From: Pyrodictiaceae archaeon
Lineage (GTDB): Archaea > Thermoproteota > Thermoprotei_A > Sulfolobales > Pyrodictiaceae
Length of the DNA: 64,000 nucleotides
Assembly (NCBI GenBank): GCA_027036135.1
Contig: JALVSY010000007.1
Location: 1,156,880-1,220,879 of the forward strand
Direction of reading: 5' to 3'
Shown here: in pieces, positions 1 through 64,000 of the stretch
Numbering within the stretch: position 1 is the first letter of the stretch
Layout: every line of letters begins with the position of its first letter
Notes under the pieces: generated by a model
Told to the model about the DNA's origin: nothing
The model's database searches: none
The model's input: only the letters and a program-made list of their open reading frames with translations
Translations under genes and position numbers: made by a program

Positions 1-816
1 CCTCAGTACATCGATTATCGCCTTGTCTGGCTGGGGATCCCCTGGGTAAACACTCTCTACGCGAACCCCGCCAGCAATAGCCCCCGCGGCTAGTAGCGCT
101 GCAGCGCTACTCCAGTCACCCGGTACACGGTACCTCGTGGGCCTAGGAGAGCCCCTTGCAGCGAACCATGAGTAATCTCTGCGCTCGACCTGGGCACCAA
201 AGGCCTCGAGAACGACAACGCTTATATCAACATAGGGTCTGGACTCGAGGCCCACGACACTTATCTCTAGCTCGCTGAGCCCGGCACCGAGGAAGAGCAG
301 CGCCGACAAGTACTGGCTACTCTCCCGCGCATCAACCACGGTGCGGCCACTGGTAACCGGGCCCTGGACGACATGAGGCGGGCAACAACACCCCGAGACG
401 AGGTAACGGGCCCCGAGAACCGCCATAGCCTCGAGCAAGGGCCTAACCGGCCTCTCATGAAGCCTCCCAGAACCATAAACAAGCACAGGCTTATCGAGGA
501 GCCCTAGGACACCGGTAACAAGCCTCATAGTAGTACCAGACTCCCCCGCATCAATACACCGGGGCCAACGAAGCCCCCTGGGCCCAGGAGACTCCACGAC
601 AACCCTATCTCGGCTCCTCCGCGCCTCAGCGCCCATGGCCCTAACCGCCTCGAGAGTCGCAAGGGTATCACTACTCCACAACGGGTTCTCGATAATGCTA
701 GTACCACGAGCCAGCAACGCAGCGAGAAGAGCACGATGAGTATAGCTCTTAGAAGGAGGAGCCCTCACAACACCACTAACACTACCCGGGTAGACAACGA
801 CAGCCCTGTTACTCAT
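1..816 (-). CDS. aroA: 3-phosphoshikimate 1-carboxyvinyltransferase (EPSP synthase), N-terminal part, multiply frameshifted, runs off window start
   Basis: Manual minus-strand translation from ATG 816: MSNRAVVVYPGSVSGVVRAP, then after a one-base shift SKSYTHRALLAA; further on SRPYVDIS and YRVPGDWSSAA, all EPSP synthase motifs. Several frame breaks. Confidence 0.85.
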   Translation of the reverse strand, partial: MSNRAVVVYPGSVSGVVRAPPSKSYTHRALLAALLARGTSIIENPLWSSDTLATLEAVRAMGAEARRSRDRVVVESPGPRGLRWPRCIDAGESGTTMRLVTGVLGLLDKPVLVYGSGRLHERPVRPLLEAMAVLGARYLVSGCCCPPHVVQGPVTSGRTVVDARESSQYLSALLFLGAGLSELEISVVGLESRPYVDISVVVLEAFGAQVERRDYSWFAARGSPRPTRYRVPGDWSSAAALLAAGAIAGGVRVESVYPGDPQPDKAIIDVLR

Positions 817-972
817 TATTACACCCTAGGGACCCCATAGCGAGCTTCGTAACAAGTCCCTCTTAGGGGGCTTGTCCAGGGTTCTTCTATTACTTAGGTA
901 TACCCTAGCCTACGAGATTATATGAGTAGAGACAAGGACTATGACGGTATCGCAGCGAGCAGGTTACTAAAA

Positions 973-1536
973 CTACTCCTTTCTCCTACTGTGTTTTTCT
1001 AGGCAAAGCTCACTAAGCATCCCAGCTATGTACCTTATTACACGGTACGATAGGAGGGCCCCGAGAACCACTAGCGTGATAGAGAGGAGGATTACCTCGT
1101 AGTACGTGGTGCTCGTTAGCTTGCTCTTATAGTTGAGGGCTACTATTGGTAGTATTGCTCCGCTCACGATCACCGATAATAGTAATGGGAGGACAACAAT
1201 CAAGGCGACATGGACGCGCCTAGGCAGGAGAGCAAAACAAAGCTCCAGCTCAACCAGCCCTACCCCCTTCCTAAAAGCTCTATATAAGTACACCACGTAA
1301 GCGACAAGGAAGACCAGAACAGCAACCCCTACACCGATTAGAGAGACACGGGCCCCAAGCTCTGAGGCACCAGAGCTTCTACGAGACAACTCAAGGAAAA
1401 CATCCACAGCTATGGTAGCTATTATGCCCACGAACCCGGCTAAGAGAACTCCTTCCCGGCGACGACGAGCACCAATACCAGCAATAACACCGAAAACAGC
1501 ACCAATAATAACCAAGACAAACGAGACAGAACCCAT
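973..1536 (-). CDS. Small multi-pass membrane protein (paralog of 4178-4768 and 3560-4177); candidate immunity protein
   Basis: ORF with about 5 hydrophobic segments; GGAGG-like RBS before ATG 1536; aligns by eye with the 4178 ORF (GARRR / SARRR, GVxLV...C...xxVxVAxxVxLP). Confidence 0.75.
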   Translation of the reverse strand: MGSVSFVLVIIGAVFGVIAGIGARRRREGVLLAGFVGIIATIAVDVFLELSRRSSGASELGARVSLIGVGVAVLVFLVAYVVYLYRAFRKGVGLVELELCFALLPRRVHVALIVVLPLLLSVIVSGAILPIVALNYKSKLTSTTYYEVILLSITLVVLGALLSYRVIRYIAGMLSELCLEKHSRRKE

Positions 1537-1599
1537 CCCTAGCCCTCCAGCTTCAAACAATAATAATGACGAGATTCGGTAAAAACGGTTCTAATCAGG

Positions 1600-1788
1600 T
1601 TAGGAATGACATATAAAGAGACATATTGCTGCGTTAACCCCAGCGTCCACAAGGAGGCAGAGAACACAAGCTGGACATGTTATCTCTAACGGCGTATATA
1701 GGCAAGGGAGACAAACCCTAAGGCGTATACTAGCAATGCTCTGCATAAAGTGCTCAGCAAGACATTCTGCTACGCATTGCCGGTAACC
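1600..1788 (-). pseudogene. Cys-rich peptide cassette 1 (62 codons, 9 Cys), apparently 5'-truncated
   Basis: Manual translation: GYRQCVAECLAEHFMQSIASIRLRVCLPCLYTPLEITCPACVLCLLVDAGVNAAICLFICHS*. Internal ATG at 1746 could give a 48 aa peptide. Not in the ORF track. Confidence 0.6.
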
Positions 1789-1797
1789 TTACCGGCA
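1778..1797. repeat. Perfect 9-bp inverted repeat TGCCGGTAA-CC-TTACCGGCA
   Basis: Read directly; contains the stop codon that bounds the 5' side of Cys-rich cassette 1. Confidence 0.7.
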
Positions 1798-1896
1798 TCT
1801 ATGCATTAATCTAGCGGAATAGGCTACGAAGCCTGACAAGCTCGTAGTAGACAATGGTGAGGTGAGAGGGGACATAGCGAGACGAGGTAGAAACAA

Positions 1897-2319
1897 GTGT
1901 TAGGCAAGAAAAAGACTAGACGGAAGTGCGTAATTCACTATCCTACTATAAAGACGCTTCTCCACGCAGTAGAGAAACTAAGACAACTTTACCCAGAGGA
2001 TCACATACACGTAGTCTCTAGAAGCGCCCTAGAGGACGCTGTTTCAGCTGCTAAATTCGCCGCCACATTTACGAGAGAATCATGCAAAGAGAAGAAACTC
2101 GTAGCTGCAGCCACGCTCTTCTATGAGCTAGTAACTAGGCACCCGCTGAGCGATGGTAATAAGAGACTAGCAACAGTTGTGTTAGCAGCGTTTTTGAAGA
2201 AGAACTCGTTGAAGACACCATGGCCAGGTAGGGTTTGGAAAGTAGCTGTCCACGTAGCTACTGGCGAGTGGGATATTGAGAGAACGAAGCGCTGGCTTGA
2301 AAGAATTCAGCACGAGTAG
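1897..2319 (+). CDS. Fic/Doc family protein (death-on-curing-type toxin)
   Basis: HPLSDGNKR matches the Fic motif HPFxDGN(G/K)R; size typical of Doc. True start may be slightly downstream. Confidence 0.88.
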   Translation: MLGKKKTRRKCVIHYPTIKTLLHAVEKLRQLYPEDHIHVVSRSALEDAVSAAKFAATFTRESCKEKKLVAAATLFYELVTRHPLSDGNKRLATVVLAAFLKKNSLKTPWPGRVWKVAVHVATGEWDIERTKRWLERIQHE

Positions 2320-2325
2320 GGACGA

Positions 2326-2460
2326 CTACGCCTTGGCTGGCTTCTTAGCAGCTTTGAGATCATATTCTCTGAGCTTATCCAGGTCTTCACGGTATTCCTG
2401 TATAGCCCAGTCTATGGCTTCTCTCCACGTCACGGCTTTCTTGTGCTTCCTTGTAGGCAT
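2326..2460 (-). CDS. Small charged protein, possible antitoxin for the Fic/Doc protein
   Basis: MPTRKHKKAVTWREAIDWAIQEYREDLDKLREYD...; the EYxEDLxxL helix resembles short Doc-associated antitoxins. Convergent with the toxin. Confidence 0.45.
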   Translation of the reverse strand: MPTRKHKKAVTWREAIDWAIQEYREDLDKLREYDLKAAKKPAKA

Positions 2461-2833
2461 GGATTCCTGCCCATGTATAGGATAGAGGTGGTCTAGCTTT
2501 GAGTTTTGTGGAGTACCGTGAGGCAATCAACTATGTTTAGGTCTTATACAGGCTTTAGATCAATGGGCTAAGACGGCGCGCTTCTGCAACGCATACATTG
2601 AGCGCTCTCGCCTGCGCCTTTTATCAATACTTGCCAAGAAACGCCTAGGATGATGCACGAGAAAGCAATAATAATAATAGTAATGGATTTCAATGTGTGG
2701 TGTTGTTTCAGTTATAGTAGGCTTAATAGATAGTCTCGTAGGGGACTCGTAGCTGCTATCCATATGTCTTTTTCTGTGAGCAAGTAATCGCATATACCAG
2801 CGCGTGTAACTATATCCTATTATATGACGGTGC

Positions 2834-2934
2834 TTGAGCTATATCGAGGCCATGCTAATAGGTTGCGCAGCGTGTGTAGCGTATGTAGCAGAGTGTTCTG
2901 GTGCAACATATGGGTGCTTGCATGCTGTACTTGA
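2834..2934 (+). pseudogene. Degenerate Cys-rich peptide cassette 2
   Basis: LSYIEAMLIGCAACVAYVAECSGATYGCL; a one-base shift gives ...CCT* with TGA at 2932-2934, immediately before the GGAGGGG RBS of the next gene. In-frame stops upstream. Confidence 0.4.
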
Positions 2935-2947
2935 GGAGGGGTACCAA

Positions 2948-3298
2948 GTGAAGGAGCCCTCTACCCTCAAGCTTTTTCTCATACTTTTTGTAAAGATATT
3001 CCTACTAGTAGCGATAATATTGCACGAGTTTACTCCCTTAAATCCCGTCTTTGGCCCTATGCAGGCCGTGATAGCTCTTGCTATTATCTTTGTTCTCTCT
3101 ATAAGGAAGAGACTAGGACATTGCTTATCGTTGCTCACCGATCTCATTATAGCCTTGGACTTGTCTACGTACTTTATCGAGTTAGCGCCAAGGGAGTTCG
3201 AGGCTGCTAAGCCCTTGTTAAACCCTGGTTACTCGTTGCTCTTTCTCAGCCTAATCCTCGTGGTATTTGCACTAGCTAGGCTCATGGTGGAGGAGTGA
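2948..3298 (+). CDS. Small 4-TM membrane protein; candidate immunity protein
   Basis: GTG 2948 preceded by GAGGAGGGG; four hydrophobic segments. The ORF track fuses it to the upstream Cys-rich remnant. Confidence 0.65.
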   Translation: MKEPSTLKLFLILFVKIFLLVAIILHEFTPLNPVFGPMQAVIALAIIFVLSIRKRLGHCLSLLTDLIIALDLSTYFIELAPREFEAAKPLLNPGYSLLFLSLILVVFALARLMVEE

Positions 3299-3314
3299 AT
3301 CTTGTGCTTACTAG

Positions 3315-3497
3315 CATCCTTGCTACACCAGTAGGGGATGGGCATGGGACTCTCCGGGCTTGATACGAGATTGGCTTGTTTATGGCTTTACGTGCTACGA
3401 GGAGAGTGCAATACGGTTTCCAGAGACTTGCCTGCCCTGCCTAGCATGTGTGGGGGTAGCGGCTACGTTTTGCGCTATAGAGTGCGCACTTATCTAA
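3315..3497 (+). pseudogene. Cys-rich peptide cassette 3, apparently 5'-truncated
   Basis: Manual translation: ...LIRDWLVYGFTCYEESAIRFPETCLPCLACVGVAATFCAIECALI*; possible TTG at 3360. Shares TCxxCxxC...CxxxC with cassette 1. Confidence 0.6.
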
Positions 3498-3559
3498 TCT
3501 ATTTTGTCCTATTTTTTCTCGGGTAAGCATCTCTTTTCTCTTATCGTAGGAGGTGCGTC

Positions 3560-4177
3560 TTGGTGGGGAGAAGGCATCTTATCTATACTATTGTGGCTGC
3601 TGCTCTGGTTCTCTTGGTGGATTTAATTGGGTATCCCCGCATATTTGGTCTCGCCGATATAGTTGTTAGTGCGGTATTGATAGGTGTTGCTGTATGGGCG
3701 GCCTCGGCCTATGACCGGGGAAGGCTTGATCGCTACACCATCGGCCTCTTAGTGGCCATGGGCATCGTGTTGGCCCAGGTAATTATTTCTCTGAGTCTTA
3801 GCCCTCATAGCCTCTTCATGGTTGTGCTGGGAATGGGTATTCTCATGGGTTATCTTGTCTTTGGTGCGTTGTATTACTTGGGGCGGAGGAGGGGGCTTCG
3901 TCTCTCAGATATTAATATGTGCTCTTTGGCTGATAGGCGTGTCCTCTACGCCTCTATGCTGGCTACTCTCCTAGTCATAGTAGTAGTTGGTGGCGTTGCG
4001 TATGCTCTGCTGGCTTACTGGTATAGGGCTAGGCTTGGCCACTGCATTGCCTGGAGAGAAGCAGTTGACTGGGTAATCATCCTCATAAGCATCTATGCAG
4101 CGTACAGGCTCATGGAGTGGAGCGTGGAGAAGTGCGCAACCCTTAAGAGAGGGAGCGTGAGCCATGGGTTCTCCTGA
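3560..4177 (+). CDS. Multi-pass membrane protein; candidate immunity protein
   Basis: GGAGGTG RBS, about 6 hydrophobic segments; RGLRLSDINMCSLADRRV resembles RGVRLVQVMECIYLDRSV of the next gene. Confidence 0.75.
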   Translation: MVGRRHLIYTIVAAALVLLVDLIGYPRIFGLADIVVSAVLIGVAVWAASAYDRGRLDRYTIGLLVAMGIVLAQVIISLSLSPHSLFMVVLGMGILMGYLVFGALYYLGRRRGLRLSDINMCSLADRRVLYASMLATLLVIVVVGGVAYALLAYWYRARLGHCIAWREAVDWVIILISIYAAYRLMEWSVEKCATLKRGSVSHGFS

Positions 4178-4768
4178 GTGATTCCTAGCTTTTTGATTCA
4201 CTCATTGCACTGTAGTAGGGTGCTCGGTGGCTTGGTTGGTGTTGTCGAGGCACTGGTTATCTCCGCTGGTGTCGTCGCTGGCGTGGTGGTCGCTGTTAGT
4301 GCTAGGAGGAGGGCTTGGAGAAACTACGTTGCTGGCCTCATGGCTCTTCTCGTGACCGATGCTGTGTGGGGGCTCCTTCAGCTACGGGGCCAGGAGTATA
4401 ACGCTCCAAGTGTCATGGCGTTTATCGGGTCCTTGGCGAGCATCGCTGTACTACTCATCTACGTGCTTGTCGCCGAGCTACGTGGAGTAAGGCTCGTGCA
4501 AGTAATGGAGTGCATTTACCTGGATAGAAGCGTCCTCGTCGCAATAGTAGTTCTGCCCACGGCGCTAATATTCCTCGCCGGGGGACTAGTGGTTATAGCT
4601 GTGGTTGTTCTTAGCCCGGGGAACCAGCCATTCATAATCAACGCGGAGGTAGTGGCTCTAGCCACTGGCATGACCATCGCTGGGTTCCTCGGCGTACGCG
4701 CCTCGATAAACAAGTTATCGAGCTGCATAAGGGCGGCGAAGAAGACTAGCGGGAAGAGAAAAACATAA
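4178..4768 (+). CDS. Multi-pass membrane protein, paralog of 973-1536
   Basis: About 5 hydrophobic segments; colinear similarity with the 973 ORF. Start probably near 4232. Confidence 0.75.
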   Translation: MIPSFLIHSLHCSRVLGGLVGVVEALVISAGVVAGVVVAVSARRRAWRNYVAGLMALLVTDAVWGLLQLRGQEYNAPSVMAFIGSLASIAVLLIYVLVAELRGVRLVQVMECIYLDRSVLVAIVVLPTALIFLAGGLVVIAVVVLSPGNQPFIINAEVVALATGMTIAGFLGVRASINKLSSCIRAAKKTSGKRKT

Positions 4769-4897
4769 CAACGGTAAAAGGTCTCGAAAAGTGCCAGATG
4801 GTCTTGCTAGTCCTTGTTATCGATACAGCGCCTATCGCCTAGGGGCTCACGGCTTCCCTTGCATAGCTTCCCACGTTTTCCTCGGCGTCTTTACTAG

Positions 4898-5251
4898 CTA
4901 GTATAGCTGCTCAAGCCTCCTCGTGGCTCTGAGGAAGAGCTTTGCCCTGTTTTCATCAACTACTATGAGGTTTATTGGGTAGTCCCAGGGCAGTCCAAGC
5001 CTGAATGCCTCATCCCATATCCTTATGGAGGCCTCGATGAGGTCTCGGCTACTATGCCTCCCTGGAAGTATTACTAGGATATCGACGTCGCTTAGCGCGG
5101 TATAGGTTCCTTCGGCCACGCTTCCTATGAGGTATACGCGTGCGCTTGGCGCAATCCTCTTCACGGCCTCGACTACGTATCTTGCGTAGTGTCTCCACTC
5201 GCGTAGGAGCCTAAGCCTCTCCAGCGCTAGCTTCTCCCATGTTAGTTGCAA
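4898..5251 (-). CDS. Minimal nucleotidyltransferase (MNT) antitoxin
   Basis: VYLIGSVAEG...SDVDILV motif; overlaps the HEPN gene. Confidence 0.9.
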   Translation of the reverse strand: MQLTWEKLALERLRLLREWRHYARYVVEAVKRIAPSARVYLIGSVAEGTYTALSDVDILVILPGRHSSRDLIEASIRIWDEAFRLGLPWDYPINLIVVDENRAKLFLRATRRLEQLY

Positions 5252-5666
5252 GCCTCTCCACCTCCTCCAGGAGGCTCCACAGCCTCTTCGCTACCGAGAC
5301 GAGCTTGGAGGCAAGCTCATGGTCGTATTCCAAGTGGCCATACCTGGTAAGCGTGTAGGCATCCTCGAGTGCCCCGAGTAGGCTGCGATAAGTCCTAGTG
5401 AACTCGTCTATCCTTTCGGCGGCCTGGACTAGGCCTGCCCGGAGCAAATTATTCCTCATCAAGCCCAGCAGCCATCTAACACTATGACTGCGTGGCGTAA
5501 CGCCCCAGAGTCTATAAATAATTGCTTTTAGCCTGAGCTGCACAGCTTGTTCAGCATTAAACACAGCTAGATCATACTCTCCTTTCCCGAGAAGGTCTTC
5601 GGCAAGGCTCAAGAATGCACGGGCCCGTCTAGCTAGTAGCCTATAGTAGTCACCACTCATAGCCAT
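5211..5666 (-). CDS. HEPN domain protein
   Basis: YDLAVFNAEQAVQLRLKA, RSHS, LEDAYTLTRY; RBS GGAGG before ATG 5666. Confidence 0.9.
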   Translation of the reverse strand: MAMSGDYYRLLARRARAFLSLAEDLLGKGEYDLAVFNAEQAVQLRLKAIIYRLWGVTPRSHSVRWLLGLMRNNLLRAGLVQAAERIDEFTRTYRSLLGALEDAYTLTRYGHLEYDHELASKLVSVAKRLWSLLEEVERLATNMGEASAGEA

Positions 5667-5743
5667 GCCTCCAAGGAAAATATTGACGAGGTGTAGCGGG
5701 GTTATGCCAAGTAAATAGTAAATCCTATGGGTAATTATTGTTT

Positions 5744-6970
5744 CTATGTACATAGAGTCTCAAGTGATTTAACGATTTGCTTGTACATTTCCTCGAGTCC
5801 TTGGCGAGGTTCTCCCTGTTTCTCCTTGCTTTCTTCATCTCTATAGGTTTCCTCGGGCCTAGCAGTATATGTTTCGTAGAGTAGTTTGAGTATGGCTACT
5901 CTAGTGACCCTGTTAGCTGGCGCGATGACGCTGGGGATGCCTATGCCTCCGCCTCCGCAGCCGTGGTGGCAGCTTGTGTTGCACTCCCTGTTCCAGCCAT
6001 AGATCCCTAGGTATCTTGGGTCGCCGTATTGTAGTATGTTTTCCTGTACGAGCTTCTCTACGAGTTCTCTATAATTGTTTGCTTCATCGGCTCCTAGAGA
6101 GGTTTGGGCAACCTGGTAGAGCAGGGCTGTGGTATTCGGGGTTTCCCGGGCTATGTCTCTGAGCCTGAGAATGGCTTGCTCATATAGCGCGCATACTTTG
6201 TCAACGCCGTAGGCGCGCGTGGATAGTAGTAGCTGTGGATGCCCACCAATAACCTCCATTAATTCCCTGTCTATTCCGTATTCCCTTGCCAATGCCTCGG
6301 AGTCCCTTAGCGTCATCTCGCCGAGGTAGAACGGGACAACGTAGAGAGGGCTAATAGGGCTACGCAATGCCCGGAGGCAAAAAGCATAGTCACTCGTAAC
6401 CATTACGAGCTTCGCTCCCAGGCCCTCTAGGGCTAACTCGTGCTGAATATCTGCAACAAGCTTGATGAAGCCACGTATAGCCTCGTCCTCTAGGCTGAGC
6501 AGGTACTGGGCCTCATCAATAACTATGACTGTGCCCTTCTCGCTGCTCTTGGCAGCTAGCCTTAGGAGAAACCTATAGTACTCCTCCACTCCCTGCCTAT
6601 AGAAGAGGCTCACTATGCCACTAAGCTCCTGCTCGGCCCCAAGAACTTTCTCAACGAGGACGCCTAGCCCAAGCTCAGCTGCAACCCTCTTAACGAGGCT
6701 ACCAGCTATCCCTAGGCTGCGCACCACGCCCCCCAATAGCTCCTCGAGAACCTTTTCCCGGCTCACCGGGCCAAGGCACTGCAGCGCTACATACGCTGTG
6801 CCATAGCCCTCGTTTCGCAGCTTCTCAGAGCCTCTAGGACGAGCCTCGTCTTACCTATACCACTAGGGGCCGTAGACTAGGACAACGTCCTTAGGGCTCT
6901 CAAGCGACGGTCTAATGTACTTAACTAGGCGCCTAAGCTCGCAGACTCGGCTAACGAATCTCTCTGTCAA
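5744..6970 (-). CDS. Archaeal AAA-type ATPase (ATPase_2-like), two compensating frameshifts near 6866 and 6825
   Basis: Manual extension upstream of the 5744-6766 ORF gives FVSRVCEL...VYGP|SGIGKT (Walker A across a shift); Walker B IVIDEAQ and IGGHP within the ORF. Confidence 0.75.
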
Positions 6971-7095
6971 CTCTCCTCTTGTCCCCACTACGTTATTCCT
7001 AGCAAGCGAGTACCTAATAGCCTGAACTAGGCACAATAAGAGACTAAATAGAGAGCCCCTGCGATATCAGGCAGTGCTAAGGAGGGATAAGTTAC

Positions 7096-7986
7096 TTGGC
7101 CGCCGAGCGTGCTAGTGCCAGGGCTCACGCGGGTCTTGGCATTATTAATGCTATTGGCTCTGGAGGCTTTGGGGCCGCGACTGCCCTGGATCTATGGCTG
7201 CGCCTAGAGGCTTGGCGGTGCAATAGCAGCGGGGGCTACGTGGTTACTCGTGGCGAGCGCGTCGAAGTAGCTAGGGACATACTTGACTCAGTGACCAGTG
7301 TCGTCTCCGAGTACGCTGGCCGCGGCCTCCCGGGGCTGTGTACGAGGGGCTGGTCAGAGATACCCCTCGAGGCTGGGCTTAAGGGGAGTAGTGCCCTCAT
7401 AAACGCGCTGATACTGGCAGCGCTGGAGCTTGTGGGGGCTAGTGATCCTGGGCTGGAGATGTTGGCGAGGCTGGGGGTTAGGGCGGCGCGGCTAGCAGGC
7501 CTAACAGTCACAGGGGCTCTTGACGATCACCTCGTGGTCAGTGGGTGCGGTACCTACCTCACAGATAACCCTGGGCAACGAGTACTGGGCCACCTCGATG
7601 GCCCGGAGCGCTTCGTGGCGATAATTGTCCCGGGTAGGAGGAGTATAAGGAGCATAGAGCCAGGAGAGTTCCGCGCCTATGCTCCGCTCTACCTTGTTGC
7701 TTGGAGGCTCCTAGAGAAAGGAGAGTGGGGCCCAGCAGCCCTGGTCAATGGTGTCGCGACGAGCCTGGCGACGAGCACTTCTCCGAGAACCCTAGTAGAC
7801 CTAGTAGACATGGGCGCTGAGACAGCAGGGGTCTCGGGCAAGGGGCCAGCAATCTACGCGGTCACGGAGACCAGGGAGAAGGCCGAGAAAATAGCAACGG
7901 TTATGCAGAGAAAACATGGCGGCGAGGCACTTGTCACGCACACAATCCCGTGCACCGCGCAAAAGAGGAGAGAACCCTCTAGCTAG
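7096..7986 (+). CDS. aroK: Archaeal shikimate kinase (GHMP family)
   Basis: GIINAI, SEIPLEAGLKGSSA, TVTGALDD, GVSGKGP motifs. Confidence 0.9.
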   Translation: MAAERASARAHAGLGIINAIGSGGFGAATALDLWLRLEAWRCNSSGGYVVTRGERVEVARDILDSVTSVVSEYAGRGLPGLCTRGWSEIPLEAGLKGSSALINALILAALELVGASDPGLEMLARLGVRAARLAGLTVTGALDDHLVVSGCGTYLTDNPGQRVLGHLDGPERFVAIIVPGRRSIRSIEPGEFRAYAPLYLVAWRLLEKGEWGPAALVNGVATSLATSTSPRTLVDLVDMGAETAGVSGKGPAIYAVTETREKAEKIATVMQRKHGGEALVTHTIPCTAQKRREPSS

Positions 7987-8881
7987 GGGCTACGAGTTCC
8001 TCCTCGGTCCCCAATGCACCCTTCTCGCCTATGCCCGCGCCCACGATGAATGGCTTGTGGCCGAGCACCGGGACCAGTATGCGCGCAGCGCGCTCAGCAG
8101 CCCCGGGGCCGCCTCCAACTATGACTAGGTGGCCCAGGTACGGGTCAACACCAGCACCGATAGCCCCCTCCTCTAGCGCGGCCTTCCTAGCCTTATCCAC
8201 GGCCTCGGCCACCACAGCGTCCCACGGCGATGGCTGGGAGAGGAACCCTTGCGGCCTCTCGTCCCAGCCACCGCTAGCGACGTGGCCGATTAGCGCCCCT
8301 AGCCCGGTAACGATTTGCCTCACCCGGTCAATAGTCACCATTACCTCCTCGCCTCGGGGCAGCTCTGCTCCAGCCTCAACAACATAGATGCTCCACGAGG
8401 GTCTACCCGGTAGCCTCGCATAGAGCGCGGGATTCTCTGAACCAGCAGCCACCCCGCCATAGAGCGCAGCAGCGACTAGAGGAGCCATCGGGGACCCTGC
8501 GGCCTCAGCAACCACGCTGTTAAGAACCCTGGCAAGATCCATGGGCGCAGGCTCAACGCCTAGTAAGTTGATAAGGGCAGCAGCGACCCCGGCGACAACA
8601 GAGGCCACGGGGCTCAGGCTCGGAGACGCGAGCCAAAGCCTTACCCGGAGCCGAGCCTCCTCACCCATCTCCTCCAAGAGCCTAGAAGCAGCCAAGTAAG
8701 CAGCCCGGGCCACGGTCCCAGTAGCCCCGCTAACCTCTACACTGATACCCTCCTCGCCGAGAAGCTCTACTACAACACGGGCCTCTACACGGTCAAGGGC
8801 AGCTCCGAGTGCCCCCGCTGCGATGCCTGGGAGAGAGACGACGCTCGGAGCGAGGGATGTGTAGCTCTTGACAGAAGCCAT
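7979..8881 (-). CDS. Divergent GHMP-kinase fold protein (homoserine kinase-like)
   Basis: Overall layout and VAAALYGG, ALEEGAIGAG resemble homoserine kinase, but the PxxxGLGSS loop is degenerate. RBS supports ATG 8881. Confidence 0.55.
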   Translation of the reverse strand: MASVKSYTSLAPSVVSLPGIAAGALGAALDRVEARVVVELLGEEGISVEVSGATGTVARAAYLAASRLLEEMGEEARLRVRLWLASPSLSPVASVVAGVAAALINLLGVEPAPMDLARVLNSVVAEAAGSPMAPLVAAALYGGVAAGSENPALYARLPGRPSWSIYVVEAGAELPRGEEVMVTIDRVRQIVTGLGALIGHVASGGWDERPQGFLSQPSPWDAVVAEAVDKARKAALEEGAIGAGVDPYLGHLVIVGGGPGAAERAARILVPVLGHKPFIVGAGIGEKGALGTEEELVAPS

Positions 8882-9099
8882 GAACCAGATCCCTCCTGAA
8901 CCGGAGCGGGTGCTCGGATCCCTAGTAGCCTCTAGGACTAGGATGCGCAGGGTATACGCGTGCTCCATGCAATATATGGCGTAGCTTTCCCTAATTAATA
9001 CTAACCAGTCCGCCACTGGAGAAGAACGCTGGCATGGAGAAGGGGCAAGGAGTCAGCGACAAAAAACTAGTAAGATGCTTCTTGGGGGCTCCCACTTGT

Positions 9100-12000
9100 C
9101 TATATGACTACAGCTGTCAGTTCTAGTGGCAGTATTGACCAGTAGAAGAAGTAGTTTGTTGAGCTACAGCAAGTATTACCAACAGCCGTTACTGGTATTC
9201 CGTCTATACTTACGGCATACGATAGTGCATAGTTACCTGGTGTTGCTGTCCACTTAGCCTTAATATATAGTGTTGCCATTAGTATTGTTGTGCGCCAGTA
9301 ACTTGAGGCGAAAGTCCTTAACGTCTTTGTATAGAAGTATTTGCTGAACACTCTGGAGCCACCATAGTAAATGCTTGTTCCTATACGCTTTAGGAATTCA
9401 TTGGTCGATGTTATTGCTAGGCTTGGGTTGCTCAGCCTAGCTGGCATATATACTACGACTCTGGTATATATACCATAGCCCTTGCTGAGATACAGCGTCT
9501 GCGGATATATTCTTACTAGTACAGGTGTTATCTTTATAGTAAATGGCTCCTCTAGGCTCTTGCCGCTGAACTGTATGTTTCTAACAACTATTCTGTAAAC
9601 GCCTGGACCACTTATTGGCACTATAATTCTCGCATATCCAGGTACTGGTTCGTCAAAGGGCATTTTGAAATCGAGCGTTAGCTTTGCGCCGAGCTGGAGC
9701 CCGTGCACTACCATCGTCTTAACAGGGTACAGGTGTGCACCATTACTATCAGTATATGTCTTTGCGCCTATAATGGCCATGTGGTACTTATAGGGACCAT
9801 ATACTTGTATGTCAAGATTACTTGCGTAGTTCTTATCACTTACAGGCCACGACAGCTCTACTAGTAGGTATTTTATCGAAGGACTAGTAACTATTAGGGG
9901 GAATACCCTCCAATCGCCGCTTTCATATCTCCAAGTATAGTCAAAGACTCCTCTTAGATAGTAGTTCTGGTATAGGTTCTTTCTATCTATCCAGCTATAT
10001 CTCTTATAGCTTATTACTACACCATTGCCTATTGATGAGAGCTTATAGGCGTTGACGATGGTCGTTGGCACTAATACCTTATTGTGACTGAATATATTCT
10101 CTACCACAACGTAGCCTTCCTCAATACCTTTAATCGGTATTCCAAGGGTTCTTACTGGAAGATATGTTGTGCCTCTCACATATACAAATGAAGTCATAGG
10201 TAATATGCTGTACCATCTTGTGAACCTATAGCCCTCTATCCTCACAAGAGCATATGTTTTTGCACCAGTACCGCTCCAGCTGTTGCCGAAGACTCTATAA
10301 ACGAGCACTAGTTTCACGGGATAGTTTTCAACATTAATACCCGTATAAAGGCTCACTAGCTTCTTGATTTCAGCTATTTGGTATTTTAGATTTGCCACTT
10401 GTAAGTGGAAGCTGTTTGCACCTCGCAAGTCATACTGGATTCTGGCAGTTTCCCACGGCTCTATTTTACCATCATGGTTTAGGTCTATCCATGCCCACAG
10501 CTCTATACCGTTAAATAATATTCCCTTAGAATAGTTGCTGTATCTACCACTTGTATTGAAGTATTTGAATGGATATGCTAGACTTATTTCAATCATGTTA
10601 TACTTTTCGTATACAGCTGGGTTAATGATAGCTAATACTCTTGTATCGATATAACTCATTTTACCAAGGTCTAATAGCACTCTACCATTAATACAACGTG
10701 TCATCATAGTCACGCCAGGAGCGCCGCAAAGGCTGTGGCTGAAGACAAGCGTAGGCTTGACGGCATATACATGGTATATACCGTGACCATGTATTACTAA
10801 TGTCTCACTTCGTAGCCCAAGACTTGGAACAAATATCAGCTTTGGCTCATACCAGCTTAGCTCCACTGAACTTCCTTTACCATATGTAAATGCTGATATA
10901 TCATCATCCAGTAATACGTGATAAGCCTTCATAAAGTCCTTGTTATAGACTAGTGTTCCTTCTCCTCTTACTAGCTCGACAGCCCTAAGGGCATCAACGA
11001 AGCCAGCTCCCTGGCTAAATGGGTCAAACCCCGTATCATATGCACTATTCATCAATACGGTCTTTAGTAAAGGTGCTGGCATTCTGGCCCCATTATGTAG
11101 TTCCTTATACATTGTTACAACCAATGCAGCTACGCCAGCGGCCATTGGTGTTGCTTGACTAGTACCTCCAAAGAGATTAAATGCTAAGAAACCACTAAGA
11201 TGCCCCCATGTTAATGAATCCCATGGTCTTCCAACAGCGAAGGCAAAGCTCCCTATAGCTACTATATCTGGCTTTGATAGAAATGTCTCAGCAGGTCCTC
11301 GATCGCTCCAAGATACTATCTCCTTGTTGCCTCCTGGTAAGTACCCGAAGAGCGGTCTATAAGTGAACTCGGTGGCAGCACCCACGGTTATTACCATACT
11401 TGCTGCTCCAGGGACTGTTACAGTACCCCAACCAGGACCACCATTACCAGCTGCAACGAAGTCGGCTGTACCGCTAATAGCACTTGTATAATCAAATATC
11501 AAGCTGACAGGATCCATGCCGCTAGCCCAGCCCCATAAAGCCCAGGCGCTTATGCCGTAACTATTGCTGGTCTCATCAACTTGATGTCTACCAGTATATG
11601 TCCATGTCCACATCCCTCCCGCAAACGCTGTCCATGGATTCTGTGTACCGGGTACCGGCTCTACGAAGTATGGCTTACCATATGGTGTTTTCTCGTCGAA
11701 ACCGCTAAAGAAATACACCGATGTCAGTACATTTCCTAGCCATAGCGCAGAGGCAGCAGCTATCTTAGCCTCGGGTGCCTCGCCAGTAACTATGCTCCAG
11801 CCATTGTTTATGGGTCCATATCCTGTATAGGCGTAAACAGGGCGCCCAGCAGCAGTTGTTGCACAGAACGTTCCATGACCATAGAAATCATACTCTAAGT
11901 CAAAGTATTGCCCGCTCCATATATCCATGCCAGGCCAGATATAGCCAAGGCTTTCAAAAGTCCATGTATCCCATAGAAGTGATGAAGATATAGCATATCC

Positions 12001-13470
12001 TTCTTGTAGTTTGTTCATGATATGTTCCAGTACTCCTTTCTCCTGCATTAATATTAATCCTAAGGCGTCATTTACGTATCCAGCCAATGTGCCTACGCTG
12101 AAGTCGTAATACCCATCTCCGTTTATATCAAGTGCTGCTATTTCGTGTCCATAACGTATTGGGGTCTCGTTAGCAAAGCTATAGATAGGCCTCGATACAG
12201 GTGGAGGCGGGAAGTAGCTTGCAAGCCCGCACTCACTCGCAGCCTCATAAAGATAGTAGTAAGCAGTCTTCATATCAAGCAATATGGTGTCGTAGTACCC
12301 GTCTCCATTACTGTCATAAATTATTGCAGGGACAGTAAATGCTATTTTTCCTATAGGTGTATCTAGTACCCTTACTACAAGACCAAAATGAGGTGGTACA
12401 CGGGACTTAGTCACATTTACTGGTACTTGCCAGTATTCTGACAAGTTATAGATCACTTGACAACTACCAACAGAGGCGAATCCTTTATTATACTTGAATA
12501 CATATATTGGTGGCACGAAGAAGTAAAGTTTGCTTAGATTAACGTAGACATAACTGGAGTTTACTGGTACTGCCGCCACGGGCGTCAGCACTAGCCCATA
12601 CTCGTCGGAGTCGAGGATCAATGGTATACCATTGCTATCCCTCGCTATTGCGTCTAGGCCTAGGCCTGGGCTAGCATAATCCACACCAGTATCTATTATG
12701 GCTATTGTGGCGTTTTGGCCCATGTCGCCGTACTTGTACCACACATCTATAGCCTTTGTTATATTAACCGTGTAGTGTATTGGGCCGAACCCGCTACCCT
12801 CTGTCGGCAGAACTGCTGGGTTCTTTAGGCTAGGCTTCTGCTTTGCAAGCTTCTCGGCCTTAGCAAGATCTATGCTTGGCCTCTTGCCTTCAACAAGCTT
12901 CTCTAGTGCTATCTTGTCCCCTCTCCCTAGTAGCTCTTCTAGGGCCTTCTTGACCTTGGCCTTATCTACTGCATATATTGGCTTGCTTGTCGAAGCTAGC
13001 AGCTCGTCTATCCTTACATCTGGGAGTATTGCTGCTACAAAGCCGAGCCTCGATATCTTATCAATACTTGTCGGGGTAACCCAGCCAGCGACAACAGTGT
13101 AGAGATGCGTCGGGTAGACACCGGTTATCACCATGTACCTTGCTAGCTCCCTGATGTCCCTGAGGCTAACACCCTTTGGTAGGAGTAGTAGAGCCCTCGC
13201 ATATGGCTCCTTGGGCTTCTCCAGCTTGATGTGGGCGTGCTCGGCGAACTTCTCGGCAAAGTCTAGCACCGGGTCAAGTATACGACTCGTTGTCAGCGCT
13301 CCTTTTTGCCAGAAAGCCTTGCTGCGGAACGCTGGGTGGACGTAGGTTGTTAAGTGGTACTTGGGCTTAATAGTTGCGGCCGATGCTGGCGCGAACATTG
13401 CTGCATAGGGTAGAACCATGACGGCTACGACTATGACTGCGAAGAGTACGCGTAGAACATGTGGCCTCAT
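9100..13470 (-). CDS. Large secreted S8 (subtilisin/pyrolysin-like) serine protease
   Basis: Signal peptide; catalytic motifs IIDTGVD, GHGTFCA, AAGNGGPG, GTSQATP; large insert between the Asp and His motifs. Confidence 0.93.
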   Translation of the reverse strand: MRPHVLRVLFAVIVVAVMVLPYAAMFAPASAATIKPKYHLTTYVHPAFRSKAFWQKGALTTSRILDPVLDFAEKFAEHAHIKLEKPKEPYARALLLLPKGVSLRDIRELARYMVITGVYPTHLYTVVAGWVTPTSIDKISRLGFVAAILPDVRIDELLASTSKPIYAVDKAKVKKALEELLGRGDKIALEKLVEGKRPSIDLAKAEKLAKQKPSLKNPAVLPTEGSGFGPIHYTVNITKAIDVWYKYGDMGQNATIAIIDTGVDYASPGLGLDAIARDSNGIPLILDSDEYGLVLTPVAAVPVNSSYVYVNLSKLYFFVPPIYVFKYNKGFASVGSCQVIYNLSEYWQVPVNVTKSRVPPHFGLVVRVLDTPIGKIAFTVPAIIYDSNGDGYYDTILLDMKTAYYYLYEAASECGLASYFPPPPVSRPIYSFANETPIRYGHEIAALDINGDGYYDFSVGTLAGYVNDALGLILMQEKGVLEHIMNKLQEGYAISSSLLWDTWTFESLGYIWPGMDIWSGQYFDLEYDFYGHGTFCATTAAGRPVYAYTGYGPINNGWSIVTGEAPEAKIAAASALWLGNVLTSVYFFSGFDEKTPYGKPYFVEPVPGTQNPWTAFAGGMWTWTYTGRHQVDETSNSYGISAWALWGWASGMDPVSLIFDYTSAISGTADFVAAGNGGPGWGTVTVPGAASMVITVGAATEFTYRPLFGYLPGGNKEIVSWSDRGPAETFLSKPDIVAIGSFAFAVGRPWDSLTWGHLSGFLAFNLFGGTSQATPMAAGVAALVVTMYKELHNGARMPAPLLKTVLMNSAYDTGFDPFSQGAGFVDALRAVELVRGEGTLVYNKDFMKAYHVLLDDDISAFTYGKGSSVELSWYEPKLIFVPSLGLRSETLVIHGHGIYHVYAVKPTLVFSHSLCGAPGVTMMTRCINGRVLLDLGKMSYIDTRVLAIINPAVYEKYNMIEISLAYPFKYFNTSGRYSNYSKGILFNGIELWAWIDLNHDGKIEPWETARIQYDLRGANSFHLQVANLKYQIAEIKKLVSLYTGINVENYPVKLVLVYRVFGNSWSGTGAKTYALVRIEGYRFTRWYSILPMTSFVYVRGTTYLPVRTLGIPIKGIEEGYVVVENIFSHNKVLVPTTIVNAYKLSSIGNGVVISYKRYSWIDRKNLYQNYYLRGVFDYTWRYESGDWRVFPLIVTSPSIKYLLVELSWPVSDKNYASNLDIQVYGPYKYHMAIIGAKTYTDSNGAHLYPVKTMVVHGLQLGAKLTLDFKMPFDEPVPGYARIIVPISGPGVYRIVVRNIQFSGKSLEEPFTIKITPVLVRIYPQTLYLSKGYGIYTRVVVYMPARLSNPSLAITSTNEFLKRIGTSIYYGGSRVFSKYFYTKTLRTFASSYWRTTILMATLYIKAKWTATPGNYALSYAVSIDGIPVTAVGNTCCSSTNYFFYWSILPLELTAVVI

Positions 13471-13765
13471 ATGCCCACACCCTTTTATTACCGCTGTTAA
13501 CACGGAATAATATTAAATTACCCATATAAATGCATCGCCGAGGCCCTAAGAGGGGAGACAATAACATATCCACGGTATACTGGGTCAGGGTGAGCAGTTC
13601 CACCCATATCTATGAGTACTCGGTGCCGCTAGGCGGGAACTAAGCAGTGTGCTCATTAACCTCGGAGCAGCAGCGCCATGGATGCGTGCTATTCCTGGCG
13701 GAATACAGTGGTAACTCTGCTGTGATACTGAGCGGCCTTGGCCAAGCCCTTGGCTATCTGGCGGT

Positions 13766-14038
13766 TTGCTTCAAAGGGTAATACATGGCAAAGATAATGT
13801 CATGGGGTGTGCACTGGTCTTGACGAGGCTCACACTCTATGCCCCAGGCGAGGAGAACGCCTCGCTAAGGGAGATTGCCGAGAAGCTCCAGAAGCTTGGC
13901 TACCACGTAGAGATGCGCGTAGCCTATGACGTATCGGGCCCTGTCCTCGTAGGTCCTTTTGGTAAGGTAAAGGGGCTTAAGGAGATAATGATCATTATGC
14001 GGCAGCTAGAGGCTAGTGATAGGGGCATCGAAGGCTAA
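13766..14038 (+). CDS. Small hypothetical protein
   Basis: 90 aa ORF with plausible composition; no family recognised with certainty. Start uncertain. Confidence 0.5.
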   Translation: MLQRVIHGKDNVMGCALVLTRLTLYAPGEENASLREIAEKLQKLGYHVEMRVAYDVSGPVLVGPFGKVKGLKEIMIIMRQLEASDRGIEG

Positions 14039-14077
14039 TCTATTACTTGCTTATATTTGCACCGAGTCTTTTGGTAG

Positions 14078-15202
14078 CTAGCTCCAGAAGAGCTTTATGA
14101 GGAATCGGAGTAGTTGTTCTAGTTCCCTGTAGTATTTCTCTAGGCCTTCAACCCTGGAATAGAACGAGATGATATAGGCTGGGTCATGTAGACCAGTATT
14201 AGGCGTGTAGACTAGCTTGGCGAGGCTCACTAGCTCTGATACGAGGTAGCTCACCGGGTGCCTCGACACAGCAGCGGCGAGCACCATTACTGCTAGGAGG
14301 GCCAGTGCACCGCCTATGGCCACCTTGCCCCAGTTGATGCCCTTCATGGCTGCCTTTGCCGCGGAGTAGCCAAGGTTGTAGCCCAGGAGCCCTATCAACC
14401 ACGCAATAGCAGCAGTCATGGCTGCCTCTAGGCCGAGGCCCGGGTTCTCAATCCTCAGTGCCCGGAGAATTCCCTGAGCAACTGGATACGCTAGCGGGGA
14501 GACAAAGAACCCAACGAGTACTCCCAGGACCCTGGGGAAGACCCGGTGGTACCACGTCTCCATTCTCTCCACAGCGCTTCTCTCGAGGCGTAGCTGCTCC
14601 TCAATCATTCTCTCAACGGCGTAGCCGGGGCTCGCTAGTGCCTGGAGTAGTGGCGCTACTAGGCGGGAGGAGACCCAATAGACTATGCCGAGCATAGAGG
14701 TGTAAAGGATTATCCTCACCACTATGCTTCTAGAGGCTAGTTTCCAGAACTCAGAGAGGGCTCCGGGGAGCTGAATGGAGAGCAGGGAATCGTAGAGCCT
14801 TGCTAGTAGCAGTGAGCCTAGATAGGCAGAGGCCAGCAAGGAGCCATAGATGACCGAGAGGCTCGCAATGGTGGCGTACCGGCAAGTGGTGCTGCACTCC
14901 CTCTTGGCCGCTAGGCCCCTCTCCGAGAGTAGCTCGTAGCCGGCCTCGAGGACTAGTGATGCGAGGACGAGGCCGAGCACAGTGCCTAGTCCCCGGGGGT
15001 TCTGAGCAACAGCCACGGCTGAGGCGATAATGGCTACTCCTAGCCCGAGCCGTGGCCTAGCAATAGCGGCTACCAGCGCTGTGGAGGCGAGCAACGCCTC
15101 TGCTACGAGGAGCCCGGGGAACAACAATGCAGCAGAGTAGGCGGCTAGCACCGCGACCGCTACCACTACCAGTATCCTCGTAACTAGCCTAGCCTCGGCC
15201 AT
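14078..15202 (-). CDS. Hypothetical multi-pass membrane protein
   Basis: Many hydrophobic segments; overlaps the DUF58 gene in an operon. Confidence 0.75.
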   Translation of the reverse strand: MAEARLVTRILVVVAVAVLAAYSAALLFPGLLVAEALLASTALVAAIARPRLGLGVAIIASAVAVAQNPRGLGTVLGLVLASLVLEAGYELLSERGLAAKRECSTTCRYATIASLSVIYGSLLASAYLGSLLLARLYDSLLSIQLPGALSEFWKLASRSIVVRIILYTSMLGIVYWVSSRLVAPLLQALASPGYAVERMIEEQLRLERSAVERMETWYHRVFPRVLGVLVGFFVSPLAYPVAQGILRALRIENPGLGLEAAMTAAIAWLIGLLGYNLGYSAAKAAMKGINWGKVAIGGALALLAVMVLAAAVSRHPVSYLVSELVSLAKLVYTPNTGLHDPAYIISFYSRVEGLEKYYRELEQLLRFLIKLFWS

Positions 15203-16560
15203 GTCCCCATCAGCCTCGCGTACTCAACTAGGCGCGCCAGCTCGCGGAGAACAATGCTCGGCGAGGAGTGGAGGACGGGGACTCCCTGGCCCTGTAGCTC
15301 CTCGGCGACAAGGGCCTGTTGCCTAGCAATGCCAAGGGCCTCGAGCCCGCTAAGAGGGTCTCTTACCGCCCCCGGTCTCGGGATAACGACTAGTACTGGG
15401 GTGCCTCGGCGCCTCGCTACACGATAGACCTCGTCGCTGAAGCGCCTCGCAGCCTCAGCGCTAAGACCCATATCGGTGACAAGAACTATGGCTGATTGGC
15501 TCCGTGGAGCTAGGCGCAGCAGGTCGCGGTAGAGACCAATAGTCTCGCTCGGTGCCCGTGGATAAGCTGTGCTTGGCCAAACTGTGCGTTCAGCTAATAA
15601 CTTATTGGCGTGGATAAGTGCCCGCCGGCCCCGTAGCCACCTTGTATAGTGGATCCTCCTCCCAGTAGCGGGTATAACAGCGGCCCGGACGACGTCGCCT
15701 CGGAGACCACTATAGGCCACGAGGCCGGCCACGAGCCGAGCGCCCTGCTCGAGAGGCGTGGCTCCGAGAGGTCCCTGGAACATCGTAGGAGACTCGTCGA
15801 GAACCACTATGAGCCTAACGATGCCTTCTTGCTCGAACACCTTTACTGCTAGTCTCCTCGTCCGCGCATAGGCCTTCCACTCTATGAGTCTCATATCGTC
15901 CCCTGGCTGGTATTCCCGTAGCTCGAGGAACTCTACGCCAACGCCACGCCTACGTGTACCCGCGACGCCACCCGGCTGATAGACAAGCGTTGCTGCTGCT
16001 CTGCGCCTCGGCAGCGGGGGCACCATTGGCTGGACACTCACCGTCGTGGAGGAGCCAATTCTCTGAGTGGCCCTAAGCAGGCCCAGCGGGTCTAGGCTCT
16101 CCACCTTGACGGGGCCCCACTCGTGCCTACCAATCACGGGCTTAACAACATAAGCTATCTCCACGCCGCCCTTGGCTGGTATGAGCGTAGCTGTACGGGG
16201 AGGCTTCTCGGCGACGAAGAGCCCCGGGGGCTCATCAGCTATAACCGTGTTGTCCAGCGCTACTAGGCTATCATTGACTACTCGTAGCCTTATAGTGGCC
16301 GCCTTGCCCTCGGTTAGGGGCTCAGGCACTATTCTCTCGACGCGTAGCCCGGCTATGACAGAGGACTTTACTGAGACGAGGTAAGCGGCTATGAGCATGT
16401 ATGCTAGCAGGGCTAGGCTAGCTGAGAGAAGAGCAGAGGCTAGGCGGGTATCTGGCTGAATAATCCCGGCAGCGCCCAGGGTGAGGGCTAGGGCTAGGAA
16501 TAAGCGGCCACAATGAGTCATCGCGACCGAGCCGCCTATGCCGAACCCTGTGTTAGCCAA
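15184..16560 (-). CDS. DUF58 domain protein (vWA-like, MoxR-associated)
   Basis: GVEFLELREYQPGDDMRLIEWKAYAR and LDESPTM motifs. Confidence 0.92.
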   Translation of the reverse strand: MANTGFGIGGSVAMTHCGRLFLALALTLGAAGIIQPDTRLASALLSASLALLAYMLIAAYLVSVKSSVIAGLRVERIVPEPLTEGKAATIRLRVVNDSLVALDNTVIADEPPGLFVAEKPPRTATLIPAKGGVEIAYVVKPVIGRHEWGPVKVESLDPLGLLRATQRIGSSTTVSVQPMVPPLPRRRAAATLVYQPGGVAGTRRRGVGVEFLELREYQPGDDMRLIEWKAYARTRRLAVKVFEQEGIVRLIVVLDESPTMFQGPLGATPLEQGARLVAGLVAYSGLRGDVVRAAVIPATGRRIHYTRWLRGRRALIHANKLLAERTVWPSTAYPRAPSETIGLYRDLLRLAPRSQSAIVLVTDMGLSAEAARRFSDEVYRVARRRGTPVLVVIPRPGAVRDPLSGLEALGIARQQALVAEELQGQGVPVLHSSPSIVLRELARLVEYARLMGTWPRLG

Positions 16561-17834
16561 GGTCTCTGCTCTCCTCCTTGCAGCTCCTCAAGCAAGGGGG
16601 CTAGGTCTCGTAGTATCTTCTCAAGGGTTCTCCGCGGCCTAGCGACGAGTAGGCACCTAGCCCGGGAAGAGGCTAGTGCCGAGAGCCTACGGAGAGCAGC
16701 GAGCTCCCGTGGGCCTAGTTTCCTGGGCCTAGCCTCTTCCTCTAGGAGGTTCCAATCGTAGCGAGTCCTCCACGCAGCCAGTAGCGCCTCGTACACTGTC
16801 TTTGCGGCTCGGTGTAGCTTGCCGGGGGCTGGCCTGTGCCTCGGCAGCTCCTCTACCAGGTCTACTAGGCCGCGTCGGTGCAGCGGGGAGGCTCTCTCCT
16901 CTTCCTCGGGGAGCGTTGCGGCCCCAATAGCCTCCCTCATGACGAGGTACATGGGCGCAGCTATAACCAGTGAGGCAGCGGCTAGCGCGCCCGGCAGCGC
17001 CTCCAATGCCTTGATTACTCGGTGCTCCTCTGCGCTTAGGTATGAGAGGGCCTCGATTATCAGTATTCCTGGGTGTATCTTGGTTGCCACCTCAGCGGCT
17101 GTGTACTCTTGTCGATAGAGATAGAGCGGGACGATGACCGTGGTGTTGCCTGGCTCCGCGCCCGCCAAGCTCATCAACATTGCTACTTCTCCTAGGGGGT
17201 TCAGCCCAGTCCCGTTCTCCGCCAATAGCACCGCATTGGTGAGCGCGTCGCTATCCGGTATGTAGACTAGTGTGTAGCTCGAGGAGTTGTAGACGAGTAG
17301 GCCTGGGAGCGCGTCGGGGTACGTGTAGCCCTCTATGCGCCACTTACCAGTAGGCTCCGTGACCATCACTGTGTGGAGGGCGAATAGCTCCCCGCTCCTT
17401 GTGAATACGACGTAGTCTCTCGGCGAGACACTATAGGTTATGGGCTGGCTTATCCCCAGCAAGCCAGCGAGGGAGGGGGCACAGAGGGACTCGTCGCTAA
17501 TCACTATGGAGACGTGCGCCCCGAGGCTAATGAGTCTCTCCACTTCGTTCACGAGCTGCTCGAGGCCTTGGGGGGAGCAGCGAGTAGGATTAGAGACAAG
17601 ATAGACAACACTCATCGAGCCGGTATTGCTTGCACAAGTCTCGAGCACCACGTCGTAGCCAAGCCTGGTCAGTAGCTTCACCAGCAGCGAGGAACCCCAA
17701 GGGGAATCATCATCGGGGCCGCCGATGTGGGTCCCATAGCCTATTGAGAGCCTCACAGCCTTCGGCGCAGCATAGATAGCCGCTACGAGGGCAACGACTA
17801 CTAGCCCTAGGATGAAGAGACGCTCGCCGAGCAA
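16536..17834 (-). CDS. DUF4350-like membrane protein
   Basis: N-terminal TM, PWGSSLL, IPDSDALTN motif, second TM; position beside DUF58. Confidence 0.65.
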   Translation of the reverse strand: MLGERLFILGLVVVALVAAIYAAPKAVRLSIGYGTHIGGPDDDSPWGSSLLVKLLTRLGYDVVLETCASNTGSMSVVYLVSNPTRCSPQGLEQLVNEVERLISLGAHVSIVISDESLCAPSLAGLLGISQPITYSVSPRDYVVFTRSGELFALHTVMVTEPTGKWRIEGYTYPDALPGLLVYNSSSYTLVYIPDSDALTNAVLLAENGTGLNPLGEVAMLMSLAGAEPGNTTVIVPLYLYRQEYTAAEVATKIHPGILIIEALSYLSAEEHRVIKALEALPGALAAASLVIAAPMYLVMREAIGAATLPEEEERASPLHRRGLVDLVEELPRHRPAPGKLHRAAKTVYEALLAAWRTRYDWNLLEEEARPRKLGPRELAALRRLSALASSRARCLLVARPRRTLEKILRDLAPLLEELQGGEQRPWLTQGSA

Positions 17835-17836
17835 AG

Positions 17837-20800
17837 CTAGTCCCTTCCTCCAGTGAGCCTCTTGATCGCGTTCCTTATCCTCTCGAGATGCTTCTCCGTG
17901 ACGGGGTGGCTGCTGAACCTAGCCTCCTCGTACGCGAGAGCAGCGTCAGTCATCGTGCTTCTATCTGGCTCGGGGAAGCGGGCAACGTACTCGCGATGAG
18001 TCTCGCTGGGCTTACGGGGCCCATAAATCTGTGCAGCTACTCGTAGCAGCTTATCGAACTCCTTCACTACTCTTTCCCTGAGGCCCCGGGCCTGCTTCTC
18101 CCCGGAGACGCCTAGCCGAGAAGCAACTGGCTCAAGGGCTCTACGCAGCATGACTATCCTCTCAGGTTTCGATGAGAGCCATAAGAGGAGCATAGCGATA
18201 ACCAGTATGGAGCCGAGCAAGACCGCTGCTATACCCGCTACACCGCCCTGGCTAAGCCTGGGCACGCTTAGCCGGGGAGTGTGAAGAGTCATGGGGGCCG
18301 ATGTGTTTCCACTACTTGTCTCTATCCTGCCTTCCCTGTGGACGACGAGGACTTCTTCCCTCGGCTCCTGGCTGTGAAGCATGCTATGGATAAGCTTGTT
18401 CACTGTGCCCGGGTTAAGGTAGTTCAGTAGGGTTGAGACGTTCATCCCGCTCCGGCTTAGCTCTTGCAGGGCCTTGGCTGCCTCCTCGGGGTTGGAGCGC
18501 GTCATGTTCTCTAGTTGCCTTGCTGCCTCGCCTAGCCTTCCCTCCCGTATCAGCTTGATTAACTCGCCCACATCTATGCCCTGGCTGGCTGCTCCCCGGG
18601 CTCCTCTTCCTTGGCTCAGCACCGCGTTGGCTATACTCAGTATGCCTGGCTCGGGGTTCTCCTCGAGGAGGCGATTAAGCCTCTTAACAAGGGGTTTAAC
18701 CACTTGGGGCGGGTTCCCTGTAGATGCTATTCTCTTCGCCAAGGTTCTCGCTGCTGTCTCGTTGCCCTCTACGAGGCTCCTCGCCAGCTCCTCTAGCTCC
18801 TCGGCTAACTGGTTCTCGCCCTGCTTCCTCAGCTCCTGGGCAAGCTCGTCGAGTAACTGCTTAGCAGCAGCCACCTTAGAGGCCTCTTGGCCGCCGAGTG
18901 TCTCTACCTGCTCCAGGGTCTTCAATAGCTCTGCGACGCCTCTCTCTCCTAGGGCCTTCTTTATGAGCTCTGCTTCCTCTCCACCGCTCTCAATGGCTTC
19001 CCGGACCCTCTTCGCCAAGAGGACTGACTGGGGCAGGTTCCCGGTCTCGACACCCGTAGCTATCTTCTCGAGGGTCTCAGCTGCATGCGTGAGCTGTATA
19101 GAGACATTAGCATAGGCAGGCGTCCCTGCCGCTTCTCTTAGCCGGGCTGCTGCCTCCTCTAGGCCTCCTAGGCTCTCCTTGACGAGCACCCTTGTGTTAA
19201 CCGGATAGGGTGTCTGCACTAGTCCTAGGGCCCAGTATGCCAGCACGGGGTTCTTCTCCGAGACCTGTTTAACGGCGCTGCGCAGCTCAGCGACATTGTC
19301 TACTAGGAGCCTTGCTAGCCCCATCGCGTAGGCATAGTTTATGACGAGCCTTCCACCCATTACCCGTATAGAGGCATACCTCGTATAGTAGCCGAGCCAC
19401 TTAACCAGATCCTCGGGGCTTCTTATCTCCCTAGCGGCACTTATGGCCTGGCTAAGGGCAACCGATAATATCGCGTAGCGTAGCGGGTCACTACCCGGTC
19501 TAATACCGGCGCGCCTAGCTATTATCGCGGCATCCGACTGCTCTATGTAGCCTAGCAAGCCACGCTCATAGGTGTTTATAGCGGCTAGGACTATCACGGC
19601 TGGCCATGGATGAGCCACGCTAGTAGCATAGCTAGCTAGTGCTTCAACACCCTTCTCGCTAAGCAGGCTAACCGCTTCCTCGGCCCCCGGCATCGCTATG
19701 CCGCTCGAGCCGAGTATCCAGGGGTCAAGCGGCACAAAGGGATCTAGGACGAGAACCGTGAGAGCTACACTGGTTACATAGCTCGGCGCCAGGGCTATGA
19801 GGGCCGAGGCCTCGCCGCCCACGGTACTCCAGTTAATCGGGTTAAACCCTGCTCTAAGAATTGCTTCTCGTAGCTCGTCGAAGGGCTCGGCACTGGGCAA
19901 GGGGCTACTGGGGCCTCGGAGCAACTTGTCGCGGGGAATGGCTAGGGCGAGGCCGAGGGGCACAGTATACTCCTCGTCACCGATGAGCAGGCGCACAGGG
20001 AGGGCATGGTGGCGGGCAATGTAGCCCAGCACGCTAGGCGCTAGAGCACCAACCCCGCTAACGGTTACGCCTCCTGCTCCTAGCTCTACTACTCGGTTAA
20101 GGAGACGAGAGTATAGAGGGTAAGCAGCGGTGCTGAGCACGGCTAGCGCGGCAGCTCTCACATAGTCTCCTCGGGCAAGGCTCTCATTGACTAACCTCAC
20201 TAATTGCTCTGGCTCGCTAGCCGAGTAGCTAGGAGCAATAATGGCTAGCATCCTCCTAGCCGTGACGGGGCTGAGGCTAGCCGGGTTCACTAGAGCTGCT
20301 ACCAGCTCTAGGCCGGGCTCGTCGAGAAGCAGCACCATTCTCCAGTAATCCTTGTCGGGGACGCCGCTAAGCGCGGCAGTCAGCGCCATGCCGTGGATAG
20401 CGGAGTAGACGTCAACTCCCTTTGCTATCTCTCGGGGGTAGTAGGTGAACACGATGCTCCTCACATCACTGCTTGCCCCGGCGTAGCGTAGGTTGTTAAG
20501 GAGTATTGCTGCTAGGCGCTGAACAATCTTCGCAGGATCAACCACGCCTAGGCCCAGCGGGGTAGGACTCATGGAGGCAACAAGGTATACGTGGTAAAGA
20601 AGACTACTAGGACAACTATACGGCGGAGGACTCGTTGCCAAGAGGGAGACGAGGGTCTCCAACGCGAGTCTCTTCTCGTCAAGGCTAGTATTCGAGGCAA
20701 GGACACTGGCTACCCATAGTGCTCGCTGTGTAGCGTTGCCCGGCCAATTAGTGGTACAGTTAACTAGTGCCTCTAGGTAGCTAGCTGCCTCCCCGTACCC

Positions 20801-20986
20801 TATCACGCCGAGAGTATACTGGGCTAGGAGAGCGCGGAACCGCTTAGCCAGCTGCTCCACAACACCCTGCTCATTCTCGCTAGCAGCTAGTGCTCCCAGC
20901 TCTGAGCCTAGCAGAGCAACCAGAAGCAGTAGCGCGAGTACTACTCGCCTACTAGTCCTCTTCACTGCTATGGCGAGGCCCCTCAT
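17837..20986 (-). CDS. Large membrane-anchored protein with C-terminal DUF4129-like domain
   Basis: Signal peptide, helical region, TM, then PSETHREY...YEEARFS. Confidence 0.8.
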   Translation of the reverse strand: MRGLAIAVKRTSRRVVLALLLLVALLGSELGALAASENEQGVVEQLAKRFRALLAQYTLGVIGYGEAASYLEALVNCTTNWPGNATQRALWVASVLASNTSLDEKRLALETLVSLLATSPPPYSCPSSLLYHVYLVASMSPTPLGLGVVDPAKIVQRLAAILLNNLRYAGASSDVRSIVFTYYPREIAKGVDVYSAIHGMALTAALSGVPDKDYWRMVLLLDEPGLELVAALVNPASLSPVTARRMLAIIAPSYSASEPEQLVRLVNESLARGDYVRAAALAVLSTAAYPLYSRLLNRVVELGAGGVTVSGVGALAPSVLGYIARHHALPVRLLIGDEEYTVPLGLALAIPRDKLLRGPSSPLPSAEPFDELREAILRAGFNPINWSTVGGEASALIALAPSYVTSVALTVLVLDPFVPLDPWILGSSGIAMPGAEEAVSLLSEKGVEALASYATSVAHPWPAVIVLAAINTYERGLLGYIEQSDAAIIARRAGIRPGSDPLRYAILSVALSQAISAAREIRSPEDLVKWLGYYTRYASIRVMGGRLVINYAYAMGLARLLVDNVAELRSAVKQVSEKNPVLAYWALGLVQTPYPVNTRVLVKESLGGLEEAAARLREAAGTPAYANVSIQLTHAAETLEKIATGVETGNLPQSVLLAKRVREAIESGGEEAELIKKALGERGVAELLKTLEQVETLGGQEASKVAAAKQLLDELAQELRKQGENQLAEELEELARSLVEGNETAARTLAKRIASTGNPPQVVKPLVKRLNRLLEENPEPGILSIANAVLSQGRGARGAASQGIDVGELIKLIREGRLGEAARQLENMTRSNPEEAAKALQELSRSGMNVSTLLNYLNPGTVNKLIHSMLHSQEPREEVLVVHREGRIETSSGNTSAPMTLHTPRLSVPRLSQGGVAGIAAVLLGSILVIAMLLLWLSSKPERIVMLRRALEPVASRLGVSGEKQARGLRERVVKEFDKLLRVAAQIYGPRKPSETHREYVARFPEPDRSTMTDAALAYEEARFSSHPVTEKHLERIRNAIKRLTGGRD

Positions 20987-21045
20987 AGATACATGGTTAC
21001 ACAGGGGACTAGTCTAATCACTCTTTCGCCGCGCTAATCCCTTCC

Positions 21046-21891
21046 TTACTCTCTTGGAAGGAGCTGGGCTAGCGCCACGAGGCCCGCTCCCATGGCGAAC
21101 CTCGTCGTAACCGGCTCGTGGAACAACAAGACCCCCCATGTAACGGCTAGTACTAGCTCGAGCGTCGCTGCGACAGAGGCGCGGTGGGCAGAGACTCCTA
21201 GGCTTAGCCCCTTGTAGAAAAATATGTAGGATAAGTGGCTAATCACTATGGCTAGGTAAGCGACTGCTACGAGACAAGCACTCGTCACCACGACGTTGCC
21301 GCGGATAAGCGCTATGGGCAGCGCCCCGAGCAGGAGCCATAGCTGCACACCAGCAGCAAGCGAGACCGGGTCGAGGCCCCTGGCGAGCCTAGAGGAGGCA
21401 TAGATAGAGGCACCGTACAGAGCACCGCTCAGGAGACCCACAAGGTAACCAATACCAGTTATGGGGCCCCCGGCCTCGGCCTCAAGGGCTATGAGCCCCG
21501 CCCCCGCTAGGACTAGGAGGGAGGCAACAAGCCCCCTGATACACGGCCTCTTCTTCTCCAAGACAAGCTGATAGACAAGGACCCAGAGAGGAGCAGTGTA
21601 GAGCAAAACCTCCTCCCTGGCAACACCGAGGTAGTCCACGCCGTAGTAGAACGAGGCATAGAACGGAGCGAATACGGCAGCGCCGAGAAACACGACCCTC
21701 GTATCAAGGACTACGTGGACCCGATAAACACCGGCCAGGACCCCCAGGACAGTGATAAGCGCGGCTAGTGCCTGCCTGCCGAGCAGGACCCCGCTCGGCG
21801 AGCAGCCCCCAAGGTAGCCATACTTTGTCGCGACAGCTATTGTTGACCAGGTAGCAGCTGCTAGGTATACGTAGAGAATGGCGCGCCGCAT
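21046..21891 (-). CDS. EamA/DMT family transporter
   Basis: About 10 TM in two repeats; LLYTAPLWV, LELVLA...LFHEP. Confidence 0.88.
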   Translation of the reverse strand: MRRAILYVYLAAATWSTIAVATKYGYLGGCSPSGVLLGRQALAALITVLGVLAGVYRVHVVLDTRVVFLGAAVFAPFYASFYYGVDYLGVAREEVLLYTAPLWVLVYQLVLEKKRPCIRGLVASLLVLAGAGLIALEAEAGGPITGIGYLVGLLSGALYGASIYASSRLARGLDPVSLAAGVQLWLLLGALPIALIRGNVVVTSACLVAVAYLAIVISHLSYIFFYKGLSLGVSAHRASVAATLELVLAVTWGVLLFHEPVTTRFAMGAGLVALAQLLPRE

Positions 21892-22089
21892 CCCAGCCCT
21901 TGCTCCCAGGAGGACCTAGTGAGGCAATGAGGCCTTATAAGGAGCGAGGAGAGGATAAGCTAGTCCACAATTATACTAGGGGAGCCCCGTGGGAACAAGG
22001 CCTCGCCGGGGACAGGTAAGGAGCAATGAGCTTGTGCAGGGGAGTGTTTATAGATATCCACCGATAGCTCCCAGTATTATGGGGCCTCA

Positions 22090-22698
22090 TTGCCACTATG
22101 TAAACCAGTTAAGCTAAGCCCCGATACACGTGTCGATGCCTACGTCTTCGGCCACGTGACCCGGGCATATGGTGTCAAGAGGTACTATGCTGGCTACCCC
22201 GAGGACCTAATCATCATAGACCGGTACATGTACGTAGTCAAGATGCCTATCGGGGTCGCAGAGGACAAGAGGATAAAGATGGTATTCGTGCTAAGAGCCT
22301 ACATCGGCGACAAGGTTATAAGATTCAATGACTGCTGGCTTGTCAGGGTATCAGCACCGTTCCCCATCTATCACCCGCTCAACTTCAAGAGGGCATTGAT
22401 ACCCTACAAGGTCTACAATGGCTGGGTGATGAAGCTTTATCGAAGAAGGATAGACGAGGTAGTGTTCCTCGCGAGCAGCAAGGAGATAGCAGAGGAGATA
22501 TCGTGGAGAATAATGGTTGGTAGACGAGTACGCACCCTGGCTTATCGCTACCTCTACCCGGTTGCGTGCTATAAGTGCCCCAAGAGCCTCCTAGTATACG
22601 ATAAGCCCGTGGAGCGCAGCACATTCTATGCAAAGTACCCCGAGGACTCCCGGGAAGAAGAGACCCCGGGGAAGAGGCTAGCGGGCAAGAAGGCCTAG
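22090..22698 (+). CDS. Hypothetical protein
   Basis: 202 aa ORF with host-like codon use and an upstream TATA-like element; no family recognised. Confidence 0.65.
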   Translation: MPLCKPVKLSPDTRVDAYVFGHVTRAYGVKRYYAGYPEDLIIIDRYMYVVKMPIGVAEDKRIKMVFVLRAYIGDKVIRFNDCWLVRVSAPFPIYHPLNFKRALIPYKVYNGWVMKLYRRRIDEVVFLASSKEIAEEISWRIMVGRRVRTLAYRYLYPVACYKCPKSLLVYDKPVERSTFYAKYPEDSREEETPGKRLAGKKA

Positions 22699-23694
22699 TT
22701 TCTGAACCATCTCGGGGAGAGGCATGGGCTCCAGGGACCACTTCTTCTCAAGGGGGTTATACATCTCCACCGGTATTATCACGCCAAACCCCGTCGTTAT
22801 CACGCCGGTATAGATTATACAGTCTCCTAGCTTCCTCCTAACAGTCTCCGTCTCCTCGTCCCCGAGCACCATTACTGTCGCAGCTGTCTCCTCTCCCACA
22901 AAGATACTTGGAGAGGAGCGGGTTGAGGCAATGACCTCGTAGAGCTCTGTATAGCAGTCTCGCTTAACCTTCATGTAGAGAGGTATTACGCGGGGATTAT
23001 TTAGGCGGGGTACCGCGAGCAATAATACCCTGCCAATAACCCCTGCCTCGCTTAGCCTGCGATACGCCTTAGACAACTTGCTATAGCTGAGCCGGTGTCC
23101 AGGTATCCTCTTATCCAGTCTCTCCCAGTACACGACATTGATATCCGTGAGGTCCTGGAGAGACATGAGCGGCTCACGGTCTAGGAGAGCGTAGAGCAGG
23201 AGATCCAAGAGGCTAGGCTTGTAGTTCTCTGGTAGTCCCCTTATCCTCGCCACTATATCCTTGCATGGGTAGACGGGTATAGTCACTCCTGGCTCTGGCT
23301 CACCCAGCTTGCTCAGCTCATCGAGGAACTCGTCGAAGAGCTCCCTTGGAGCCAAGTAGCTGTAGACATGCTGGTTATCAAGCGTGGCTCGGTATGAGTA
23401 GAGGTAGCGATATAGCGGCACCTTCCCAACGAGGTCGCGCATCATCCTTATCTCGCCGAGGGGCTTATCAGAGTGAATAACAACGGTTTGCAGCCCGAGC
23501 GGCCTTAGGTCACGTATATGCTGGGGCCAGAGCTCCATGCCTTTCTCTCGTAGCTTCCTCAGTATCTGCCGAACATAGTTCACCGAGGAGTGTAGCCTTT
23601 TAGCTATCAGCTCGGCCTCTAGCCTGAAATCATAGCAGGCTATTAGGTCTGCTACCTCCTTCTCTCGGGGCGTTAGCCAGCTCATACCACTCAA
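22678..23694 (-). CDS. Putative transcriptional regulator with two HTH regions (Lrp/AsnC-like tandem)
   Basis: LTPREKEVA...IAKRLHSSVNYVRQILRKL, and a second HTH-like segment ending AYRRLSEAGVI. Confidence 0.65.
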   Translation of the reverse strand: MSGMSWLTPREKEVADLIACYDFRLEAELIAKRLHSSVNYVRQILRKLREKGMELWPQHIRDLRPLGLQTVVIHSDKPLGEIRMMRDLVGKVPLYRYLYSYRATLDNQHVYSYLAPRELFDEFLDELSKLGEPEPGVTIPVYPCKDIVARIRGLPENYKPSLLDLLLYALLDREPLMSLQDLTDINVVYWERLDKRIPGHRLSYSKLSKAYRRLSEAGVIGRVLLLAVPRLNNPRVIPLYMKVKRDCYTELYEVIASTRSSPSIFVGEETAATVMVLGDEETETVRRKLGDCIIYTGVITTGFGVIIPVEMYNPLEKKWSLEPMPLPEMVQKLGLLAR

Positions 23695-24003
23695 CTCTTA
23701 GGGCACGTGTTTCTCCGAAATACCTTGCTATCTAGCCAGTAAGGGCCAGGGGGCCTTCCTGGGGTGAACGAGAAGGCGCCATCACTATACTTGTCGCTGG
23801 GGCTGTGTTTATGCATTAAGTTTTCAAGAGTGCTTCTTGTATCTGAGAGAAATGCTTAAAAGTTAGCAAATCCTATTCCATAGGCTCTCCATGTCTATAC
23901 CCGGCTCAGTATTGAGGCACAAATAATAGCTAATATCTGAAAATTTAAGCTGGACTAATACTTAAAGCCACTACACCAGTATTCTCTGCCTGGGTGAGCC
24001 TCT

Positions 24004-24384
24004 ATGCCAGGACTACGTCGCGTAAAAGAACTGATAGCATCCCTGCTAAAACGCTACCCGGGACTACGTGAGCGGAGACGCCTACAACTAACATATACTG
24101 CCGTTAAGAGCCTCGAGGAGCGAGGAGAAAAAATCACCCTGGAAAACGTGGTCAAGGAGGCTAGGAGAATAATAGAGGAAACAGGAAAGGACATAGACTG
24201 GGGCATAAAGCCGGACGAGTACACAGAGGAAATAGCTGCTCCTCTCCTCCACGAACTAGCTGAGATGGGCGTCATTGAGTTGTCGCCGGAACTACTAAGC
24301 GAGATCGCTAAGAGGCTGAGAAAGCGAGCCGAGACAGAGACCACACCCATTACGGGAATAGCGGTGTTCACTAGGCCGGTGTAA
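24004..24384 (+). CDS. Small hypothetical protein, possibly winged-helix
   Basis: TATA-like CTTAAA and GGTGA RBS upstream; LHELAEMGVIE is typical of a wHTH recognition helix/wing. Confidence 0.65.
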   Translation: MPGLRRVKELIASLLKRYPGLRERRRLQLTYTAVKSLEERGEKITLENVVKEARRIIEETGKDIDWGIKPDEYTEEIAAPLLHELAEMGVIELSPELLSEIAKRLRKRAETETTPITGIAVFTRPV

Positions 24385-24455
24385 CGTGGTTTCTTTTTCA
24401 CAGCGCTTATTTTATCAACCCGGCCTCGCCTTTTCCTCTTACTAGGTGCCTCGTA

Positions 24456-26942
24456 GTGCATAGAGCGGTTCTCCTATCACTACTCGCCGCCGTAGCGTTG
24501 TCCATAGCGGCTCCTGCAGCTAGTGCCTCGGCGAGAAAGGATAACGTAATTATTCTCAGCGGTATCGCTGGGCCCGATGGCCTCGCCTTTGTACACGCTG
24601 TGCTTCCTCCAGGCAAGTACCGTGTCGCCTCTATAGCAGGCGCCGAGGAGTCTCCACGAGCCGCTGCATCGGCGCCTATGCTGCTCAGCTTCCTACCCGA
24701 CCCGTCGCTGTGGCAGCGGCTTAGAGACGTACCAGTAGTGGGGCCACTGTTTACCCCGGTTACGCGCTTCTTCGATACTGGTAGCGGCGTGGAGTTTGTT
24801 GCCTGGATCCCAGCCAAGCCCGGAGCAAGGGTAAGCATTGTATTGGAAAAGCTCGGCTCAGGCAAGACCAGTACAGCTAGGCACGAGGGAATGGTGATAA
24901 TTGTCCCGGATAACCCATTATTACTAGCTGCTGCTAAGAAGATAGCCAGACTACATGAGAAGCAAGGTATCAGTGTAAGGATAGTCACTACCAGCTATAT
25001 CTACCGCAACTACAAGCCAGCGAAGCCCCCGGTAACTATGTGCAAGAACTTGCCAAAAGAGTATAATGTGAGCCTCGCGCTACGAATACTATCCTTTGTC
25101 AAGAGCCTCAAAGGCACCAACGTGAAGTACATATTACTGATAGGTAATGCGAGAGACGTGCCCCCAATATACTACTGTAGCCCAACGCTCCGCGAACTCA
25201 TAGGTCCGAAGGAAGGCATTGTGCCCAGTGATTATTATTACGCCGACCCAGACGGCAATGGGGTAGTGGACTTCGCGGTCGGGAGAATACCATTCAGCGA
25301 CCCCGCGAAAGTGATGGCATACATCAATAGCCTTGAGGCATGGATTAAGGGAGGCAGCTGGCTGCACAAGGCTTTCCTTGCCGGGGGCGCCCCCTTTGCC
25401 ACAGACCTCTTCGTCGGCGAGTCAGCCGTCCTCTCAACACTTAGCGAGATAGGAAGCCTCGGCCTAAAAGTCTCCGAGCTACTGCTGAGCACCCCAGGCT
25501 ACTCCGCTACGAGCTTCTCAGAGTTCATAGGCAAGTATGGTCTCTACTACCTAGTTGTCCACGGCACAGGCAACGCCATGCTCGACTACGTTCCCGGCGG
25601 GCTCTGGAACTACAACTTTGAGGAAAAGCTAACAGCTAAACAAATACCCTACACGAGCCACCCCGGCGTCTACCTCACGCCAGCGTGCCGAGTCGCTTAC
25701 TGGGACTACGACTTATTCAACCCGCCCTTTACTCCACCGAGTATAGCCGTGGCGATGCTTGAGCGCGGAGCAGCTGTAGCGTTCATAGGCCCTAGCCGCG
25801 TAGCGGTGGAGGCGATAGACGCTGTACAGCTAGGGCTAGGCGGTGCCTCTCTCAGCTTCGCTGGGGCCGATGCTCCTCTCCAGCTCTTCCTAGGCATGCT
25901 TCCAGGCTCAGAGACTCTCGGAGAGGCATGGATGAGAGCCCTAAACGCTTACTTGGCATCCCCTAAGAGCAAGTACAAGATCTACCTCACGAGTGGAGAG
26001 GAGGAGATAGGGAGCTTGATAGTCCACGAAATGGAGTTCCTCGGTGACCCCGCAGCCCCTAACCCGTGGAGCAAGGCAACCGGATCCACGGGCACAGTCC
26101 CCGCGATGATTCCTCCCTTGGGCTCGATCAATGTAGATGCCTCGGTGATAGCAATGCCCCTAGCAAGGTACGTCACTGGGGTACTCCCGGCTTATAATCC
26201 TGGCCCAGAGACGAGCATAAGCTTCACAATAAGCCATAGCTGCCCCGAGGACATTGAGGCAAAGGCACTGGTAAGGATAGAGGGCTACCTCCTTATAGGG
26301 CTCCGAGACATAAGGGTAAATGCCTCAGCCACGGACAATGGTTGCAGAGTAACGCTCAGCGTCCCATGGAACTCCCCGGGCGTCGTAAGGGTGCTAGCGC
26401 TGTGGAACAACACTGCTGCTGCCTACTACCTAGTCGTCGCCGGAGCCTACCTAGACAAGGAGCATGATACGCTGGTTCTACGCGGCCTAGACGTCCTAGA
26501 AACCATAGGGGATGAACCTCTGCTCGTGGAGCTAAATAACACCGTGAGAACCGTAGTGCCGGGCGGAGCTACTAGCTACAATATATCACTAGGCCTCCTT
26601 ACTCCGAGGAAACAAGGCCTCTATAAAGTGTCGGTTATACCGGCTTATCGCTACGACGTGATATACGGCGGAGAATTAGTAGCGAAGGCTATTCAAGAGC
26701 TGAGAAGCCTTTATACAGTCACATTTAACAACACGGCGCCCGTCATGGGGCATACAAGTACACCGATGTTCAACGAGAAAAAGCCAAGTATACCATTGTT
26801 ATCAAGCCTGGCATCCACAGGGACAGCTGTACCGAACAAGGAGAAGCCGCTAATGAGCCAAGACTACGCAAAGGCTATAATAGGGCTCCTCTCGATAACG
26901 ATATTCCTCCTCTCGCTCCTGCTTATCACGAGGAGGCACTAG
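24456..26942 (+). CDS. Peptidase C25 (gingipain-like) cysteine peptidase, membrane anchored
   Basis: LLIGNARDVP, SDYYYAD, AVGRIP, catalytic HG (VVHGTG) and AC (TPACR), LGDP; signal peptide and C-terminal TM. Confidence 0.88.
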   Translation: MHRAVLLSLLAAVALSIAAPAASASARKDNVIILSGIAGPDGLAFVHAVLPPGKYRVASIAGAEESPRAAASAPMLLSFLPDPSLWQRLRDVPVVGPLFTPVTRFFDTGSGVEFVAWIPAKPGARVSIVLEKLGSGKTSTARHEGMVIIVPDNPLLLAAAKKIARLHEKQGISVRIVTTSYIYRNYKPAKPPVTMCKNLPKEYNVSLALRILSFVKSLKGTNVKYILLIGNARDVPPIYYCSPTLRELIGPKEGIVPSDYYYADPDGNGVVDFAVGRIPFSDPAKVMAYINSLEAWIKGGSWLHKAFLAGGAPFATDLFVGESAVLSTLSEIGSLGLKVSELLLSTPGYSATSFSEFIGKYGLYYLVVHGTGNAMLDYVPGGLWNYNFEEKLTAKQIPYTSHPGVYLTPACRVAYWDYDLFNPPFTPPSIAVAMLERGAAVAFIGPSRVAVEAIDAVQLGLGGASLSFAGADAPLQLFLGMLPGSETLGEAWMRALNAYLASPKSKYKIYLTSGEEEIGSLIVHEMEFLGDPAAPNPWSKATGSTGTVPAMIPPLGSINVDASVIAMPLARYVTGVLPAYNPGPETSISFTISHSCPEDIEAKALVRIEGYLLIGLRDIRVNASATDNGCRVTLSVPWNSPGVVRVLALWNNTAAAYYLVVAGAYLDKEHDTLVLRGLDVLETIGDEPLLVELNNTVRTVVPGGATSYNISLGLLTPRKQGLYKVSVIPAYRYDVIYGGELVAKAIQELRSLYTVTFNNTAPVMGHTSTPMFNEKKPSIPLLSSLASTGTAVPNKEKPLMSQDYAKAIIGLLSITIFLLSLLLITRRH

Positions 26943-27005
26943 CCCGGAGGGGCTTGTTTTTAGACCAGGCACCATTCTAGGCTCTCTATGCTTGGGCTAA
27001 CTGGT

Positions 27006-27764
27006 ATGGGGCTAGCGGAGAGGCTCCGAGAACTATTACCCAATGGGGTCTGTGGAGTAGCGCTGGACATTGATGGGACGCTGACCGAGGAGCGGAGAAT
27101 TGGCTCGTTCCGTGTCTCGCTCGGCGCTATCAGGGCTATCCGCCGCCTAGAGGACAACGGTGTAAGAGTGATGCTGGTGACTGGTAACTCTGCCTACGTT
27201 GTCGCTGGGTTCGCGCGCTACATAGGCGCCTCTGGGCCCCATGTGGCCGAGAACGGGTGCATAGTCTACCAGAGCGGCTCTATATGGAGCGTGTGCAGGC
27301 TCAGCGCTAGGCCCGCAGCGAGGCTCGTCGAGGAGGAACTTGGGGGCCTTGTCACCCCTAGTTGGCAGAACCCTTGCCGGCGCCACGACTACGCCTTCAT
27401 CTCCCACGAGCCAGGCATTGTTGAGCGCGTCAAGGTGTTGCTGACAAAGAGGGGTCTTGACTGGGTGAAGGTGAGCCATAGCGGCTACGCAATCCATCTC
27501 CGCCCACGGGACGCGAGCAAGGGGAGAGGCCTTCTCCACGCACTACGCCTAGCTGGGCTGAGCCCGGGCTGCGTGGTAGCGGTAGGCGACTCTGGCATGG
27601 ACTCGGAGATGCTAGAGGCGGGAGTGGTGCTTGCCGCGGTTGGTAACGCTGAGGAGGAGTTGAGGAAAAGAGCGCACCTGGTGCTGCCTGGCAGGAGCGG
27701 GGAGAGCGTAGAGAGCCTCGTGGACGCGGTCTTCGAGGCGGGACTAGTAAAGGAGAAGAACTAG
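27006..27764 (+). CDS. HAD phosphatase, SPP-like / archaeal phosphoglycolate phosphatase
   Basis: DIDGTLT, VTGN, AENG, SKGRGL, GDSGMD motifs. Confidence 0.88.
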   Translation: MGLAERLRELLPNGVCGVALDIDGTLTEERRIGSFRVSLGAIRAIRRLEDNGVRVMLVTGNSAYVVAGFARYIGASGPHVAENGCIVYQSGSIWSVCRLSARPAARLVEEELGGLVTPSWQNPCRRHDYAFISHEPGIVERVKVLLTKRGLDWVKVSHSGYAIHLRPRDASKGRGLLHALRLAGLSPGCVVAVGDSGMDSEMLEAGVVLAAVGNAEEELRKRAHLVLPGRSGESVESLVDAVFEAGLVKEKN

Positions 27765-27791
27765 TAGCCAGGAGAGGAGGCGATAAGAGGC

Positions 27792-28187
27792 TTGGAGAAG
27801 CCGCTAGTCCTCCGCGGCAAGAGGACCCAGGGCCTCGGTGTCGGCGGGCGCTACGTCTCAATGGAGTACTACTCTACGTGGTTCCGCCGACTTCTCGGCT
27901 GCGAACCCTATCCGGGCACTCTCAACTTCAGCGGTAAGGCTGATTGGAGGGAGCTAGCTGGGCTCTGTGAGCCGCTAGTCATACCTGAGAAGAGGATGGG
28001 TGATAAGAGGCTTGGAGCAGTCTATGTGTGGAGAGCTAGGCTGAGAACAGTTACTGGTAAGAGAGATGTCTTGGTCATAAGGCCTCTCCTGAGCAGCCAT
28101 GAGCCAACGGTATTGGAGATTGTTGCTTGTGAGAGACTGGCATCAGTGCTCCCCGACGACGAGATAGAGGTTGAGATAGAGTGCTAA
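27792..28187 (+). CDS. CTP-dependent riboflavin kinase (archaeal)
   Basis: GLGVGGRY, PYPGTLN, LEIVA motifs; no N-terminal HTH. Confidence 0.88.
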   Translation: MEKPLVLRGKRTQGLGVGGRYVSMEYYSTWFRRLLGCEPYPGTLNFSGKADWRELAGLCEPLVIPEKRMGDKRLGAVYVWRARLRTVTGKRDVLVIRPLLSSHEPTVLEIVACERLASVLPDDEIEVEIEC

Positions 28188-28660
28188 GCTCTCCCCAGGA
28201 GCCTTAACAAGGCCTCCCGGTAGGCGGGGAGCTGCCAGGCATAGTATCTCCCTATGCCGAGGCTGGGTCGGGCTCGAGCCTCCCACTAGCTAGCAGAGAG
28301 TGCCCGGTATGGGCTACGAGGTTGTTCTCCTCGAGGAGGCTTAGGAGCCTAGTATCCGCCTCGAGCAAGTAGTCAGGGTTATTGATGGCCTCTACTAGCT
28401 GGTCTACGAGGCCCTCCTGCTTAGCCCTGCTAACTGGCTCAACTAGTCTATCCTCCAGCTCCCTGAGCCACTCGTTTGTGTTCCAGCTATGCGTCGTGGC
28501 TATCTCGAGTAGTCTCCCGGGGTTCCCGCTGATGAGGCTCCATAGCTCCTCCACTACATCTACGCGGCCAGAGAATGGTCTCGGAGCCCCCGGAGCGCTA
28601 GGTCCTCGAGAACCTCTAGCTCCCTCTCCTTGTCAACGAAGGGCACAGCCTTGGCCAGGG
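28186..28660 (-). pseudogene. Internally deleted archaeal ATPase remnant
   Basis: FVDKERELEVLEDLA (ATPase N-terminus) joins directly to ISGNPGRL...LEENNLV and a shifted GRYYAWQLPAY C-terminus; Walker A/B core absent. Confidence 0.65.
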
Positions 28661-28699
28661 CCCAGTCTTCCTCTAATATAGCCCTGGTCTCTTCTATGC

Positions 28700-30029
28700 C
28701 TATACTAGTTTCTTTGCCAATTTGTGGAAGTAGCGGCGATAAGTATAGGCGAAGACTATTGACCTAACATAGAGGTCTAGGGCCATGATCAGCCACGCTA
28801 CCAGGGGGCATGATGCCCCGTGGAAGCGGCCCGCCAAGACAAGGCTGGGTGCTACGCGTACCAGGTAGAGACCGGCTAGGTTGATTATTGTCGGCACTGT
28901 TGTTTCCCCGGCACCCCTTATGGCGCCGCTTATGCCCATTACGAGCCCCAGGGCTGGCTCGGAGAGCCCAGCGAGCACTAGGTAGAGGATTACCAGCTTG
29001 CCTATCTCCCAGCTAGGCGCGAAGACTACTGCTGCTAGGGGAGAGGAGGCTATGAGCCCGAGCCCTGCTAGCACCATGAAGCCCGCGCTGGCCTTCGCTA
29101 TCTCCCATTCCCGTTTCTCAGCCCCCGCGTAGTCCTCGGAGCCTACTAGTTGCCCGACCTCGCTAGAGGCGTAGGTCTGGAGAGCGAAGCCCGGCATGTA
29201 GGCGAAGGACTCTATCCTTATACCCACGGTGTGAGCAGCTAGCGCTGCTGTGCCACACCTCGCCACGGCCCCTAGGTAGAAGTAGTTGCCCCCGGCGAAC
29301 AGCATTCGCTCAACCATGGCTGGTAGCCCTACCCTTATCACGCGGTTAGGCCTGTCCACGGGGGAGACCTAGTGTTACCGGGAAGCCTAGGCTCCCCCTA
29401 CCCCGTGCAAGCATGTAAGCTGCGCCAGCAAGGTTCCCGATGTTGCTAGCAAGGGCTGCGCCCGCTACACCCATCCCGGCCCCGAATATCAGCACAGGGT
29501 CAAGAACAGCATTCGTCACCACGGCTACCACGCTTCCCCAGAGAACACCCATGTTAGCCCCAACGGCCCGGTAAGCCGCATCCATCACCATTATCAACGC
29601 GTTGAACGGGAGCCCAGCAAGCAGCACAGCCAAGTAGAGGGTAGCGGTCTCGGCTGTAGCCTCGTTGCTAGAGACGAAGCCCGTTAGGAGAGGCGCTGCA
29701 AGCATCCCAGCTATGCCTAGTGGCAGGGAGACAAGGAGCGAGGCAACAATAGTCTCCCCGAGGATTCTCGATGCAAGGTCTAGCCTCCCGGCCCCATAGG
29801 CCTGGCTAACCACGACCATGGCCCCAACATAGAACATGGCCAGGACAGTGGTTAGGAGCCACTTAACATACCCACCAGCACCAACACCCGCCAAGGCTAC
29901 CGCGCCGAGCCTCGACACAAAGAACATATCAGTAACATTGAGGATGCTGAAAGTGGTCTCAGCCACTACCAGGGGCCAAGCCTCCCTCATAACCCTAGCA
30001 ACAATCCCGGCTAGTTCCCTTACAGTCAT
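28700..30029 (-). CDS. MATE family efflux transporter, frameshifted near 29350
   Basis: Two overlapping ORFs give the N and C halves: DMFFVSRLG, NAVLDPVLIFG, GAALAS; GLPAMVE, RGAGET. Confidence 0.88.
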
Positions 30030-30286
30030 ATCAGCAGCACCAAGGCCACGAGGAACACTATTAACTCGTATGCGGTGGGGAAGGAGTACTCCGCTAAGAA
30101 GCCCTAGGCACGGCTCTTGCGAGCTATGCCTAGCCTAGATCCATGCTCGGTGCCATATTATCCGCATAGGCCCCTGTATCAGCGTGGGCTATTATCGCTA
30201 TGGCTAGGTGATACTCGCCTCTGTATCGCTCCAGGTATAGCGCCTCGTTGCAATGAGGGAGAACTTATCTAGGAGCAAAGCTGTCT

Positions 30287-30296
30287 ATACATGTAT
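30287..30296. promoter_or_regulatory. Palindrome ATACATGTAT upstream of the antitoxin gene, possible autoregulatory operator
   Basis: Read directly, 15 bp before the GTG of an RHH antitoxin. Confidence 0.35.
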
Positions 30297-30310
30297 GTAC
30301 GGGGACAGAC

Positions 30311-30598
30311 GTGTCGGTAACATTTACTGTTCGTATCCCGAGAAGGCTAGCCGAGAAGATGAAGAGGCATAGCGAGATCAACTGGAGCGAGATAGTGAGG
30401 AAGAGTATTGAGGAATACCTAGAGCGCCTAGAAGAGGCAAAGACACGGGTAAGCGCGGCTGAGGTACTAGAGGAGCTAAGAGAAATGGGCCTAGACGAGG
30501 AGCTGCTAGAACCCCTCGGGCCCGATAGGGAGAAGAAGCTCTACGAGGAAATGGTGAAGAAGGAGTGGAAGAGGCTATCTATGACACGAGCGCGGTAA
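30311..30598 (+). CDS. vapB: Ribbon-helix-helix antitoxin (VapB-type)
   Basis: TFTVRIP...INWSEIVRKSIEEYL; overlaps the PIN gene. Confidence 0.85.
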   Translation: MSVTFTVRIPRRLAEKMKRHSEINWSEIVRKSIEEYLERLEEAKTRVSAAEVLEELREMGLDEELLEPLGPDREKKLYEEMVKKEWKRLSMTRAR

Positions 30599-30987
30599 TA
30601 GAACTAGTAGCTCGTAAAAGGCAGAGGATACCTGGCTACGTCTCAGCGCTCACCGTTGTAGAGTACCCGCCGGTCCTGCGCTTCGTAGACGAGGTGCTCT
30701 ATCCCAGGAAGAGGGACTACCTACTAGCAACAAAGTGGCAGGCAGAGCTAAGGAAGATAGGCACACCGTTGCCAGCCGTGGACCTAGTAATAGCCGCACA
30801 AGCCTATAACGAGAACCTGGCCCTAGTGACCCTTGACAAGCACTTCAAGCTACTAAAACAACTAGTAGCACCCAGGCTAGAGATAAGGGACACTATCCAG
30901 GGCAATAGCCCTACGCGCCACTATTTTGCCCCGCCACATACCCGGGCTTCTCCCGGGGTGTCTGAATTATGGGTTCTCGGCGCGTAG
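30565..30987 (+). CDS. vapC: PIN domain toxin
   Basis: IYDTSAVI, TVVEY, DLVIAA, TLDKHF motifs. Confidence 0.9.
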   Translation: MEEAIYDTSAVIELVARKRQRIPGYVSALTVVEYPPVLRFVDEVLYPRKRDYLLATKWQAELRKIGTPLPAVDLVIAAQAYNENLALVTLDKHFKLLKQLVAPRLEIRDTIQGNSPTRHYFAPPHTRASPGVSELWVLGA

Positions 30988-31529
30988 AGGTTGAGGCCAA
31001 GATCGTTCTCCCGGGCTGCGACTTGCTAAGAGTCGTTGAGGAGAGGCTTCGGGGCCTCGGCGCTGTGCACGAGAAGAGCGTGGTCGAGGAGGATACTTAT
31101 TATCAGCACCCGTGCCGGGACTTCGCTGAGACCGACGAGGCTCTCCGCATCAGACGAGTAGATGGAAGATATGAGCTCACGTATAAGGGGCCTAAGAGGG
31201 TCATAGATGGCTCCAAGGCCCGCGAAGAGATAACTATACAGCTCACCAGCGCCTCCCAGATGGCTAGGCTGCTTGAGGCCCTAGGGTTCCGCCCAGTAGC
31301 CATTGTGCGCAAGCACCGAGACTACTACAAGCTAGGAGACATAGTTGTTAGCCTAGACGAGGTAGAAGAGCTGGGCTGCTTCCTCGAAGCAGAGTATAGT
31401 GGCGAGAGAGGCCCCGAGGAGGCGGCGAGAGCCATAAGGGAGGCCCTAGAGAAGCTCGGCGTATCGGGCTACGGGTCAACCACCAAGTCCTACCTAGAAC
31501 TAATCCTTGAGTCAAAAAGGAAAGCGTGA
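30969..31529 (+). CDS. cyaB: CYTH-domain protein (class IV adenylate cyclase-like)
   Basis: EVEAK, DTYY, ALRIR, LTYKGP, LGCFLEAE, SYLE motifs. Confidence 0.9.
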   Translation: MGSRRVEVEAKIVLPGCDLLRVVEERLRGLGAVHEKSVVEEDTYYQHPCRDFAETDEALRIRRVDGRYELTYKGPKRVIDGSKAREEITIQLTSASQMARLLEALGFRPVAIVRKHRDYYKLGDIVVSLDEVEELGCFLEAEYSGERGPEEAARAIREALEKLGVSGYGSTTKSYLELILESKRKA

Positions 31530-31740
31530 TTCATATACTATAAGGGTGTAGCACGGAGTGCCTTGATCAGTAGTCTATAGTCTACAAAGTTTTTCGAGGC
31601 CTAGCCCTAGAAACTCGTAGGGCTTTTACTTGTCTCGGCTATAATGTGAAGCATTATTTGTCTAATAAGGTGACTTTATTTCTATGGTATATGTGGTTCT
31701 TCTTAGTGCTTCTTTGCAAAAACGATATAAAACTAGAGTG

Positions 31741-31754
31741 ACTGACCGGTCAGT
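31741..31754. promoter_or_regulatory. 14-bp perfect palindrome ACTGACCGGTCAGT between TATA box and start of the CDF gene
   Basis: Read directly; A-tract plus GATATAAA just upstream and GGTGA RBS just downstream. Confidence 0.6.
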
Positions 31755-31767
31755 TAGGTGATAACTT

Positions 31768-32691
31768 ATGCACAAGCATCTTCACAGTATCGCCGAGGAA
31801 AGAATGTGGGCAGTACTCGCCCTAAACATGGCAATAACGCTCGCTGAGCTAATTGGCGGCATATTATCGGGTAGCGTGGCTCTTCTCAGCGACGCTATTC
31901 ATAATCTGGGCGATGCATTAAGTGTTGCAACAAGCTATGTAGCGATGCTCATAGCTAGGCGCCCAGCAACTGAGAGGTATAGTTTCGGCTACAAGAAAGC
32001 AGAGGCACTAGCAGCGTTCTTTAACTCGAACTTGTTACTCTTCATGCTGGCCCTAGCTCTTCTAGAAGCACTTAGGAGGCTCGTGAGCCCTGCCCCAATT
32101 AATACTGGTACCGCATTAATTGTTACAATAGTAGCCTTGGTAGCGAACACTGGCTCAGTACTGCTCTTACACGGGCATAGTAAGCATAGCATAAACGTTA
32201 GATCAATATACTTGCACATGATAGGTGACGCGTTATCCTCGTTCACAGTCTTATTATCATTATTGATCATACATTATGCCGGGCTTTACGTAGTAGACCC
32301 GCTAGTCTCGATACTGATAGCTCTCTACGTAGCGAGAGAGGCTGTATGTTTACTCAAAGAGGCAGCTAGTATACTAATGGACAGCTCGCCCATAGACCTA
32401 AGAACAGTAAAGGAAATACTCGAATCCATGCCAGGCGTGAGAAACGTACATCATTGCCATGCGTGGCGGTTATCATATCATGAGACAGCCCTTGAGTGCC
32501 ACATCGACGTGGACGGAGACTTATCGATCTCGAGCGCTCAGAGCATAATAATGGAGGCCAAAAGGAAGCTCCAAGCCTTAGGTATTAGCCATGTAACCTT
32601 GCAGCTGGAGAGCGATCTCTGCAAAGATAAGAGCCTAGTATGTAGCATGGCTAGCAATAGAGCTAATATTACTCAATGTAACTCGGTGTAG
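31768..32691 (+). CDS. Cation diffusion facilitator (CzcD/ZitB-like) transporter
   Basis: ALLSDAIHNLGD, YSFGY, LHMIGDAL, HVTLQLE. Confidence 0.93.
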   Translation: MHKHLHSIAEERMWAVLALNMAITLAELIGGILSGSVALLSDAIHNLGDALSVATSYVAMLIARRPATERYSFGYKKAEALAAFFNSNLLLFMLALALLEALRRLVSPAPINTGTALIVTIVALVANTGSVLLLHGHSKHSINVRSIYLHMIGDALSSFTVLLSLLIIHYAGLYVVDPLVSILIALYVAREAVCLLKEAASILMDSSPIDLRTVKEILESMPGVRNVHHCHAWRLSYHETALECHIDVDGDLSISSAQSIIMEAKRKLQALGISHVTLQLESDLCKDKSLVCSMASNRANITQCNSV

Positions 32692-32837
32692 GACGAGTCA
32701 ATAACGGAGAGCACTAATAACTACAGCGTCTCTTCGCGCAGAAGCAATAACTTGGATAACGAAATCCTTGGGAACGTGAGAGGTGAAAGTATATTCCTTG
32801 TCTATGTATTTTCTTTAAACCGGGGTTGGCTAGCTAG

Positions 32838-34001
32838 TTGCGCGTAGTCATGGTGTCCCGGGCTCCCCCGGCTTTCTGCGGCATAGCTGAGTATGCTAGC
32901 ATGCTCCTCGAGGCTCTCCGGAGGAGGCATGGTGTTGAGGGCTTCTTTGTCTCGACAAGGGTAGTGGGCAGCACTGATACCTATACAGAGCCCTATAGCG
33001 GCTCGGAGGTCTACCAGTGCTTCACGGAGGACGGTGGCTACCGCGGCATACTAGCCTGCGTCTCCCTACTAGACCCTGGGCCCGACACGGTTGTCCACGT
33101 ACAGCACGAGTACAGCATATTCAGGAGCAAGGAGGAGTTCATAGACGCCCTCACGAGGCTAAGGAAGCTACTAGGCGAGAAGGGAGCCAAGCTCGTAGTA
33201 ACGCTGCACACAGTCGCGCACCCCATCATCCACCCTGACCGCGTAGAAACCCAGCTAGCAATAGGCAAGCTAGCAGACGCGGTAATAGTCCACTCAAGGC
33301 TCATGGAGTACGAGCTAATAGTCCAGGGCGTAGACGCGGAGAAGATACACATGATACCCCACGGCTCAACCCTCAACCCCTACCTCGGCAGAGACAAGGA
33401 GAGGTTGCTGAAGCGACTAGGCCTGGGGGGAGAACTGCTAGACAAGAAGCTCGTTACGACACCGGGCTTCATAAGGCCAAACAAGGGCCTAACAACACTA
33501 CTAAGAGCATACACCCACACAGGCAAGGAGAACCAAGACCTCGCACTAATACTGATAGGAGCACCACAAGGACGCGGCCAACAATACCTCGAGTCACTGA
33601 AACCCTTGCTTGGAAGCACCCAGGGAATAGTCTTCGTGAACAGGTTCCTAAGAAGAGACGAGCTACTAGCACTACTAGCAGCAATAGACATAGTCGTGTT
33701 CCCATACGTCGTGGAGAAATTCTACGCGGTAAGCGGGGCACTACACCTAGCAATGGGGAGCAACAAGCCAGCAATATGCACCAGGGTAGCAAAACTCATA
33801 GAATGCAACGAGCTAGCACCAGAAACAAGCACACCAGCAGGCAAATACAAGGAAATAGCGAGGAAGATAACACTCCTCCTAGAAAACCACGAGCTCGCCA
33901 CAAGCATAGCGGAGAGACTACGGAGATACGCGGAGCAAACAAGCTGGGACAAAACAGCAGACAAGCACATAGCACTCTATGAAACGCTCTCAAGGAGATA
34001 A
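32838..34001 (+). CDS. Glycosyltransferase family 4
   Basis: CGIAEY, HVQHEY, VTLHTV, IPHG, GFIRPNKG, SGALHLA. Confidence 0.9.
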   Translation: MRVVMVSRAPPAFCGIAEYASMLLEALRRRHGVEGFFVSTRVVGSTDTYTEPYSGSEVYQCFTEDGGYRGILACVSLLDPGPDTVVHVQHEYSIFRSKEEFIDALTRLRKLLGEKGAKLVVTLHTVAHPIIHPDRVETQLAIGKLADAVIVHSRLMEYELIVQGVDAEKIHMIPHGSTLNPYLGRDKERLLKRLGLGGELLDKKLVTTPGFIRPNKGLTTLLRAYTHTGKENQDLALILIGAPQGRGQQYLESLKPLLGSTQGIVFVNRFLRRDELLALLAAIDIVVFPYVVEKFYAVSGALHLAMGSNKPAICTRVAKLIECNELAPETSTPAGKYKEIARKITLLLENHELATSIAERLRRYAEQTSWDKTADKHIALYETLSRR

Positions 34002-34197
34002 CATTGTTTAGACTCACCACCTCCTTGCTGCTCTTCTTATTTATCACAATATAATAGTAAATAATTGCATAAAGTAGTTAGGACTTGCAAGCTATTCTGA
34101 TATCTTGAAATGTTCTTCTGCGCTTGTATATGGCTCCCTCAATATTGTGTAGTAATATTGAAGGCTAAGATGTAGTGAATCCGATGTTTGTTCTTAG

Positions 34198-34617
34198 TTA
34201 CTCTTTTTGTATAGTTTTCTCGAATGGGTTTATTGCGTTTATTATGTTCTTGAAGTCCTCTGTATTCTCTGTCAGTATGGTCTTTACGTTATGGGAGAGG
34301 TATGTGTAGGCTATGAGCGCGTCCCAGAACCTCTTAGGAGGATGCCTTATGGCTTGGAGAACCTCTTTAATGGTATATGAGCCTATAATGGTTCCTTTGG
34401 CGTGTAGTCTCTCTATGAGTAGAAGCGCGTCATCTAGGGCTACTGGTAGTTTCTTTTTCGCAACGTAGAGGAATTCTGCAACTACTTGTGTCGTGACAGC
34501 GTATTCGCTAGGGTTTCTCAGAATATCTTCCAGCAATGAGAGAGCCCTTTTGTGCTTATCTTCATCGGTGCTATCAATCATGTAGACTAGGATGTTCGTG
34601 TCTAAGCCTTTCTTCAT
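34198..34617 (-). CDS. vapC: PIN domain toxin
   Basis: LDTNILVY, QVVAEF, FWDALI, LTENTEDF. Confidence 0.9.
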   Translation of the reverse strand: MKKGLDTNILVYMIDSTDEDKHKRALSLLEDILRNPSEYAVTTQVVAEFLYVAKKKLPVALDDALLLIERLHAKGTIIGSYTIKEVLQAIRHPPKRFWDALIAYTYLSHNVKTILTENTEDFKNIINAINPFEKTIQKE

Positions 34618-34846
34618 ATATTTTTTCCCTCTTTAGCTCCTCGGGGCTCAGTCCTAGCTTCCAGCCTCTTTGGAGCCTCCTTAGCAGCTCTAAATCCGCG
34701 TCCTCGAGTCCTTTGATCCTAAGCAGTATTCCTTCCTGCCTCTTTTCAACAACTAATCTTTCACCGGGCTTTAGCCCTAGTTCCTCTGCTACATCCTCGT
34801 CGAGTACGATTGTGCGCTTATCGCGCACAACAGCCAAGAGAATCAC
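34574..34846 (-). CDS. AbrB/MazE-type antitoxin
   Basis: VAEELGLKPGERL swapped-hairpin signature; directly upstream of the PIN gene. Confidence 0.82.
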   Translation of the reverse strand: MILLAVVRDKRTIVLDEDVAEELGLKPGERLVVEKRQEGILLRIKGLEDADLELLRRLQRGWKLGLSPEELKREKIYEERLRHEHPSLHD

Positions 34847-34951
34847 CTATCCTCCGAATACTATACGAAGTCTGCGGAACCATATATGCTCACTTCTCCT
34901 GGGAAAGAGGCTAGATTGCATCCATGATTATAGCGAGTATATCTCGCTGGG

Positions 34952-35533
34952 CTAGATCCATTCTTTTCCGCATATGGGGCATCTCTTCTCGATTAGTTGT
35001 GCCCCGCATACCGGGCACTTGTTACCAATCGGTTCTAGGCTTGTTCCCCTAGTCTCTAGTAGTGTTGTTAGTCCCCGGGCTAGAGCGGATACGGTCATTG
35101 CTGCTATGTAGGTTAGTACCCAGGGGGCTATGTTGTGGCGCTTGGCTAGGTTCTCGAGGTCGCTTGGTCTGCCCAGCTGGTATAGCCTGGCTGCGTCGTA
35201 GATGAGGAGTGGGTTCTTTGAGATAGCGTTGCTTAGCTTGGCTACCTCGTCGTATTGGCCGTGCCTGACAAGTACTAAGGCGGCTTGGTTTGCTAGGTCT
35301 ATTAGGCGTAGAGGATCCCTTACTGGTAGGCCTCCTCTTACTAGGAGGGGGTATTGCTTGGTCTTTGCGAGCCACTGGTAGAGGTCTAGTAGGCCTGGCT
35401 CTGTGGCTATCATCTCTGCTGCCTTGTTGGCGAGCTCCTGTATCGCTTCCAGGGAGTCCCTGATTATGTCCTGTTTATCGATGCTGTCTGGGAGTATCTG
35501 TTCTAGGAGTATTGCTAGTGGGTCGTTCTCCAT
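34952..35533 (-). CDS. Helical protein with C-terminal zinc ribbon (short FdhE-like)
   Basis: CPVCG...CPICGKEW at the C-terminus. Confidence 0.55.
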   Translation of the reverse strand: MENDPLAILLEQILPDSIDKQDIIRDSLEAIQELANKAAEMIATEPGLLDLYQWLAKTKQYPLLVRGGLPVRDPLRLIDLANQAALVLVRHGQYDEVAKLSNAISKNPLLIYDAARLYQLGRPSDLENLAKRHNIAPWVLTYIAAMTVSALARGLTTLLETRGTSLEPIGNKCPVCGAQLIEKRCPICGKEWI

Positions 35534-35590
35534 GGCCTGTGCGCCTACGGGAGAACTCCTTGCTCGCTTGTACCGTTTTGCTTCTTGGTC

Positions 35591-36343
35591 TTATTTGGTT
35601 GTTTCCCGTGTGCTGTAGAGGATTATCGCTGCTGCAATTATCATTGAGGAGCCGGTTATGAGGGAGGCGATTGCGTAGTTTCCTAGTTTTTCTCTTAGGT
35701 TATTTAGCTGTGCTTGTTGCGTGTTGTTTAGTGCTTGTCTCGCCTCCTTTATTATCTGCTTTGCTTCTGCTAGTGTCTTGTTCAGCTTCGAGGGGGGCAT
35801 CGAGTCTATGATTTTCTCCGCAGTGTCTAGGTATTGTTGTATTCGCTGGGGCGGGTTCTTCTCTATCGCCTCTAGGATTTCCAGAGCCTTGGCTGTTAGT
35901 GGCTGTGCTTGCTTCATGTAGCTTGCTAGTTGTTGTAGCACAGGGCCAAGTATTAGGGAGACTAGTGTGTTGTTCTGCCTTGCTAGTTTCTGGAGCTGTT
36001 TTATTGTCTCGTTGTAGTCCTTGCTGTGCGTCAACATGTATGCCTCGATGAGGAGCTGCTTGTCCCGGATAGCCTCGTTGTATATCGCCTTGTAGTCTTC
36101 CAGGGTCTTCTCGATGCTTGGCAGCATGCTTACTAGCTCGCTGTACCTTGTCGTTATGTTTGCCTCTTCTACCTCCTTGATTATTTTCTCTGCCTCTGTG
36201 AGCAGCTCGGTGTAGTTCGCAAGTGTCTTGTTCCAGTTGCTTGTCGCTAGGCTAGCCGAGTAGTGGTGGAGCACTAGGGCTAGGAGTAAGAGCACCACGC
36301 CTGCCCCGAGGAGGGTCCCTGCTACTAGCTCCTTGGCGTGCAT
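35591..36343 (-). CDS. Membrane protein with two terminal TMs and a long helical/coiled-coil loop
   Basis: Hydrophobic ends, heptad-rich centre, several N-x-T sequons. Confidence 0.75.
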   Translation of the reverse strand: MHAKELVAGTLLGAGVVLLLLALVLHHYSASLATSNWNKTLANYTELLTEAEKIIKEVEEANITTRYSELVSMLPSIEKTLEDYKAIYNEAIRDKQLLIEAYMLTHSKDYNETIKQLQKLARQNNTLVSLILGPVLQQLASYMKQAQPLTAKALEILEAIEKNPPQRIQQYLDTAEKIIDSMPPSKLNKTLAEAKQIIKEARQALNNTQQAQLNNLREKLGNYAIASLITGSSMIIAAAIILYSTRETTK

Positions 36344-36529
36344 TGCCTAGTCACCGGTCTTCTCCCTGTTGCTACTCTACTGGTGAGGCTTGGGGAGCAA
36401 TATATCGGTTCTCGATACTTCTGTGCCTCTAGGGGGTTAGGCTTATAAACTGGTACTTGGTGGGACTCATTATTTGTAATGAGTGGTGGAATAGAGTAAC
36501 TTAGCCGTGGAGGATGCTTAGTAGCGGCC

Positions 36530-37924
36530 ATGAGGATGCCCCTACCCGTTACGAGGATGCGTAGGACGAGCCGTGAAGAGGGGAGAGCCGCTAGCTCCTT
36601 TGGCGCTGCTTACCTCGTACTAGTGGCTGAGGCAGGGGCTGCTGGGTTCTACATCGCGGTTACCCGTGGCCTCGCCCCGGTACTGATGGCCTACATAGGG
36701 CTAAGCGTTGAGCAGGTTATGCTCGTTGTTCTAGCTGCCTATGTCTCCGCGCTGGGCGTCCTCTCTGCTCTCCGGGGCCGTGGGGTTAGGAGGCTTCGTC
36801 GTAGCCTAGTAGCTATCCATGGGCTTGAGCGCGTCGCGTGGGGCTTGTTGCCGCTAGCTGCTCTACTCGGGCCCCCTGGGCTCATCGCTGCTTATTCCCT
36901 CGCTGTTAGCCTTGGTACGGTGACTAGCCTCCTACTAACAACCACTATCTTCAGTATATTCGATGAGGCTGGGGCTCGCCGCGTCATAGCTCACCGCTCA
37001 GCTGTGTCTGCTGCTAGCAACATTGTTGGCCAGTTGACGAGCATCCTTGTACTAGCCATTATGAGTGGCTACTCTAAGTACATCTACCTCTATGCCCTAG
37101 GCTCCGGCGTCGGGCTCGTCGCTACCGCTGTTCTCGCTGCCTCGAGGCTCCCTATACCCGAGAGTGTCGTAGCAAGCAGTACTAGGGCTGGCCTGGAGGA
37201 GGAAGCTGTATCGGGGACAGTGTTCCTCTACATGATAGCCTATATGGCCTCCTCCGCTGTTCTCGCTACCGCGTGGGCTCCCTACCTAATACGCGTCCTA
37301 GGCGCCCCAGACTACCTCGCTGCTGGGCTTGGGCTCGTGCAAATGGTTACTAGTATTGGTGCTAGTCTCTACTGGCTCCGTGTACCCTACTCTGCGTACA
37401 AGCAAGCACTACTGGTTCTACCCCTGGTCCCTGTCCTCGTCGCTGCTACGAGGGAGCCCCTACTCCACCTCGGTCTTGCAGGGCTCTACGCCTTCAGCGC
37501 TACGGGGGCTAACCTCTTGGCCAGCTTCCTCTACGCCGATCTCTCTAGGAGGCTAGGAGCGTTCAGCGCATCGATACGAGTAGCGATGGCGGCGGCTACT
37601 GCACAGGTAGCAGGGCTATCCGTGGCACTAGCCGCGTCGCAGCTAGGACTATGGGTGGTGTTCGCCTCCTCTGCTGCCTACGCTGTCCTTGCAGCGTTTA
37701 TTGCGCTCTACTCTCTACCAGAGGTTGCCCTTGTGCCCCGCGACCAGGCATTGGTGCATGCAAGGAGGCTCTACGTGGTTACTAGCGCTGCTTTCGGCTT
37801 CATAGTAGTGGTTTCGCGGAGAACCGTTGTAATGGTTCTACGCCTAGTGGCCCTGGGGCTTGCCTTGCTAATCCTATTGTTCCTTTATAGGCTGCTCTAC
37901 TACCTAGTAACCATACCACATTAA
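36530..37924 (+). CDS. MFS-like transporter
   Basis: 12 or more hydrophobic segments in two halves. Confidence 0.7.
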   Translation: MRMPLPVTRMRRTSREEGRAASSFGAAYLVLVAEAGAAGFYIAVTRGLAPVLMAYIGLSVEQVMLVVLAAYVSALGVLSALRGRGVRRLRRSLVAIHGLERVAWGLLPLAALLGPPGLIAAYSLAVSLGTVTSLLLTTTIFSIFDEAGARRVIAHRSAVSAASNIVGQLTSILVLAIMSGYSKYIYLYALGSGVGLVATAVLAASRLPIPESVVASSTRAGLEEEAVSGTVFLYMIAYMASSAVLATAWAPYLIRVLGAPDYLAAGLGLVQMVTSIGASLYWLRVPYSAYKQALLVLPLVPVLVAATREPLLHLGLAGLYAFSATGANLLASFLYADLSRRLGAFSASIRVAMAAATAQVAGLSVALAASQLGLWVVFASSAAYAVLAAFIALYSLPEVALVPRDQALVHARRLYVVTSAAFGFIVVVSRRTVVMVLRLVALGLALLILLFLYRLLYYLVTIPH

Positions 37925-37940
37925 CGAGGGAGGCTCTGAG

Positions 37941-38582
37941 ATGAGTACAGTAACCGCTACTAATGCTACGGGGCTCGAGGAGGCGCTGAGGCTAGCGCTA
38001 CGCGACCTAGCCTCGCTTGTACCGAGGCTCGCTGCCTCAGTGATAACTGGAGCAGTGCTCGTACTGGTCTCGGTTCTCATTGTGCGCCTAGTCTCGAGGC
38101 TACTAAGGGTCTCGAGGATAGACGAGCTACTGGACCCCGTATTCGAGAAGTATGGTGTGCCGTTTAGCTTCTCCTCGCTAGTGAACGGGCTACTCGTGTT
38201 CGTGCTCACCCTCCTAACCCTCTACGTCTCCATAGTCGCGGGGTTCCCCGAGTACAGCGGCGTCGCCGCGGAGATAGTCACGGTTACTGGTAGGATAGCG
38301 AGCGTGTTCGTAATGATACTCCTAGTATACGTGATTATTAACTATGTGACAGAGAAGCTACGGATGGAGAGAGGACTGAGAGGCTTCATGGCACTAGTGC
38401 TCTTCAACATCTCACTAATACTGTTGGTTGACGTCACTGCGCTAAGCCCGGTGGTTAAGCAGGCACTCGCGTGGGGCCTCAGCCTCGGCCTTGGGCTCTC
38501 CATAGCCGTGTTTACTGCCTGGTACTTCTTCGGTAGACCCGTTGAGAAGCCCGCTGCAAAGAATCGTGGCGAAGAACACTAG
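37941..38582 (+). CDS. Membrane protein with mechanosensitive-channel-type TM helix (CmpX/MscS-like N-terminus)
   Basis: LVPRLAASV...IDELL, GLSLGLG patterns. Confidence 0.55.
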   Translation: MSTVTATNATGLEEALRLALRDLASLVPRLAASVITGAVLVLVSVLIVRLVSRLLRVSRIDELLDPVFEKYGVPFSFSSLVNGLLVFVLTLLTLYVSIVAGFPEYSGVAAEIVTVTGRIASVFVMILLVYVIINYVTEKLRMERGLRGFMALVLFNISLILLVDVTALSPVVKQALAWGLSLGLGLSIAVFTAWYFFGRPVEKPAAKNRGEEH

Positions 38583-38667
38583 TCTCTTCGTCTATGGCCT
38601 CTGCGGCGCAGAGCCCTTGTCGCCTAGAACTAGGCCCCATATCCCCTACTATACGTGGGGCCGCCTA

Positions 38668-39465
38668 TTGGTCATTGTTCTCCGCGAGGCCTCTATTGGT
38701 TACCGTGGCGAGCCCGTGCTACGCAACGTTAGCGCCGAGCTGCGGGGCAGAGTAGTGCTTCTCGGCCCCAATGGAGCTGGGAAGACGACGCTTATGCGCG
38801 GTGTAGCTGGCATAGCTGACATCTACTCCGGCGAGGTACTCATCGACGGGGTGAGCGCTGCAGCCGCTTGTGGCTGCGCCGGTCTCCTAGGGGTTAATCT
38901 CCCAGAGGCCTATAACCTATTGTACCTTGATGCTTACCGGGTCCTTGAGCTCTACATGGATCTCCTAGGCGGCGACATAGGCTATGCCCTCGAGGTGTTG
39001 GAGAGACTCGGCCTCGGCAAGGACTTGCTGCGGAGGAGGAAGCCATGGGAGCTCTCAGCTGGGCAGCTTAAAGCCTTCACCACGGTCGCTGCTCTCGCCT
39101 CCAATGCTGGGAACATCTTGCTCGACGAGCCATTCGAGCAACTAGACCCCGCGCATAAAACCAGGGCACTGAGTCTCATAGAGCAGAGCAAGACGGGTAC
39201 ACTTGTCCTCGCTACGCACGAGACCTGGTTATTGAGGAGGCTGAGGAGCTGGAACGTCTACCTAGTATTCAGTGGGAGACTATGGGGCTCCATCGGCGCC
39301 GAGGAGCTCCTAGGCAGCGGCGTAGTAAGGGGGAGAGCCCGTGACGCCATCCTGGTCATCGAGGCCAATGGTTTTGTTATGAGCCTTGTCCGGGGCAGGG
39401 GTGAGCCCCTTATCAGGCTCGTTAGCCTCGACCACGTCTACGAGGTGTTGATGGAGGAGGCTTGA
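38668..39465 (+). CDS. ABC transporter ATP-binding protein
   Basis: GPNGAGKTT, LSAGQ, LLDEPF, ATH. Confidence 0.93.
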   Translation: MVIVLREASIGYRGEPVLRNVSAELRGRVVLLGPNGAGKTTLMRGVAGIADIYSGEVLIDGVSAAAACGCAGLLGVNLPEAYNLLYLDAYRVLELYMDLLGGDIGYALEVLERLGLGKDLLRRRKPWELSAGQLKAFTTVAALASNAGNILLDEPFEQLDPAHKTRALSLIEQSKTGTLVLATHETWLLRRLRSWNVYLVFSGRLWGSIGAEELLGSGVVRGRARDAILVIEANGFVMSLVRGRGEPLIRLVSLDHVYEVLMEEA

Positions 39466-39471
39466 TTCCTC

Positions 39472-40320
39472 TTGACAAAGTACTTGTTGTACAAGGTTCG
39501 CTCAATAACCCTTCACCCTGGCACAGTCTTCTGGTCAGTGTTCTTCGTATTGTTCTGGGCGATTATGTGGGTCTACGTATTCGGCACAGGTATAACAAAG
39601 TACTCATCCATGCCATGGTACCGCGAGGCCGTCTCAGCCTACTTCGCCACGGCCTTCAGCAGCCTAGGCATAATAGCCATGGGCTCAGCAAGCATAGGGC
39701 TGACACAGGGCTTGTTCACCAGCATCGCGGCGATAAGGTTCCTCACAAGGTTCTCCCGGCTAAGCCCCAGGAGATTCATAGTAGAGGATCTCGTTGCTAG
39801 CCTTCTCAGCCTACTCGTGGTAGCACTCGTAGAGGTAGTAGCTGTTATTCTCCTCGTGTGGCAGAGGTACGGTGTACTCATAGAGCCCAAGCACCCCTTA
39901 GCGCTACTAGGGCTACTTGTCGTCCTCGGGCTCTTCTTCTACGAGCTATCCCTCGTCTCCGGCCACTTGGCGCTCATGGTTGCGTCTAGGCACATGAGGA
40001 GCGCGTTATCGGGGCTATCGCTAATAGTGAGCTTCGTCCCATACGCACTACTGTTCACTGGTAGCGGGAACCTAGCAGGCTATGTGTTCCCGCCAATAGG
40101 GCTACAAGCACTAATAATCGGGGCCGTCTCGGGCGAAACGCCTCCAGCCACGAATACCATAAACTGGTTCAAAGAGAGCTTCCTAGAAGGCAGAGCCTAT
40201 ACATCCATAGACCCAGGCCTAGCCATGGCGGCGACACTGGTCTGGCTACTAGTAATGGGGATAGCGGCAATGGAGCTTGCTAGGAGAGCTAAGGCTGTTC
40301 ACCCAGCAGAGCTAGGCTGA
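39472..40320 (+). CDS. ABC-2 type exporter permease
   Basis: 6 TM protein following the ATPase. Confidence 0.75.
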   Translation: MTKYLLYKVRSITLHPGTVFWSVFFVLFWAIMWVYVFGTGITKYSSMPWYREAVSAYFATAFSSLGIIAMGSASIGLTQGLFTSIAAIRFLTRFSRLSPRRFIVEDLVASLLSLLVVALVEVVAVILLVWQRYGVLIEPKHPLALLGLLVVLGLFFYELSLVSGHLALMVASRHMRSALSGLSLIVSFVPYALLFTGSGNLAGYVFPPIGLQALIIGAVSGETPPATNTINWFKESFLEGRAYTSIDPGLAMAATLVWLLVMGIAAMELARRAKAVHPAELG

Positions 40321-40428
40321 GGAGAGGCCTCGGCTCACGGCCGTGCCCGGTGGAACCACACCCAGGGCTTCGGCCTGACGTGCAGACGTCATCGGCCCAT
40401 AACTATTACAAGGATAACGGGGGAGGGG

Positions 40429-41256
40429 CTATATCTCTGCCCTATGCCCAGTCGGCATCACTGCTACCGGGATCTCTGTATAGCAGTCTATTCCCAGCAG
40501 CTTGCATAGTTCTTGGTCATAGAAGGCGCCGATAACCACTGTTGCTAGTCCCAGGGCCTCTGCCACGATATAGATATTCTCTACCACTGCGCCCGTGTCG
40601 ACGTGTATGTAGCGGTAGGCTTTCGCATGGTACTTACTAGCTGTTCTCTGATACATAGCTGTGAGTATTATAGCGGCAGGTGCCTCCGCTACGTGTTCCT
40701 GGCCTAGGCATATCTCGGCTAATTCTCCTAGGTAGCGGCCTCGCCTCATTAGGCATAAGCGATGGGTATCTGGCTCGTAGTGGTAGAGACCAGGTGGGAG
40801 ATCCTCCGCGTTCTCTGCTACGAGGTATGCTTCTACTGGCTGGAGGCCGCCAGCGCACGGATAGCTGCGTAGAGGCCACTCGTTATCCCATCCAGTTATG
40901 CCTACGCCGTAGTAGAGCAGTGTTGCTACCTCCTCTAGGGATAAGGGTGAGCTGCTATAGCTGCGCCTACTCCTCCTACGTCTTATAGCCTCTAGTGCAT
41001 CCATGCCGGATGCTCTCAGCGGCTCTGGTAGCTCGTAGTGCTTTCCGCGGCAGTGCTTGAAGAACCCGGGCCACCTGGGCCTAGGTCTCTCGAGATAGGT
41101 GTCGCGCTTAATCATGGTGGAGTAGTGGTAGAGGGCCGATACGTCTCCGTCCTCTAGGGCTTTCTCTAGTCCCTCAACGAATAAGCGAGCACTTGGACCC
41201 AGTAATCGAATTAGTCTTAGAAGCTTAGCTAGGAGAATACGCTTATCCATAGACAA
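40429..41256 (-). CDS. SagB/ThcOx family nitroreductase-like dehydrogenase
   Basis: RRRSRRSY, RSYPCAGGLQP, GLYHYEP, IGAFYD. Confidence 0.9.
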   Translation of the reverse strand: MSMDKRILLAKLLRLIRLLGPSARLFVEGLEKALEDGDVSALYHYSTMIKRDTYLERPRPRWPGFFKHCRGKHYELPEPLRASGMDALEAIRRRRSRRSYSSSPLSLEEVATLLYYGVGITGWDNEWPLRSYPCAGGLQPVEAYLVAENAEDLPPGLYHYEPDTHRLCLMRRGRYLGELAEICLGQEHVAEAPAAIILTAMYQRTASKYHAKAYRYIHVDTGAVVENIYIVAEALGLATVVIGAFYDQELCKLLGIDCYTEIPVAVMPTGHRAEI

Positions 41257-41351
41257 GGGTATAGCGATCCCCTGGTATCGGGGTAGTGTTGCGCGCCGTA
41301 TTCATCCCTTACCGTGGCTAGTGTCGCTATTTCCTTGGGGCTCTTTTTGAC

Positions 41352-41912
41352 TCATTGTCTCTTTATTAGCTCCTTGGAGGTTTTTGCCTTGGCTTCTTTG
41401 CTGCATAATGCCCAGTGTATCTTGTAGAGCGCGTAGGCTATGCGGGTTAGGGCTTCTGACACGAGTGCCGCTAAGCTGCGGGGCACTGTTCCCTCTTCTA
41501 GCGAGGCGCGGGTAATGCTTCTCTCTGCTGCTCTTAGCCTAGTGGCCGCGAGCATTATGTCGGGGTCCTCGGGTGTACAGCCCGTGAGGCTCCACCCCCA
41601 TGGGTCTTCTAGTCCCTGTTCAGCCTCCTCTACTAGCCTCGTGATCTCCTCCAAGGTGGCTGCTCCGGCGAGGAGTATTGGTATTAGTCTTGTTGCTTGT
41701 TGTAGCTTTTTTAGCCGCTTTGCGAGCCTTGTTTCGCCTCGTTTCTCTAGGCCTAGCCGGGCCCGTGCGAGCAGCGCTTCGGCCTCCTCTATGGAGCCAT
41801 AGGCCTCTATCACTGGGCTGTGCTTCGGTACACGGATGAGCTTGCCAGCTATGTATGCCTCTGTCTCTAGCCCTGCGCAGAGCTGGCGGCGCGTCGTCGC
41901 TGTACTCGGCAC
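41352..41912 (-). CDS. PduO-type ATP:cob(I)alamin adenosyltransferase-like protein
   Basis: RVPKHSPVIEAYGSIEEA and RAAER match the PduO pattern; N-terminal GDxG motif degenerate. Confidence 0.7.
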   Translation of the reverse strand: MPSTATTRRQLCAGLETEAYIAGKLIRVPKHSPVIEAYGSIEEAEALLARARLGLEKRGETRLAKRLKKLQQATRLIPILLAGAATLEEITRLVEEAEQGLEDPWGWSLTGCTPEDPDIMLAATRLRAAERSITRASLEEGTVPRSLAALVSEALTRIAYALYKIHWALCSKEAKAKTSKELIKRQ

Positions 41913-42008
41913 AGGAGACCACGCTCCTAAGTAATACTATATTAGCCTCTGCATAAATATATAGTGTTCCTCAAAGATATGCTTAAGCAGCTCGGTGCTT
42001 AGCCAGTG

Positions 42009-42593
42009 TTAGCCATAATACTCTATGAGCGTATGGAGCCCTTTTATCCCGGAACGCCCAAGCTTAACCCATATTATAAGATCTTCATCCCCGCACCACA
42101 AGGCATTCAGCTTAGCCCCCATGAGCAGGTAAACGTTCTTGCCCCATAACCGGTGCCTTGTCGGAGCACTATACCCTAGTGAGGGACCGTAGGCTTGTAG
42201 AACACCTATTAGCTCGTTGAGAACCGTGCATGGATTCCCAGAGACCCGGCTAGCTATTAACTCGGTTCCGTCACTATAATCTACTATGACGGCGTCCTTG
42301 ACCGGGATTATTGACGGGTTTCCATGAATGGCTAATATTTCCCTTACAGCTTTCTTACCGCTTACTGCCCTTACGGGGGCATATCCTCCTGGAAGACTCG
42401 GCGGATAGGCTAGGCCAGTAGCTTTCTTCTCCAGGTAAAAGTACACTGTGAACGAAGCAATAGCGACAGATAATGCTACTACTATTATTATCCAAGTAAT
42501 TTTCTCGCTTTTCACGATGCAATCTACCCGGGGAACACGGTGAACCCTGCATTGTTTAGTTAGGCATTGCGGCGCAGATATTAGGCTAGGCAC
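42009..42593 (-). CDS. Membrane-anchored hypothetical protein
   Basis: Single N-terminal TM then a soluble domain; start likely near 42514. Confidence 0.65.
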   Translation of the reverse strand: MPSLISAPQCLTKQCRVHRVPRVDCIVKSEKITWIIIVVALSVAIASFTVYFYLEKKATGLAYPPSLPGGYAPVRAVSGKKAVREILAIHGNPSIIPVKDAVIVDYSDGTELIASRVSGNPCTVLNELIGVLQAYGPSLGYSAPTRHRLWGKNVYLLMGAKLNALWCGDEDLIIWVKLGRSGIKGLHTLIEYYG

Positions 42594-42656
42594 CTTATTA
42601 GCTAGGGGGTCGCTTATTTTCTATAAGGATATGAATGGTGATGGGGCTAATTTTTC

Positions 42657-43337
42657 CTAGAGTGTTACCAGCCCAGCCCAGTGGGCTAGTAGTAGCAGTG
42701 CTAGGCTCACGAGGGGCACGCTAATATTGTCGTCTATGAGGCCATGCTTCTCTATAAGCGCGGCAATGAGAGCTGTTAGCGCGCCCACAGCGCCGAACAA
42801 TGCTGCCCCGACCGGAATAGAGACGGCCATGAAGCCAAGGGTGCCGTCCCAGCTCTTTACTCTCCTCCTCTGCCTAATCCCCCTGATTATCCCGGTTATT
42901 CCGTCACCGAAGCTCATCAGGAATAGGGGGAATACTGCTAGCCACACGCTTATGGGCCAGGCGATGAGGACTGCTAGTGACCAGCTCAAGCAGTAGTATA
43001 CCTCGCTTATGTTGCTCGGGTCCTGGAACCAGTACATGAGCCTCCCAGTCCTATGCGGTAGGTAGACGTAGAGTGCTAGCAGCAATCCTAGCAGGAAGGG
43101 AACCCAGGGCTCATGGAACAGGAACGGCACGAGGAGCGCCACGAAGCCTCCTGCGGCCATGTGGATAACCTTCCTAGCTATGTAGATTCCTACTCCCTCG
43201 CCCCACTTCTTGGAGCCAAAGTGATAGCTCCACTTAGCAAGGCCGTGGATCGCGAAGAGAACCCAGCCAGCCAGCGGTATCGATACCAGGAAGTCCCTAA
43301 TGAGTAAGCTGAGGCTCGGAGTATAGGCCTCGAGCAA
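42657..43337 (-). CDS. Dolichol/phytol kinase-like membrane protein (CTP-dependent)
   Basis: RKVIHM, FGDG, KSWDG, DDNISVP motifs. Confidence 0.87.
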   Translation of the reverse strand: MLEAYTPSLSLLIRDFLVSIPLAGWVLFAIHGLAKWSYHFGSKKWGEGVGIYIARKVIHMAAGGFVALLVPFLFHEPWVPFLLGLLLALYVYLPHRTGRLMYWFQDPSNISEVYYCLSWSLAVLIAWPISVWLAVFPLFLMSFGDGITGIIRGIRQRRRVKSWDGTLGFMAVSIPVGAALFGAVGALTALIAALIEKHGLIDDNISVPLVSLALLLLAHWAGLVTL

Positions 43338-43436
43338 CCTAGATCAGCCCTTCACTGCGCAATGGGTGTTATCGTCGTGTACTGTGCTGTTCTGCTCTGG
43401 GGTATTTAAAGGGAGACCTGGGGAAGAGCATAAGAA

Positions 43437-43466
43437 GTTACCTAGGTAACAGATTACCTGGGTAAC
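43437..43466. promoter_or_regulatory. Tandem palindromic sites GTTACCTAGGTAAC and TTACCTGGGTAAC upstream of the ATPase gene
   Basis: Read directly; lie between TATTTAAA (~43403) and the TTG start. Confidence 0.6.
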
Positions 43467-43473
43467 CAGAGAG

Positions 43474-44430
43474 TTGTTGTTCGACCTGCGCCCCAAGGAG
43501 AAGAGGAGCGAGCTATACGACCGCGAAGAGGAGCTAGAGAGGCTCCACCGACTAGCTAGGACCGAGTGGGTAGTGATACTGGGTAGGAGGATGAGCGGTA
43601 AGACGTCGCTCCTAAAGACGTTCCTAAACGAGGTAGACGGGATATACGTTAACCTCTCGGGAGTGAAGAGCATCAAGGGCCTCATAGAGGAGCTTGCACG
43701 GCACATAAGAGACATAAAGCTCTCACTAAGCATAGGGCCCCTAAGCGTTTCCTGGACAAGGCTAGCAGAGGACATATTCTCGCGCCTAGAGGGCAAAGTA
43801 ATAGGGCTCGACGAGGCCCAGGAGCTACCCAGCAACTATGCTCTCAAGCTCTTCAAGAAGATATGGGACACCTATGACGTGAGAATAGTGTTCACCGGCT
43901 CCATGATGGGGCTTCTCCAGCGCCTACTAGAACCAGGCCCAAGCAGCCCCCTCTACGGCAGGCAGCCGGCGAGGATAATGCTGCGCCCCTTTACCAGGGA
44001 GCAGAGCCTAGGCTTTCTCAGGAGAGGCTTCGAGGAGTGCAGAATGAGAATAAGAGAGAGCGAGCTAGAGGAGGCAGTGGAGAGACTCGATGGCTACCCC
44101 GGGTGGCTAACCTACTACGGCAACGCTAGGTGCATCCGAGGCATGGATCACGAGGCAGCGCTCAGCTACGTGTACAACGAGGGTAAGCAAGTGCTCCTCG
44201 AGGAGCTCAAGCGCTTCCTCTCAACTAGGCGAAACCCCGAGCTCTATACTAGGCTTCTACGCCTCCTACCAGCTACGTGGAGCCAGTTGCTAAGAGCGCT
44301 ACAAGTAAACCCTAAGACACTGCGCGACGCACTGAGAAGCCTAGAGGGGGCAATGATTGTTGAGAAGATAGGGAGCACGTACACGATACCCGATCCCGTT
44401 ATGCGTGCACTCGTTTACGAGCTACAGTGA
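43474..44430 (+). CDS. Archaeal ATPase (AAA) with C-terminal winged helix
   Basis: LFDLRPKE, GRRMSGKTS, LDEAQ, FTGS, DGYPGWL, YTIPDP. Confidence 0.9.
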   Translation: MLFDLRPKEKRSELYDREEELERLHRLARTEWVVILGRRMSGKTSLLKTFLNEVDGIYVNLSGVKSIKGLIEELARHIRDIKLSLSIGPLSVSWTRLAEDIFSRLEGKVIGLDEAQELPSNYALKLFKKIWDTYDVRIVFTGSMMGLLQRLLEPGPSSPLYGRQPARIMLRPFTREQSLGFLRRGFEECRMRIRESELEEAVERLDGYPGWLTYYGNARCIRGMDHEAALSYVYNEGKQVLLEELKRFLSTRRNPELYTRLLRLLPATWSQLLRALQVNPKTLRDALRSLEGAMIVEKIGSTYTIPDPVMRALVYELQ

Positions 44431-45300
44431 CCTGGTATCCATGCTCCACTTCTTCACGAGGCGACTTAGTCCCCGGAACCCATAGCCAGCCTTAACGAGC
44501 CGGAGCACCCGGTCCCGGCTCTCAGGGGATATGTAGCTACCACCTATTACGTGGAAGCCAAGGAGACGAGCACTCAGTGGGTGAAAGCTACTCGTTGGAC
44601 CAACAACACTCACTAGCTTGGGCTCAGCGTGCAGGAGCGCAGCCCAGAGCCTGGGGTCAACGAGACTAGCGCCTGTGGCCACGACCTTGTCGAAGGCGTC
44701 AAGCTCCACTAGGAGCTGGTTACCAGGCCTAGCCTCTAAGCCGCGCTCAGAGGCCTCACGCCTATGAACAGGGTTATCCTCGTATAACACGACGTTCTCC
44801 CTGCCAACGCTCTCAGCAATTATATCAGCTACTCTGTGGACATACCCGATAATAGCGACTCTCTCCCCCGGCTCCAGGCTCAACAATTCTATAAAGTCGC
44901 AATCAAAACAGACAGCCCCAGGATCATCATCTATTACAGCGTTCATGGCGGCATTGGCAGCTGCGAGGGCCAGGGAGGAGAGCAGTGGGTGCTGCCAAGC
45001 AAGCCCCATAAGCTCGCCTAGGGTATGATCCCCGAGAACCTCCTCTGGGAGAGGAGCATCACCAGTAGCGAACGCGATGCCTACGTGACCAGCCTCGGTC
45101 ACCACGTATACCCATTTCCTAGCAAGCCCAGCCTCATGTACAACAAGGGAGGCATAGCTAGACAAGCGCCCAGTAAACGGGGACAACAATGCCTCGGCAA
45201 GCGTGGTTCTCTCGCCCCAGCGCGGACGAGGAGCACAAGATAAGCCCAAGTCACGGCTAGGCAACGACCAGCACCTACAGGGAGGAGAGTCAAGCTGCAA
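44422..45300 (-). CDS. DUF364 Rossmann-like domain protein
   Basis: LAAANA, VAIIGY, ATGASLV, VGPTSS; start uncertain. Confidence 0.8.
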   Translation of the reverse strand: MQLDSPPCRCWSLPSRDLGLSCAPRPRWGERTTLAEALLSPFTGRLSSYASLVVHEAGLARKWVYVVTEAGHVGIAFATGDAPLPEEVLGDHTLGELMGLAWQHPLLSSLALAAANAAMNAVIDDDPGAVCFDCDFIELLSLEPGERVAIIGYVHRVADIIAESVGRENVVLYEDNPVHRREASERGLEARPGNQLLVELDAFDKVVATGASLVDPRLWAALLHAEPKLVSVVGPTSSFHPLSARLLGFHVIGGSYISPESRDRVLRLVKAGYGFRGLSRLVKKWSMDTRSL

Positions 45301-45365
45301 GGCTATTAGGCCTTACTCGTGGAGCGAGCACCGAGTTCATATAGGTCAAGGTTATCCGATAAGGG

Positions 45366-45854
45366 CTACTCTATATCGAATGGTATCTCTAGTAGCTCCT
45401 TGCTTCGCCTAAACCGTGGCTTACCCAGCCTTATGCGCCCGATACAACCAGTTGTCTCTGTGTGCTCCTTGTTACACGCGTTGATGTTCCAGATAGAGCC
45501 GTCAATATCCCTTATAACTACTATGCTGAGCTCTCGCACCTCTGGCGGGACTGGGAACAAGTCATAGATGTCGTTGCCGAAGCGCTGCTCAGCCACCTCT
45601 CTTGGGAGCACTAGTACCTCTACTCCTAGGTTCTTCTCAACAGCCTCGTTAGCTAAGCGCTCTATCTCCTCTATCTCCTCCCTAGTGGGTTTGCGATTAA
45701 ACTTTACAACAAGCCTGCCATGGCTCCCATTGACGTAGGTGGAGGCTGTCCACTTAGCCGCCTCGCCTAGGACGCGGACAACAGCGCCCTTAACCACGTG
45801 GAGCGCGGTATGAGTCCTAACCTCCACCGGGTACTCACGCGGACAAGAAGCCAC
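45366..45854 (-). CDS. alaX: Alanyl-tRNA editing protein AlaX-S
   Basis: [10 protein letters not shown] and NACNKEH zinc motifs; GGAGGTG RBS before GTG 45854. Confidence 0.92.
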
Positions 45855-45980
45855 GAGAGGCACCTCCCAGTACCCCCTATACGGATAGCGCAGCGATAAA
45901 TAACGAGATAAGCCACGAGGAGAATATTTCTTCCCGTATCCAGTGTGGCGGCGAGAATGTGTAGTGGTGGTGCCGGCGCA

Positions 45981-46692
45981 ATGGGTGTAGAGCTGCTCCG
46001 TGTAGAGAATATTGTTGAGTGCAGAGTGGTTGAGCGGCTTAACCGCTTCGTGGCCCTCGTTGAGAGGAACGGCTTGGAGAAGGCCCATATAAACAACACT
46101 GGTAGCCTAAGAGGAGTACTGGTAAAGGGTAGAAGGGGGTATTGTATCCCTCGGAGAGGCGGCAAGACAAGGTACCGCCTAGTAGCAATAGAGTGCCCCG
46201 GGTACCACAAGGCAGCGCTCATAGATACCTGGCTCCAGATGCGCGGCTTCGAGATAAGCGTTGAGAACAATTACTTGCCATGGCTAAGGGGCTGCAGGGT
46301 TGCCAAGAGGAACCCGAGGGCTGGCTCCTCGCTACTAGGACTACCTCCTCGAGTGCAGCGGACAAGAGGTCTACGCCGAGATAAAGAGCGCGACCCTCCG
46401 GCTCCCCGGGGACAAGGCCTCCTATCCGGAGCCCGCAAGCCTGCGGGGCAGGAGACACGTAGAGGAGTTAACGAGGCTAGCTTTACAAGGCACAAGGGCC
46501 CTACTAGTCTTCATAGCTGGTATACCCGGCGCGAAGGGCTTCAGGATAAACGAGGAGGCCGACCCACTGCTCCCAGAGCTACTAGAGAACGCGGTAAGGG
46601 CAGGAGTAACCGTGAAAGCCTTGTCAATGACGTATAATCCGGAGGATAGCAGTGTTGTCCTCGATAACCCCGACCTCGCGATGGATCCCTAG
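45981..46692 (+). CDS. sfsA: DNA/RNA nuclease SfsA, frameshifted near 46338
   Basis: [13 protein letters not shown]; after a one-base shift DYLLEC...AEIKSATL...YPEP...GRRHVEEL through to TAG 46692. Confidence 0.88.
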
Positions 46693-46854
46693 CTTTTGCT
46701 TTGTCTTCATCCTAGGCTCCTGTCTCTGGGCCATATTCTTGCCTGGCTACGCGGGCATTATTCCCTAATTACTCCTAAGCCTTATTAACACGCGTTGAAC
46801 AGGGAGGCTTTCTCGGTAGGACGGACTAGCCCGGCTAAGAGGTGAGAGGAGCCT

Positions 46855-47319
46855 TTGACGCATCTATCCCCGGGCCAAGAGGCACCCGACTTCGAGGCAG
46901 TACTCCATACCGGTGAGAAGATAAGGCTAAGCGATCTACGAGGCAAGATAGTTGTTCTCTACTTCTACCCACGCGCTATGACTAGCGGGTGCACGAGAGA
47001 GGCAATGAGGTTCAACGAGCTACTAGACGAGTTAGAGAAACTAGGAGCCATAGTACTCGGTGCCTCAACGGATCCCGTTGAGAGGAATAAGAGGTTCGCA
47101 GAGAAGCTGGGGCTGCGCTTCAAGCTAATAAGCGACCCAGAGGGCGAGATAGCGAGGCTTTACGGCGTACTCAAAGAAGGTACCAAGAGGCCTAGCGCAC
47201 AGAGAGTAACCTTTGTGATTGACCCAGAGGGTAGAATAGTTGAAGTGATAAAGGTTAGGCCGGCGGAGAAGCACGCCGACAGGGCACTGGAAGTGGTGAA
47301 GAAGCTGACTAGTGCATAA
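46855..47319 (+). CDS. bcp: Peroxiredoxin, BCP/PrxQ family
   Basis: YFYPRAMTSGCTREA, RVTFVID. Confidence 0.93.
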   Translation: MTHLSPGQEAPDFEAVLHTGEKIRLSDLRGKIVVLYFYPRAMTSGCTREAMRFNELLDELEKLGAIVLGASTDPVERNKRFAEKLGLRFKLISDPEGEIARLYGVLKEGTKRPSAQRVTFVIDPEGRIVEVIKVRPAEKHADRALEVVKKLTSA

Positions 47320-48097
47320 TGTATACGAGGGCCTTTGTAGCCGGGATAGTCGCGGCGCGCGCAGCGGCGTCACGGCCAAGCATTATGGTTCCATCGTCTC
47401 GCTCGAGGAGGGGCCTCACACTATTCTTCTCAATGAGTATTGTTAGTTTTTCTCTGCTATCCTGGCAGAATATTGTCGCGCGGACGTTTGGTACCTGGAG
47501 TATCTCTGCTGCTATATCAGCGCACGTGGTCTCGGGCTTATCGAACATTATCCTATCGCCCCTAGCAACGATAGCCATGACTGATAATGGGTTATAGTCC
47601 TCTGATATGTTGCGCAGTGCACGCAGCTTCTCCTCAATAACAGCCGGAGCGGGAGCAGGGGACAAGGTAGGTGCTGGAGCAGCAGGGGAAGTAGCTGATG
47701 CACTCTGTACTGGCGCCTCTAGCGTCGGTGCAAGTAGTTCTATCAAGTCCTTTATCGCCTCCACGCCCTTTGCTAGTAGTGTTGCTGGCTCGGCTCCGAA
47801 GTCCAGGGTAGTCTCCGCCCTGGTAAGCTCAACTATCTCTATGGTTCCTCTTCGCTGGAGCACTCTCCGTGCAAGCTCGGTGATGCACTCCTCGCCCCGG
47901 GCATACCTGCCGCCGAGATCTGCTAGGCAACCAGCCCTACCATCATCAGAGACCTCTAGCATAAAGAGTGAGCCATCTGGTACCCTGTAGACGAGCCTAC
48001 CATTGCCTAGTCTTAGTAGCTCTCGTAGAGCATCTACAAACGATATACGGGACGCCTCGCCGCTCCAGAGCCTACGACCCCTCGAGGGATATACCAA
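47309..48097 (-). CDS. Protein with two PATAN/DUF2226-like domains joined by an Ala/Pro linker
   Basis: Pattern helix, G-x-strand-strand-strand, 'GEECI' helix, 'IEIVELT' strand; repeated after the SPAAPAPTLSPAPAP linker (GRDAA...ALVY). Confidence 0.5.
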   Translation of the reverse strand: MVYPSRGRRLWSGEASRISFVDALRELLRLGNGRLVYRVPDGSLFMLEVSDDGRAGCLADLGGRYARGEECITELARRVLQRRGTIEIVELTRAETTLDFGAEPATLLAKGVEAIKDLIELLAPTLEAPVQSASATSPAAPAPTLSPAPAPAVIEEKLRALRNISEDYNPLSVMAIVARGDRIMFDKPETTCADIAAEILQVPNVRATIFCQDSREKLTILIEKNSVRPLLERDDGTIMLGRDAAARAATIPATKALVYIMH

Positions 48098-48173
48098 GAC
48101 CCCACCCTGCTACTACTTCAATAGTTACTAGGCCAGCTTGGTCTAAAACAGTTTTACCCCCTGACGAGGAAGC

Positions 48174-48956
48174 CTACTTAGACTTAGCAACAGCCAGTGC
48201 ATAGCTAACAGCTATCGGTAGGGCACCAGCAACAGCAGCCTCCCCCATGGGGAACTTGAAGATGGCAGCGGCTAGGAAGTATATCACCGCACCAAGAGTA
48301 GCAGCTCCGAGACCGATACCGAGGGGTAGCCTAGGCGCTTCAGCAGCGACAGCCTTCTCCTGCTCCGGTCTCGGTGCAGCCGCAGCCTCCTTGGCGGCTT
48401 CGGCTTCTACGGGCTCTAGGCGCTCCTCTACTAAGCGGAGCCTAGTGCCACAGTTAGGACAAGTCCTTATCGATAGGTCTGCTCCGCAGAACGGGCAGCT
48501 AGCTACACCAAAAGGCACTCTCCTACCACACCGTGGACAAGTCTGCGTAAAGACCTCTAATAGGGCGCCGCACTTGGGGCACTGGAGTGGCTTGCCCTCA
48601 ACTATTCTCCGTACAGGTGCTAGTAGGGCGCTAATCGCGCCCGGCTCCCCCAGTATGGCGACGGTATAGCCCTCACCTATATCCGCTACGAGGAGTGACT
48701 TATCGCGATGACTAGCAAGTATTACTGATGCTTTGCCAGCAAGAGCCCTACTAGTAACAGTCTCAACATATCCTGCTGAGAGAGATGCAAGCTCCTCCGC
48801 GTATGGCTGCATATCTGGGTTAGGGGCCTCCACGCTATACACCAGGCCCTCGTGTGCACCAACAACTATGTCGACTCCATCGACAGCCGCGGCTAGAGTA
48901 ACAATAGCAGTTAGCTTGTTCTCAGGAGTACTCAGCGGAGCAACCTCCATGCCCAC
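48174..48956 (-). CDS. Roadblock/LC7-like + double zinc ribbon + C-terminal membrane anchor
   Basis: DGVDIVVGAHEGLVYS...ELASLSA Roadblock pattern; CPKCG, CPRCG, CPFCG, CPNCG; two C-terminal TMs. Confidence 0.75.
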   Translation of the reverse strand: MGMEVAPLSTPENKLTAIVTLAAAVDGVDIVVGAHEGLVYSVEAPNPDMQPYAEELASLSAGYVETVTSRALAGKASVILASHRDKSLLVADIGEGYTVAILGEPGAISALLAPVRRIVEGKPLQCPKCGALLEVFTQTCPRCGRRVPFGVASCPFCGADLSIRTCPNCGTRLRLVEERLEPVEAEAAKEAAAAPRPEQEKAVAAEAPRLPLGIGLGAATLGAVIYFLAAAIFKFPMGEAAVAGALPIAVSYALAVAKSK

Positions 48957-49070
48957 TACAAGTCCCTCCCACTACCTATTATCCACGAGGGGTGAAAAGC
49001 CTCACGTTTTCTAAAGAAAGAGAGTTCATTAATACGAGGACGTATCGGAGACCTCTGATAATGTCTAGCC

Positions 49071-50114
49071 CTACCTAATACCTATTACGGAGGGAAGCGA
49101 CACCGATGGTACTCTTCTCTTCTCGGCAACGTCCCTCACGAATACCTGGTACATCCCCTTCACGATGTCCTCGCCTAGGCTGCTCCATATATTGTTGAGT
49201 TCGCGGTACTCATTAGCCTCTAGCATGCCGAGTTCGTGCATAGCCTTGGGGGGCCAGGTGGGCTCGTAGCCGCGCTCCTTCTCGTGCTCCACTACCTCTA
49301 GCCAATAATCCATCGTAGCAGCTGGTAGGCCCTGGAATGGCCCCATACCGGTAAACGTGAACGATACGAGCTGGAACCCGTACCAGACAGGTGTCCACAG
49401 TACCCATGAGAGGTACTCCCTTGGGAGCCTCGATGGTATAAGCGGGAGCGGTAGCTCGCTGGGCTCTGGTGCTTTTAGCTCTATTCCAGCTAGGCTAAGG
49501 GAGTCAACGGGCATGTAGTGAGCGTCACGAGCAGGTATAACTGCTAGGGCATAGTCCTCGCTACCCATTATAGCTGCTGTCTCTATGTCGAACAAGTATA
49601 CCCACTTAGAGCCATCAATGGCCCCGTACGCGGTGTTAGCTGTCGTGACATCAACGTGTACTACGTCGGCTAGGTCTAGGCACGCCAATGCCTTGAGAAC
49701 GTCACGGGCCATAGAGATCCTTGTTGAGAGATTGTTCTCGGCTAGATATGCTCTCAGCTCCTCAAAGCTATTAGCTATATCGGCCAGCGTCCGGAAATCC
49801 TCGATATAGCGGAACACAAGGACAGCGCTATCACGGTAAGCCCCCACGGCCACGGGGAAGCCCCTACTCAGTAGGCTCTGAGGTAAACCTCCACAACGAT
49901 GACGAAGCCTCACTAGGCGGCTAAGCATCTCAGCTACTCTCTCAACTGGCTTAGCGAGCTCCGTCTGTTTCTGAGTAAACACCTTCACAACGTACTTCTT
50001 GCCAATTATCCTGGCCTCGTAGATATCTGCTTCGCCGCCACTATCGATCATCTCCCACTCATCGGTATCAGTCTCTACTACGCCCCTATCGTAGAACACG
50101 AGGCTCAGCTTCAA
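49071..50114 (-). CDS. Ser/Thr protein kinase-like (YegI-type)
   Basis: SGGEADIY, VVKVF, VVHVDVTTAN, LFDIE; GGAGGTG RBS before TTG 50114. Confidence 0.82.
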   Translation of the reverse strand: MKLSLVFYDRGVVETDTDEWEMIDSGGEADIYEARIIGKKYVVKVFTQKQTELAKPVERVAEMLSRLVRLRHRCGGLPQSLLSRGFPVAVGAYRDSAVLVFRYIEDFRTLADIANSFEELRAYLAENNLSTRISMARDVLKALACLDLADVVHVDVTTANTAYGAIDGSKWVYLFDIETAAIMGSEDYALAVIPARDAHYMPVDSLSLAGIELKAPEPSELPLPLIPSRLPREYLSWVLWTPVWYGFQLVSFTFTGMGPFQGLPAATMDYWLEVVEHEKERGYEPTWPPKAMHELGMLEANEYRELNNIWSSLGEDIVKGMYQVFVRDVAEKRRVPSVSLPSVIGIR

Positions 50115-50136
50115 CCCCGCTACACCTCCCTCCTGC

Positions 50137-50928
50137 TCAGTACACAGCTGTCTCGCTAAGTCTCTCAACGAAGCGCCTCACAGCCTCCTCCCACTCCTTG
50201 GTTATCCTATCATTCTGGGGTGCATCGATGAACATCTTCTCGTGGTAAGGCGGGTCAACTATGTTCAGTAATCCTCTCTCTTCGAGTACTTTTCTCTGCG
50301 CGTCCCGGAGAAACGAGGCTATTGCTCTGAGGGTCTCGCGGTCAGCGTCTAGCCCGAGAGCTATTGTTGCAAGCCCTATCCGGTTCCGGGGATTAAGGGC
50401 TTGTAGCTTCTCGCGGAGCTCGTTATTAATCCGGTCAGCCTCCTCTAGTACGTCCTCCGGGGTTCTCTTAGTCTCCTTTCCATCTGTGAAGAGGAAGACT
50501 GTCACGTATTTCTCCGAGGGTAGTTCCTTGTCCTCTATATACTCCTCTATAACTCTGCCAGCAGCCTGGAGAGCATCAGCCATCGCTGTCATTCCATAGG
50601 GTCTGTTCTTATTCAGGCTCTCCCTGAAAGCCTTGAGCGCCGGATTGCTCTCAACTACGGGGAAGTACTTCCTCCCATCCCTCTCCACAATGTATACGTC
50701 GTCACTAAACCATACAAACCCTACGCGGAATACTGGGGCCATGCTGCTCCTACTAAGCCTCTGAGTAAGCTTCTCTACTAGCCCGACTAGGTGCTCCCAT
50801 TTGCCTCGATGATCGTATGTCTTAGGCTCGCTCATACTGAGAGAGCGGTCAAGCACAAAGAGAACTAGCACCGTGTAGCTAAGGGGCCTACGCTTCAAGA
50901 CCCTCAACATGCTCGAGGGAATAGCCAT
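50137..50928 (-). CDS. von Willebrand factor A domain protein (TerY-like)
   Basis: MIDAS DRSLSM, GMTAMADAL, LFTDGKE, IALGLDAD. Confidence 0.9.
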   Translation of the reverse strand: MAIPSSMLRVLKRRPLSYTVLVLFVLDRSLSMSEPKTYDHRGKWEHLVGLVEKLTQRLSRSSMAPVFRVGFVWFSDDVYIVERDGRKYFPVVESNPALKAFRESLNKNRPYGMTAMADALQAAGRVIEEYIEDKELPSEKYVTVFLFTDGKETKRTPEDVLEEADRINNELREKLQALNPRNRIGLATIALGLDADRETLRAIASFLRDAQRKVLEERGLLNIVDPPYHEKMFIDAPQNDRITKEWEEAVRRFVERLSETAVY

Positions 50929-50985
50929 GCTGCACGCCTCCTACATTCCCCTACAAGGAATCTAGGGCTATGCGGGGTCTTCTCG

Positions 50986-51753
50986 CTACTTACCCTCCTC
51001 CTTAGCCTTCTCTATCACCGTTAGCACCGCCAGGCCTCCACCGATACTGGCATAGATTATCGCGGAGTCGCTAACCATTGCTAGCCTCTGCACAGAGCCC
51101 GTTCCAAGGCTTGTTGAGAGCCCGTTAAGCGCTTTGACACCCTCTATGAATAGCTTGGCTAGCTTCTCTGCCTCCTCGTCCGCGACGCCATCAACCGCTA
51201 CCACTTTGTTCTCCTCAAGGTTCAGTGCAAGGCTGCGAATACTAGCGGCCTCTACCTGGCCCGGGCCAGCATGGGCTAGGCTTAGCAACTTCAATAACTC
51301 CACGAAGATGTCTCCAAGTCTCCCGCCAGGTATCCTTGGCTGAAGAGTGGCTGGGAACATACTGATAATAGTGGTGGCGACCCGGTTAACTGCTCTGCCT
51401 AGTGCTTCTCCTCCGTACTGGTCTATGAGCTTGCCCTCGGCCTCAGCCTCCACGTAGACTCTGCAACGAGGGCCACGGGGAAGAGCGGTGATCACTAGCC
51501 TGCCCTTAGCGTCCCCCCTTAGCTCGTAGACGAGGCTATCACCGGAGCGATTCATCCTTACCTCTACTCGGAGCTTGCCCTTGCGCGGAGACGCAAACGT
51601 AAGCACATATGATTCCTTCTTCTCGCCCTTCTCGATAAGCCTACCCATGCTCTCGAAGTAGAAACCTGGCTCACGCCCAGCCAGGGACCTTAGTACCTGG
51701 TCGCAGTCAGCGTGGACATCGAGTACTACTTCTCGCTTAGCCTTCGCCACCAC
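50986..51753 (-). CDS. SRPBCC/CoxG-like N-terminus plus Roadblock-like C-terminus
   Basis: N-terminal strand-rich helix-grip pattern; C-terminal EKLAKLF...LSTSLGTGSVQRLAMVSD...LTVI typical of Roadblock. Confidence 0.55.
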   Translation of the reverse strand: MVAKAKREVVLDVHADCDQVLRSLAGREPGFYFESMGRLIEKGEKKESYVLTFASPRKGKLRVEVRMNRSGDSLVYELRGDAKGRLVITALPRGPRCRVYVEAEAEGKLIDQYGGEALGRAVNRVATTIISMFPATLQPRIPGGRLGDIFVELLKLLSLAHAGPGQVEAASIRSLALNLEENKVVAVDGVADEEAEKLAKLFIEGVKALNGLSTSLGTGSVQRLAMVSDSAIIYASIGGGLAVLTVIEKAKEEGK

Positions 51754-51804
51754 TTGTTCCCCGCGAGGAGGATATAGGGTTATAGGTGACGCTTAAAACA
51801 CGTA

Positions 51805-51860
51805 GGTTTCTGGGCAGACTTTCCCCCTAAGCAAGAACCAAGAGGCCTTGCCCAGAAACC
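51805..51860. repeat. Perfect 12-bp inverted repeat (GGTTTCTGGGCA / TGCCCAGAAACC), 32-bp spacer, in a divergent promoter
   Basis: Read directly at 51805-51816 and 51849-51860. Confidence 0.75.
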
Positions 51861-51867
51861 CTATGGG

Positions 51868-52710
51868 GTGTCAATTGTGCCCTGGATGGCATGGGTAGCT
51901 ACGTACAATACTGTCCACGGAGAGGACGATATAGGTGTATGGGTTAGCCGTGGCGGAGACTACGGCGCAGCAATGGTGGCAGACGGTGTCTCAGCGACGG
52001 GTGGTGGCGGTGCCTCGTTTCTCGCAGTCTCCTCAATGCTCCTTGCCTGTCGCCTACTATTGCCTCGAGGCCTCTCCTTCGCAACCATGCGTGAGTGCCT
52101 AAGCCGCGTAGACTCTATAGCCCGTGAGACGCTCGTAGAGGATGCTGCTGTTGTAGCTGAGATAAAGAAGCGATACTACTCGGATTGCAGCAAGAACGGG
52201 GAGCCTTGTACACGGCCACTAGGAGTAGACGATGTGATAAAGATAGGGTACATAGAGCCAAGCCAGCGGAGAGGGGAAGGGGCGCCATCATCGACGCTGC
52301 TAGCGGCACTCTTCAGCGGCTCGAATATCGGCTTCCTCCTCCTAGGCGATGGCGTGGTAATGTCGACGGGGGCTACTGCTAGGCGGGAAGAGCTATGGGT
52401 GGCTTGGGGCGCGCTTCCCCAGTTCTACCAAGGAGTAAAGGTCATGAGGTACATAGCTCTGGGCGAGGGCGCCCGGGGACACCCAGTGCTCCTACTATCC
52501 GATAGTGAGCCCGGGAGGGTATACGCAGTTGCCACTGACGGGGTTGACCCAGCAGCGCTGGCAGAGGCTTTGAACGCTATAGCTGATCGGTTGGACAGAA
52601 TGGCGGCAGAGGGCACTAATCCCGCAGCAGAGGTACTTAGACAAGTAAGAGCAAAAGTAGGTAGACTAGAGGATGACGCCTCAGTAGCGCTCGTCTATCA
52701 TGCCCGGTGA
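51868..52710 (+). CDS. PP2C-family protein phosphatase (PphC-like)
   Basis: GEDD, VADGVS, SSTL, LGDG, ATDGV, EDDAS motifs. Confidence 0.88.
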   Translation: MSIVPWMAWVATYNTVHGEDDIGVWVSRGGDYGAAMVADGVSATGGGGASFLAVSSMLLACRLLLPRGLSFATMRECLSRVDSIARETLVEDAAVVAEIKKRYYSDCSKNGEPCTRPLGVDDVIKIGYIEPSQRRGEGAPSSTLLAALFSGSNIGFLLLGDGVVMSTGATARREELWVAWGALPQFYQGVKVMRYIALGEGARGHPVLLLSDSEPGRVYAVATDGVDPAALAEALNAIADRLDRMAAEGTNPAAEVLRQVRAKVGRLEDDASVALVYHAR

Positions 52711-52772
52711 TACCGTATGTATTTATGTATCTAGACAAGGGTTTCGTGAGATAAAAACAGGACGTTATAGAA

Positions 52773-53354
52773 CTATATTGTTACAGCGCTTATATCGTAT
52801 ATTGTTACCGAGACACTTCTATCCTTAAGCGCTGCCTCGAGAACACTCTTAGCCTGAGCCGGGCTTAGAGGAGCACCGAGCTTAGCAGCAGCTATTATTG
52901 TCGCCCCTTTTGAGACGAAGAAGTAGTCGCTAGCCCCTATGTGGAACCGTAGGAGCAGTGTACCGGGCCTCTTAACTATCTTTGCTAGCTCTGCTCTATC
53001 AGCCCTGCCGCGATAGAGTATAGGCGCCTTGAGAACCACCTCAACGATACGGGATATGTCTGAGAGCTTCTGTGATAGATCATTGCTGCATTTGTCCTCG
53101 GACACACCGAGTATCTCTTCCTCCCTAGGCTTGAAGGACTCAACAGTACCGCCAGCCTTTATGCGCAGCAATGCCTTACCAAGTCTCTCGACGCTGTATC
53201 CCCTCCTACGGGCCCATATCTCTATGAGCTTCTCTACGGCCTCGTCAACATTGATTACTGCTTCACCCGTCTTTTTCACGAGGTCCTCTATGCTCCAGTA
53301 GGGTATGAAGCCGCCCATACCTCTTAGATCGAGTACACTAGCGTCCCGGGCCAT
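52773..53354 (-). CDS. TusA/SirA-like N-terminal domain plus PATAN/DUF2226-like domain
   Basis: VLDLRG...IP...WARRRGYSV...LRIK fits the TusA fold but has no Cys; C-terminal half ends VSVTIYDI like the 47309 domains. Confidence 0.5.
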   Translation of the reverse strand: MARDASVLDLRGMGGFIPYWSIEDLVKKTGEAVINVDEAVEKLIEIWARRRGYSVERLGKALLRIKAGGTVESFKPREEEILGVSEDKCSNDLSQKLSDISRIVEVVLKAPILYRGRADRAELAKIVKRPGTLLLRFHIGASDYFFVSKGATIIAAAKLGAPLSPAQAKSVLEAALKDRSVSVTIYDISAVTI

Positions 53355-53360
53355 AGCTCG

Positions 53361-54839
53361 TCACCACTTCGAAAGTGCTTGGAGGAGCTTCGATACCTTC
53401 TCTTTTCCTCTTAGGAGCGGGCCGTGTCTCGGAGCAATAGTTGATACGTCGAGGCTAGTGACTCTCTCGAGCCATTCCCGTAGAGCATTCTTGCCAACGC
53501 TGAACTCTAGGTAGCTCTTAACCATCTCTATGTACTCGTCTAGCTCCTCGACATAGATGCTCCAGAGACCAGGCGGGGAGACCGCGCCGAGGGACTCACC
53601 AGCGAAGAGTATTCGTGAGCGCGGGTCATAGAGGCTCAGAGTAGCTACCCCCCTTACCCTTGAGGGTATGATACTGATCTCTCCCCCGCCGAGCCTTATG
53701 GAGCCAGGCCGGGCTGGGAGCAAGTTAACCTGCCCAGGGTTAGGGAGCAGTGGCGCGAGAAGAGAACCCCAGTAGGAGGAAGCATGGAGCGTGGCATGGC
53801 TAGCCTTCTCTACTAGCTCGTTGAGCGTTACGGCCACGTCTGCCTCGGCTGCCGTGACTACTATGTGGCGCACGTTATCCAGGTCCTGGACAATGTTTCG
53901 AAGAGCACGTATGAACCTAGGCCCACCGCTCGGATCCACTACGAGTGCCTCGTAGCCGGAGACAACTATATAGGTATTAGGCATGAGGCCGCCATAGTCG
54001 GGCTTCGCTACGCCGCCGACCCAGTAGACTCGGTGGTTCTCCTCCACGTAGATGGGCTCGGCCTCGAACAAGTACATCTCAGCGGAGCCGGTAAGGCTCC
54101 AAGCCTTAATCCTCACGCGGTGCTCGGGGGGCCTTGCTGCAAGCGTTATTGCTCTCTGTCCCTCGGCTTTCTCCTCGCCGACCTCTGCGTATATCCCGGT
54201 TATCCTGTTTCCCCTAATCACTAGGCGTAATAGGTAGGAGCCACGGTAATCAGTTACCTCTACGAAGTAGTCGTCGGGGCCTAGTAGCGCTATTACGCGT
54301 TGAGCGGCCTCCAGCACGGTGTTCCGGACAGGTGTGAAGCTATCATAGTAGGCTAGCGTAGCCGTGCTCGGCAGTATAGCTGTTAGTGCAGCCAATTTAT
54401 TGTCATCTGGTGTAAGCTCGATTACTGGCGAGGAACTAGCTATTCTTTCTGCCAGCTTCTCGGCCATGTGCCTTACTATGTTATCAACTATCTTTGCGGC
54501 ACCACCCGCGCCGCCACCACTCACAACTATATGAGCCCCCTCACCAGTGTCGATGACATCTATGGCGAGGATTAGTGAGTCAACGCCCCCCTTGGCGACA
54601 AGTATCTCGGTTTCATCTGTCTCGTAGAGCTTGTACTCCAGCCTAGCCCTCCTATGCCCCATGAATCTAGCCAGCCTAGGCACCTTGACTACCATGTAGT
54701 TCGTGCCTATCTCCTCTATCGGCTCAGCGCCCTTCATTAACTCGATGATATTCACTATCTTCCTCACACTCTCCGGGTCAAGCGGCACAATAATCTTTGC
54801 CGCACCCTTCTCGATACTCATTGTTGGCTTAAGGCTCAT
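53361..54839 (-). CDS. Multidomain protein: SRPBCC-like + PATAN/DUF2226-like + degenerate MBL-fold (ODP/FprA-like) domain
   Basis: C-terminal VYWVG, NTYIV, LVVDP, LYDPRSRILFAG, IAPRHGP; metal motif reads TAAEAD. Confidence 0.72.
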   Translation of the reverse strand: MSLKPTMSIEKGAAKIIVPLDPESVRKIVNIIELMKGAEPIEEIGTNYMVVKVPRLARFMGHRRARLEYKLYETDETEILVAKGGVDSLILAIDVIDTGEGAHIVVSGGGAGGAAKIVDNIVRHMAEKLAERIASSSPVIELTPDDNKLAALTAILPSTATLAYYDSFTPVRNTVLEAAQRVIALLGPDDYFVEVTDYRGSYLLRLVIRGNRITGIYAEVGEEKAEGQRAITLAARPPEHRVRIKAWSLTGSAEMYLFEAEPIYVEENHRVYWVGGVAKPDYGGLMPNTYIVVSGYEALVVDPSGGPRFIRALRNIVQDLDNVRHIVVTAAEADVAVTLNELVEKASHATLHASSYWGSLLAPLLPNPGQVNLLPARPGSIRLGGGEISIIPSRVRGVATLSLYDPRSRILFAGESLGAVSPPGLWSIYVEELDEYIEMVKSYLEFSVGKNALREWLERVTSLDVSTIAPRHGPLLRGKEKVSKLLQALSKW

Positions 54840-55051
54840 TGCCTACTTTACCTCCTCCCCGAGGGGGATAACTCTGTAGCGAAATCCTAAATAGGTGTGC
54901 TTCCCCTGGGCCTGGTAAAGCATACACGGCCCGTAAATAGCCCTTATAGCTATAGGGGTTTGCCTCTGTCCCCTATAAGCCAGCTAGAGGATTACGCCAC
55001 GGCTAGGCTAAAAAAACTAAGCCAGATAAGGCACAGCGAGGTCTATTAATA

Positions 55052-56245
55052 CTACATCCCTGTAGCTGGTATGGGTCCGAGCCCTGTGCTGCCGTGATGC
55101 TGTATTACTACTCCCTCGTCTCTCTTCTCATAGAGCAGCGGGTTCGCTACGGGGTCTCTCACAAGGAATAACGGGGAATCGAGATCAACGTACCGTGTAG
55201 CGCTACTGGTTACTGCTGCGTGGTAGGCCTGGGCTATGCCTAGCCCTGTCTCAGCCATACAGCCCCACATAGCCTCTAGGCCACTGGCCTCCAGTAAAGC
55301 GGCGGCCCTAGCGCCTTGTAACGGGCCACCGATCTTAGCTATCTTTATGTTAACGACGTCGGCAGCCCTTCTCGCAGCGACCCTTGCTACCTCCTCTAGG
55401 CCACGGGCAGACTCGTCAGCCGCCACCGGTGTCTCAACTCTCTCTCTGACAAACGCTAAGTCCTCTAGCCTACCAGCAGGCACTGGTTGCTCAACTAGCT
55501 CGAGGCTATCACCCATCAACTCCTCTAGTCTCCTAACCACGCGCACAGCTTGCTTCGGGCTCCACGCCTGGTTAGCATCAATCCTTATCCTCGCTCGGCC
55601 CTCCGCGGCGTAGTAGACAGTCTCGGCAAGCATTATATCGAGGACTGGGTCACCCGTGCCGAGCTTGACCTTGAGCACGCTGAAGCCATTAATGCTCGGC
55701 AGGGGTATCGGCGGGTTCTCCGGCGCCTTGTCGCGCTTACCCACGAGGTACTCGATGGACTCTATGAACGCGTCCCTGAGAGCACCGCTACCACGCCTTA
55801 TCTCCTCTAGGACATCCTCGCCCGGTATTGAGACCGTGTAATCGGTCACGAGTCTCTCGTGAATAGCGCCGCCAAGAACAGTGTAGGCGGGGACCCCTAG
55901 TAGCTTTGCGACCGCGTCAACTATGGCTGCCTCGAGGCCTGCCCGGGCAGCGCTGAACCCTGGGCCCCCGGAATGGATCACGCGGAGAGCCTTCCCCATG
56001 TCCTCTGGGAGTCTTATCCCGTTGAGGCGGGGTGCAAGCCCCTCCACATAAGCCTTAGCGGCCTCTATGTTCTCACAAGTAACCTTTGGAGCTGGCGCGG
56101 CCTCTCCGAAGCCGATGGTGCCATCACTTAGCTCGACTCCTACAAAGACGCTACGCGTACGCGAGGATGCTGAGTAATGTATCCGAAACACTCCACGAAT
56201 ATCTGCCTCAACAACCCACGCCCTAACCCTGCGGATAACCGGCAA
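55052..56245 (-). CDS. Dipeptide epimerase (L-Ala-D/L-Glu epimerase, enolase superfamily)
   Basis: GFGEAAP, LKVKLG, IDANQ, VEQP, ADES, NIKIAKIGG, GCMAE, DLD. Confidence 0.92.
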   Translation of the reverse strand: MPVIRRVRAWVVEADIRGVFRIHYSASSRTRSVFVGVELSDGTIGFGEAAPAPKVTCENIEAAKAYVEGLAPRLNGIRLPEDMGKALRVIHSGGPGFSAARAGLEAAIVDAVAKLLGVPAYTVLGGAIHERLVTDYTVSIPGEDVLEEIRRGSGALRDAFIESIEYLVGKRDKAPENPPIPLPSINGFSVLKVKLGTGDPVLDIMLAETVYYAAEGRARIRIDANQAWSPKQAVRVVRRLEELMGDSLELVEQPVPAGRLEDLAFVRERVETPVAADESARGLEEVARVAARRAADVVNIKIAKIGGPLQGARAAALLEASGLEAMWGCMAETGLGIAQAYHAAVTSSATRYVDLDSPLFLVRDPVANPLLYEKRDEGVVIQHHGSTGLGPIPATGM

Positions 56246-56410
56246 CGTGCCCGAGCCCTCGCTACTAGGTAATATGCGCCGAGCCAGGCGCGGCCTCACG
56301 TACATAGTGGTCAACACTAGATATAGGAGTGGCGCCAGCCAAGACAAGGAACCAGATACTATCCCGCGCAAGTGATAAGCGGGATGCAGAAGTAGCGGTG
56401 CTAGCGAGTC

Positions 56411-56981
56411 ATGGACGCGCCAAGTAGTATCGATGAGGCAAGGATGATTCTCTACAGTATACTTACCAGGCTCTGCAAGCTCCGCAAAGCAAGTATCATA
56501 GTACTGCCAACGCATAGGGGCTGTAATGCATCGCTGAGGGGCTCCTCTATCCGGCTAGTAATTAGTAGCCTAGAGACAAGAGTCTCCGAGGCATGTCTCA
56601 GCTCACTCATGGAGACAAGCGTCTCGGCGAAGGTAAGGATACTGAACACAGCACTGTCGCTAATCATAGGTGTACTCGGTACACTGATAATAGCTGGCAC
56701 CAAGGCCGGGCTAATAGCGAGTATCGCAGCACTAGTAATCGGGGCGGCGTCGTGGCTTCAGGGGGAGACGGGCCCGGAGAAGAATAGACGAGGTAAACGA
56801 GGCAAGGGAGATAGATGGGATAACATCCAGTCTTTATAATGATGTAGCCGAGCTCCTGGAAGAGATCATCCAGGAAGCCAAGAAAGGGTGCAAGGGGACA
56901 AAGATGCGTATGTTTACGCTACCAAGTAGTTTCCGGAGCCGCTGCGAGCAGTACGCGGCGCGTTACCCCTACCTAGAGTAA
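56411..56981 (+). CDS. Hypothetical membrane protein, probable frameshift near 56770
   Basis: ORF 56411-56839 with 2 TMs; a shifted frame continues IDEVNEAREIDGITSSLYNDVAELLEEII...YPYLE* to 56981. Confidence 0.5.
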
Positions 56982-57051
56982 GGAGAAAAAGACCCGAATT
57001 CTCCTAGACCATGTATCCCACATCATCTCTAGGCGAAGTATTCCCCTAGAG

Positions 57052-58323
57052 CTAGCTCTTCTTTACACGGTATAGTGGCGCGCCATTAACTATTACTCTC
57101 TCAACAAGCCCCATGTCTACTAATTTCTGGAGCTTCCTCCACGCCGTTGATTTGCTTATTCCCAGTCTGCGCGCTACCTCGCTTACTCCCAGGGGGCCCT
57201 CCTTCGATAAGAGATCGAGAATTGCTTTGTCACGATCATCCAGCCCAGAGGAGACCAGGGTCACCTCGGCGGCTGAGCCAGTACCACCGGGAGATGATCC
57301 GTCTACAAGTGCACTTGATCCCGCTGAACCTGTGCGCCGCCTCCCTAGGAGCAATGCTAGTGCCACTATCACTGCTACCGCGATCACCCCGGCTATGATT
57401 GCTCCGGTCTTGCTGCTCTTCTTTACCGGGGTAGTGGTTGTAGCTATGGGAGTTGTAGACGGAGTTGTAGTTGTTGGCGTTGTTGCGGGTGTTTGCGTCA
57501 TGCTTGTTGTTGTCTTGGCTCGGCTCTGAGTAGTCGTCATTGGTGGTGCCGGCTTCTTTGTGGTCGTTGTCATACTTGTTGTCGTCTTCGTGGCTGTTCT
57601 TGAAGTTGTTGTCTTCGTCGTAGTTGTTGTTCTAGTTGTTGTAGTAGTGGTACTCTTTGTGGCCGTCGTAGTACTCGTTGTTGTCTTGGTAGTTGTGGCC
57701 GCTGTACTGGTTGTTGTCCGAGGTGTTGTCGTTGTAGTTGTTGTGGTTGTTGTTGTAGTAGTAGTTTTGGTCGCTGTTGTGGTCGTCGTTGTTTGGGGCG
57801 GCACAAGGTAGACTATATTATAGGTACCGGGGCTATTGTAGCGCAGAACTATCCTATCCGAGACGTAATCAACTACGGCTGTACCGTTGAAGCCCAGTAA
57901 GGCTGCGCCGCGTGGCAGGTAAACAGTTGCTGGGCCAATGGGGTGTATAGTCGCGTTGACAACGTTGTCAGTGACGTTGCCCACTATTGCACTGTACTCT
58001 ATCCAGACTGTCGTAGAGTTAGCAGCATCTATCACCGCCTCTCCGTTCTTCACAGTGAAGTCTAGCGGCGTACCGTTCTCGTTGTAGACTAGGAGGGTGC
58101 TCGTCAAGGCACCCTTTTCGAGTGGGACTGTGAGCACGAGTATACCGTTAGGATTGTAGGCTTTCACTTTTATGGAGGCGTCGCCGTAGGGGCCTAGGCT
58201 ATAGATACAAGTAGTCGTTGTGGCTGCGAGCGAGACGCTAGCCGATAAGAGGGCTAGCAAAAGAGCCATAGTTGCAGCGCCCGCTATTCCCCTCATGGTC
58301 AAGTATCCCACCTCAGCACCCAT
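57052..58323 (-). CDS. Membrane-anchored transcriptional regulator: signal peptide, beta-rich ectodomain, Thr-rich stalk, TM, C-terminal wHTH
   Basis: LDDRDKAILDLL...SEVARRLGISKSTAWRKLQKLVDMGLV; poly-Thr linker. Confidence 0.88.
   Translation of the reverse strand: MGAEVGYLTMRGIAGAATMALLLALLSASVSLAATTTTCIYSLGPYGDASIKVKAYNPNGILVLTVPLEKGALTSTLLVYNENGTPLDFTVKNGEAVIDAANSTTVWIEYSAIVGNVTDNVVNATIHPIGPATVYLPRGAALLGFNGTAVVDYVSDRIVLRYNSPGTYNIVYLVPPQTTTTTTATKTTTTTTTTTTTTTTPRTTTSTAATTTKTTTSTTTATKSTTTTTTRTTTTTKTTTSRTATKTTTSMTTTTKKPAPPMTTTQSRAKTTTSMTQTPATTPTTTTPSTTPIATTTTPVKKSSKTGAIIAGVIAVAVIVALALLLGRRRTGSAGSSALVDGSSPGGTGSAAEVTLVSSGLDDRDKAILDLLSKEGPLGVSEVARRLGISKSTAWRKLQKLVDMGLVERVIVNGAPLYRVKKS
57420..57795 (-). 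repeat. Low-complexity ACN-codon (poly-Thr) tract
   Basis: GTT/GTC/GTA triplet repeats on the + strand, inside the CDS. Confidence 0.85.
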
Positions 58324-58465
58324 AGTGAATTATTACAGCAGCGCTAGGGTCTTAGCAACCCCCGCGTATCATTAATGGCTACCACTCAAGCTCTATTTAA
58401 ACATAGGCCTAGACGCAAACGGCTTAGAAAGCAAGATATAACTAGGGCTCCTTATCCAGGGAGGG

Positions 58466-58987
58466 GTGTTATCTATGCTGGTAGGCATTGTAAGCGATAC
58501 ACACGATGACCTTGAGGCTGTTAGGCGGGCAGCGAGGTTATTCGCCGAGAAGGGGGCTAGTCTTGTGCTCCACCTTGGCGACATTGTTGCGCCCTTCACG
58601 CTTAGGGCGTTCCGCGATAATGGCGTTGGGCGCCTCGTAGCAGTCTATGGTAATAATTGTGGGGAGCGTCTAGGCCTACGAGAGACTGCTAGCAGGCTTG
58701 GCTACGAGATACATGAGTGGCCTCACCTCGTAGGGCTGGAGGGGAAGCGTTTCCTCTTGATACACGGCGTGGGCCCCGTGGAGAAGACGAGGATGCTTGT
58801 GGATTCTCTCGCTAAGAGCGGTGACTACGACGCAGTACTCTATGGACATACCCATATAGTTGATAACCGGAGAGTAGGTGGCACACTTGTACTTAATCCT
58901 GGCGAGGCCTGTGGCTGCCTAAGCGGGAAGAGGACAGTTGCAATAATCGATACGGAGACGATGAAGGCCGAGATAATCGAGATCTAG
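58466..58987 (+). CDS. Metallophosphoesterase (YfcE/MJ0936 family)
   Basis: SDTH, HLGD, GNNC, HG, GHTH, NPGE. Confidence 0.93.
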   Translation: MLSMLVGIVSDTHDDLEAVRRAARLFAEKGASLVLHLGDIVAPFTLRAFRDNGVGRLVAVYGNNCGERLGLRETASRLGYEIHEWPHLVGLEGKRFLLIHGVGPVEKTRMLVDSLAKSGDYDAVLYGHTHIVDNRRVGGTLVLNPGEACGCLSGKRTVAIIDTETMKAEIIEI

Positions 58988-59027
58988 TGCAGAAGGAGAT
59001 AATGGTCATCTAGCTGGTAAGAGGGCC

Positions 59028-59381
59028 TTGGGCTGCAAGAAGCCACTGAGAATAACCATATTGATTGAGGGCCGCGAATACGTTACCAATAGTGTTTTTC
59101 ACCCACGTGGCTGCATGGGAGCCCGTCAGAGCCACCTAGACCTGGAGCCTCTGTCAGGTACCTGGCTGTGGAGCATCGCGCTGCACCGTGGTTATAGGCT
59201 TAGATGCAGGCCTAGGAATGGCTGCATATCCTTGGAGGAGCCCTTGCTGGGCCTAGAGGCTAGGCTCTGTCCCCTAGGAGGGCATCGTCTCCGCTGCAGA
59301 GGCGAGGTATACGTAATGGTTACCCGTGGTCACCGCCTCTACGTGGGCCCAGTGGAGGTAGCGTGGGCCGGGGAGCATTAA
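59028..59381 (+). CDS. Hypothetical protein
   Basis: 117 aa ORF filling the gap between co-oriented genes; start possibly ATG 59116. Confidence 0.5.
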   Translation: MGCKKPLRITILIEGREYVTNSVFHPRGCMGARQSHLDLEPLSGTWLWSIALHRGYRLRCRPRNGCISLEEPLLGLEARLCPLGGHRLRCRGEVYVMVTRGHRLYVGPVEVAWAGEH

Positions 59382-59460
59382 TAGCTACGCTCTGCACCTC
59401 TTCTCCCGAGTATCTCTCGTAGCTCGTCTATAACGAGTATCGCCTAGGGTGTAACCTGTC

Positions 59461-61239
59461 TTGGCCCCCAAGTCTCTAAGCGAGATAGCCACTATACTCG
59501 AGGACCTTGTTAGGCTCCCAAGGCTCGGTGCAGTAGCTGTCCAGAGCGATGGCCGCTTGCTCGCCTATGGACTCGTTGGGGAGGCTGCTAATCTTTACTC
59601 CCTTGACCAGTTCACGGGCGAGCTAAGAGAGCTCACGAAGCCAGGTGTCTATAGCTTCGCTACTAGCCGCTACAATGCACGAAGAGTTATCGTTGCACGC
59701 GATGTGTCCCGTGGCGCTGAGAAAGTAGCCCTCTACGAGCTGGACCTGGCTAGGCCCGGCGAGGAGAAGCCAGTAGAGGGCTTGGAGCCAGCCCGGCTCC
59801 TCGGAGCAGCGGACGATGGCGAGACTGCCGCGTTTGCCCTGGCTTCTGAGAAGGAGATAGCCCTCTATGCTTATCGCGGAGGCGAGGCTTGGAGGGTTGC
59901 GCAGCTCCCAAGAGTTGGCTGGGTCACCGATGTCCGTGGAGACCTTGTCGTGGGCACGGTCATGGCGGCTACTGATCCGAACGCGATGGAGATATTCATT
60001 GCCCGGGTTAGTAGCGGCGAGGTAAAGATATACACGCCTAAGGAGGGCGCTACGAGCCTAGACCCAGTCATTACCAGTAAGGGTGTATTGTTCCAGAGCA
60101 ACTACGAGGACGGGGAATTCCACCTATACCTCCTTGACCCCGGTAGCCTTGAGATTCATCGCTACGAGCCGCCCAGCCGCGACCTAGAGGAGTACAGGCC
60201 GGTGGAGTACAGCTGGTACCACGAGGCGCCTAACGGCGAGATACTAGTTATCGCCAAGAAGGAGGCACGCTCCAGGATATTCCTCGACGGCGCAGAGGTC
60301 AAGGCACCGCTGGGCACGTTTACGACAGCACTACTAGTAGCCGACACGGTCTATGCTACTTACTCCTCGCTCTCCAAGCCCACGAGGATAATTGAGATAG
60401 ACACTGTCCACGGCGGCATAAGGGAGCTATACGCCCCGAGGGAGCCAGAGTGGATGAGGAGACGACTAGGCCGCGTAACCCATACCTACGTGGAGAGCGT
60501 TGACGGCGTCAAGGTACCGGTACTCATCCTAGAGAACCCGGAGACTGGCACGCCTGGGCCAACTGTTGTACTTGTCCACGGGGGCCCATTCGCTGACTAC
60601 AGTGATAGCTTCAACATATTCGCGGCAGCGCTCGCCGGCATAGGGCTACACGTAGTAATGCCGAACTACCGCGGAAGCACGGGGTACGGCGAGGAGTACC
60701 GGAGAATGATAATAGGGGACCCGTGCGGCAAGGAGCTAGAAGACATAGTCTCTACGGCTAAGTGGGCCCGTGACAAGGGAATAGCCAGGGAGACGATAAT
60801 CATGGGCTATAGCTACGGCGGCTACATGACCCTATGCGCGCTGTTTAGGAAGCCACGCGAGTTCGAGTGCGGCGTCGCAGGAGCCTCCGTCGTGGACTGG
60901 GAGGAGATGTACGAGCTAAGCGATGCAGCATTCAAACAGTTCATAGAGGTCATAACGGCTGGGAAGAGGGAGCTGTGGAGGGAGAGAAGCCCAATAACCT
61001 ATGCAGAAAACCTCGAGAAGCCACTATGCATAATACAGCCACAAAACGATACGAGGACCCCACTCAAGCCGGTACTGAGGCTTATGCAGAAGCTACAAGA
61101 ACTAGGCAAGACCTACGAGGCCCACATAGAGCCGGGCATGGGGCACGCGATATACACTGTTGAGGACGCGGAGAAAGTACTCCTACCGGCACTACTCTTC
61201 ATAAACCGGTGCCTAGGCGCTAAGAGTGCGGAGAAATAA
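59461..61239 (+). CDS. S9 family acylaminoacyl-peptidase
   Basis: VHGGP, NYRGSTGYG, GYSYGG, NDTRTP, GHAI. Confidence 0.95.
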   Translation: MAPKSLSEIATILEDLVRLPRLGAVAVQSDGRLLAYGLVGEAANLYSLDQFTGELRELTKPGVYSFATSRYNARRVIVARDVSRGAEKVALYELDLARPGEEKPVEGLEPARLLGAADDGETAAFALASEKEIALYAYRGGEAWRVAQLPRVGWVTDVRGDLVVGTVMAATDPNAMEIFIARVSSGEVKIYTPKEGATSLDPVITSKGVLFQSNYEDGEFHLYLLDPGSLEIHRYEPPSRDLEEYRPVEYSWYHEAPNGEILVIAKKEARSRIFLDGAEVKAPLGTFTTALLVADTVYATYSSLSKPTRIIEIDTVHGGIRELYAPREPEWMRRRLGRVTHTYVESVDGVKVPVLILENPETGTPGPTVVLVHGGPFADYSDSFNIFAAALAGIGLHVVMPNYRGSTGYGEEYRRMIIGDPCGKELEDIVSTAKWARDKGIARETIIMGYSYGGYMTLCALFRKPREFECGVAGASVVDWEEMYELSDAAFKQFIEVITAGKRELWRERSPITYAENLEKPLCIIQPQNDTRTPLKPVLRLMQKLQELGKTYEAHIEPGMGHAIYTVEDAEKVLLPALLFINRCLGAKSAEK

Positions 61240-61458
61240 CACATGGATTACAGCTTTTTATGTAGCTATTTCCTCTAAGCTGGCACGCATATAGGGCTTG
61301 GAATTATTCAAATACTTTAATACAGCTATGTTTTTTCTAAGCCTTCCTTGTAGCAATTATTAGGCGGCTTAACCCATAAAAATGTCTCAGAGCAGCAAGT
61401 GCCGAAGCAGGTTCTGAGAGGAAACATAGACTGGGCATGCCAGCACGGTGAATAGCTG

Positions 61459-62705
61459 ATGGATATCGCTGACTTAGTGCTTCCGGCAGCATCAATGCTG
61501 ATAGCCATCCTTCAACCTCTCTATACAATCTATGTGGCAATAATGGCTGTTTCTCCGCTCCTACGTCCCAATACATTACGGGGGACAAAAACATACCACG
61601 GTGCAAGCATCGCTATTGTTATTCCCTTATACATGGAGCGGTTTGAGAGCATAAAGAGGAGCTTGGAATCAGTTGCTCGGCAAAGGTATCCCCGGGACAA
61701 GCTAAGAGTAATCATTGTAGTTGAGGAGGACGACGAGCTGTCAATAAAGAATTTAGAGAGAGCGCTTCGTGTCGTTCCTCTCGAGGGTATAAGGGTAGAG
61801 GTTCTAAGAACGAGTTGTAGGAAAAAGGGTGGAGGTAAGCACTGTGCTCTCAATGCTGCCCTTAACAGAGTCAAAGAGGAGATTTACCTCGTCCTTGACG
61901 CGGATGACTATGTTTCGGGGGATTATCTCGGGAAAGTAGCGTATATAGTATCTCTCAGAGGCTATACAGCAGTAACAACAAAGGTATATAGGGAGGGAGA
62001 CAACATCATAGCGAAGTTCTTGACCCTTGACACCGTGCTCTGGTACGACTTGGCACTCTACACGCTCTTCCGCATAGGCTCGTACATCCCCCTTAGCGGG
62101 GAGGGGCTTGCTGTAAAGACTAGTTATCTCCGCAGGATAGGCGGGTTCCCCGCGAAGCTAACCGAGGATGCTTATCTGGGCATGTTGCTTGCCCGTGACA
62201 AGGAGACGCTATACTACTTGGACGATGAATTTATTGTTGAGAGGGCGCCGCGCTCCTTCAGGGCGTATTATAGCAGAGGCTTAGATGGATACAGGGCTAC
62301 TTCGAGTGCTTAGCAGACTATGCTCGTCTCCTGGTGCTAGAGAGAAGACTTGGCAGGGAGTCCCTATCGTTGCTCATACCGTATTTCTCGCCGATAGTGG
62401 CAATGGCTGTTGCTATTACGCATACATTATTCATACTGTACTGGGGTGCATACATTCTCCACGCATCAACGATACTAGCCATCTATGACGCGTTGTTCCC
62501 TGCCCCTGTCTTCTACTGGGGCCTCTTCAACCTAGTAGTTGGCAACCTATTCCTACTATACCTCAGCCTCTACATGGTAAGCGATACAAGGTACTCCAGG
62601 TTGGCGCCATATGCTCTCCTCATGCCCCTTTACTGGTACCTAGTAGGCATAATAGCATTGATAGCAGTATTCGCTCCGAGGGCCTGGAGGAAGACTGAGA
62701 GATGA
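61459..62705 (+). CDS. Glycosyltransferase family 2 (processive-type), frameshifted near 62270
   Basis: KHCALN, LDADD, LTED; QRLRWIQG restored by a one-base shift, continuing into the 62334-62705 ORF to WRKTER. Confidence 0.88.
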
Positions 62706-64000
62706 ACACTAAGCAGCTACTAGGCAACGTGGCTAAGTGGTTTCACAAGTACCTGCTCCTAGGAGAGGAGGGTGACCCAGCCTCCTGGGCAATATTCCTA
62801 GTACTAGTGCTCGCCTACCTAGGCTTCAGCCTCGGCCTCGTAAAGGCTTTCGGGACAACACTCGTACTCGAGTTCACAAGGTATGCTCACGATAATGCCG
62901 CGCACCTCTACATTGCGAGAACAATTATAGATAACGGAGAATATTCACGGCTCGCGAACCTCGGCACGGTGTGGCTCCCGCTGTACCACTTAGTCCTTAT
63001 GCCCTTTACCGTCATAGACAAGCTATACGTCACGGGGCTGGCTGGCGCATTACTTAACGCGGTATTCGTCGCGACAACCGCCTCCACGATATACCTCGTG
63101 CTGCGAGGATGGCTAGGGCTAGTCTTCGCCTTCATGTATGGCTTCTCTGTGTACTCCATCATACATGCCTCGAGCAGCTACATGGTCCCCATAGGCCAGT
63201 TCCTCGCCTTCGCCGCTACCTATTACGCGCTTAGATACAACGAGACGGGCTCACTAAGAGAACTGACCAAGGCAACTGCCCTAGCAATGGCGGCCTCCAC
63301 TGCGAGATACGAGGCATGGCTAGTACTGTTAGCGATAACCCTAGCTGTGGTACTGAGAGAGGCTGGCAAGAGGAACTGGGTAATAGCCGCCTACGTCCCA
63401 GCCATGTGGCTTGGTGTGGTTGGCTGGCTCATTTACAACTGGGCCATATTCGGCAACCCATTAGAGTTCATAGTGGGTGTTTTCCCGGTGCCTCCGGGTA
63501 CTATCTCCAGCTCATCAATTATCTCACACATCCATGGCTCATTGATAGCAAGCTAGTAGTCAGCGTCGTGGCTTACTTGGCTGGGCTCACAGCCCCCGTA
63601 TACCTCGTAGCCGTACTAGTAGTGGATTTACTCGGCTTGGCTAAGAAGGGAGATCTGCGCAGGCGCCTAGCTCGCATCTCACTACTCTATCTGCCACTAG
63701 TACTGCTCCTAATCGCTCACAAGGGCCTCCTCATAGCCGATATCCCGCTATACTTTTACTTCCTATCTCCATGGATCTATGCCGCCAGCGGCGAGCTAGT
63801 CAAAAAGGTCGCCACTGGTCTAAAGGAGTACAGAGGAGCACTAGCTGCACTAGTGCTCTTACTAGTCTTTACAGCTGGCTTCGTGGTGCAGGATACAAGA
63901 GAGTTCCACGAGCTACGGACAAGCTTGGCAATAGGGGGAGCAGTGCTCAAGTGACAAAGGATCAACATAGCAAAAATAGTTAAAGCGTGGCGCGAGGCTG
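62702..64000 (+). CDS. Multi-pass membrane glycosyltransferase (GT-C, PMT/ArnT-like), frameshifted near 63480 and 63950, runs off window end
   Basis: DNAAHLYIAR, VWLPLYH, RYEAW, FGNPL; continuation in ORF 63316-63954. Confidence 0.7.

Follow-up and report, generated by a model that had tools for sequence, protein, structure and literature searches.

A probable orphan array of archaeocin-like tips and putative immunity genes in a Pyrodictiaceae archaeon

Halocin C8 is a Cys-rich hydrophobic peptide released from the C-terminal end of a precursor protein, and bacterial CDI and Rhs loci accumulate orphan pairs of a toxin tip and an immunity gene. We know of hardly any work on molecular antagonism among hyperthermophilic archaea. 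Archaeal polymorphic toxins and a wider halocin C8 family were reportedly the subject of the Makarova et al. 2019 survey, where the carrier family, tip types and M family described below may already be listed. According to passages of PMC8416519 and bioRxiv 10.64898/2026.07.27.741052, archaeal polymorphic toxins have been predicted and the halocin C8 family was widened by Makarova et al. 2019. A passage of the latter source (bioRxiv 10.64898/2026.07.27.741052) also locates immunity in the N-part of the halocin C8 precursor, ProC8, itself.

We analysed a window of 64,000 nucleotides, meaning the whole stretch of DNA presented here. Within positions 973-4768 it contains three degenerate modules of a tip and a membrane gene (Table 1). 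We think that a polymorphic archaeocin-like system has probably left an orphan array here, in which the tips have decayed and the putative immunity genes have been retained. A 6.3-kb insertion carries the array and separates aroA from a GHMP-kinase gene; the two are 6,279 nt apart here, while their homologues are 119-157 nt apart in all three complete relatives that have both (G004, G015, and G019).

Table 1. Features of the array and of the insertion that carries it
Feature	Module	Position	Strand	Description
Relic 1	1	1600-1839	-	type-5 tip remnant; P0025 homology
M1	1	973-1536	-	intact M-family membrane protein of 187 aa; putative immunity gene for the relic 1 tip
Relic 2	2	2635-2947	+	degenerate type-1 tip; P0012 homology
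Mc2	2	2948-3298	+	hydrophobic protein of 116 aa; putative immunity gene for the relic 2 tip
Relic 3	3	3304-3497	+	shortened type-5 tip; P0005 and P0026 homology
M2	3	3560-4177	+	intact M-family membrane protein of 205 aa; putative immunity gene for the relic 3 tip
M3	3	4232-4768	+	intact 178-aa M-family paralogue without own tip; alternative start GTG 4178
Insertion		817-7095		array, Doc/Fic gene, HEPN-MNT pair and split ATPase; synteny, Pfam matches

The first-pass annotation had described three cassettes of a short Cys-rich frame followed by a membrane gene. For the first and third cassettes this was correct, the stop-to-stop frames at 1603-1788(-) and 3315-3494(+) each lying 63-65 nt before a same-strand membrane gene led by an SD sequence. 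The borders proposed for the second (2834-2934) mixed two frames, 2934 being the stop of the frame 2824-2934 and 2834 the start of another one, and the relic begins further upstream, at about 2635. The end motif said to be common to the first and third cassettes is real and exceeds what chance would give: scanning all six frames of the complete genome (2,205,677 bp) for C..C..C.{5,13}C...C gave 8 matches at 5 places, 2 of them being the frames of relics 1 and 3. When 88 tip queries from the parent family (see below) were compared with 46,697 ORFs of the genome, the Cys-rich matches were relics 1 and 3 only. The frames are short, have no clear starts, and lie in T/G-rich sequence, in which TGY codons are common in two frames, as might be seen if unrelated membrane genes were separated by spacers with fortuitous open frames. 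This explanation is contradicted by the finding that the relics are the genome-wide top matches of family tips, by the small number of places where the motif occurs, and by the recurrence of the pairing of a tip with a membrane gene in another family of the order; we regard it as hardly credible.

The parent family was reached via a weak match of the M family, to which M1, M2, and M3 belong, in a relative. Its members, of about 300 aa, comprise a signal peptide, a conserved domain, a junction, and a hypervariable Cys-rich hydrophobic C-terminus, the tip. The conserved (carrier) domain of about 200 aa is of the beta/alpha type and rich in N-glycosylation sequons; Foldseek found no match for it in the PDB, and the best VIA Z was 5.8. 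The junction, D-x-x-W-x-C, is near-invariant: 60 of 61 sequences have the Asp, and 58 of 60 have the first Cys. The tips are exchangeable, predicted to be helical, and 60-90 aa long. G004 and P0010 are 95% identical before the junction (156/165) and 32% identical after it (18/57). Among 78 tips we distinguished 29 types, which appeared mutually unrelated, as profile-profile comparison did not rise above reversed controls. A search of 1.84 billion proteins yielded 92 representatives with E<=1e-3, of which 45 reached E<=1e-10, and 14 of the 351 genomes of the class had a match. The family extends over Pyrodictiaceae, other families of the same order, and Archaeoglobales MAGs, and Pyrodictium delaneyi, which is in culture, encodes one member (Pyrde_1410).

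The tip type matched by relics 1 and 3 is type 5, and that matched by relic 2 is type 1. The type-5 tip was found behind a signal peptide and the conserved domain in P0098 (310 aa), P0010, P0025, and P0026. In G121, a member of another family of the order, a homologue of M2 begins 53 nt behind a type-5 tip (30% identity to M2 across 200 aa; E 5e-22, small database); the carrier gene is split there by a frame break, and this is the only example with intact context. The full-length secreted proteins ending in the motif, and the similar membrane genes behind them, that the first-pass annotation had suggested looking for therefore exist. Its idea of orphan archaeocin tips with their immunity genes is largely supported, also by the polymorphic junction and by orphan tip fragments in the relatives G027, G074, and G076, although no full-length carrier gene was found in the present genome (best family-HMM E = 0.36). 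More generally, a same-strand hydrophobic ORF was present within 250 nt downstream of 13 of 15 full-length family genes, and the downstream ORFs were homologous in 4 of 20 same-type pairs versus 0 of 100 different-type pairs, a covariation that gives weak to moderate support because kin genomes are not independent.

Like ProC8, the parent family consists of predicted secreted precursors of about 280-330 aa, with a signal peptide, an N-part, and 60-90 C-terminal residues that are Cys-rich and hydrophobic; the window has C-terminal pieces only. The halocin C8 analogy, already drawn in the first-pass annotation, has a sequence basis for this family because the tips of two of the 65 members scanned pass TIGR04449, the halocin C8 domain model (P0029, 44.7 bits; P0042, 33.3 bits; cut-off 24), and their NCBI clusters bear the name 'halocin C8-like domain-containing protein'. 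It does not extend to the window's own tip type. Relics 1 and 3, the ORF 2834-3298, and the G015 protein gave no TIGR04449 match at E<=10, the type-5 proteins P0010, P0025, and P0026 none at E<=0.01, and tip types 5 and 1 as well as the Pyrodictium protein differ from ProC8 in this respect. There are further differences. The N-terminal part of ProC8 (HalI) has no counterpart in the family N-domain as judged with PF22862 (Hac8_like_N), which matched 0 of 43 members at E<=0.05 and not the G015 protein at E<=10; the signal peptide looks Sec-like by eye rather than twin-arginine; and one conserved N-domain is combined here with at least 29 tip types, followed by separate, type-specific membrane genes.

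With CdiA-CT/CdiI and Rhs-CT/RhsI the family shares a conserved body, a short conserved motif at which variable tips abruptly begin, a gene specific to the tip immediately behind it (in the proportions given above), and orphan modules of tip and downstream gene that keep a pre-junction stub, relics 1 and 2 having kept 16-26 residues. In contrast with CDI and Rhs systems, the carrier is small (about 250 aa) and has a signal peptide only, a T5SS, T6SS, or Rhs shell being absent; membrane-type peptides rich in Cys take the place of enzymes as tips; the putative immunity proteins cross the membrane several times; and the orphan array is not accompanied by any main gene.

Relic 1 consists of a pre-junction remnant (1792-1839), a complete type-5 Cys-rich tip (1603-1788), and a stop (1600-1602), with an in-frame TAA (1789-1791) at the expected position of the junction Asp. 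Residues 85-161 of P0025 align with 1839-1609, across this stop (77 aa, 35% identity, E 1.6e-7 on the whole genome with composition correction), and relic 1 was also the top phmmer match of P0025 among the 46,697 ORFs (E 1.6e-7). Relic 2 is more degraded. It comprises a pre-junction and junction remnant (2635-2712), one frameshift, and a tip (2714-2923) with four in-frame stops. Residues 228-253 and 255-324 of P0012 align to it with a joint E of 9.6e-5 on the whole genome, where it is the sole match of P0012 at E<=1 (E 4e-9 on a 7.3-kb database without composition correction). Because relic 2 has lost its own stop, its tail runs on into Mc2, and in the ORF 2834-3298 the relic-homologous frame continues stop-free into the membrane part; an extra base behind 2939 separates the two in one related strain. 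Relic 3 starts at GTG 3304, rather than at 3315 as first proposed. It matches P0026 (phmmer E 2.4e-3 among 46,697 ORFs; tblastn E 0.026 genome-wide) but lacks about 20 residues of the first half of the tip and two Cys of the domain. Its frame is broken here because a run of G near 3352-3355 is one G short. The counterpart in a related strain (P0005, 93% identity) is an intact 64-aa ORF with an SD sequence and a GTG start, so that relic 3 might be translated.

This last observation would suit another explanation, namely that the frames are live genes for free-standing, tail-anchored membrane peptides rich in Cys (48, 45, or 64 aa), which would form with the downstream membrane protein a two-gene module or an intracellular toxin/antidote pair. 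Consistent with it, the indels between strains fall outside the frames 1603-1746 and 3360-3497 (among the 12 of 39 indels listed), the relic 1 stop is kept in strains, where TAA is replaced by TAG, and Doc/Fic and HEPN-MNT genes adjoin. We consider it improbable nonetheless. The tip homology begins upstream of the candidate starts and crosses one stop codon in relic 1 and, in relic 2, four stops as well as a frameshift, which indicates relics rather than live small genes, and relic 3 is truncated as described. The internal starts of relics 1 and 3 (ATG 1746 and TTG 3360) have no SD sequence, whereas the M genes have strong ones. Moreover, P0005 differs from the window by 2 amino-acid changes over 45 aa, which is no sign of constraint. 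The presence of three decayed modules, the lack of a full-length carrier gene, and the intact, SD-led membrane genes after each tip all argue that the tips are relics; they would be recombination stock at most, given that part of the pre-junction region survives in two of them.

In the favoured reading, that of an orphan archaeocin-like array, the carrier would be a secreted precursor with a signal peptide, a glycosylation-rich domain, the D-x-x-W-x-C junction, and an exchangeable tip. By analogy with the cleavage of the halocin C8 peptide, the tip may be released or put into the membranes of competitors, and the small membrane protein encoded downstream would neutralise its own tip type in the membrane of the producer. 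The retained M1, Mc2, M2, and M3 might then shield the cell from neighbours that still make such tips. It speaks against this reading that the strain variants show no clear purifying signal: among the 40 of 535 strain differences listed, the ratios of synonymous to nonsynonymous changes were 6:3 for M2, 3:6 for M3, and 3:3 for relic 1.

The same parts could also belong to a surface or recognition system, in which a glycosylated surface protein would have a variable Cys-rich C-terminal anchor and a matching membrane partner (M or Mc2) for kin recognition or adhesion, the window then containing decayed anchor modules and their partners. The logic would be comparable to that of IdsD/IdsE, the identity pair of Proteus. 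The strong hydrophobicity and predicted helicity of the tips, the abundance of N-glycosylation sequons in the carrier domain, and the covariation of the partner genes with tip type fit this alternative, two conserved Cys of M could pair with the Cys-rich tip, and no export or lysis machinery was seen at the loci. However, the tips of two members pass the halocin C8 bacteriocin domain model, the near-invariant junction motif suggests processing rather than a plain anchor, and the orphan modules and the partner genes that stand alone are better explained by retained immunity than by a structural role of the partner. We therefore think that a recognition system is unlikely.

If the favoured reading is true, a compact system of carrier, exchangeable Cys-rich tips, and matching membrane shields would set the killing range in vent communities, and the single characterised halocin C8 would be tied to a broad cassette logic of which the known examples have so far been the CDI and Rhs loci of bacteria. 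More tentatively, and with slightly less than even confidence, we suggest that hyperthermophilic archaea (Pyrodictiaceae, other families of the order, and Archaeoglobales) have their own polymorphic peptide-weapon system, with a glycosylated carrier, a D-x-x-W-x-C processing junction, dozens of unrelated Cys-rich membrane-active tips, and a private membrane protein for each tip, the cassettes being shuffled and hoarded as orphans; halocin C8 would be one branch of it, and the window would represent a cell keeping only the shields. Each tip and its neighbouring gene make a directly testable pair. For annotation, three 'Cys-rich small ORFs' are accounted for as gene relics, and four unannotated membrane genes receive a rationale.

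M1 has two paralogues, M2 and M3 (30% identity to M1), and there are no further copies in the rest of the genome. All three have the characters by which we defined the M family, i.e., about 180-220 aa, 5-6 hydrophobic helices, a loop motif R-R-G-x-x-L...C...D-R, and a C-terminal Cys; the family had no match in Pfam or NCBIfam. M1 (SD GGAGGG 8 nt upstream of ATG 1536) matched the M-family HMM with an E of 2e-65, and M2 is preceded by the SD sequence GGAGGTG upstream of TTG 3560. Mc2 has hydrophobic segments and an SD sequence (GAGGAGGGG) 7 nt upstream of GTG 2948, but falls outside the family, lacking its characters and giving no M HMM match at E<=1. The second membrane gene of the third cassette, noted previously at 4178-4768, is indeed present; its start is more likely TTG 4232, as four database homologues (78-98% identity) start at positions equivalent to about 4226-4232, and M3 is a putative extra or orphan immunity gene. 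The expectation that homologues of the membrane genes would have a Cys-rich ORF upstream is borne out at the G121 locus with its tip. Of the eight M loci found beyond the window, however, three (in G108, in G111, and at another place in G121) have neither a tip nor a carrier domain within 1.5 kb, which bears on that expectation, and M could have a role of its own. An AF2 model of M1 (mean pLDDT 71) displayed five long helices and a short helix bearing the invariant Cys100.

The first-pass annotation had described three cassettes, each made of a short Cys-rich frame followed by a small membrane gene. We confirmed the frames of cassettes 1 and 3, which are open at 1603-1788(-) and 3315-3494(+), as well as their spacing, each stop lying 63-65 nt ahead of a same-strand membrane gene with a strong Shine-Dalgarno sequence. 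When the entire genome was scanned in six frames, the common Cys motif turned up in only five places, two of which are these frames. The borders proposed for cassette 2 proved to combine two frames, with the start taken from one and the stop from the other. The relevant frame enters the membrane part without a stop, forming an ORF at 2834-3298; the Cys-rich stretch first described for this cassette is the tail of a longer decayed sequence (relic 2 in the table). The motif scan also matched 57694-57792(+), an open frame with a very high content of Cys, Arg and Gly; it probably represents another reading frame of a G+C-rich gene.

Features of the array and its surroundings in the window, and loci of the M family of membrane genes in related genomes
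Feature	Location	Strand	Remark
EPSP synthase gene, start portion	1-816	(-)	
M1, M-family membrane gene	973-1536	(-)	
Relic 1, decayed type-5 tip	1600-1839	(-)	cassette 1
Doc/Fic-family gene	1897-2319	(+)	between relics 1 and 2; Pfam Fic, E 1e-7
Small ORF, 66 aa	2326-2526	(-)	convergent with Doc/Fic gene, no shared operon
Relic 2, decayed type-1 tip	2635-2947	(+)	cassette 2
Mc2, membrane gene	2948-3298	(+)	behind relic 2
Relic 3, decayed type-5 tip	3304-3497	(+)	cassette 3
M2, M-family membrane gene	3560-4177	(+)	
M3, M-family membrane gene	4232-4768		
Nucleotidyltransferase (MNT) and HEPN genes	4898-5251 and 5211-5753	both (-)	adjoining the array; 41-nt overlap
Split AAA-type ATPase	5744-6766 and 6863-7036	both (-)	
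GHMP-type kinase	7096-7986	(+)	
M locus	G121, contig 91		directly behind type-5 tip
M locus	G004		third gene after carrier-family gene with other tip
M locus	G015		second gene after carrier-family gene with other tip; frameshifted
M locus	G019		deletion scar: carrier signal-peptide codons fused to half M gene
M locus	G108		alone; tip and carrier absent within 1.5 kb
M locus	G111		alone; tip and carrier absent within 1.5 kb
M locus	G121, contig 162		alone; tip and carrier absent within 1.5 kb
M locus	G003		fragment at contig edge

Longer secreted proteins ending in such tips had been predicted, and putatively secreted ones were indeed found, with type-5 and type-1 tips that match the relics. 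The route to them was a weak match of the M family in the related genome G015. This match lies downstream, two genes away from a 328-aa ORF (named hypothetical protein Pyrde_1410, Pyrodictium delaneyi, in one source) that combines a signal peptide with a domain in which N-x-S/T sequons abound and a hydrophobic C-terminus of about 75 aa containing 12 Cys. Searching 1.84 billion representatives brought up 92 members of this carrier family at E ≤ 1e-3, 45 of them also passing E ≤ 1e-10. Matches occurred in 14 of 351 genomes of the window's class, including the same-genus G004 and not the source genome, in which the family HMM detected no carrier domain (best E 0.36). Scans of genome and metagenome contig collections with the carrier family and the M3 relatives found no relative, the one bacterial match being probably spurious. 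Pfam covered the N-terminal domain in none of 43 members, nor in the G015 protein. The AlphaFold2 model of the carrier was confident at residues 48-252, where it shows an eight-stranded sheet and two long helices, and poor for the tip. Foldseek gave no PDB match at E ≤ 0.001, and a structural comparison (VIA-wide) gave no convincing PDB relative, the best Z of 5.8 being within noise; the TelC-immunity protein TipC2, also listed (Z 5.6), was not trusted as a fold relative. A longer branch of the family (P0059, P0074, P0078, P0080, P0083, P0091, P0093 and P0094; 418-637 aa) carries an N-terminal rhodanese domain, and some of these members have a C-terminal domain that is not Cys-rich in place of the Cys-rich tip.

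In an alignment of 64 carriers, the N-terminal part was conserved as far as a D-x-x-W-x-C junction, past which the sequences were unrelated. The Asp is present in 60/61 sequences and the Cys, five residues on, in 58/60, often with a Trp between them; no other position in the family is as conserved as these two (alignment A10, G015 residues 253-258). Speculatively, this conservation would point to a processing site, possibly one of self-cleavage. The G004 protein and the carrier P0010 share 156/165 residues ahead of the junction versus 18/57 past it, and P0006 and P0098 are 62% identical ahead of it versus 28% past it. Clustering of 78 Cys-rich C-termini by their last 60 residues gave 29 clusters. 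We found no profile relation between tip types, hhalign comparisons of five of them (including type 5 with the halocin C8-like type) being no better than reversed controls. When 65 of the 92 members were scanned against NCBIfam, P0029 (44.7 bits) and P0042 (33.3 bits) passed the cut-off of 24 for TIGR04449, the halocin C8 domain model, and three further members matched it below the cut-off. Members of the two clusters to which P0029 and P0042 belong, which come from Archaeoglobales MAGs, bear the NCBI name 'halocin C8-like domain-containing protein'.

Judged from their alignments, the short frames of the window are relics of carrier-family tips. The entire stop-to-stop frame of relic 1 can be aligned to the type-5 tips of three carriers (P0025, P0026 and P0010), beginning at the residue that directly follows the junction, and the alignment extends upstream past the TAA at 1789-1791 into 16 conserved pre-junction residues. 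Tips of type 5 are also found on P0098 (310 aa) and P0099. With P0025, the alignment of relic 1 covers 77 aa at 1839-1609 with 35% identity (composition-corrected E 1.6e-7 with the whole genome as database; uncorrected, 1e-12 in a database of 7.3 kb). The carrier P0012, with its type-1 tip, aligns to the pre-junction and junction part of relic 2 (2635-2712) and, past a frameshift, to 2714-2923 through four in-frame stops (joint E 9.6e-5), this being its sole match in the genome. Because the stop of relic 2 has been lost, its frame continues into Mc2; the probable start of Mc2 itself is the GTG at 2948, preceded by GAGGAGGGG. An extra base behind 2939 uncouples relic and gene in one related strain. 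Relic 3 corresponds to the second half of a type-5 tip, the first half being short by about 20 residues (P0026, phmmer E 2.4e-3 among 46,697 ORFs; tblastn E 0.026). A related strain has relic 3 as an ORF of 64 aa starting at GTG 3304 (P0005, 93% identity), and this frame is broken in the window, where a run of G is one G shorter. With 88 tip queries, the only Cys-rich matches in the genome were relics 1 and 3. Pfam and NCBIfam gave no match for the relics, nor for M1-M3 or Mc2.

The membrane genes of the source genome are intact, led by Shine-Dalgarno sequences and 74-98% identical in other strains. M1, M2 and M3 are paralogs of each other; the genome has no further member of this family, to which Mc2 does not belong. 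The family is very narrow, with four near relatives of M3 and two of M2 among 5.8 billion proteins. The model of M1 shows five long helices and a short one, which bears the Cys that is invariant in the family; another conserved Cys lies close to the C-terminus. The model had no PDB match, and an ESM Atlas search with M2 gave scores of at most 0.83 and no lead. Across the relatives, 13 of 15 full-length carrier genes have a same-strand hydrophobic ORF within 250 nt behind them. These downstream ORFs were detectably homologous in 4/20 pairs with the same tip type versus 0/100 pairs with different types, a covariation that is suggestive only, because the genomes are kin. An M profile matched 8 of 351 genomes class-wide (see the table). 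The expectation that such tips would be followed by similar membrane genes was borne out in G121, which has the only type-5 gene with context: a 220-aa protein lies 53 nt behind the tip and shares 30% identity with M2 over 200 residues, the carrier gene itself being split by a frame break. At three loci, M homologues stand alone. The scar in G019 (locus L060, G019:C1:1222748-1226011, oriented 1417-1797) is an in-frame fusion of the first codons of the carrier signal peptide to the C-terminal half of an M gene; neither the carrier gene nor the gene that first followed it is left in this genome.

Halocin C8 and bacterial loci with orphan modules are already known. The carrier loci share the anatomy of polymorphic toxin loci, that is, a conserved body, a junction motif, swappable tips and a tip-specific downstream gene, and the decayed cassettes of tip and gene, which retain a stub of the conserved region, resemble their orphan modules. 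Orphan tip fragments are also present in the relatives G027, G074 and G076. In G027 (locus L041, G027:C1:1077000-1091000), positions 2695-4900 hold a main gene, a membrane gene, an orphan half-tip (4267-4485) and a second, paralogous membrane gene; the orphan layout is that of the window, but behind a live gene. Some of the carrier tips are genuine halocin C8-like domains and the precursor layout is similar to that of ProC8 (bioRxiv 10.64898/2026.07.27.741052); for these two reasons, we infer that the tips may be secreted, membrane-active peptides. Since one conserved carrier cannot specifically counter 29 tip types, the variable downstream membrane proteins are taken as candidate immunity factors, which would act against their cognate tips. 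In the source genome, only these putative shields look functional. Caution on function is warranted because M genes also stand alone, relic 3 is intact (64 aa) in one strain, and the statistics of the strain variants, which cover 40 of 535 differences and 12 of 39 indels, are weak. Archaeal polymorphic toxins have been predicted previously, as cited in PMC8416519. Full-text searches of a literature library without the 2019 survey likeliest to mention them found no paper on the carrier family, its junction, the range of its tips, the M family or orphan arrays of this lineage, and the novelty of both families and of the arrays carries this reservation.

The source genome (2.2 Mb, 40 contigs, 99.6% complete; the window lies on contig C7) carries the array between the EPSP synthase and GHMP-kinase genes. 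These genes stand head to head with a gap of 119-157 nt in all three complete relatives that have both (G004, G015 and G019), as compared with 6,279 nt here, indicating that 817-7095 is an insertion. Its G+C content is 0.50 versus a genome mean of 0.497; a reading as a low-GC island was therefore rejected, and composition is uninformative on origin. Repeats around the insertion were limited to short chance-like matches, an Rfam search of 700-7200 gave nothing relevant and no tRNA was found in 1-20000. An antitoxin partner of the Doc/Fic gene is not obvious, because the sole small ORF near it is convergent. The overlapping MNT and HEPN genes are a typical HEPN-MNT toxin-antitoxin pair. The split ATPase, consisting of a 57-aa upstream ORF with a P-loop-like end and a 340-aa ORF with weak AAA matches, is probably a broken gene. 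Beyond the insertion, a 1,467-aa ORF at 9100-13503(-) contains a subtilase (Peptidase_S8) domain, and the local G+C content is lower (0.44).

What the first reader, a model, noticed from the sequence alone, without database searches (positions are those of the whole stretch)
47309..54839. Eight-gene signalling cluster: vWA-kinase-PP2C triad embedded among Roadblock, zinc-ribbon, PATAN-like and ODP-like proteins
Seen: contiguous genes for a Ser/Thr kinase, a MIDAS-intact vWA protein and a PP2C phosphatase, flanked by two Roadblock-like proteins (one membrane-anchored with a double zinc ribbon, one with an SRPBCC-like domain) and three proteins with PATAN/DUF2226-like domains. Known: vWA+PP2C+kinase is the TerY-P triad (E. 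coli yegL-pphC-yegI type) linked to stress and phage defence; Roadblock proteins such as MglB regulate small GTPases; Sulfolobus archaellum control uses vWA, zinc-finger/FHA and kinase proteins; crenarchaea largely lack two-component systems. Inference: an undescribed phosphorylation switch coupling small-ligand sensing to a membrane-localised output such as motility, polarity or defence. No GTPase or FHA gene is seen in the cluster.
Basis: partly seen in the sequence, partly recalled or inferred. Interest (0 to 1): 0.82.

Follow-up and report, generated by a model that had tools for sequence, protein, structure and literature searches.

The report
Archaeal kinase-vWA-phosphatase signalling cluster
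Eight neighbouring genes of a deep-sea-vent archaeon (family Pyrodictiaceae) encode a protein kinase, a phosphatase, a metal-site adhesion-type (vWA) protein and five unusual adaptor proteins that stay together in related genera, so they probably form one undescribed signalling machine whose input and output are unknown.

Summary
The eight ORFs exist at the stated coordinates. The only correction is that the kinase probably starts at 50114. All eight recur in order in four Pyrodictiaceae genera, and the probes tested were missing together from two complete relatives.

Confirmed:
- a vWA protein with an invariant MIDAS site
- a PP2C phosphatase
- a Bud32-like kinase core (sub-threshold by every library, but the catalytic motifs are invariant)
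- an SRPBCC+Roadblock fusion (AF2 model; MglB Z 12.1)
- a Roadblock + double zinc ribbon + membrane anchor protein
- an ODP-family domain

Not confirmed:
- "PATAN/DUF2226-like" rests only on a sub-threshold Pfam hit to a paralogue of gene 1, plus weak profile links to gene 8.
- Gene 7 instead has a TusA/SirA-like fold without the active cysteine, followed by a domain with no match.
- The ODP domain has lost most of its metal-ligand motifs.

New: a kinase-free paralogous module (g8'-g7'-g1'-Roadblock) lies elsewhere in the genome.

No PADLOC model matches TerY-P. No FHA or GTPase gene lies nearby. Cluster presence does not track archaellin genes.

Best reading: a lineage-restricted Ser/Thr phospho-switch assembled on a membrane-tethered Roadblock platform. 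It is a new variant of the known vWA-kinase-PP2C modules, and no function has been tested.

The parts
47309..48097 (-). g1, 262 aa. Two alpha/beta domains (about 1-115 and 160-262) joined by a Pro/Ala/Ser-rich linker. A possible divergent DUF2226/PATAN-like protein.
   Evidence: No Pfam hit. The N-domain is homologous to a 240-aa paralogue on contig C30 (hhalign Prob 97.6, E 4e-12). That paralogue hits DUF2226 at 19.7 bits, under the cut-off of 22. ESM neighbours include a DUF2226 cluster at 0.87 and a PatA_N cluster at 0.83, which are leads only. g1N and g1C each link weakly to g8 140-255 (Prob 38 and 34).
48174..48956 (-). g2, 260 aa. An N-terminal Roadblock/LC7-type domain (about 8-118), a double zinc ribbon (four CxxC, 126-169), a linker, and two C-terminal hydrophobic helices (210-258) that form a membrane anchor.
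   Evidence: Pfam Zn_Ribbon_1 and DZR. CxxC pairs invariant. Hydrophobicity. hhalign Prob 99.4, E 5.5e-21, over residues 7-181 to a 237-aa protein whose N-domain passes Pfam Robl_LC7 at 29.9 bits against a cut-off of 23.
49071..50114 (-). g3, 347 aa. A Bud32-like atypical Ser/Thr kinase core (about 1-190) plus a conserved Trp-rich C-terminal extension. The ORF call runs to 50168, but the likely start is the TTG at 50114.
   Evidence: NCBIfam Bud32 models at E 1.5e-5, far under their cut-offs. arch_bud32 on the own genome gives 6.3e-4. TP53RK chains give 0.017. hhalign to the genome's own Bud32 gives Prob 31, E 5e-4, over the catalytic loop. K44, H153xD155xT157T158xN160 and D176xE178 are invariant (numbering of the 347-aa form). 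For the start: a GGAGGTG motif lies upstream, and most of the 23 relatives found are 344-350 aa, with an overall range of 280-350.
50137..50928 (-). g4, 263 aa. A vWA domain with an intact MIDAS site, plus a highly conserved C-terminal helical tail ending in an invariant RLSETA. It is the most conserved gene of the cluster.
   Evidence: Pfam VWA 3e-9. Mean column identity is 81%. D27, S29, S31, T114 and D149 are invariant in 9 of 9.
50986..51753 (-). g5, 255 aa. An SRPBCC/START-like domain (1-137) fused to a Roadblock/LC7 domain (about 144-250).
   Evidence: AF2 model m2a65547ef370 with pLDDT 80.4. Foldseek and VIA matches. A PDB profile hit to the Roadblock domain 3kye at E 0.14.
51754..51867 (.). 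A 114-bp spacer between the divergently transcribed g5 and g6. Presumed to be a shared promoter region (inference).
   Evidence: The g6-g5 gap is 98-179 nt in 5 of 8 loci measured. It is 3.6 kb in two loci and 7.8 kb in one.
51868..52710 (+). g6, 280 aa. A PP2C-type Ser/Thr phosphatase, and the only gene on the + strand.
   Evidence: Pfam PP2C_2 1.8e-6. E19-D20-D21, D39-G40, D161-G162, D224-G225 and D269-D270 are invariant in 7 of 7.
52773..53354 (-). g7, 193 aa. An N-terminal TusA/SirA-like beta-alpha-beta-alpha-beta-beta domain (5-68) without the active-site Cys, a disordered linker, and a C-terminal alpha/beta domain (91-187) with no recognised relative.
   Evidence: AF2 model m498fef2ead8c with pLDDT 77.8. 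VIA gives SirA-like 3hz7 Z 8.2, rmsd 2.1 over 64 residues, 25% identity; Smr 2zqe Z 8.2; TusA 3lvj Z 6.8. The Pfam TusA model does not hit it. Only 22 relatives were found, all orthologues.
53361..54839 (-). g8, 492 aa. An N-domain (1-135; START-like is only a lead), a middle domain (140-255) weakly like the g1 domains, and a C-terminal ODP-family metallo-beta-lactamase-fold domain (about 260-490) with degenerate metal motifs.
   Evidence: Pfam ODP 2.8e-22. ODP chains 6qrq at 2.8e-28. Motif table. ESM lead to the STK_08120-like START family at 0.90. The N-terminal half occurs in only 9 proteins among 1.84 billion representatives.

Best explanation
The eight genes encode one lineage-restricted (Pyrodictiaceae) Ser/Thr phospho-signalling assembly. 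It is a regulatory system rather than a defence system.

SHOWN
- Gene content, domain folds and intact catalytic and MIDAS residues.
- Conserved linkage and co-absence.
- A kinase-free paralogous g8'-g7'-g1'-Roadblock module elsewhere in the genome.

INFERRED
1. The Roadblock domain of membrane-anchored g2 pairs with the Roadblock domain of g5. This forms a membrane-tethered platform of the kind made by MglB or LAMTOR dimers.
2. The SRPBCC pocket of g5, and possibly the N-domain of g8, binds a hydrophobic ligand that supplies the input.
3. g1 and the g8-g7 pair dock on this platform. They form an older sub-module that can exist without the kinase.
4. The Bud32-like kinase g3 adds phosphate to the vWA protein g4 and/or the adaptors, and the PP2C g6 removes it. 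This switches MIDAS-mediated assembly on and off.
5. The ODP-like domain acts as a binding scaffold, not as a diiron O2 sensor.

The output is unknown.
For: LINKAGE
- All eight genes are syntenic in L013, L014, L015, L018, L019 and L020.
- In the rearranged loci the set is still largely kept. G019 holds all eight within about 21 kb. G006 holds seven nearby, with its PP2C about 27 kb away.
- g5-g4-g3 and g8-g7 are adjacent in every locus, with gaps of -58 to 124 nt.
- Flanking genes differ between genera.

CO-ABSENCE
- The vWA, g5, g8N and PP2C probes all fail in G009 and G014, both 99% complete.

CATALYTIC SITES
- They are invariant.

FOLDS
- g5 is SRPBCC + Roadblock.
- g2 is Roadblock + zinc ribbons + membrane anchor.

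ROADBLOCK PAIRING
- Complex prediction with g5 140-255 and g2 8-118 gave weak support: score 0.32, best of 3 controls 0.04.
- The mark was reached by 58 of 80 solved complexes and 2 of 110 mismatched pairs. At 0.60 or under it was reached by only 7 of those 80, and by both mismatches that passed.
- The runs agree in at least 74% of contacts, and the partner's pLDDT is at least 70.
- Roadblock dimers have been solved, so this pass may reflect likeness only.

OLDER SUB-MODULE
- Contig C30 holds g8' (Prob 100), g7' (Prob 99.8) and g1' (Prob 97.6) next to a canonical Roadblock (Robl_LC7 59 bits), with no kinase, vWA or PP2C.

NOT DEFENCE-LIKE
- No PADLOC match at E 0.01 or better except weak hits to kinase models.
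- No tRNA gene in the window.
- GC content equals that of the flanks.
Against: - No phosphorylation, binding or expression data exist. No RNA run holds the locus.
- The kinase assignment is sub-threshold in every library.
- The complex prediction gave only 'weak support', and any two Roadblock domains might score alike.
- The cluster encodes no output domain (DNA-binding, enzymatic effector or GTPase), so 'signalling' is argued from parts, not from a pathway.
- The PP2C is unlinked in one genome (about 27 kb away) and 7.8 kb away in another.
- Presence in 13 of 26 family genomes and in 4 of 11 genera is patchy, as accessory or defence systems also are.
- Two divergent cluster types occur within one genus.
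Confidence: 0.5

Rival explanations
1. A TerY-P-like anti-virus or stress-defence module. The vWA-kinase-PP2C triad senses infection or metal stress and triggers an abortive or restrictive response through the accessory proteins.
For: - The triad composition matches the description of TerY-P, and TerY-P-like modules work as stand-alone defence systems (passages of PMC10542128).
- A zinc ribbon lies in the gene just after the kinase.
- Presence within the family is patchy: 13 of 26 genomes.
- Flanks vary, and unrelated genes are inserted inside the cluster.
- A PIN-domain gene lies between g2 and g1 in two genomes.
- Weak PADLOC hits of the kinase to MkoA (1.5e-4) and PD-T4-6 (2.9e-4).
Against: - The PADLOC TerY model gives only E 0.054, and no other cluster protein hits a defence model.
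- The kinase is not fused to a zinc ribbon or OB fold.
- There is no nuclease, protease, NTPase or pore-forming effector.
- No neighbouring defence genes, integrase or tRNA were found.
- Composition equals that of the flanks.
- vWA identity falls from 98-81% within the genus to about 70% in other genera. This fits vertical descent, although the g8 tree splits one genus.
Confidence: 0.12
2. A redox/O2/NO sensor. The ODP domain of g8 binds a diiron centre as in Treponema denticola ODP and reports oxygen or nitric oxide to the kinase and phosphatase.
For: - Strong ODP family match: 80 bits, and 2.8e-28 to the ODP chains 6qrq.
- A peroxiredoxin gene abuts the cluster in this genus.
- In two genomes of genus g11 (G023, G018; loci L018 and L020), a heme-copper oxidase (COX1 family), a di-heme cytochrome c and a MarR-like regulator are inserted between g6 and g5.
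Against: - In the window's protein, the stretch aligned to ODP's THQDPDV reads TAAEADV.
- The His of that motif is present in only 4 of 16 family members.
- The AHFLHS stretch is SRVRG or similar in most members.
- The last His is Tyr in 9 of 16, and His in 5 of 16.
- Which ODP residues bind iron is recalled from the flavodiiron motif, not read. The ODP structure paper is not held.
- The peroxiredoxin flank is not kept in other genera.
Confidence: 0.12
3. An Arn-like regulator of archaellum or pilus expression, analogous to the Sulfolobus ArnA/ArnB-ArnC/D-PP2A network.
For: - A vWA protein, a zinc-ribbon protein and a kinase are neighbours, as with ArnB (vWA), ArnA (FHA with a zinc-finger part; the zinc finger is recalled) and the Arn kinases (abstracts of PMC6509490, and search listing).
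Against: - No FHA domain occurs in the cluster or its flanks.
- The vWA profile finds no solved vWA chain at E 0.01 or better, although an ArnB paralogue has been solved.
- g4 is 263 aa and lacks the beta-sandwich and helix bundle described for vWA2.
- The vWA protein finds no match in 16 genomes of the 12 other families of the order.
- The own genome has no archaellin match.
- Archaellin occurs in 4 of 8 high-quality genomes with the cluster against 2 of 4 without it.
Confidence: 0.06
4. The genes are unrelated neighbours kept together by shared ancestry alone.
For: - All genomes compared belong to one family.
- Unrelated genes can be inserted inside the cluster.
- The PP2C can move away.
Against: - Flanks change while the block stays together.
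- g8-g7 and g1+Roadblock recur together in a second, diverged copy at 22-35% identity.
- The four probes tested are lost together.
- Very short or overlapping spacers suggest co-transcription.
Confidence: 0.03

Closest known systems
TerY-P triad (TerY-like vWA + PP2C + Ser/Thr kinase), as described in passages of PMC10542128. The original paper, Anantharaman et al. 2012, was not read.
   Same: The three enzyme and adaptor types are encoded together. They are predicted to act as a phosphorylation-dependent switch around a MIDAS-bearing vWA protein. A zinc ribbon lies close to the kinase.
   Different: - The vWA is not TerY-like by the PADLOC model (E 0.054).
- The kinase is Bud32-like and unfused. 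The zinc ribbons sit on a separate Roadblock membrane protein.
- There are no ter genes and no restriction or defence partners.
- Five further proteins are conserved with the triad.
Sulfolobus ArnA-ArnB module with the ArnC/ArnD kinases and PP2A (abstract of PMC6509490; listing)
   Same: A crenarchaeal vWA protein whose interactions are controlled by Ser/Thr phosphorylation. A zinc-binding partner protein is also present.
   Different: - No FHA domain.
- The phosphatase is PP2C, not PP2A.
- g4 lacks the extra ArnB/vWA2 domains.
- No sequence relation was detected.
- Presence does not track archaellin genes.
MglA-MglB(-PATAN) polarity modules and the Streptomyces conservon (passages of PMC4316618)
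   Same: Roadblock/LC7 proteins are encoded beside PATAN-type proteins. In the conservon they lie beside a kinase, in a membrane-associated heterocomplex. The g5 Roadblock domain superposes on MglB (Z 12.1).
   Different: - No small GTPase is encoded in the cluster or in the 20 kb scanned on each side.
- The kinase is a Ser/Thr kinase, not a histidine kinase.
- The Roadblock domains are fused to SRPBCC or to zinc ribbons plus a membrane anchor.
- PATAN membership is unproven.
Ragulator/LAMTOR (MP1-p14 and relatives). Role recalled; the structures appear among the matches.
   Same: Hetero-pairing of Roadblock domains held at a membrane by an anchor subunit, serving as a kinase scaffold. This is the working model proposed for g2+g5+g3.
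   Different: That system is eukaryotic and GTPase-centred. Here the anchor and the Roadblock domain are in one polypeptide. Pairing has only weak in-silico support.
PYR/PYL/RCAR - PP2C - SnRK2 abscisic acid module (search listing of 10.1101/251975; PYL chains among the fold matches)
   Same: An SRPBCC/START ligand receptor, a PP2C and a Ser/Thr kinase act together.
   Different: The resemblance is of fold and parts list only. PYL3 scores Z 9.0, no better than many other SRPBCC chains. No interaction was tested.
Oxygen-binding diiron protein ODP of Treponema denticola (PDB 6qrq/6qnm; passages of PMC7666581)
   Same: The same Pfam family and fold across the whole domain.
   Different: Here the domain is fused behind two extra domains. 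The metal-ligand motifs are degenerate and variable. No chemotaxis genes are present.
Deinococcus radiodurans DRA0331-DRA0334 operon: vWA, STPK, FHA, PP2C (start of abstract only, bioRxiv 10.64898/2026.01.23.701218)
   Same: A vWA, a Ser/Thr kinase and a PP2C in one operon, forming a signalling module.
   Different: That operon is bacterial and has an FHA protein. It has no Roadblock, SRPBCC or ODP-like partner. No sequence comparison was made here.

Membership tests
TerY-P triad | TerY-like vWA protein | tested here: not met
   The PADLOC TerY model gives E 0.054, 11 bits, covering residues 111-168 only. The generic Pfam VWA model does match.
TerY-P triad | Ser/Thr kinase fused at its C-terminus to a zinc ribbon (or OB fold) | tested here: not met
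   g3 has no zinc-ribbon or OB hit. The zinc ribbons are in the next gene, g2.
TerY-P triad | PP2C-like phosphatase encoded alongside | tested here: met
   PP2C_2 28.1 bits against a cut-off of 24. Acidic motifs are invariant.
vWA domain with functional MIDAS | DxSxS, Thr and Asp metal-site residues (motif recalled) | tested here: met
   D27, S29, S31, T114 and D149 are invariant in 9 of 9.
Eukaryotic-like protein kinase, Bud32/RIO-like | Family profile score over the curated cut-off | tested here: not met
   - Best NCBIfam Bud32 model: 24.9 bits against a cut-off of 372.
- TIGR03724: 20.3 bits against a cut-off of 125.
- No Pfam kinase family in 0 of 7 orthologues.
Eukaryotic-like protein kinase, Bud32/RIO-like | Catalytic Lys, HxDxxxxN loop and metal-binding Asp (motifs recalled) | tested here: met
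   K44, H153-D155-N160 and D176 are invariant in 7 of 7. The loop aligns to the genome's own Bud32 HGDLTTSN...DFG (hhalign E 5e-4).
Roadblock/LC7 (g5 C-domain) | alpha-beta-beta-alpha-beta-beta-beta fold superposable on MglB/LC7 | tested here: met
   VIA: MglB Z 12.1, Odinarchaeota Roadblock Z 11.6. The Pfam Robl_LC7 model itself does not hit it.
Roadblock/LC7 (g2 N-domain) | Homology to proteins passing Pfam Robl_LC7 | tested here: met
   hhalign Prob 99.4 over residues 7-181 to the L058 protein. Its residues 20-101 score 29.9 bits against a cut-off of 23. Direct comparison to a canonical Roadblock is weak (E 0.0026, Prob 11). No fold was predicted for g2.
SRPBCC/START (g5 N-domain) | Helix-grip fold with a long C-terminal helix | tested here: met
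   Foldseek: 2ns9 at 2.8e-7. VIA: Z 9.9-10.4 to Rv2186c, TTHA0849 and STK_08120. No Pfam hit. Ligand binding was not tested.
PATAN / DUF4388 / DUF2226 | Pfam profile match over the gathering score | tested here: not met
   - g1, g7 and g8: no hit at E up to 1.
- Neither model hits the window in the own-genome search at E up to 10.
- Only the C30 paralogue of g1 hits: 19.7 bits against a cut-off of 22 for DUF2226, and E 0.058 for DUF4388.
PATAN / DUF4388 / DUF2226 | Fold comparison with a bona fide member | not testable with these tools
I know of no solved PATAN structure to compare with (recalled).
ODP (oxygen-binding diiron protein) | Family profile match | tested here: met
   Pfam ODP 80 bits against a cut-off of 27.2. 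6qrq at 2.8e-28.
ODP (oxygen-binding diiron protein) | Conserved His/carboxylate diiron ligands (positions recalled from the flavodiiron motif and mapped through the alignment) | tested here: not met
   - First His present in 4 of 16 members.
- Second His region replaced in 14 of 16.
- Last His present in 5 of 16.
TusA/SirA-like sulfur carrier (g7 N-domain) | Fold | tested here: met
   VIA: 3hz7 Z 8.2, rmsd 2.1 over 64 residues. It ties with the Smr domain at Z 8.2, so the fold class is shared with several families.
TusA/SirA-like sulfur carrier (g7 N-domain) | Pfam TusA match and the Cys of the CPxP motif (motif recalled) | tested here: not met
   The TusA model does not hit g7 at E up to 10. 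The corresponding stretch is GxFxPY, with no Cys in any of 9 orthologues.
Arn (ArnA-ArnB) module | FHA-domain partner of the vWA protein | tested here: not met
   No FHA hit in the 8 cluster proteins or the 22 flanking ORFs.

The most novel reading that the evidence does not exclude
A GTPase-independent Roadblock signalling machine in Archaea. The SRPBCC-Roadblock protein g5 acts as a lipid or hydrophobic-ligand receptor. It docks on the membrane-anchored Roadblock g2, much like a Ragulator. When ligand binds, it gates the PP2C against the Bud32-like kinase, in the way plant PYL receptors gate PP2C against SnRK2. The vWA protein reads out the phosphorylation state. The degenerate ODP/TusA-like pair g8-g7 and the PATAN-like g1 would be an older Roadblock-binding module onto which the phospho-switch was grafted.
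Probability: 0.15. Interest if true: 0.85.

Novelty: new variant of a known kind. Interest (0 to 1): 0.62.

Why it matters
Crenarchaea largely lack two-component systems. How they couple signals to Ser/Thr phosphorylation is known in detail almost only for the Sulfolobus Arn network.

This cluster offers a compact, self-contained candidate pathway in hyperthermophilic vent archaea. It holds a kinase, a phosphatase, a MIDAS adaptor and a membrane anchor.

It also places Roadblock domains, usually discussed as regulators of small GTPases, beside a kinase and phosphatase with no GTPase in sight. It contains several domain fusions that are rare or absent in the collections searched:
- SRPBCC-Roadblock
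- Roadblock-zinc ribbon-membrane anchor
- a three-domain protein ending in a degenerate ODP domain

The proteins are small and thermostable, so the proposed interactions and phosphotransfer steps can be tested directly in vitro.

Tried and rejected
PROFILE AND HOMOLOGY SEARCHES THAT FOUND NOTHING
- Pfam DUF2226, DUF4388, Robl_LC7 and TusA models run over the whole own genome at E up to 10: none hits a cluster gene.
- Whole-length profile comparisons g1/g7, g7/g8 and g1/g8: nothing significant (E 0.5, 0.26, 0.042).
- g7 C-domain: no link to any other cluster domain. Only a TLDc match at Z 5.1 in the fold search, whose rows were filled by the N-domain, so this part is barely tested.
- Word-based homologue search with the g1 N-domain profile (66-210 aa candidates): none.
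- The same tool returned only orthologues for g7 (22) and the kinase (23).
- The vWA profile against solved chains: 0 at E 0.01 or better.

LEADS THAT DID NOT HOLD
- A tblastn hit of g2 at C7:111026-111409 proved to be zinc-ribbon similarity in a 270-aa protein without a Roadblock part.
- One marginal g8N hit outside the family (G371, E 3.7e-4) is a ParA-like protein with a C-terminal tail. Not pursued.
- A 234-aa neighbour of the genus-g6 Roadblock-zinc-ribbon gene compared with g8N: E 0.052, collinear but not significant.

SCANS THAT DO NOT APPLY OR GAVE NO INFORMATION
- The sigma-70 promoter and terminator scan gave no more sites than shuffles (7 against 4.9, sd 2.3 and 2.1), and it does not apply to archaeal promoters.
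- Expression: no RNA holder listed among 11 runs.
- The ODP structure paper is not held.

LITERATURE
- von Willebrand + PP2C + Roadblock + archaea: 0 papers.
- DUF2226: 0 papers.
- PATAN + Roadblock + archaea: 5 papers, none on such a cluster.
- Hyperthermus butylicus / protein kinase / PP2C: none of the 8 listed papers mentions the organism.
- Supplementary tables of PMC4316618 (gene neighbourhoods of MglA/MglB) could not be seen. They might list related archaeal contexts.

Full report
WHAT IS THERE

The region 47309-54839 holds eight long ORFs, seven on the minus strand and one on the plus strand. I label them g1 to g8:

| Gene | Coordinates | Size | Note |
|---|---|---|---|
| g1 | 47309-48097 | 262 aa | |
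| g2 | 48174-48956 | 260 aa | |
| g3 | 49071-50168 | 365 aa | ORF as listed; see kinase start below |
| g4 | 50137-50928 | 263 aa | |
| g5 | 50986-51753 | 255 aa | |
| g6 | 51868-52710 | 280 aa | plus strand |
| g7 | 52773-53354 | 193 aa | |
| g8 | 53361-54839 | 492 aa | |

Base composition (54-55% GC) matches the flanks. The window contains no tRNA gene.

THE TRIAD

- **g4 is a vWA protein.** It matches Pfam VWA at 37.8 bits against a cut-off of 23.8, and VWA_2. The MIDAS positions D27, S29, S31, T114 and D149 are invariant in 9 of 9 orthologues. With 81% mean column identity it is the best-conserved gene. It ends in an invariant RLSETA tail.
- **g6 is a PP2C phosphatase.** It matches PP2C_2 at 28.1 bits against a cut-off of 24. 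Its acidic motifs are invariant.
- **g3 is less secure as a kinase.**
  - No Pfam kinase family matches it or any of 7 orthologues.
  - NCBIfam Bud32 models score far below their cut-offs (E 1.5e-5).
  - The arch_bud32 model finds it only as the fifth-best match in its own genome (6.3e-4).
  - Solved TP53RK/Bud32 chains match at E 0.017.
  - On the other side, the Lys, the HxDxTTxN loop and the DxE are invariant. The loop also aligns to the genome's own Bud32 (hhalign Prob 31, E 5e-4).
  - I therefore read it as a divergent Bud32-like kinase with a conserved 150-residue Trp-rich extension.
- **Kinase start.** The start is probably the TTG at 50114. It lies 22 nt after the vWA stop and behind a GGAGGTG motif. 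Most of the 23 relatives found are 344-350 aa, out of a range of 280-350.

THE ROADBLOCK PROTEINS

- **g5** gave an AF2 model with pLDDT 80.
  - Residues 1-137 form an SRPBCC/START fold. Foldseek gives 2ns9 at 2.8e-7. VIA gives Z 9.9-10.4 to Rv2186c, TTHA0849 and myristate-bound STK_08120.
  - Residues 144-250 form a Roadblock fold: MglB Z 12.1, rmsd 3.0 over 84 residues, and an Odinarchaeota Roadblock at Z 11.6.
- **g2** carries four invariant CxxC pairs and two C-terminal hydrophobic helices. It is the only membrane segment in the cluster.
  - Its N-domain matches a canonical Roadblock only weakly (E 0.0026).
  - However, genomes of a sister genus that lack the cluster encode 237-250-aa proteins of identical architecture. 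Their N-domain passes Pfam Robl_LC7 (26.6-31.4 bits against a cut-off of 23). g2 aligns to one of them over residues 7-181 with Prob 99.4.
- Both Roadblock claims therefore hold.

THE 'PATAN/DUF2226-LIKE' PROTEINS

- No cluster protein hits DUF2226 or DUF4388.
- The lead comes from a paralogue of g1 on contig C30. g1 aligns to it with Prob 97.6. That paralogue scores 19.7 bits against DUF2226, under the cut-off of 22, and E 0.058 against DUF4388.
- It is the only one of 10 g1-type N-domains to hit either model.
- ESM feature neighbours of g1 include a DUF2226 cluster (0.87) and a PatA_N cluster (0.83). Both are below the tool's own reliability mark.
- Domain-wise hhalign links g1N and g1C to g8 140-255 (Prob 38 and 34). 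It links g7 to none of them.
- **g7** instead folds (pLDDT 78) into two parts:
  - An N-terminal TusA/SirA-like sandwich: 3hz7 Z 8.2 at 25% identity, tied with an Smr domain. It has no active-site Cys and no Pfam TusA match.
  - A C-terminal alpha/beta domain without a recognised relative.

g8 AND ODP

- The C-terminal 230 residues are a clear ODP-family domain.
- The stretches aligned to ODP's His/carboxylate motifs are degenerate and variable across 16 family members.
- I recalled the ligand positions from the flavodiiron motif. The ODP structure paper is not held.
- The N-terminal half is very rare. It occurs in 9 proteins among 1.84 billion representatives, of which the seven near full length (450-502 aa) carry it in front of an ODP-sized C-terminal part, and two are short pieces of 83 and 204 aa. 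It occurs in 5 of 401 genomes sampled across the phylum.
- An ESM lead suggests its first domain is START-like.

CONSERVATION

- The vWA protein finds matches in 12 of 41 relatives. All are in the window's own family, and none are in the 16 genomes of 12 sister families.
- Record titles and protein names returned by the tools place the family as Pyrodictiaceae (Pyrodictium, Hyperthermus, Pyrofollis).
- All eight genes lie in the same order in six further genomes. Two more carry a rearranged version:
  - G019 has all eight within about 21 kb.
  - G006 has seven together, with the PP2C about 27 kb away.
- g8-g7 and g5-g4-g3 are adjacent everywhere, with spacers from -58 to 124 nt.
- Flanking genes differ between genera.
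- Unrelated genes have been inserted inside the block:
  - A heme-copper oxidase, a cytochrome c and a regulator in two genomes of genus g11.
  - A secreted beta-propeller protein and a PIN gene in two genomes of genus g3.
- g5 occurs in 13 of 26 family genomes and in 4 of 11 genera.
- Two 99%-complete genomes lack the vWA, g5, g8N and PP2C probes together.
- Several loci are the same contigs as genomes already counted (equal contig lengths and coordinates). They are not independent evidence.

A SECOND, KINASE-FREE COPY

Contig C30 of the same genome holds the following, followed by hydrogenase genes:

- g8' (35% identity, Prob 100)
- g7' (29% identity, Prob 99.8)
- a conserved 210-aa unknown gene
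- g1'
- a canonical 119-aa Roadblock (Robl_LC7, 59 bits)

It has no kinase, vWA or PP2C. The g8-g7/g1/Roadblock set is therefore a module in its own right. In the window it is joined to the triad.

WHAT IT IS NOT

- PADLOC finds no TerY-P or any other defence system.
- No FHA or GTPase gene is found among the 22 flanking ORFs scanned.
- The own genome has no archaellin match.
- Among the 12 high-quality family genomes, archaellin is present in 4 of 8 with the cluster and in 2 of 4 without it.

PAIRING TEST

I tested g5 140-255 against g2 8-118 with complex prediction.

- Result: weak support. The score was 0.32, and the best of 3 controls was 0.04.
- The mark was reached by 58 of 80 solved complexes and 2 of 110 mismatches.
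- At 0.60 or under it was reached by only 7 of those 80, and by both mismatches that passed.
- The runs agree in at least 74% of contacts, and the partner's pLDDT is at least 70.
- Roadblock dimers have been solved, so this shows likeness more than specificity.

MECHANISM

Shown:

- The parts, their intact sites and their linkage.

Inferred:

- g2 and g5 form a membrane-tethered Roadblock pair.
- The SRPBCC pocket provides a hydrophobic-ligand input.
- g1 and g8-g7 dock as an older sub-module.
- The kinase g3 and the PP2C g6 add and remove phosphate on g4 and/or the adaptors, changing MIDAS-dependent assembly.
- The ODP-like domain is a scaffold.
- The output is unknown.

COMPARISON AND NOVELTY

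- The triad resembles three known systems:
  - TerY-P (passages of PMC10542128)
  - the Arn module (abstract of PMC6509490)
  - a Deinococcus vWA-STPK-FHA-PP2C operon (listing only)
- It fails the defining features of the first two.
- The Roadblock/PATAN context recalls MglB modules and the conservon (passages of PMC4316618), but no GTPase is present.
- My literature searches found no description of such a cluster.
- I rate it a new variant of a known kind. It is of real interest for archaeal signalling, but its function is untested.

Noticed in passing
L030 (= G000 contig C30:40000-54000) 3296-7293: A paralogous, kinase-free module in the same genome. It holds a g8-like gene (504 aa), a g7-like gene (206 aa), a 210-aa unknown, a g1-like gene (240 aa; sub-threshold DUF2226 hit) and a canonical Roadblock (119 aa). 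Two unknown genes and hydrogenase subunits follow.
   Followed up: yes
L014 4369-4941, L015 4418-4963, L028 5199-5750, L037 2213-2749, L038 3872-4411; L030 5439-6071: A 190-250-aa protein without any Pfam match. It is 76-81% identical between genera, far more conserved than g1. It lies tail-to-tail next to g1 in five loci. In the window's genome it sits only beside the g1 paralogue on C30. It may be a ninth member of the system.
   Followed up: partly
L057 1081-1797, L058 1444-2157, L059 1090-1842: Genomes of a sister genus that lack the cluster encode Roadblock + double zinc ribbon + membrane-anchor proteins of the g2 type. Beside them lie a 160-190-aa unknown and a small C2H2-like zinc-finger protein. 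In L059 a 234-aa protein nearby is faintly collinear with the N-half of g8 (E 0.052).
   Followed up: partly
L018 3870-7159 and L020 5673-8964: In two genomes of one genus (G023, G018), a heme-copper oxidase subunit I homologue (COX1 family, 544 aa), a di-heme cytochrome c (322 aa) and a MarR-like regulator (163 aa) are inserted between the PP2C gene and g5.
   Followed up: partly
L016 5100-6956, L017 9539-11458; L037 746-1183, L038 5428-5865: In the rearranged cluster type, a secreted 618-639-aa beta-propeller protein with a Thr-rich stalk and membrane anchor lies between g7 and g5. A PIN-domain gene lies between g2 and g1.
   Followed up: partly
tree; L015 versus L016/L017: Two genomes assigned to one genus carry a strongly diverged, rearranged cluster (g8 about 40% identical to the window's). 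A third genome of that genus carries the standard arrangement (54%). This suggests replacement or accelerated evolution within the family.
   Followed up: no
window 57052-58323 (-): A 423-aa protein with a signal or anchor segment, an extremely Thr-rich low-complexity stalk, a membrane helix and a C-terminal winged-helix DNA-binding domain (HTH_24, 4.5e-12). The N-terminal part (residues 34-174) is 70% identical in the genus mate L013. An odd membrane-tethered regulator.
   Followed up: no
L021 6432-7133 (-): A close relative's contig carries an extra stand-alone ODP-like gene (28% identical to the g8 C-domain) between the peroxiredoxin and the next gene. The window has no such gene at that place.
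   Followed up: no
window 46855-47319 (+) and 55052-56515 (-): The cluster is bracketed in this genus by a peroxiredoxin (AhpC/TSA, 1.7e-38) and an enolase-superfamily (MR_MLE) enzyme. These flanks are not kept in other genera.
   Followed up: yes
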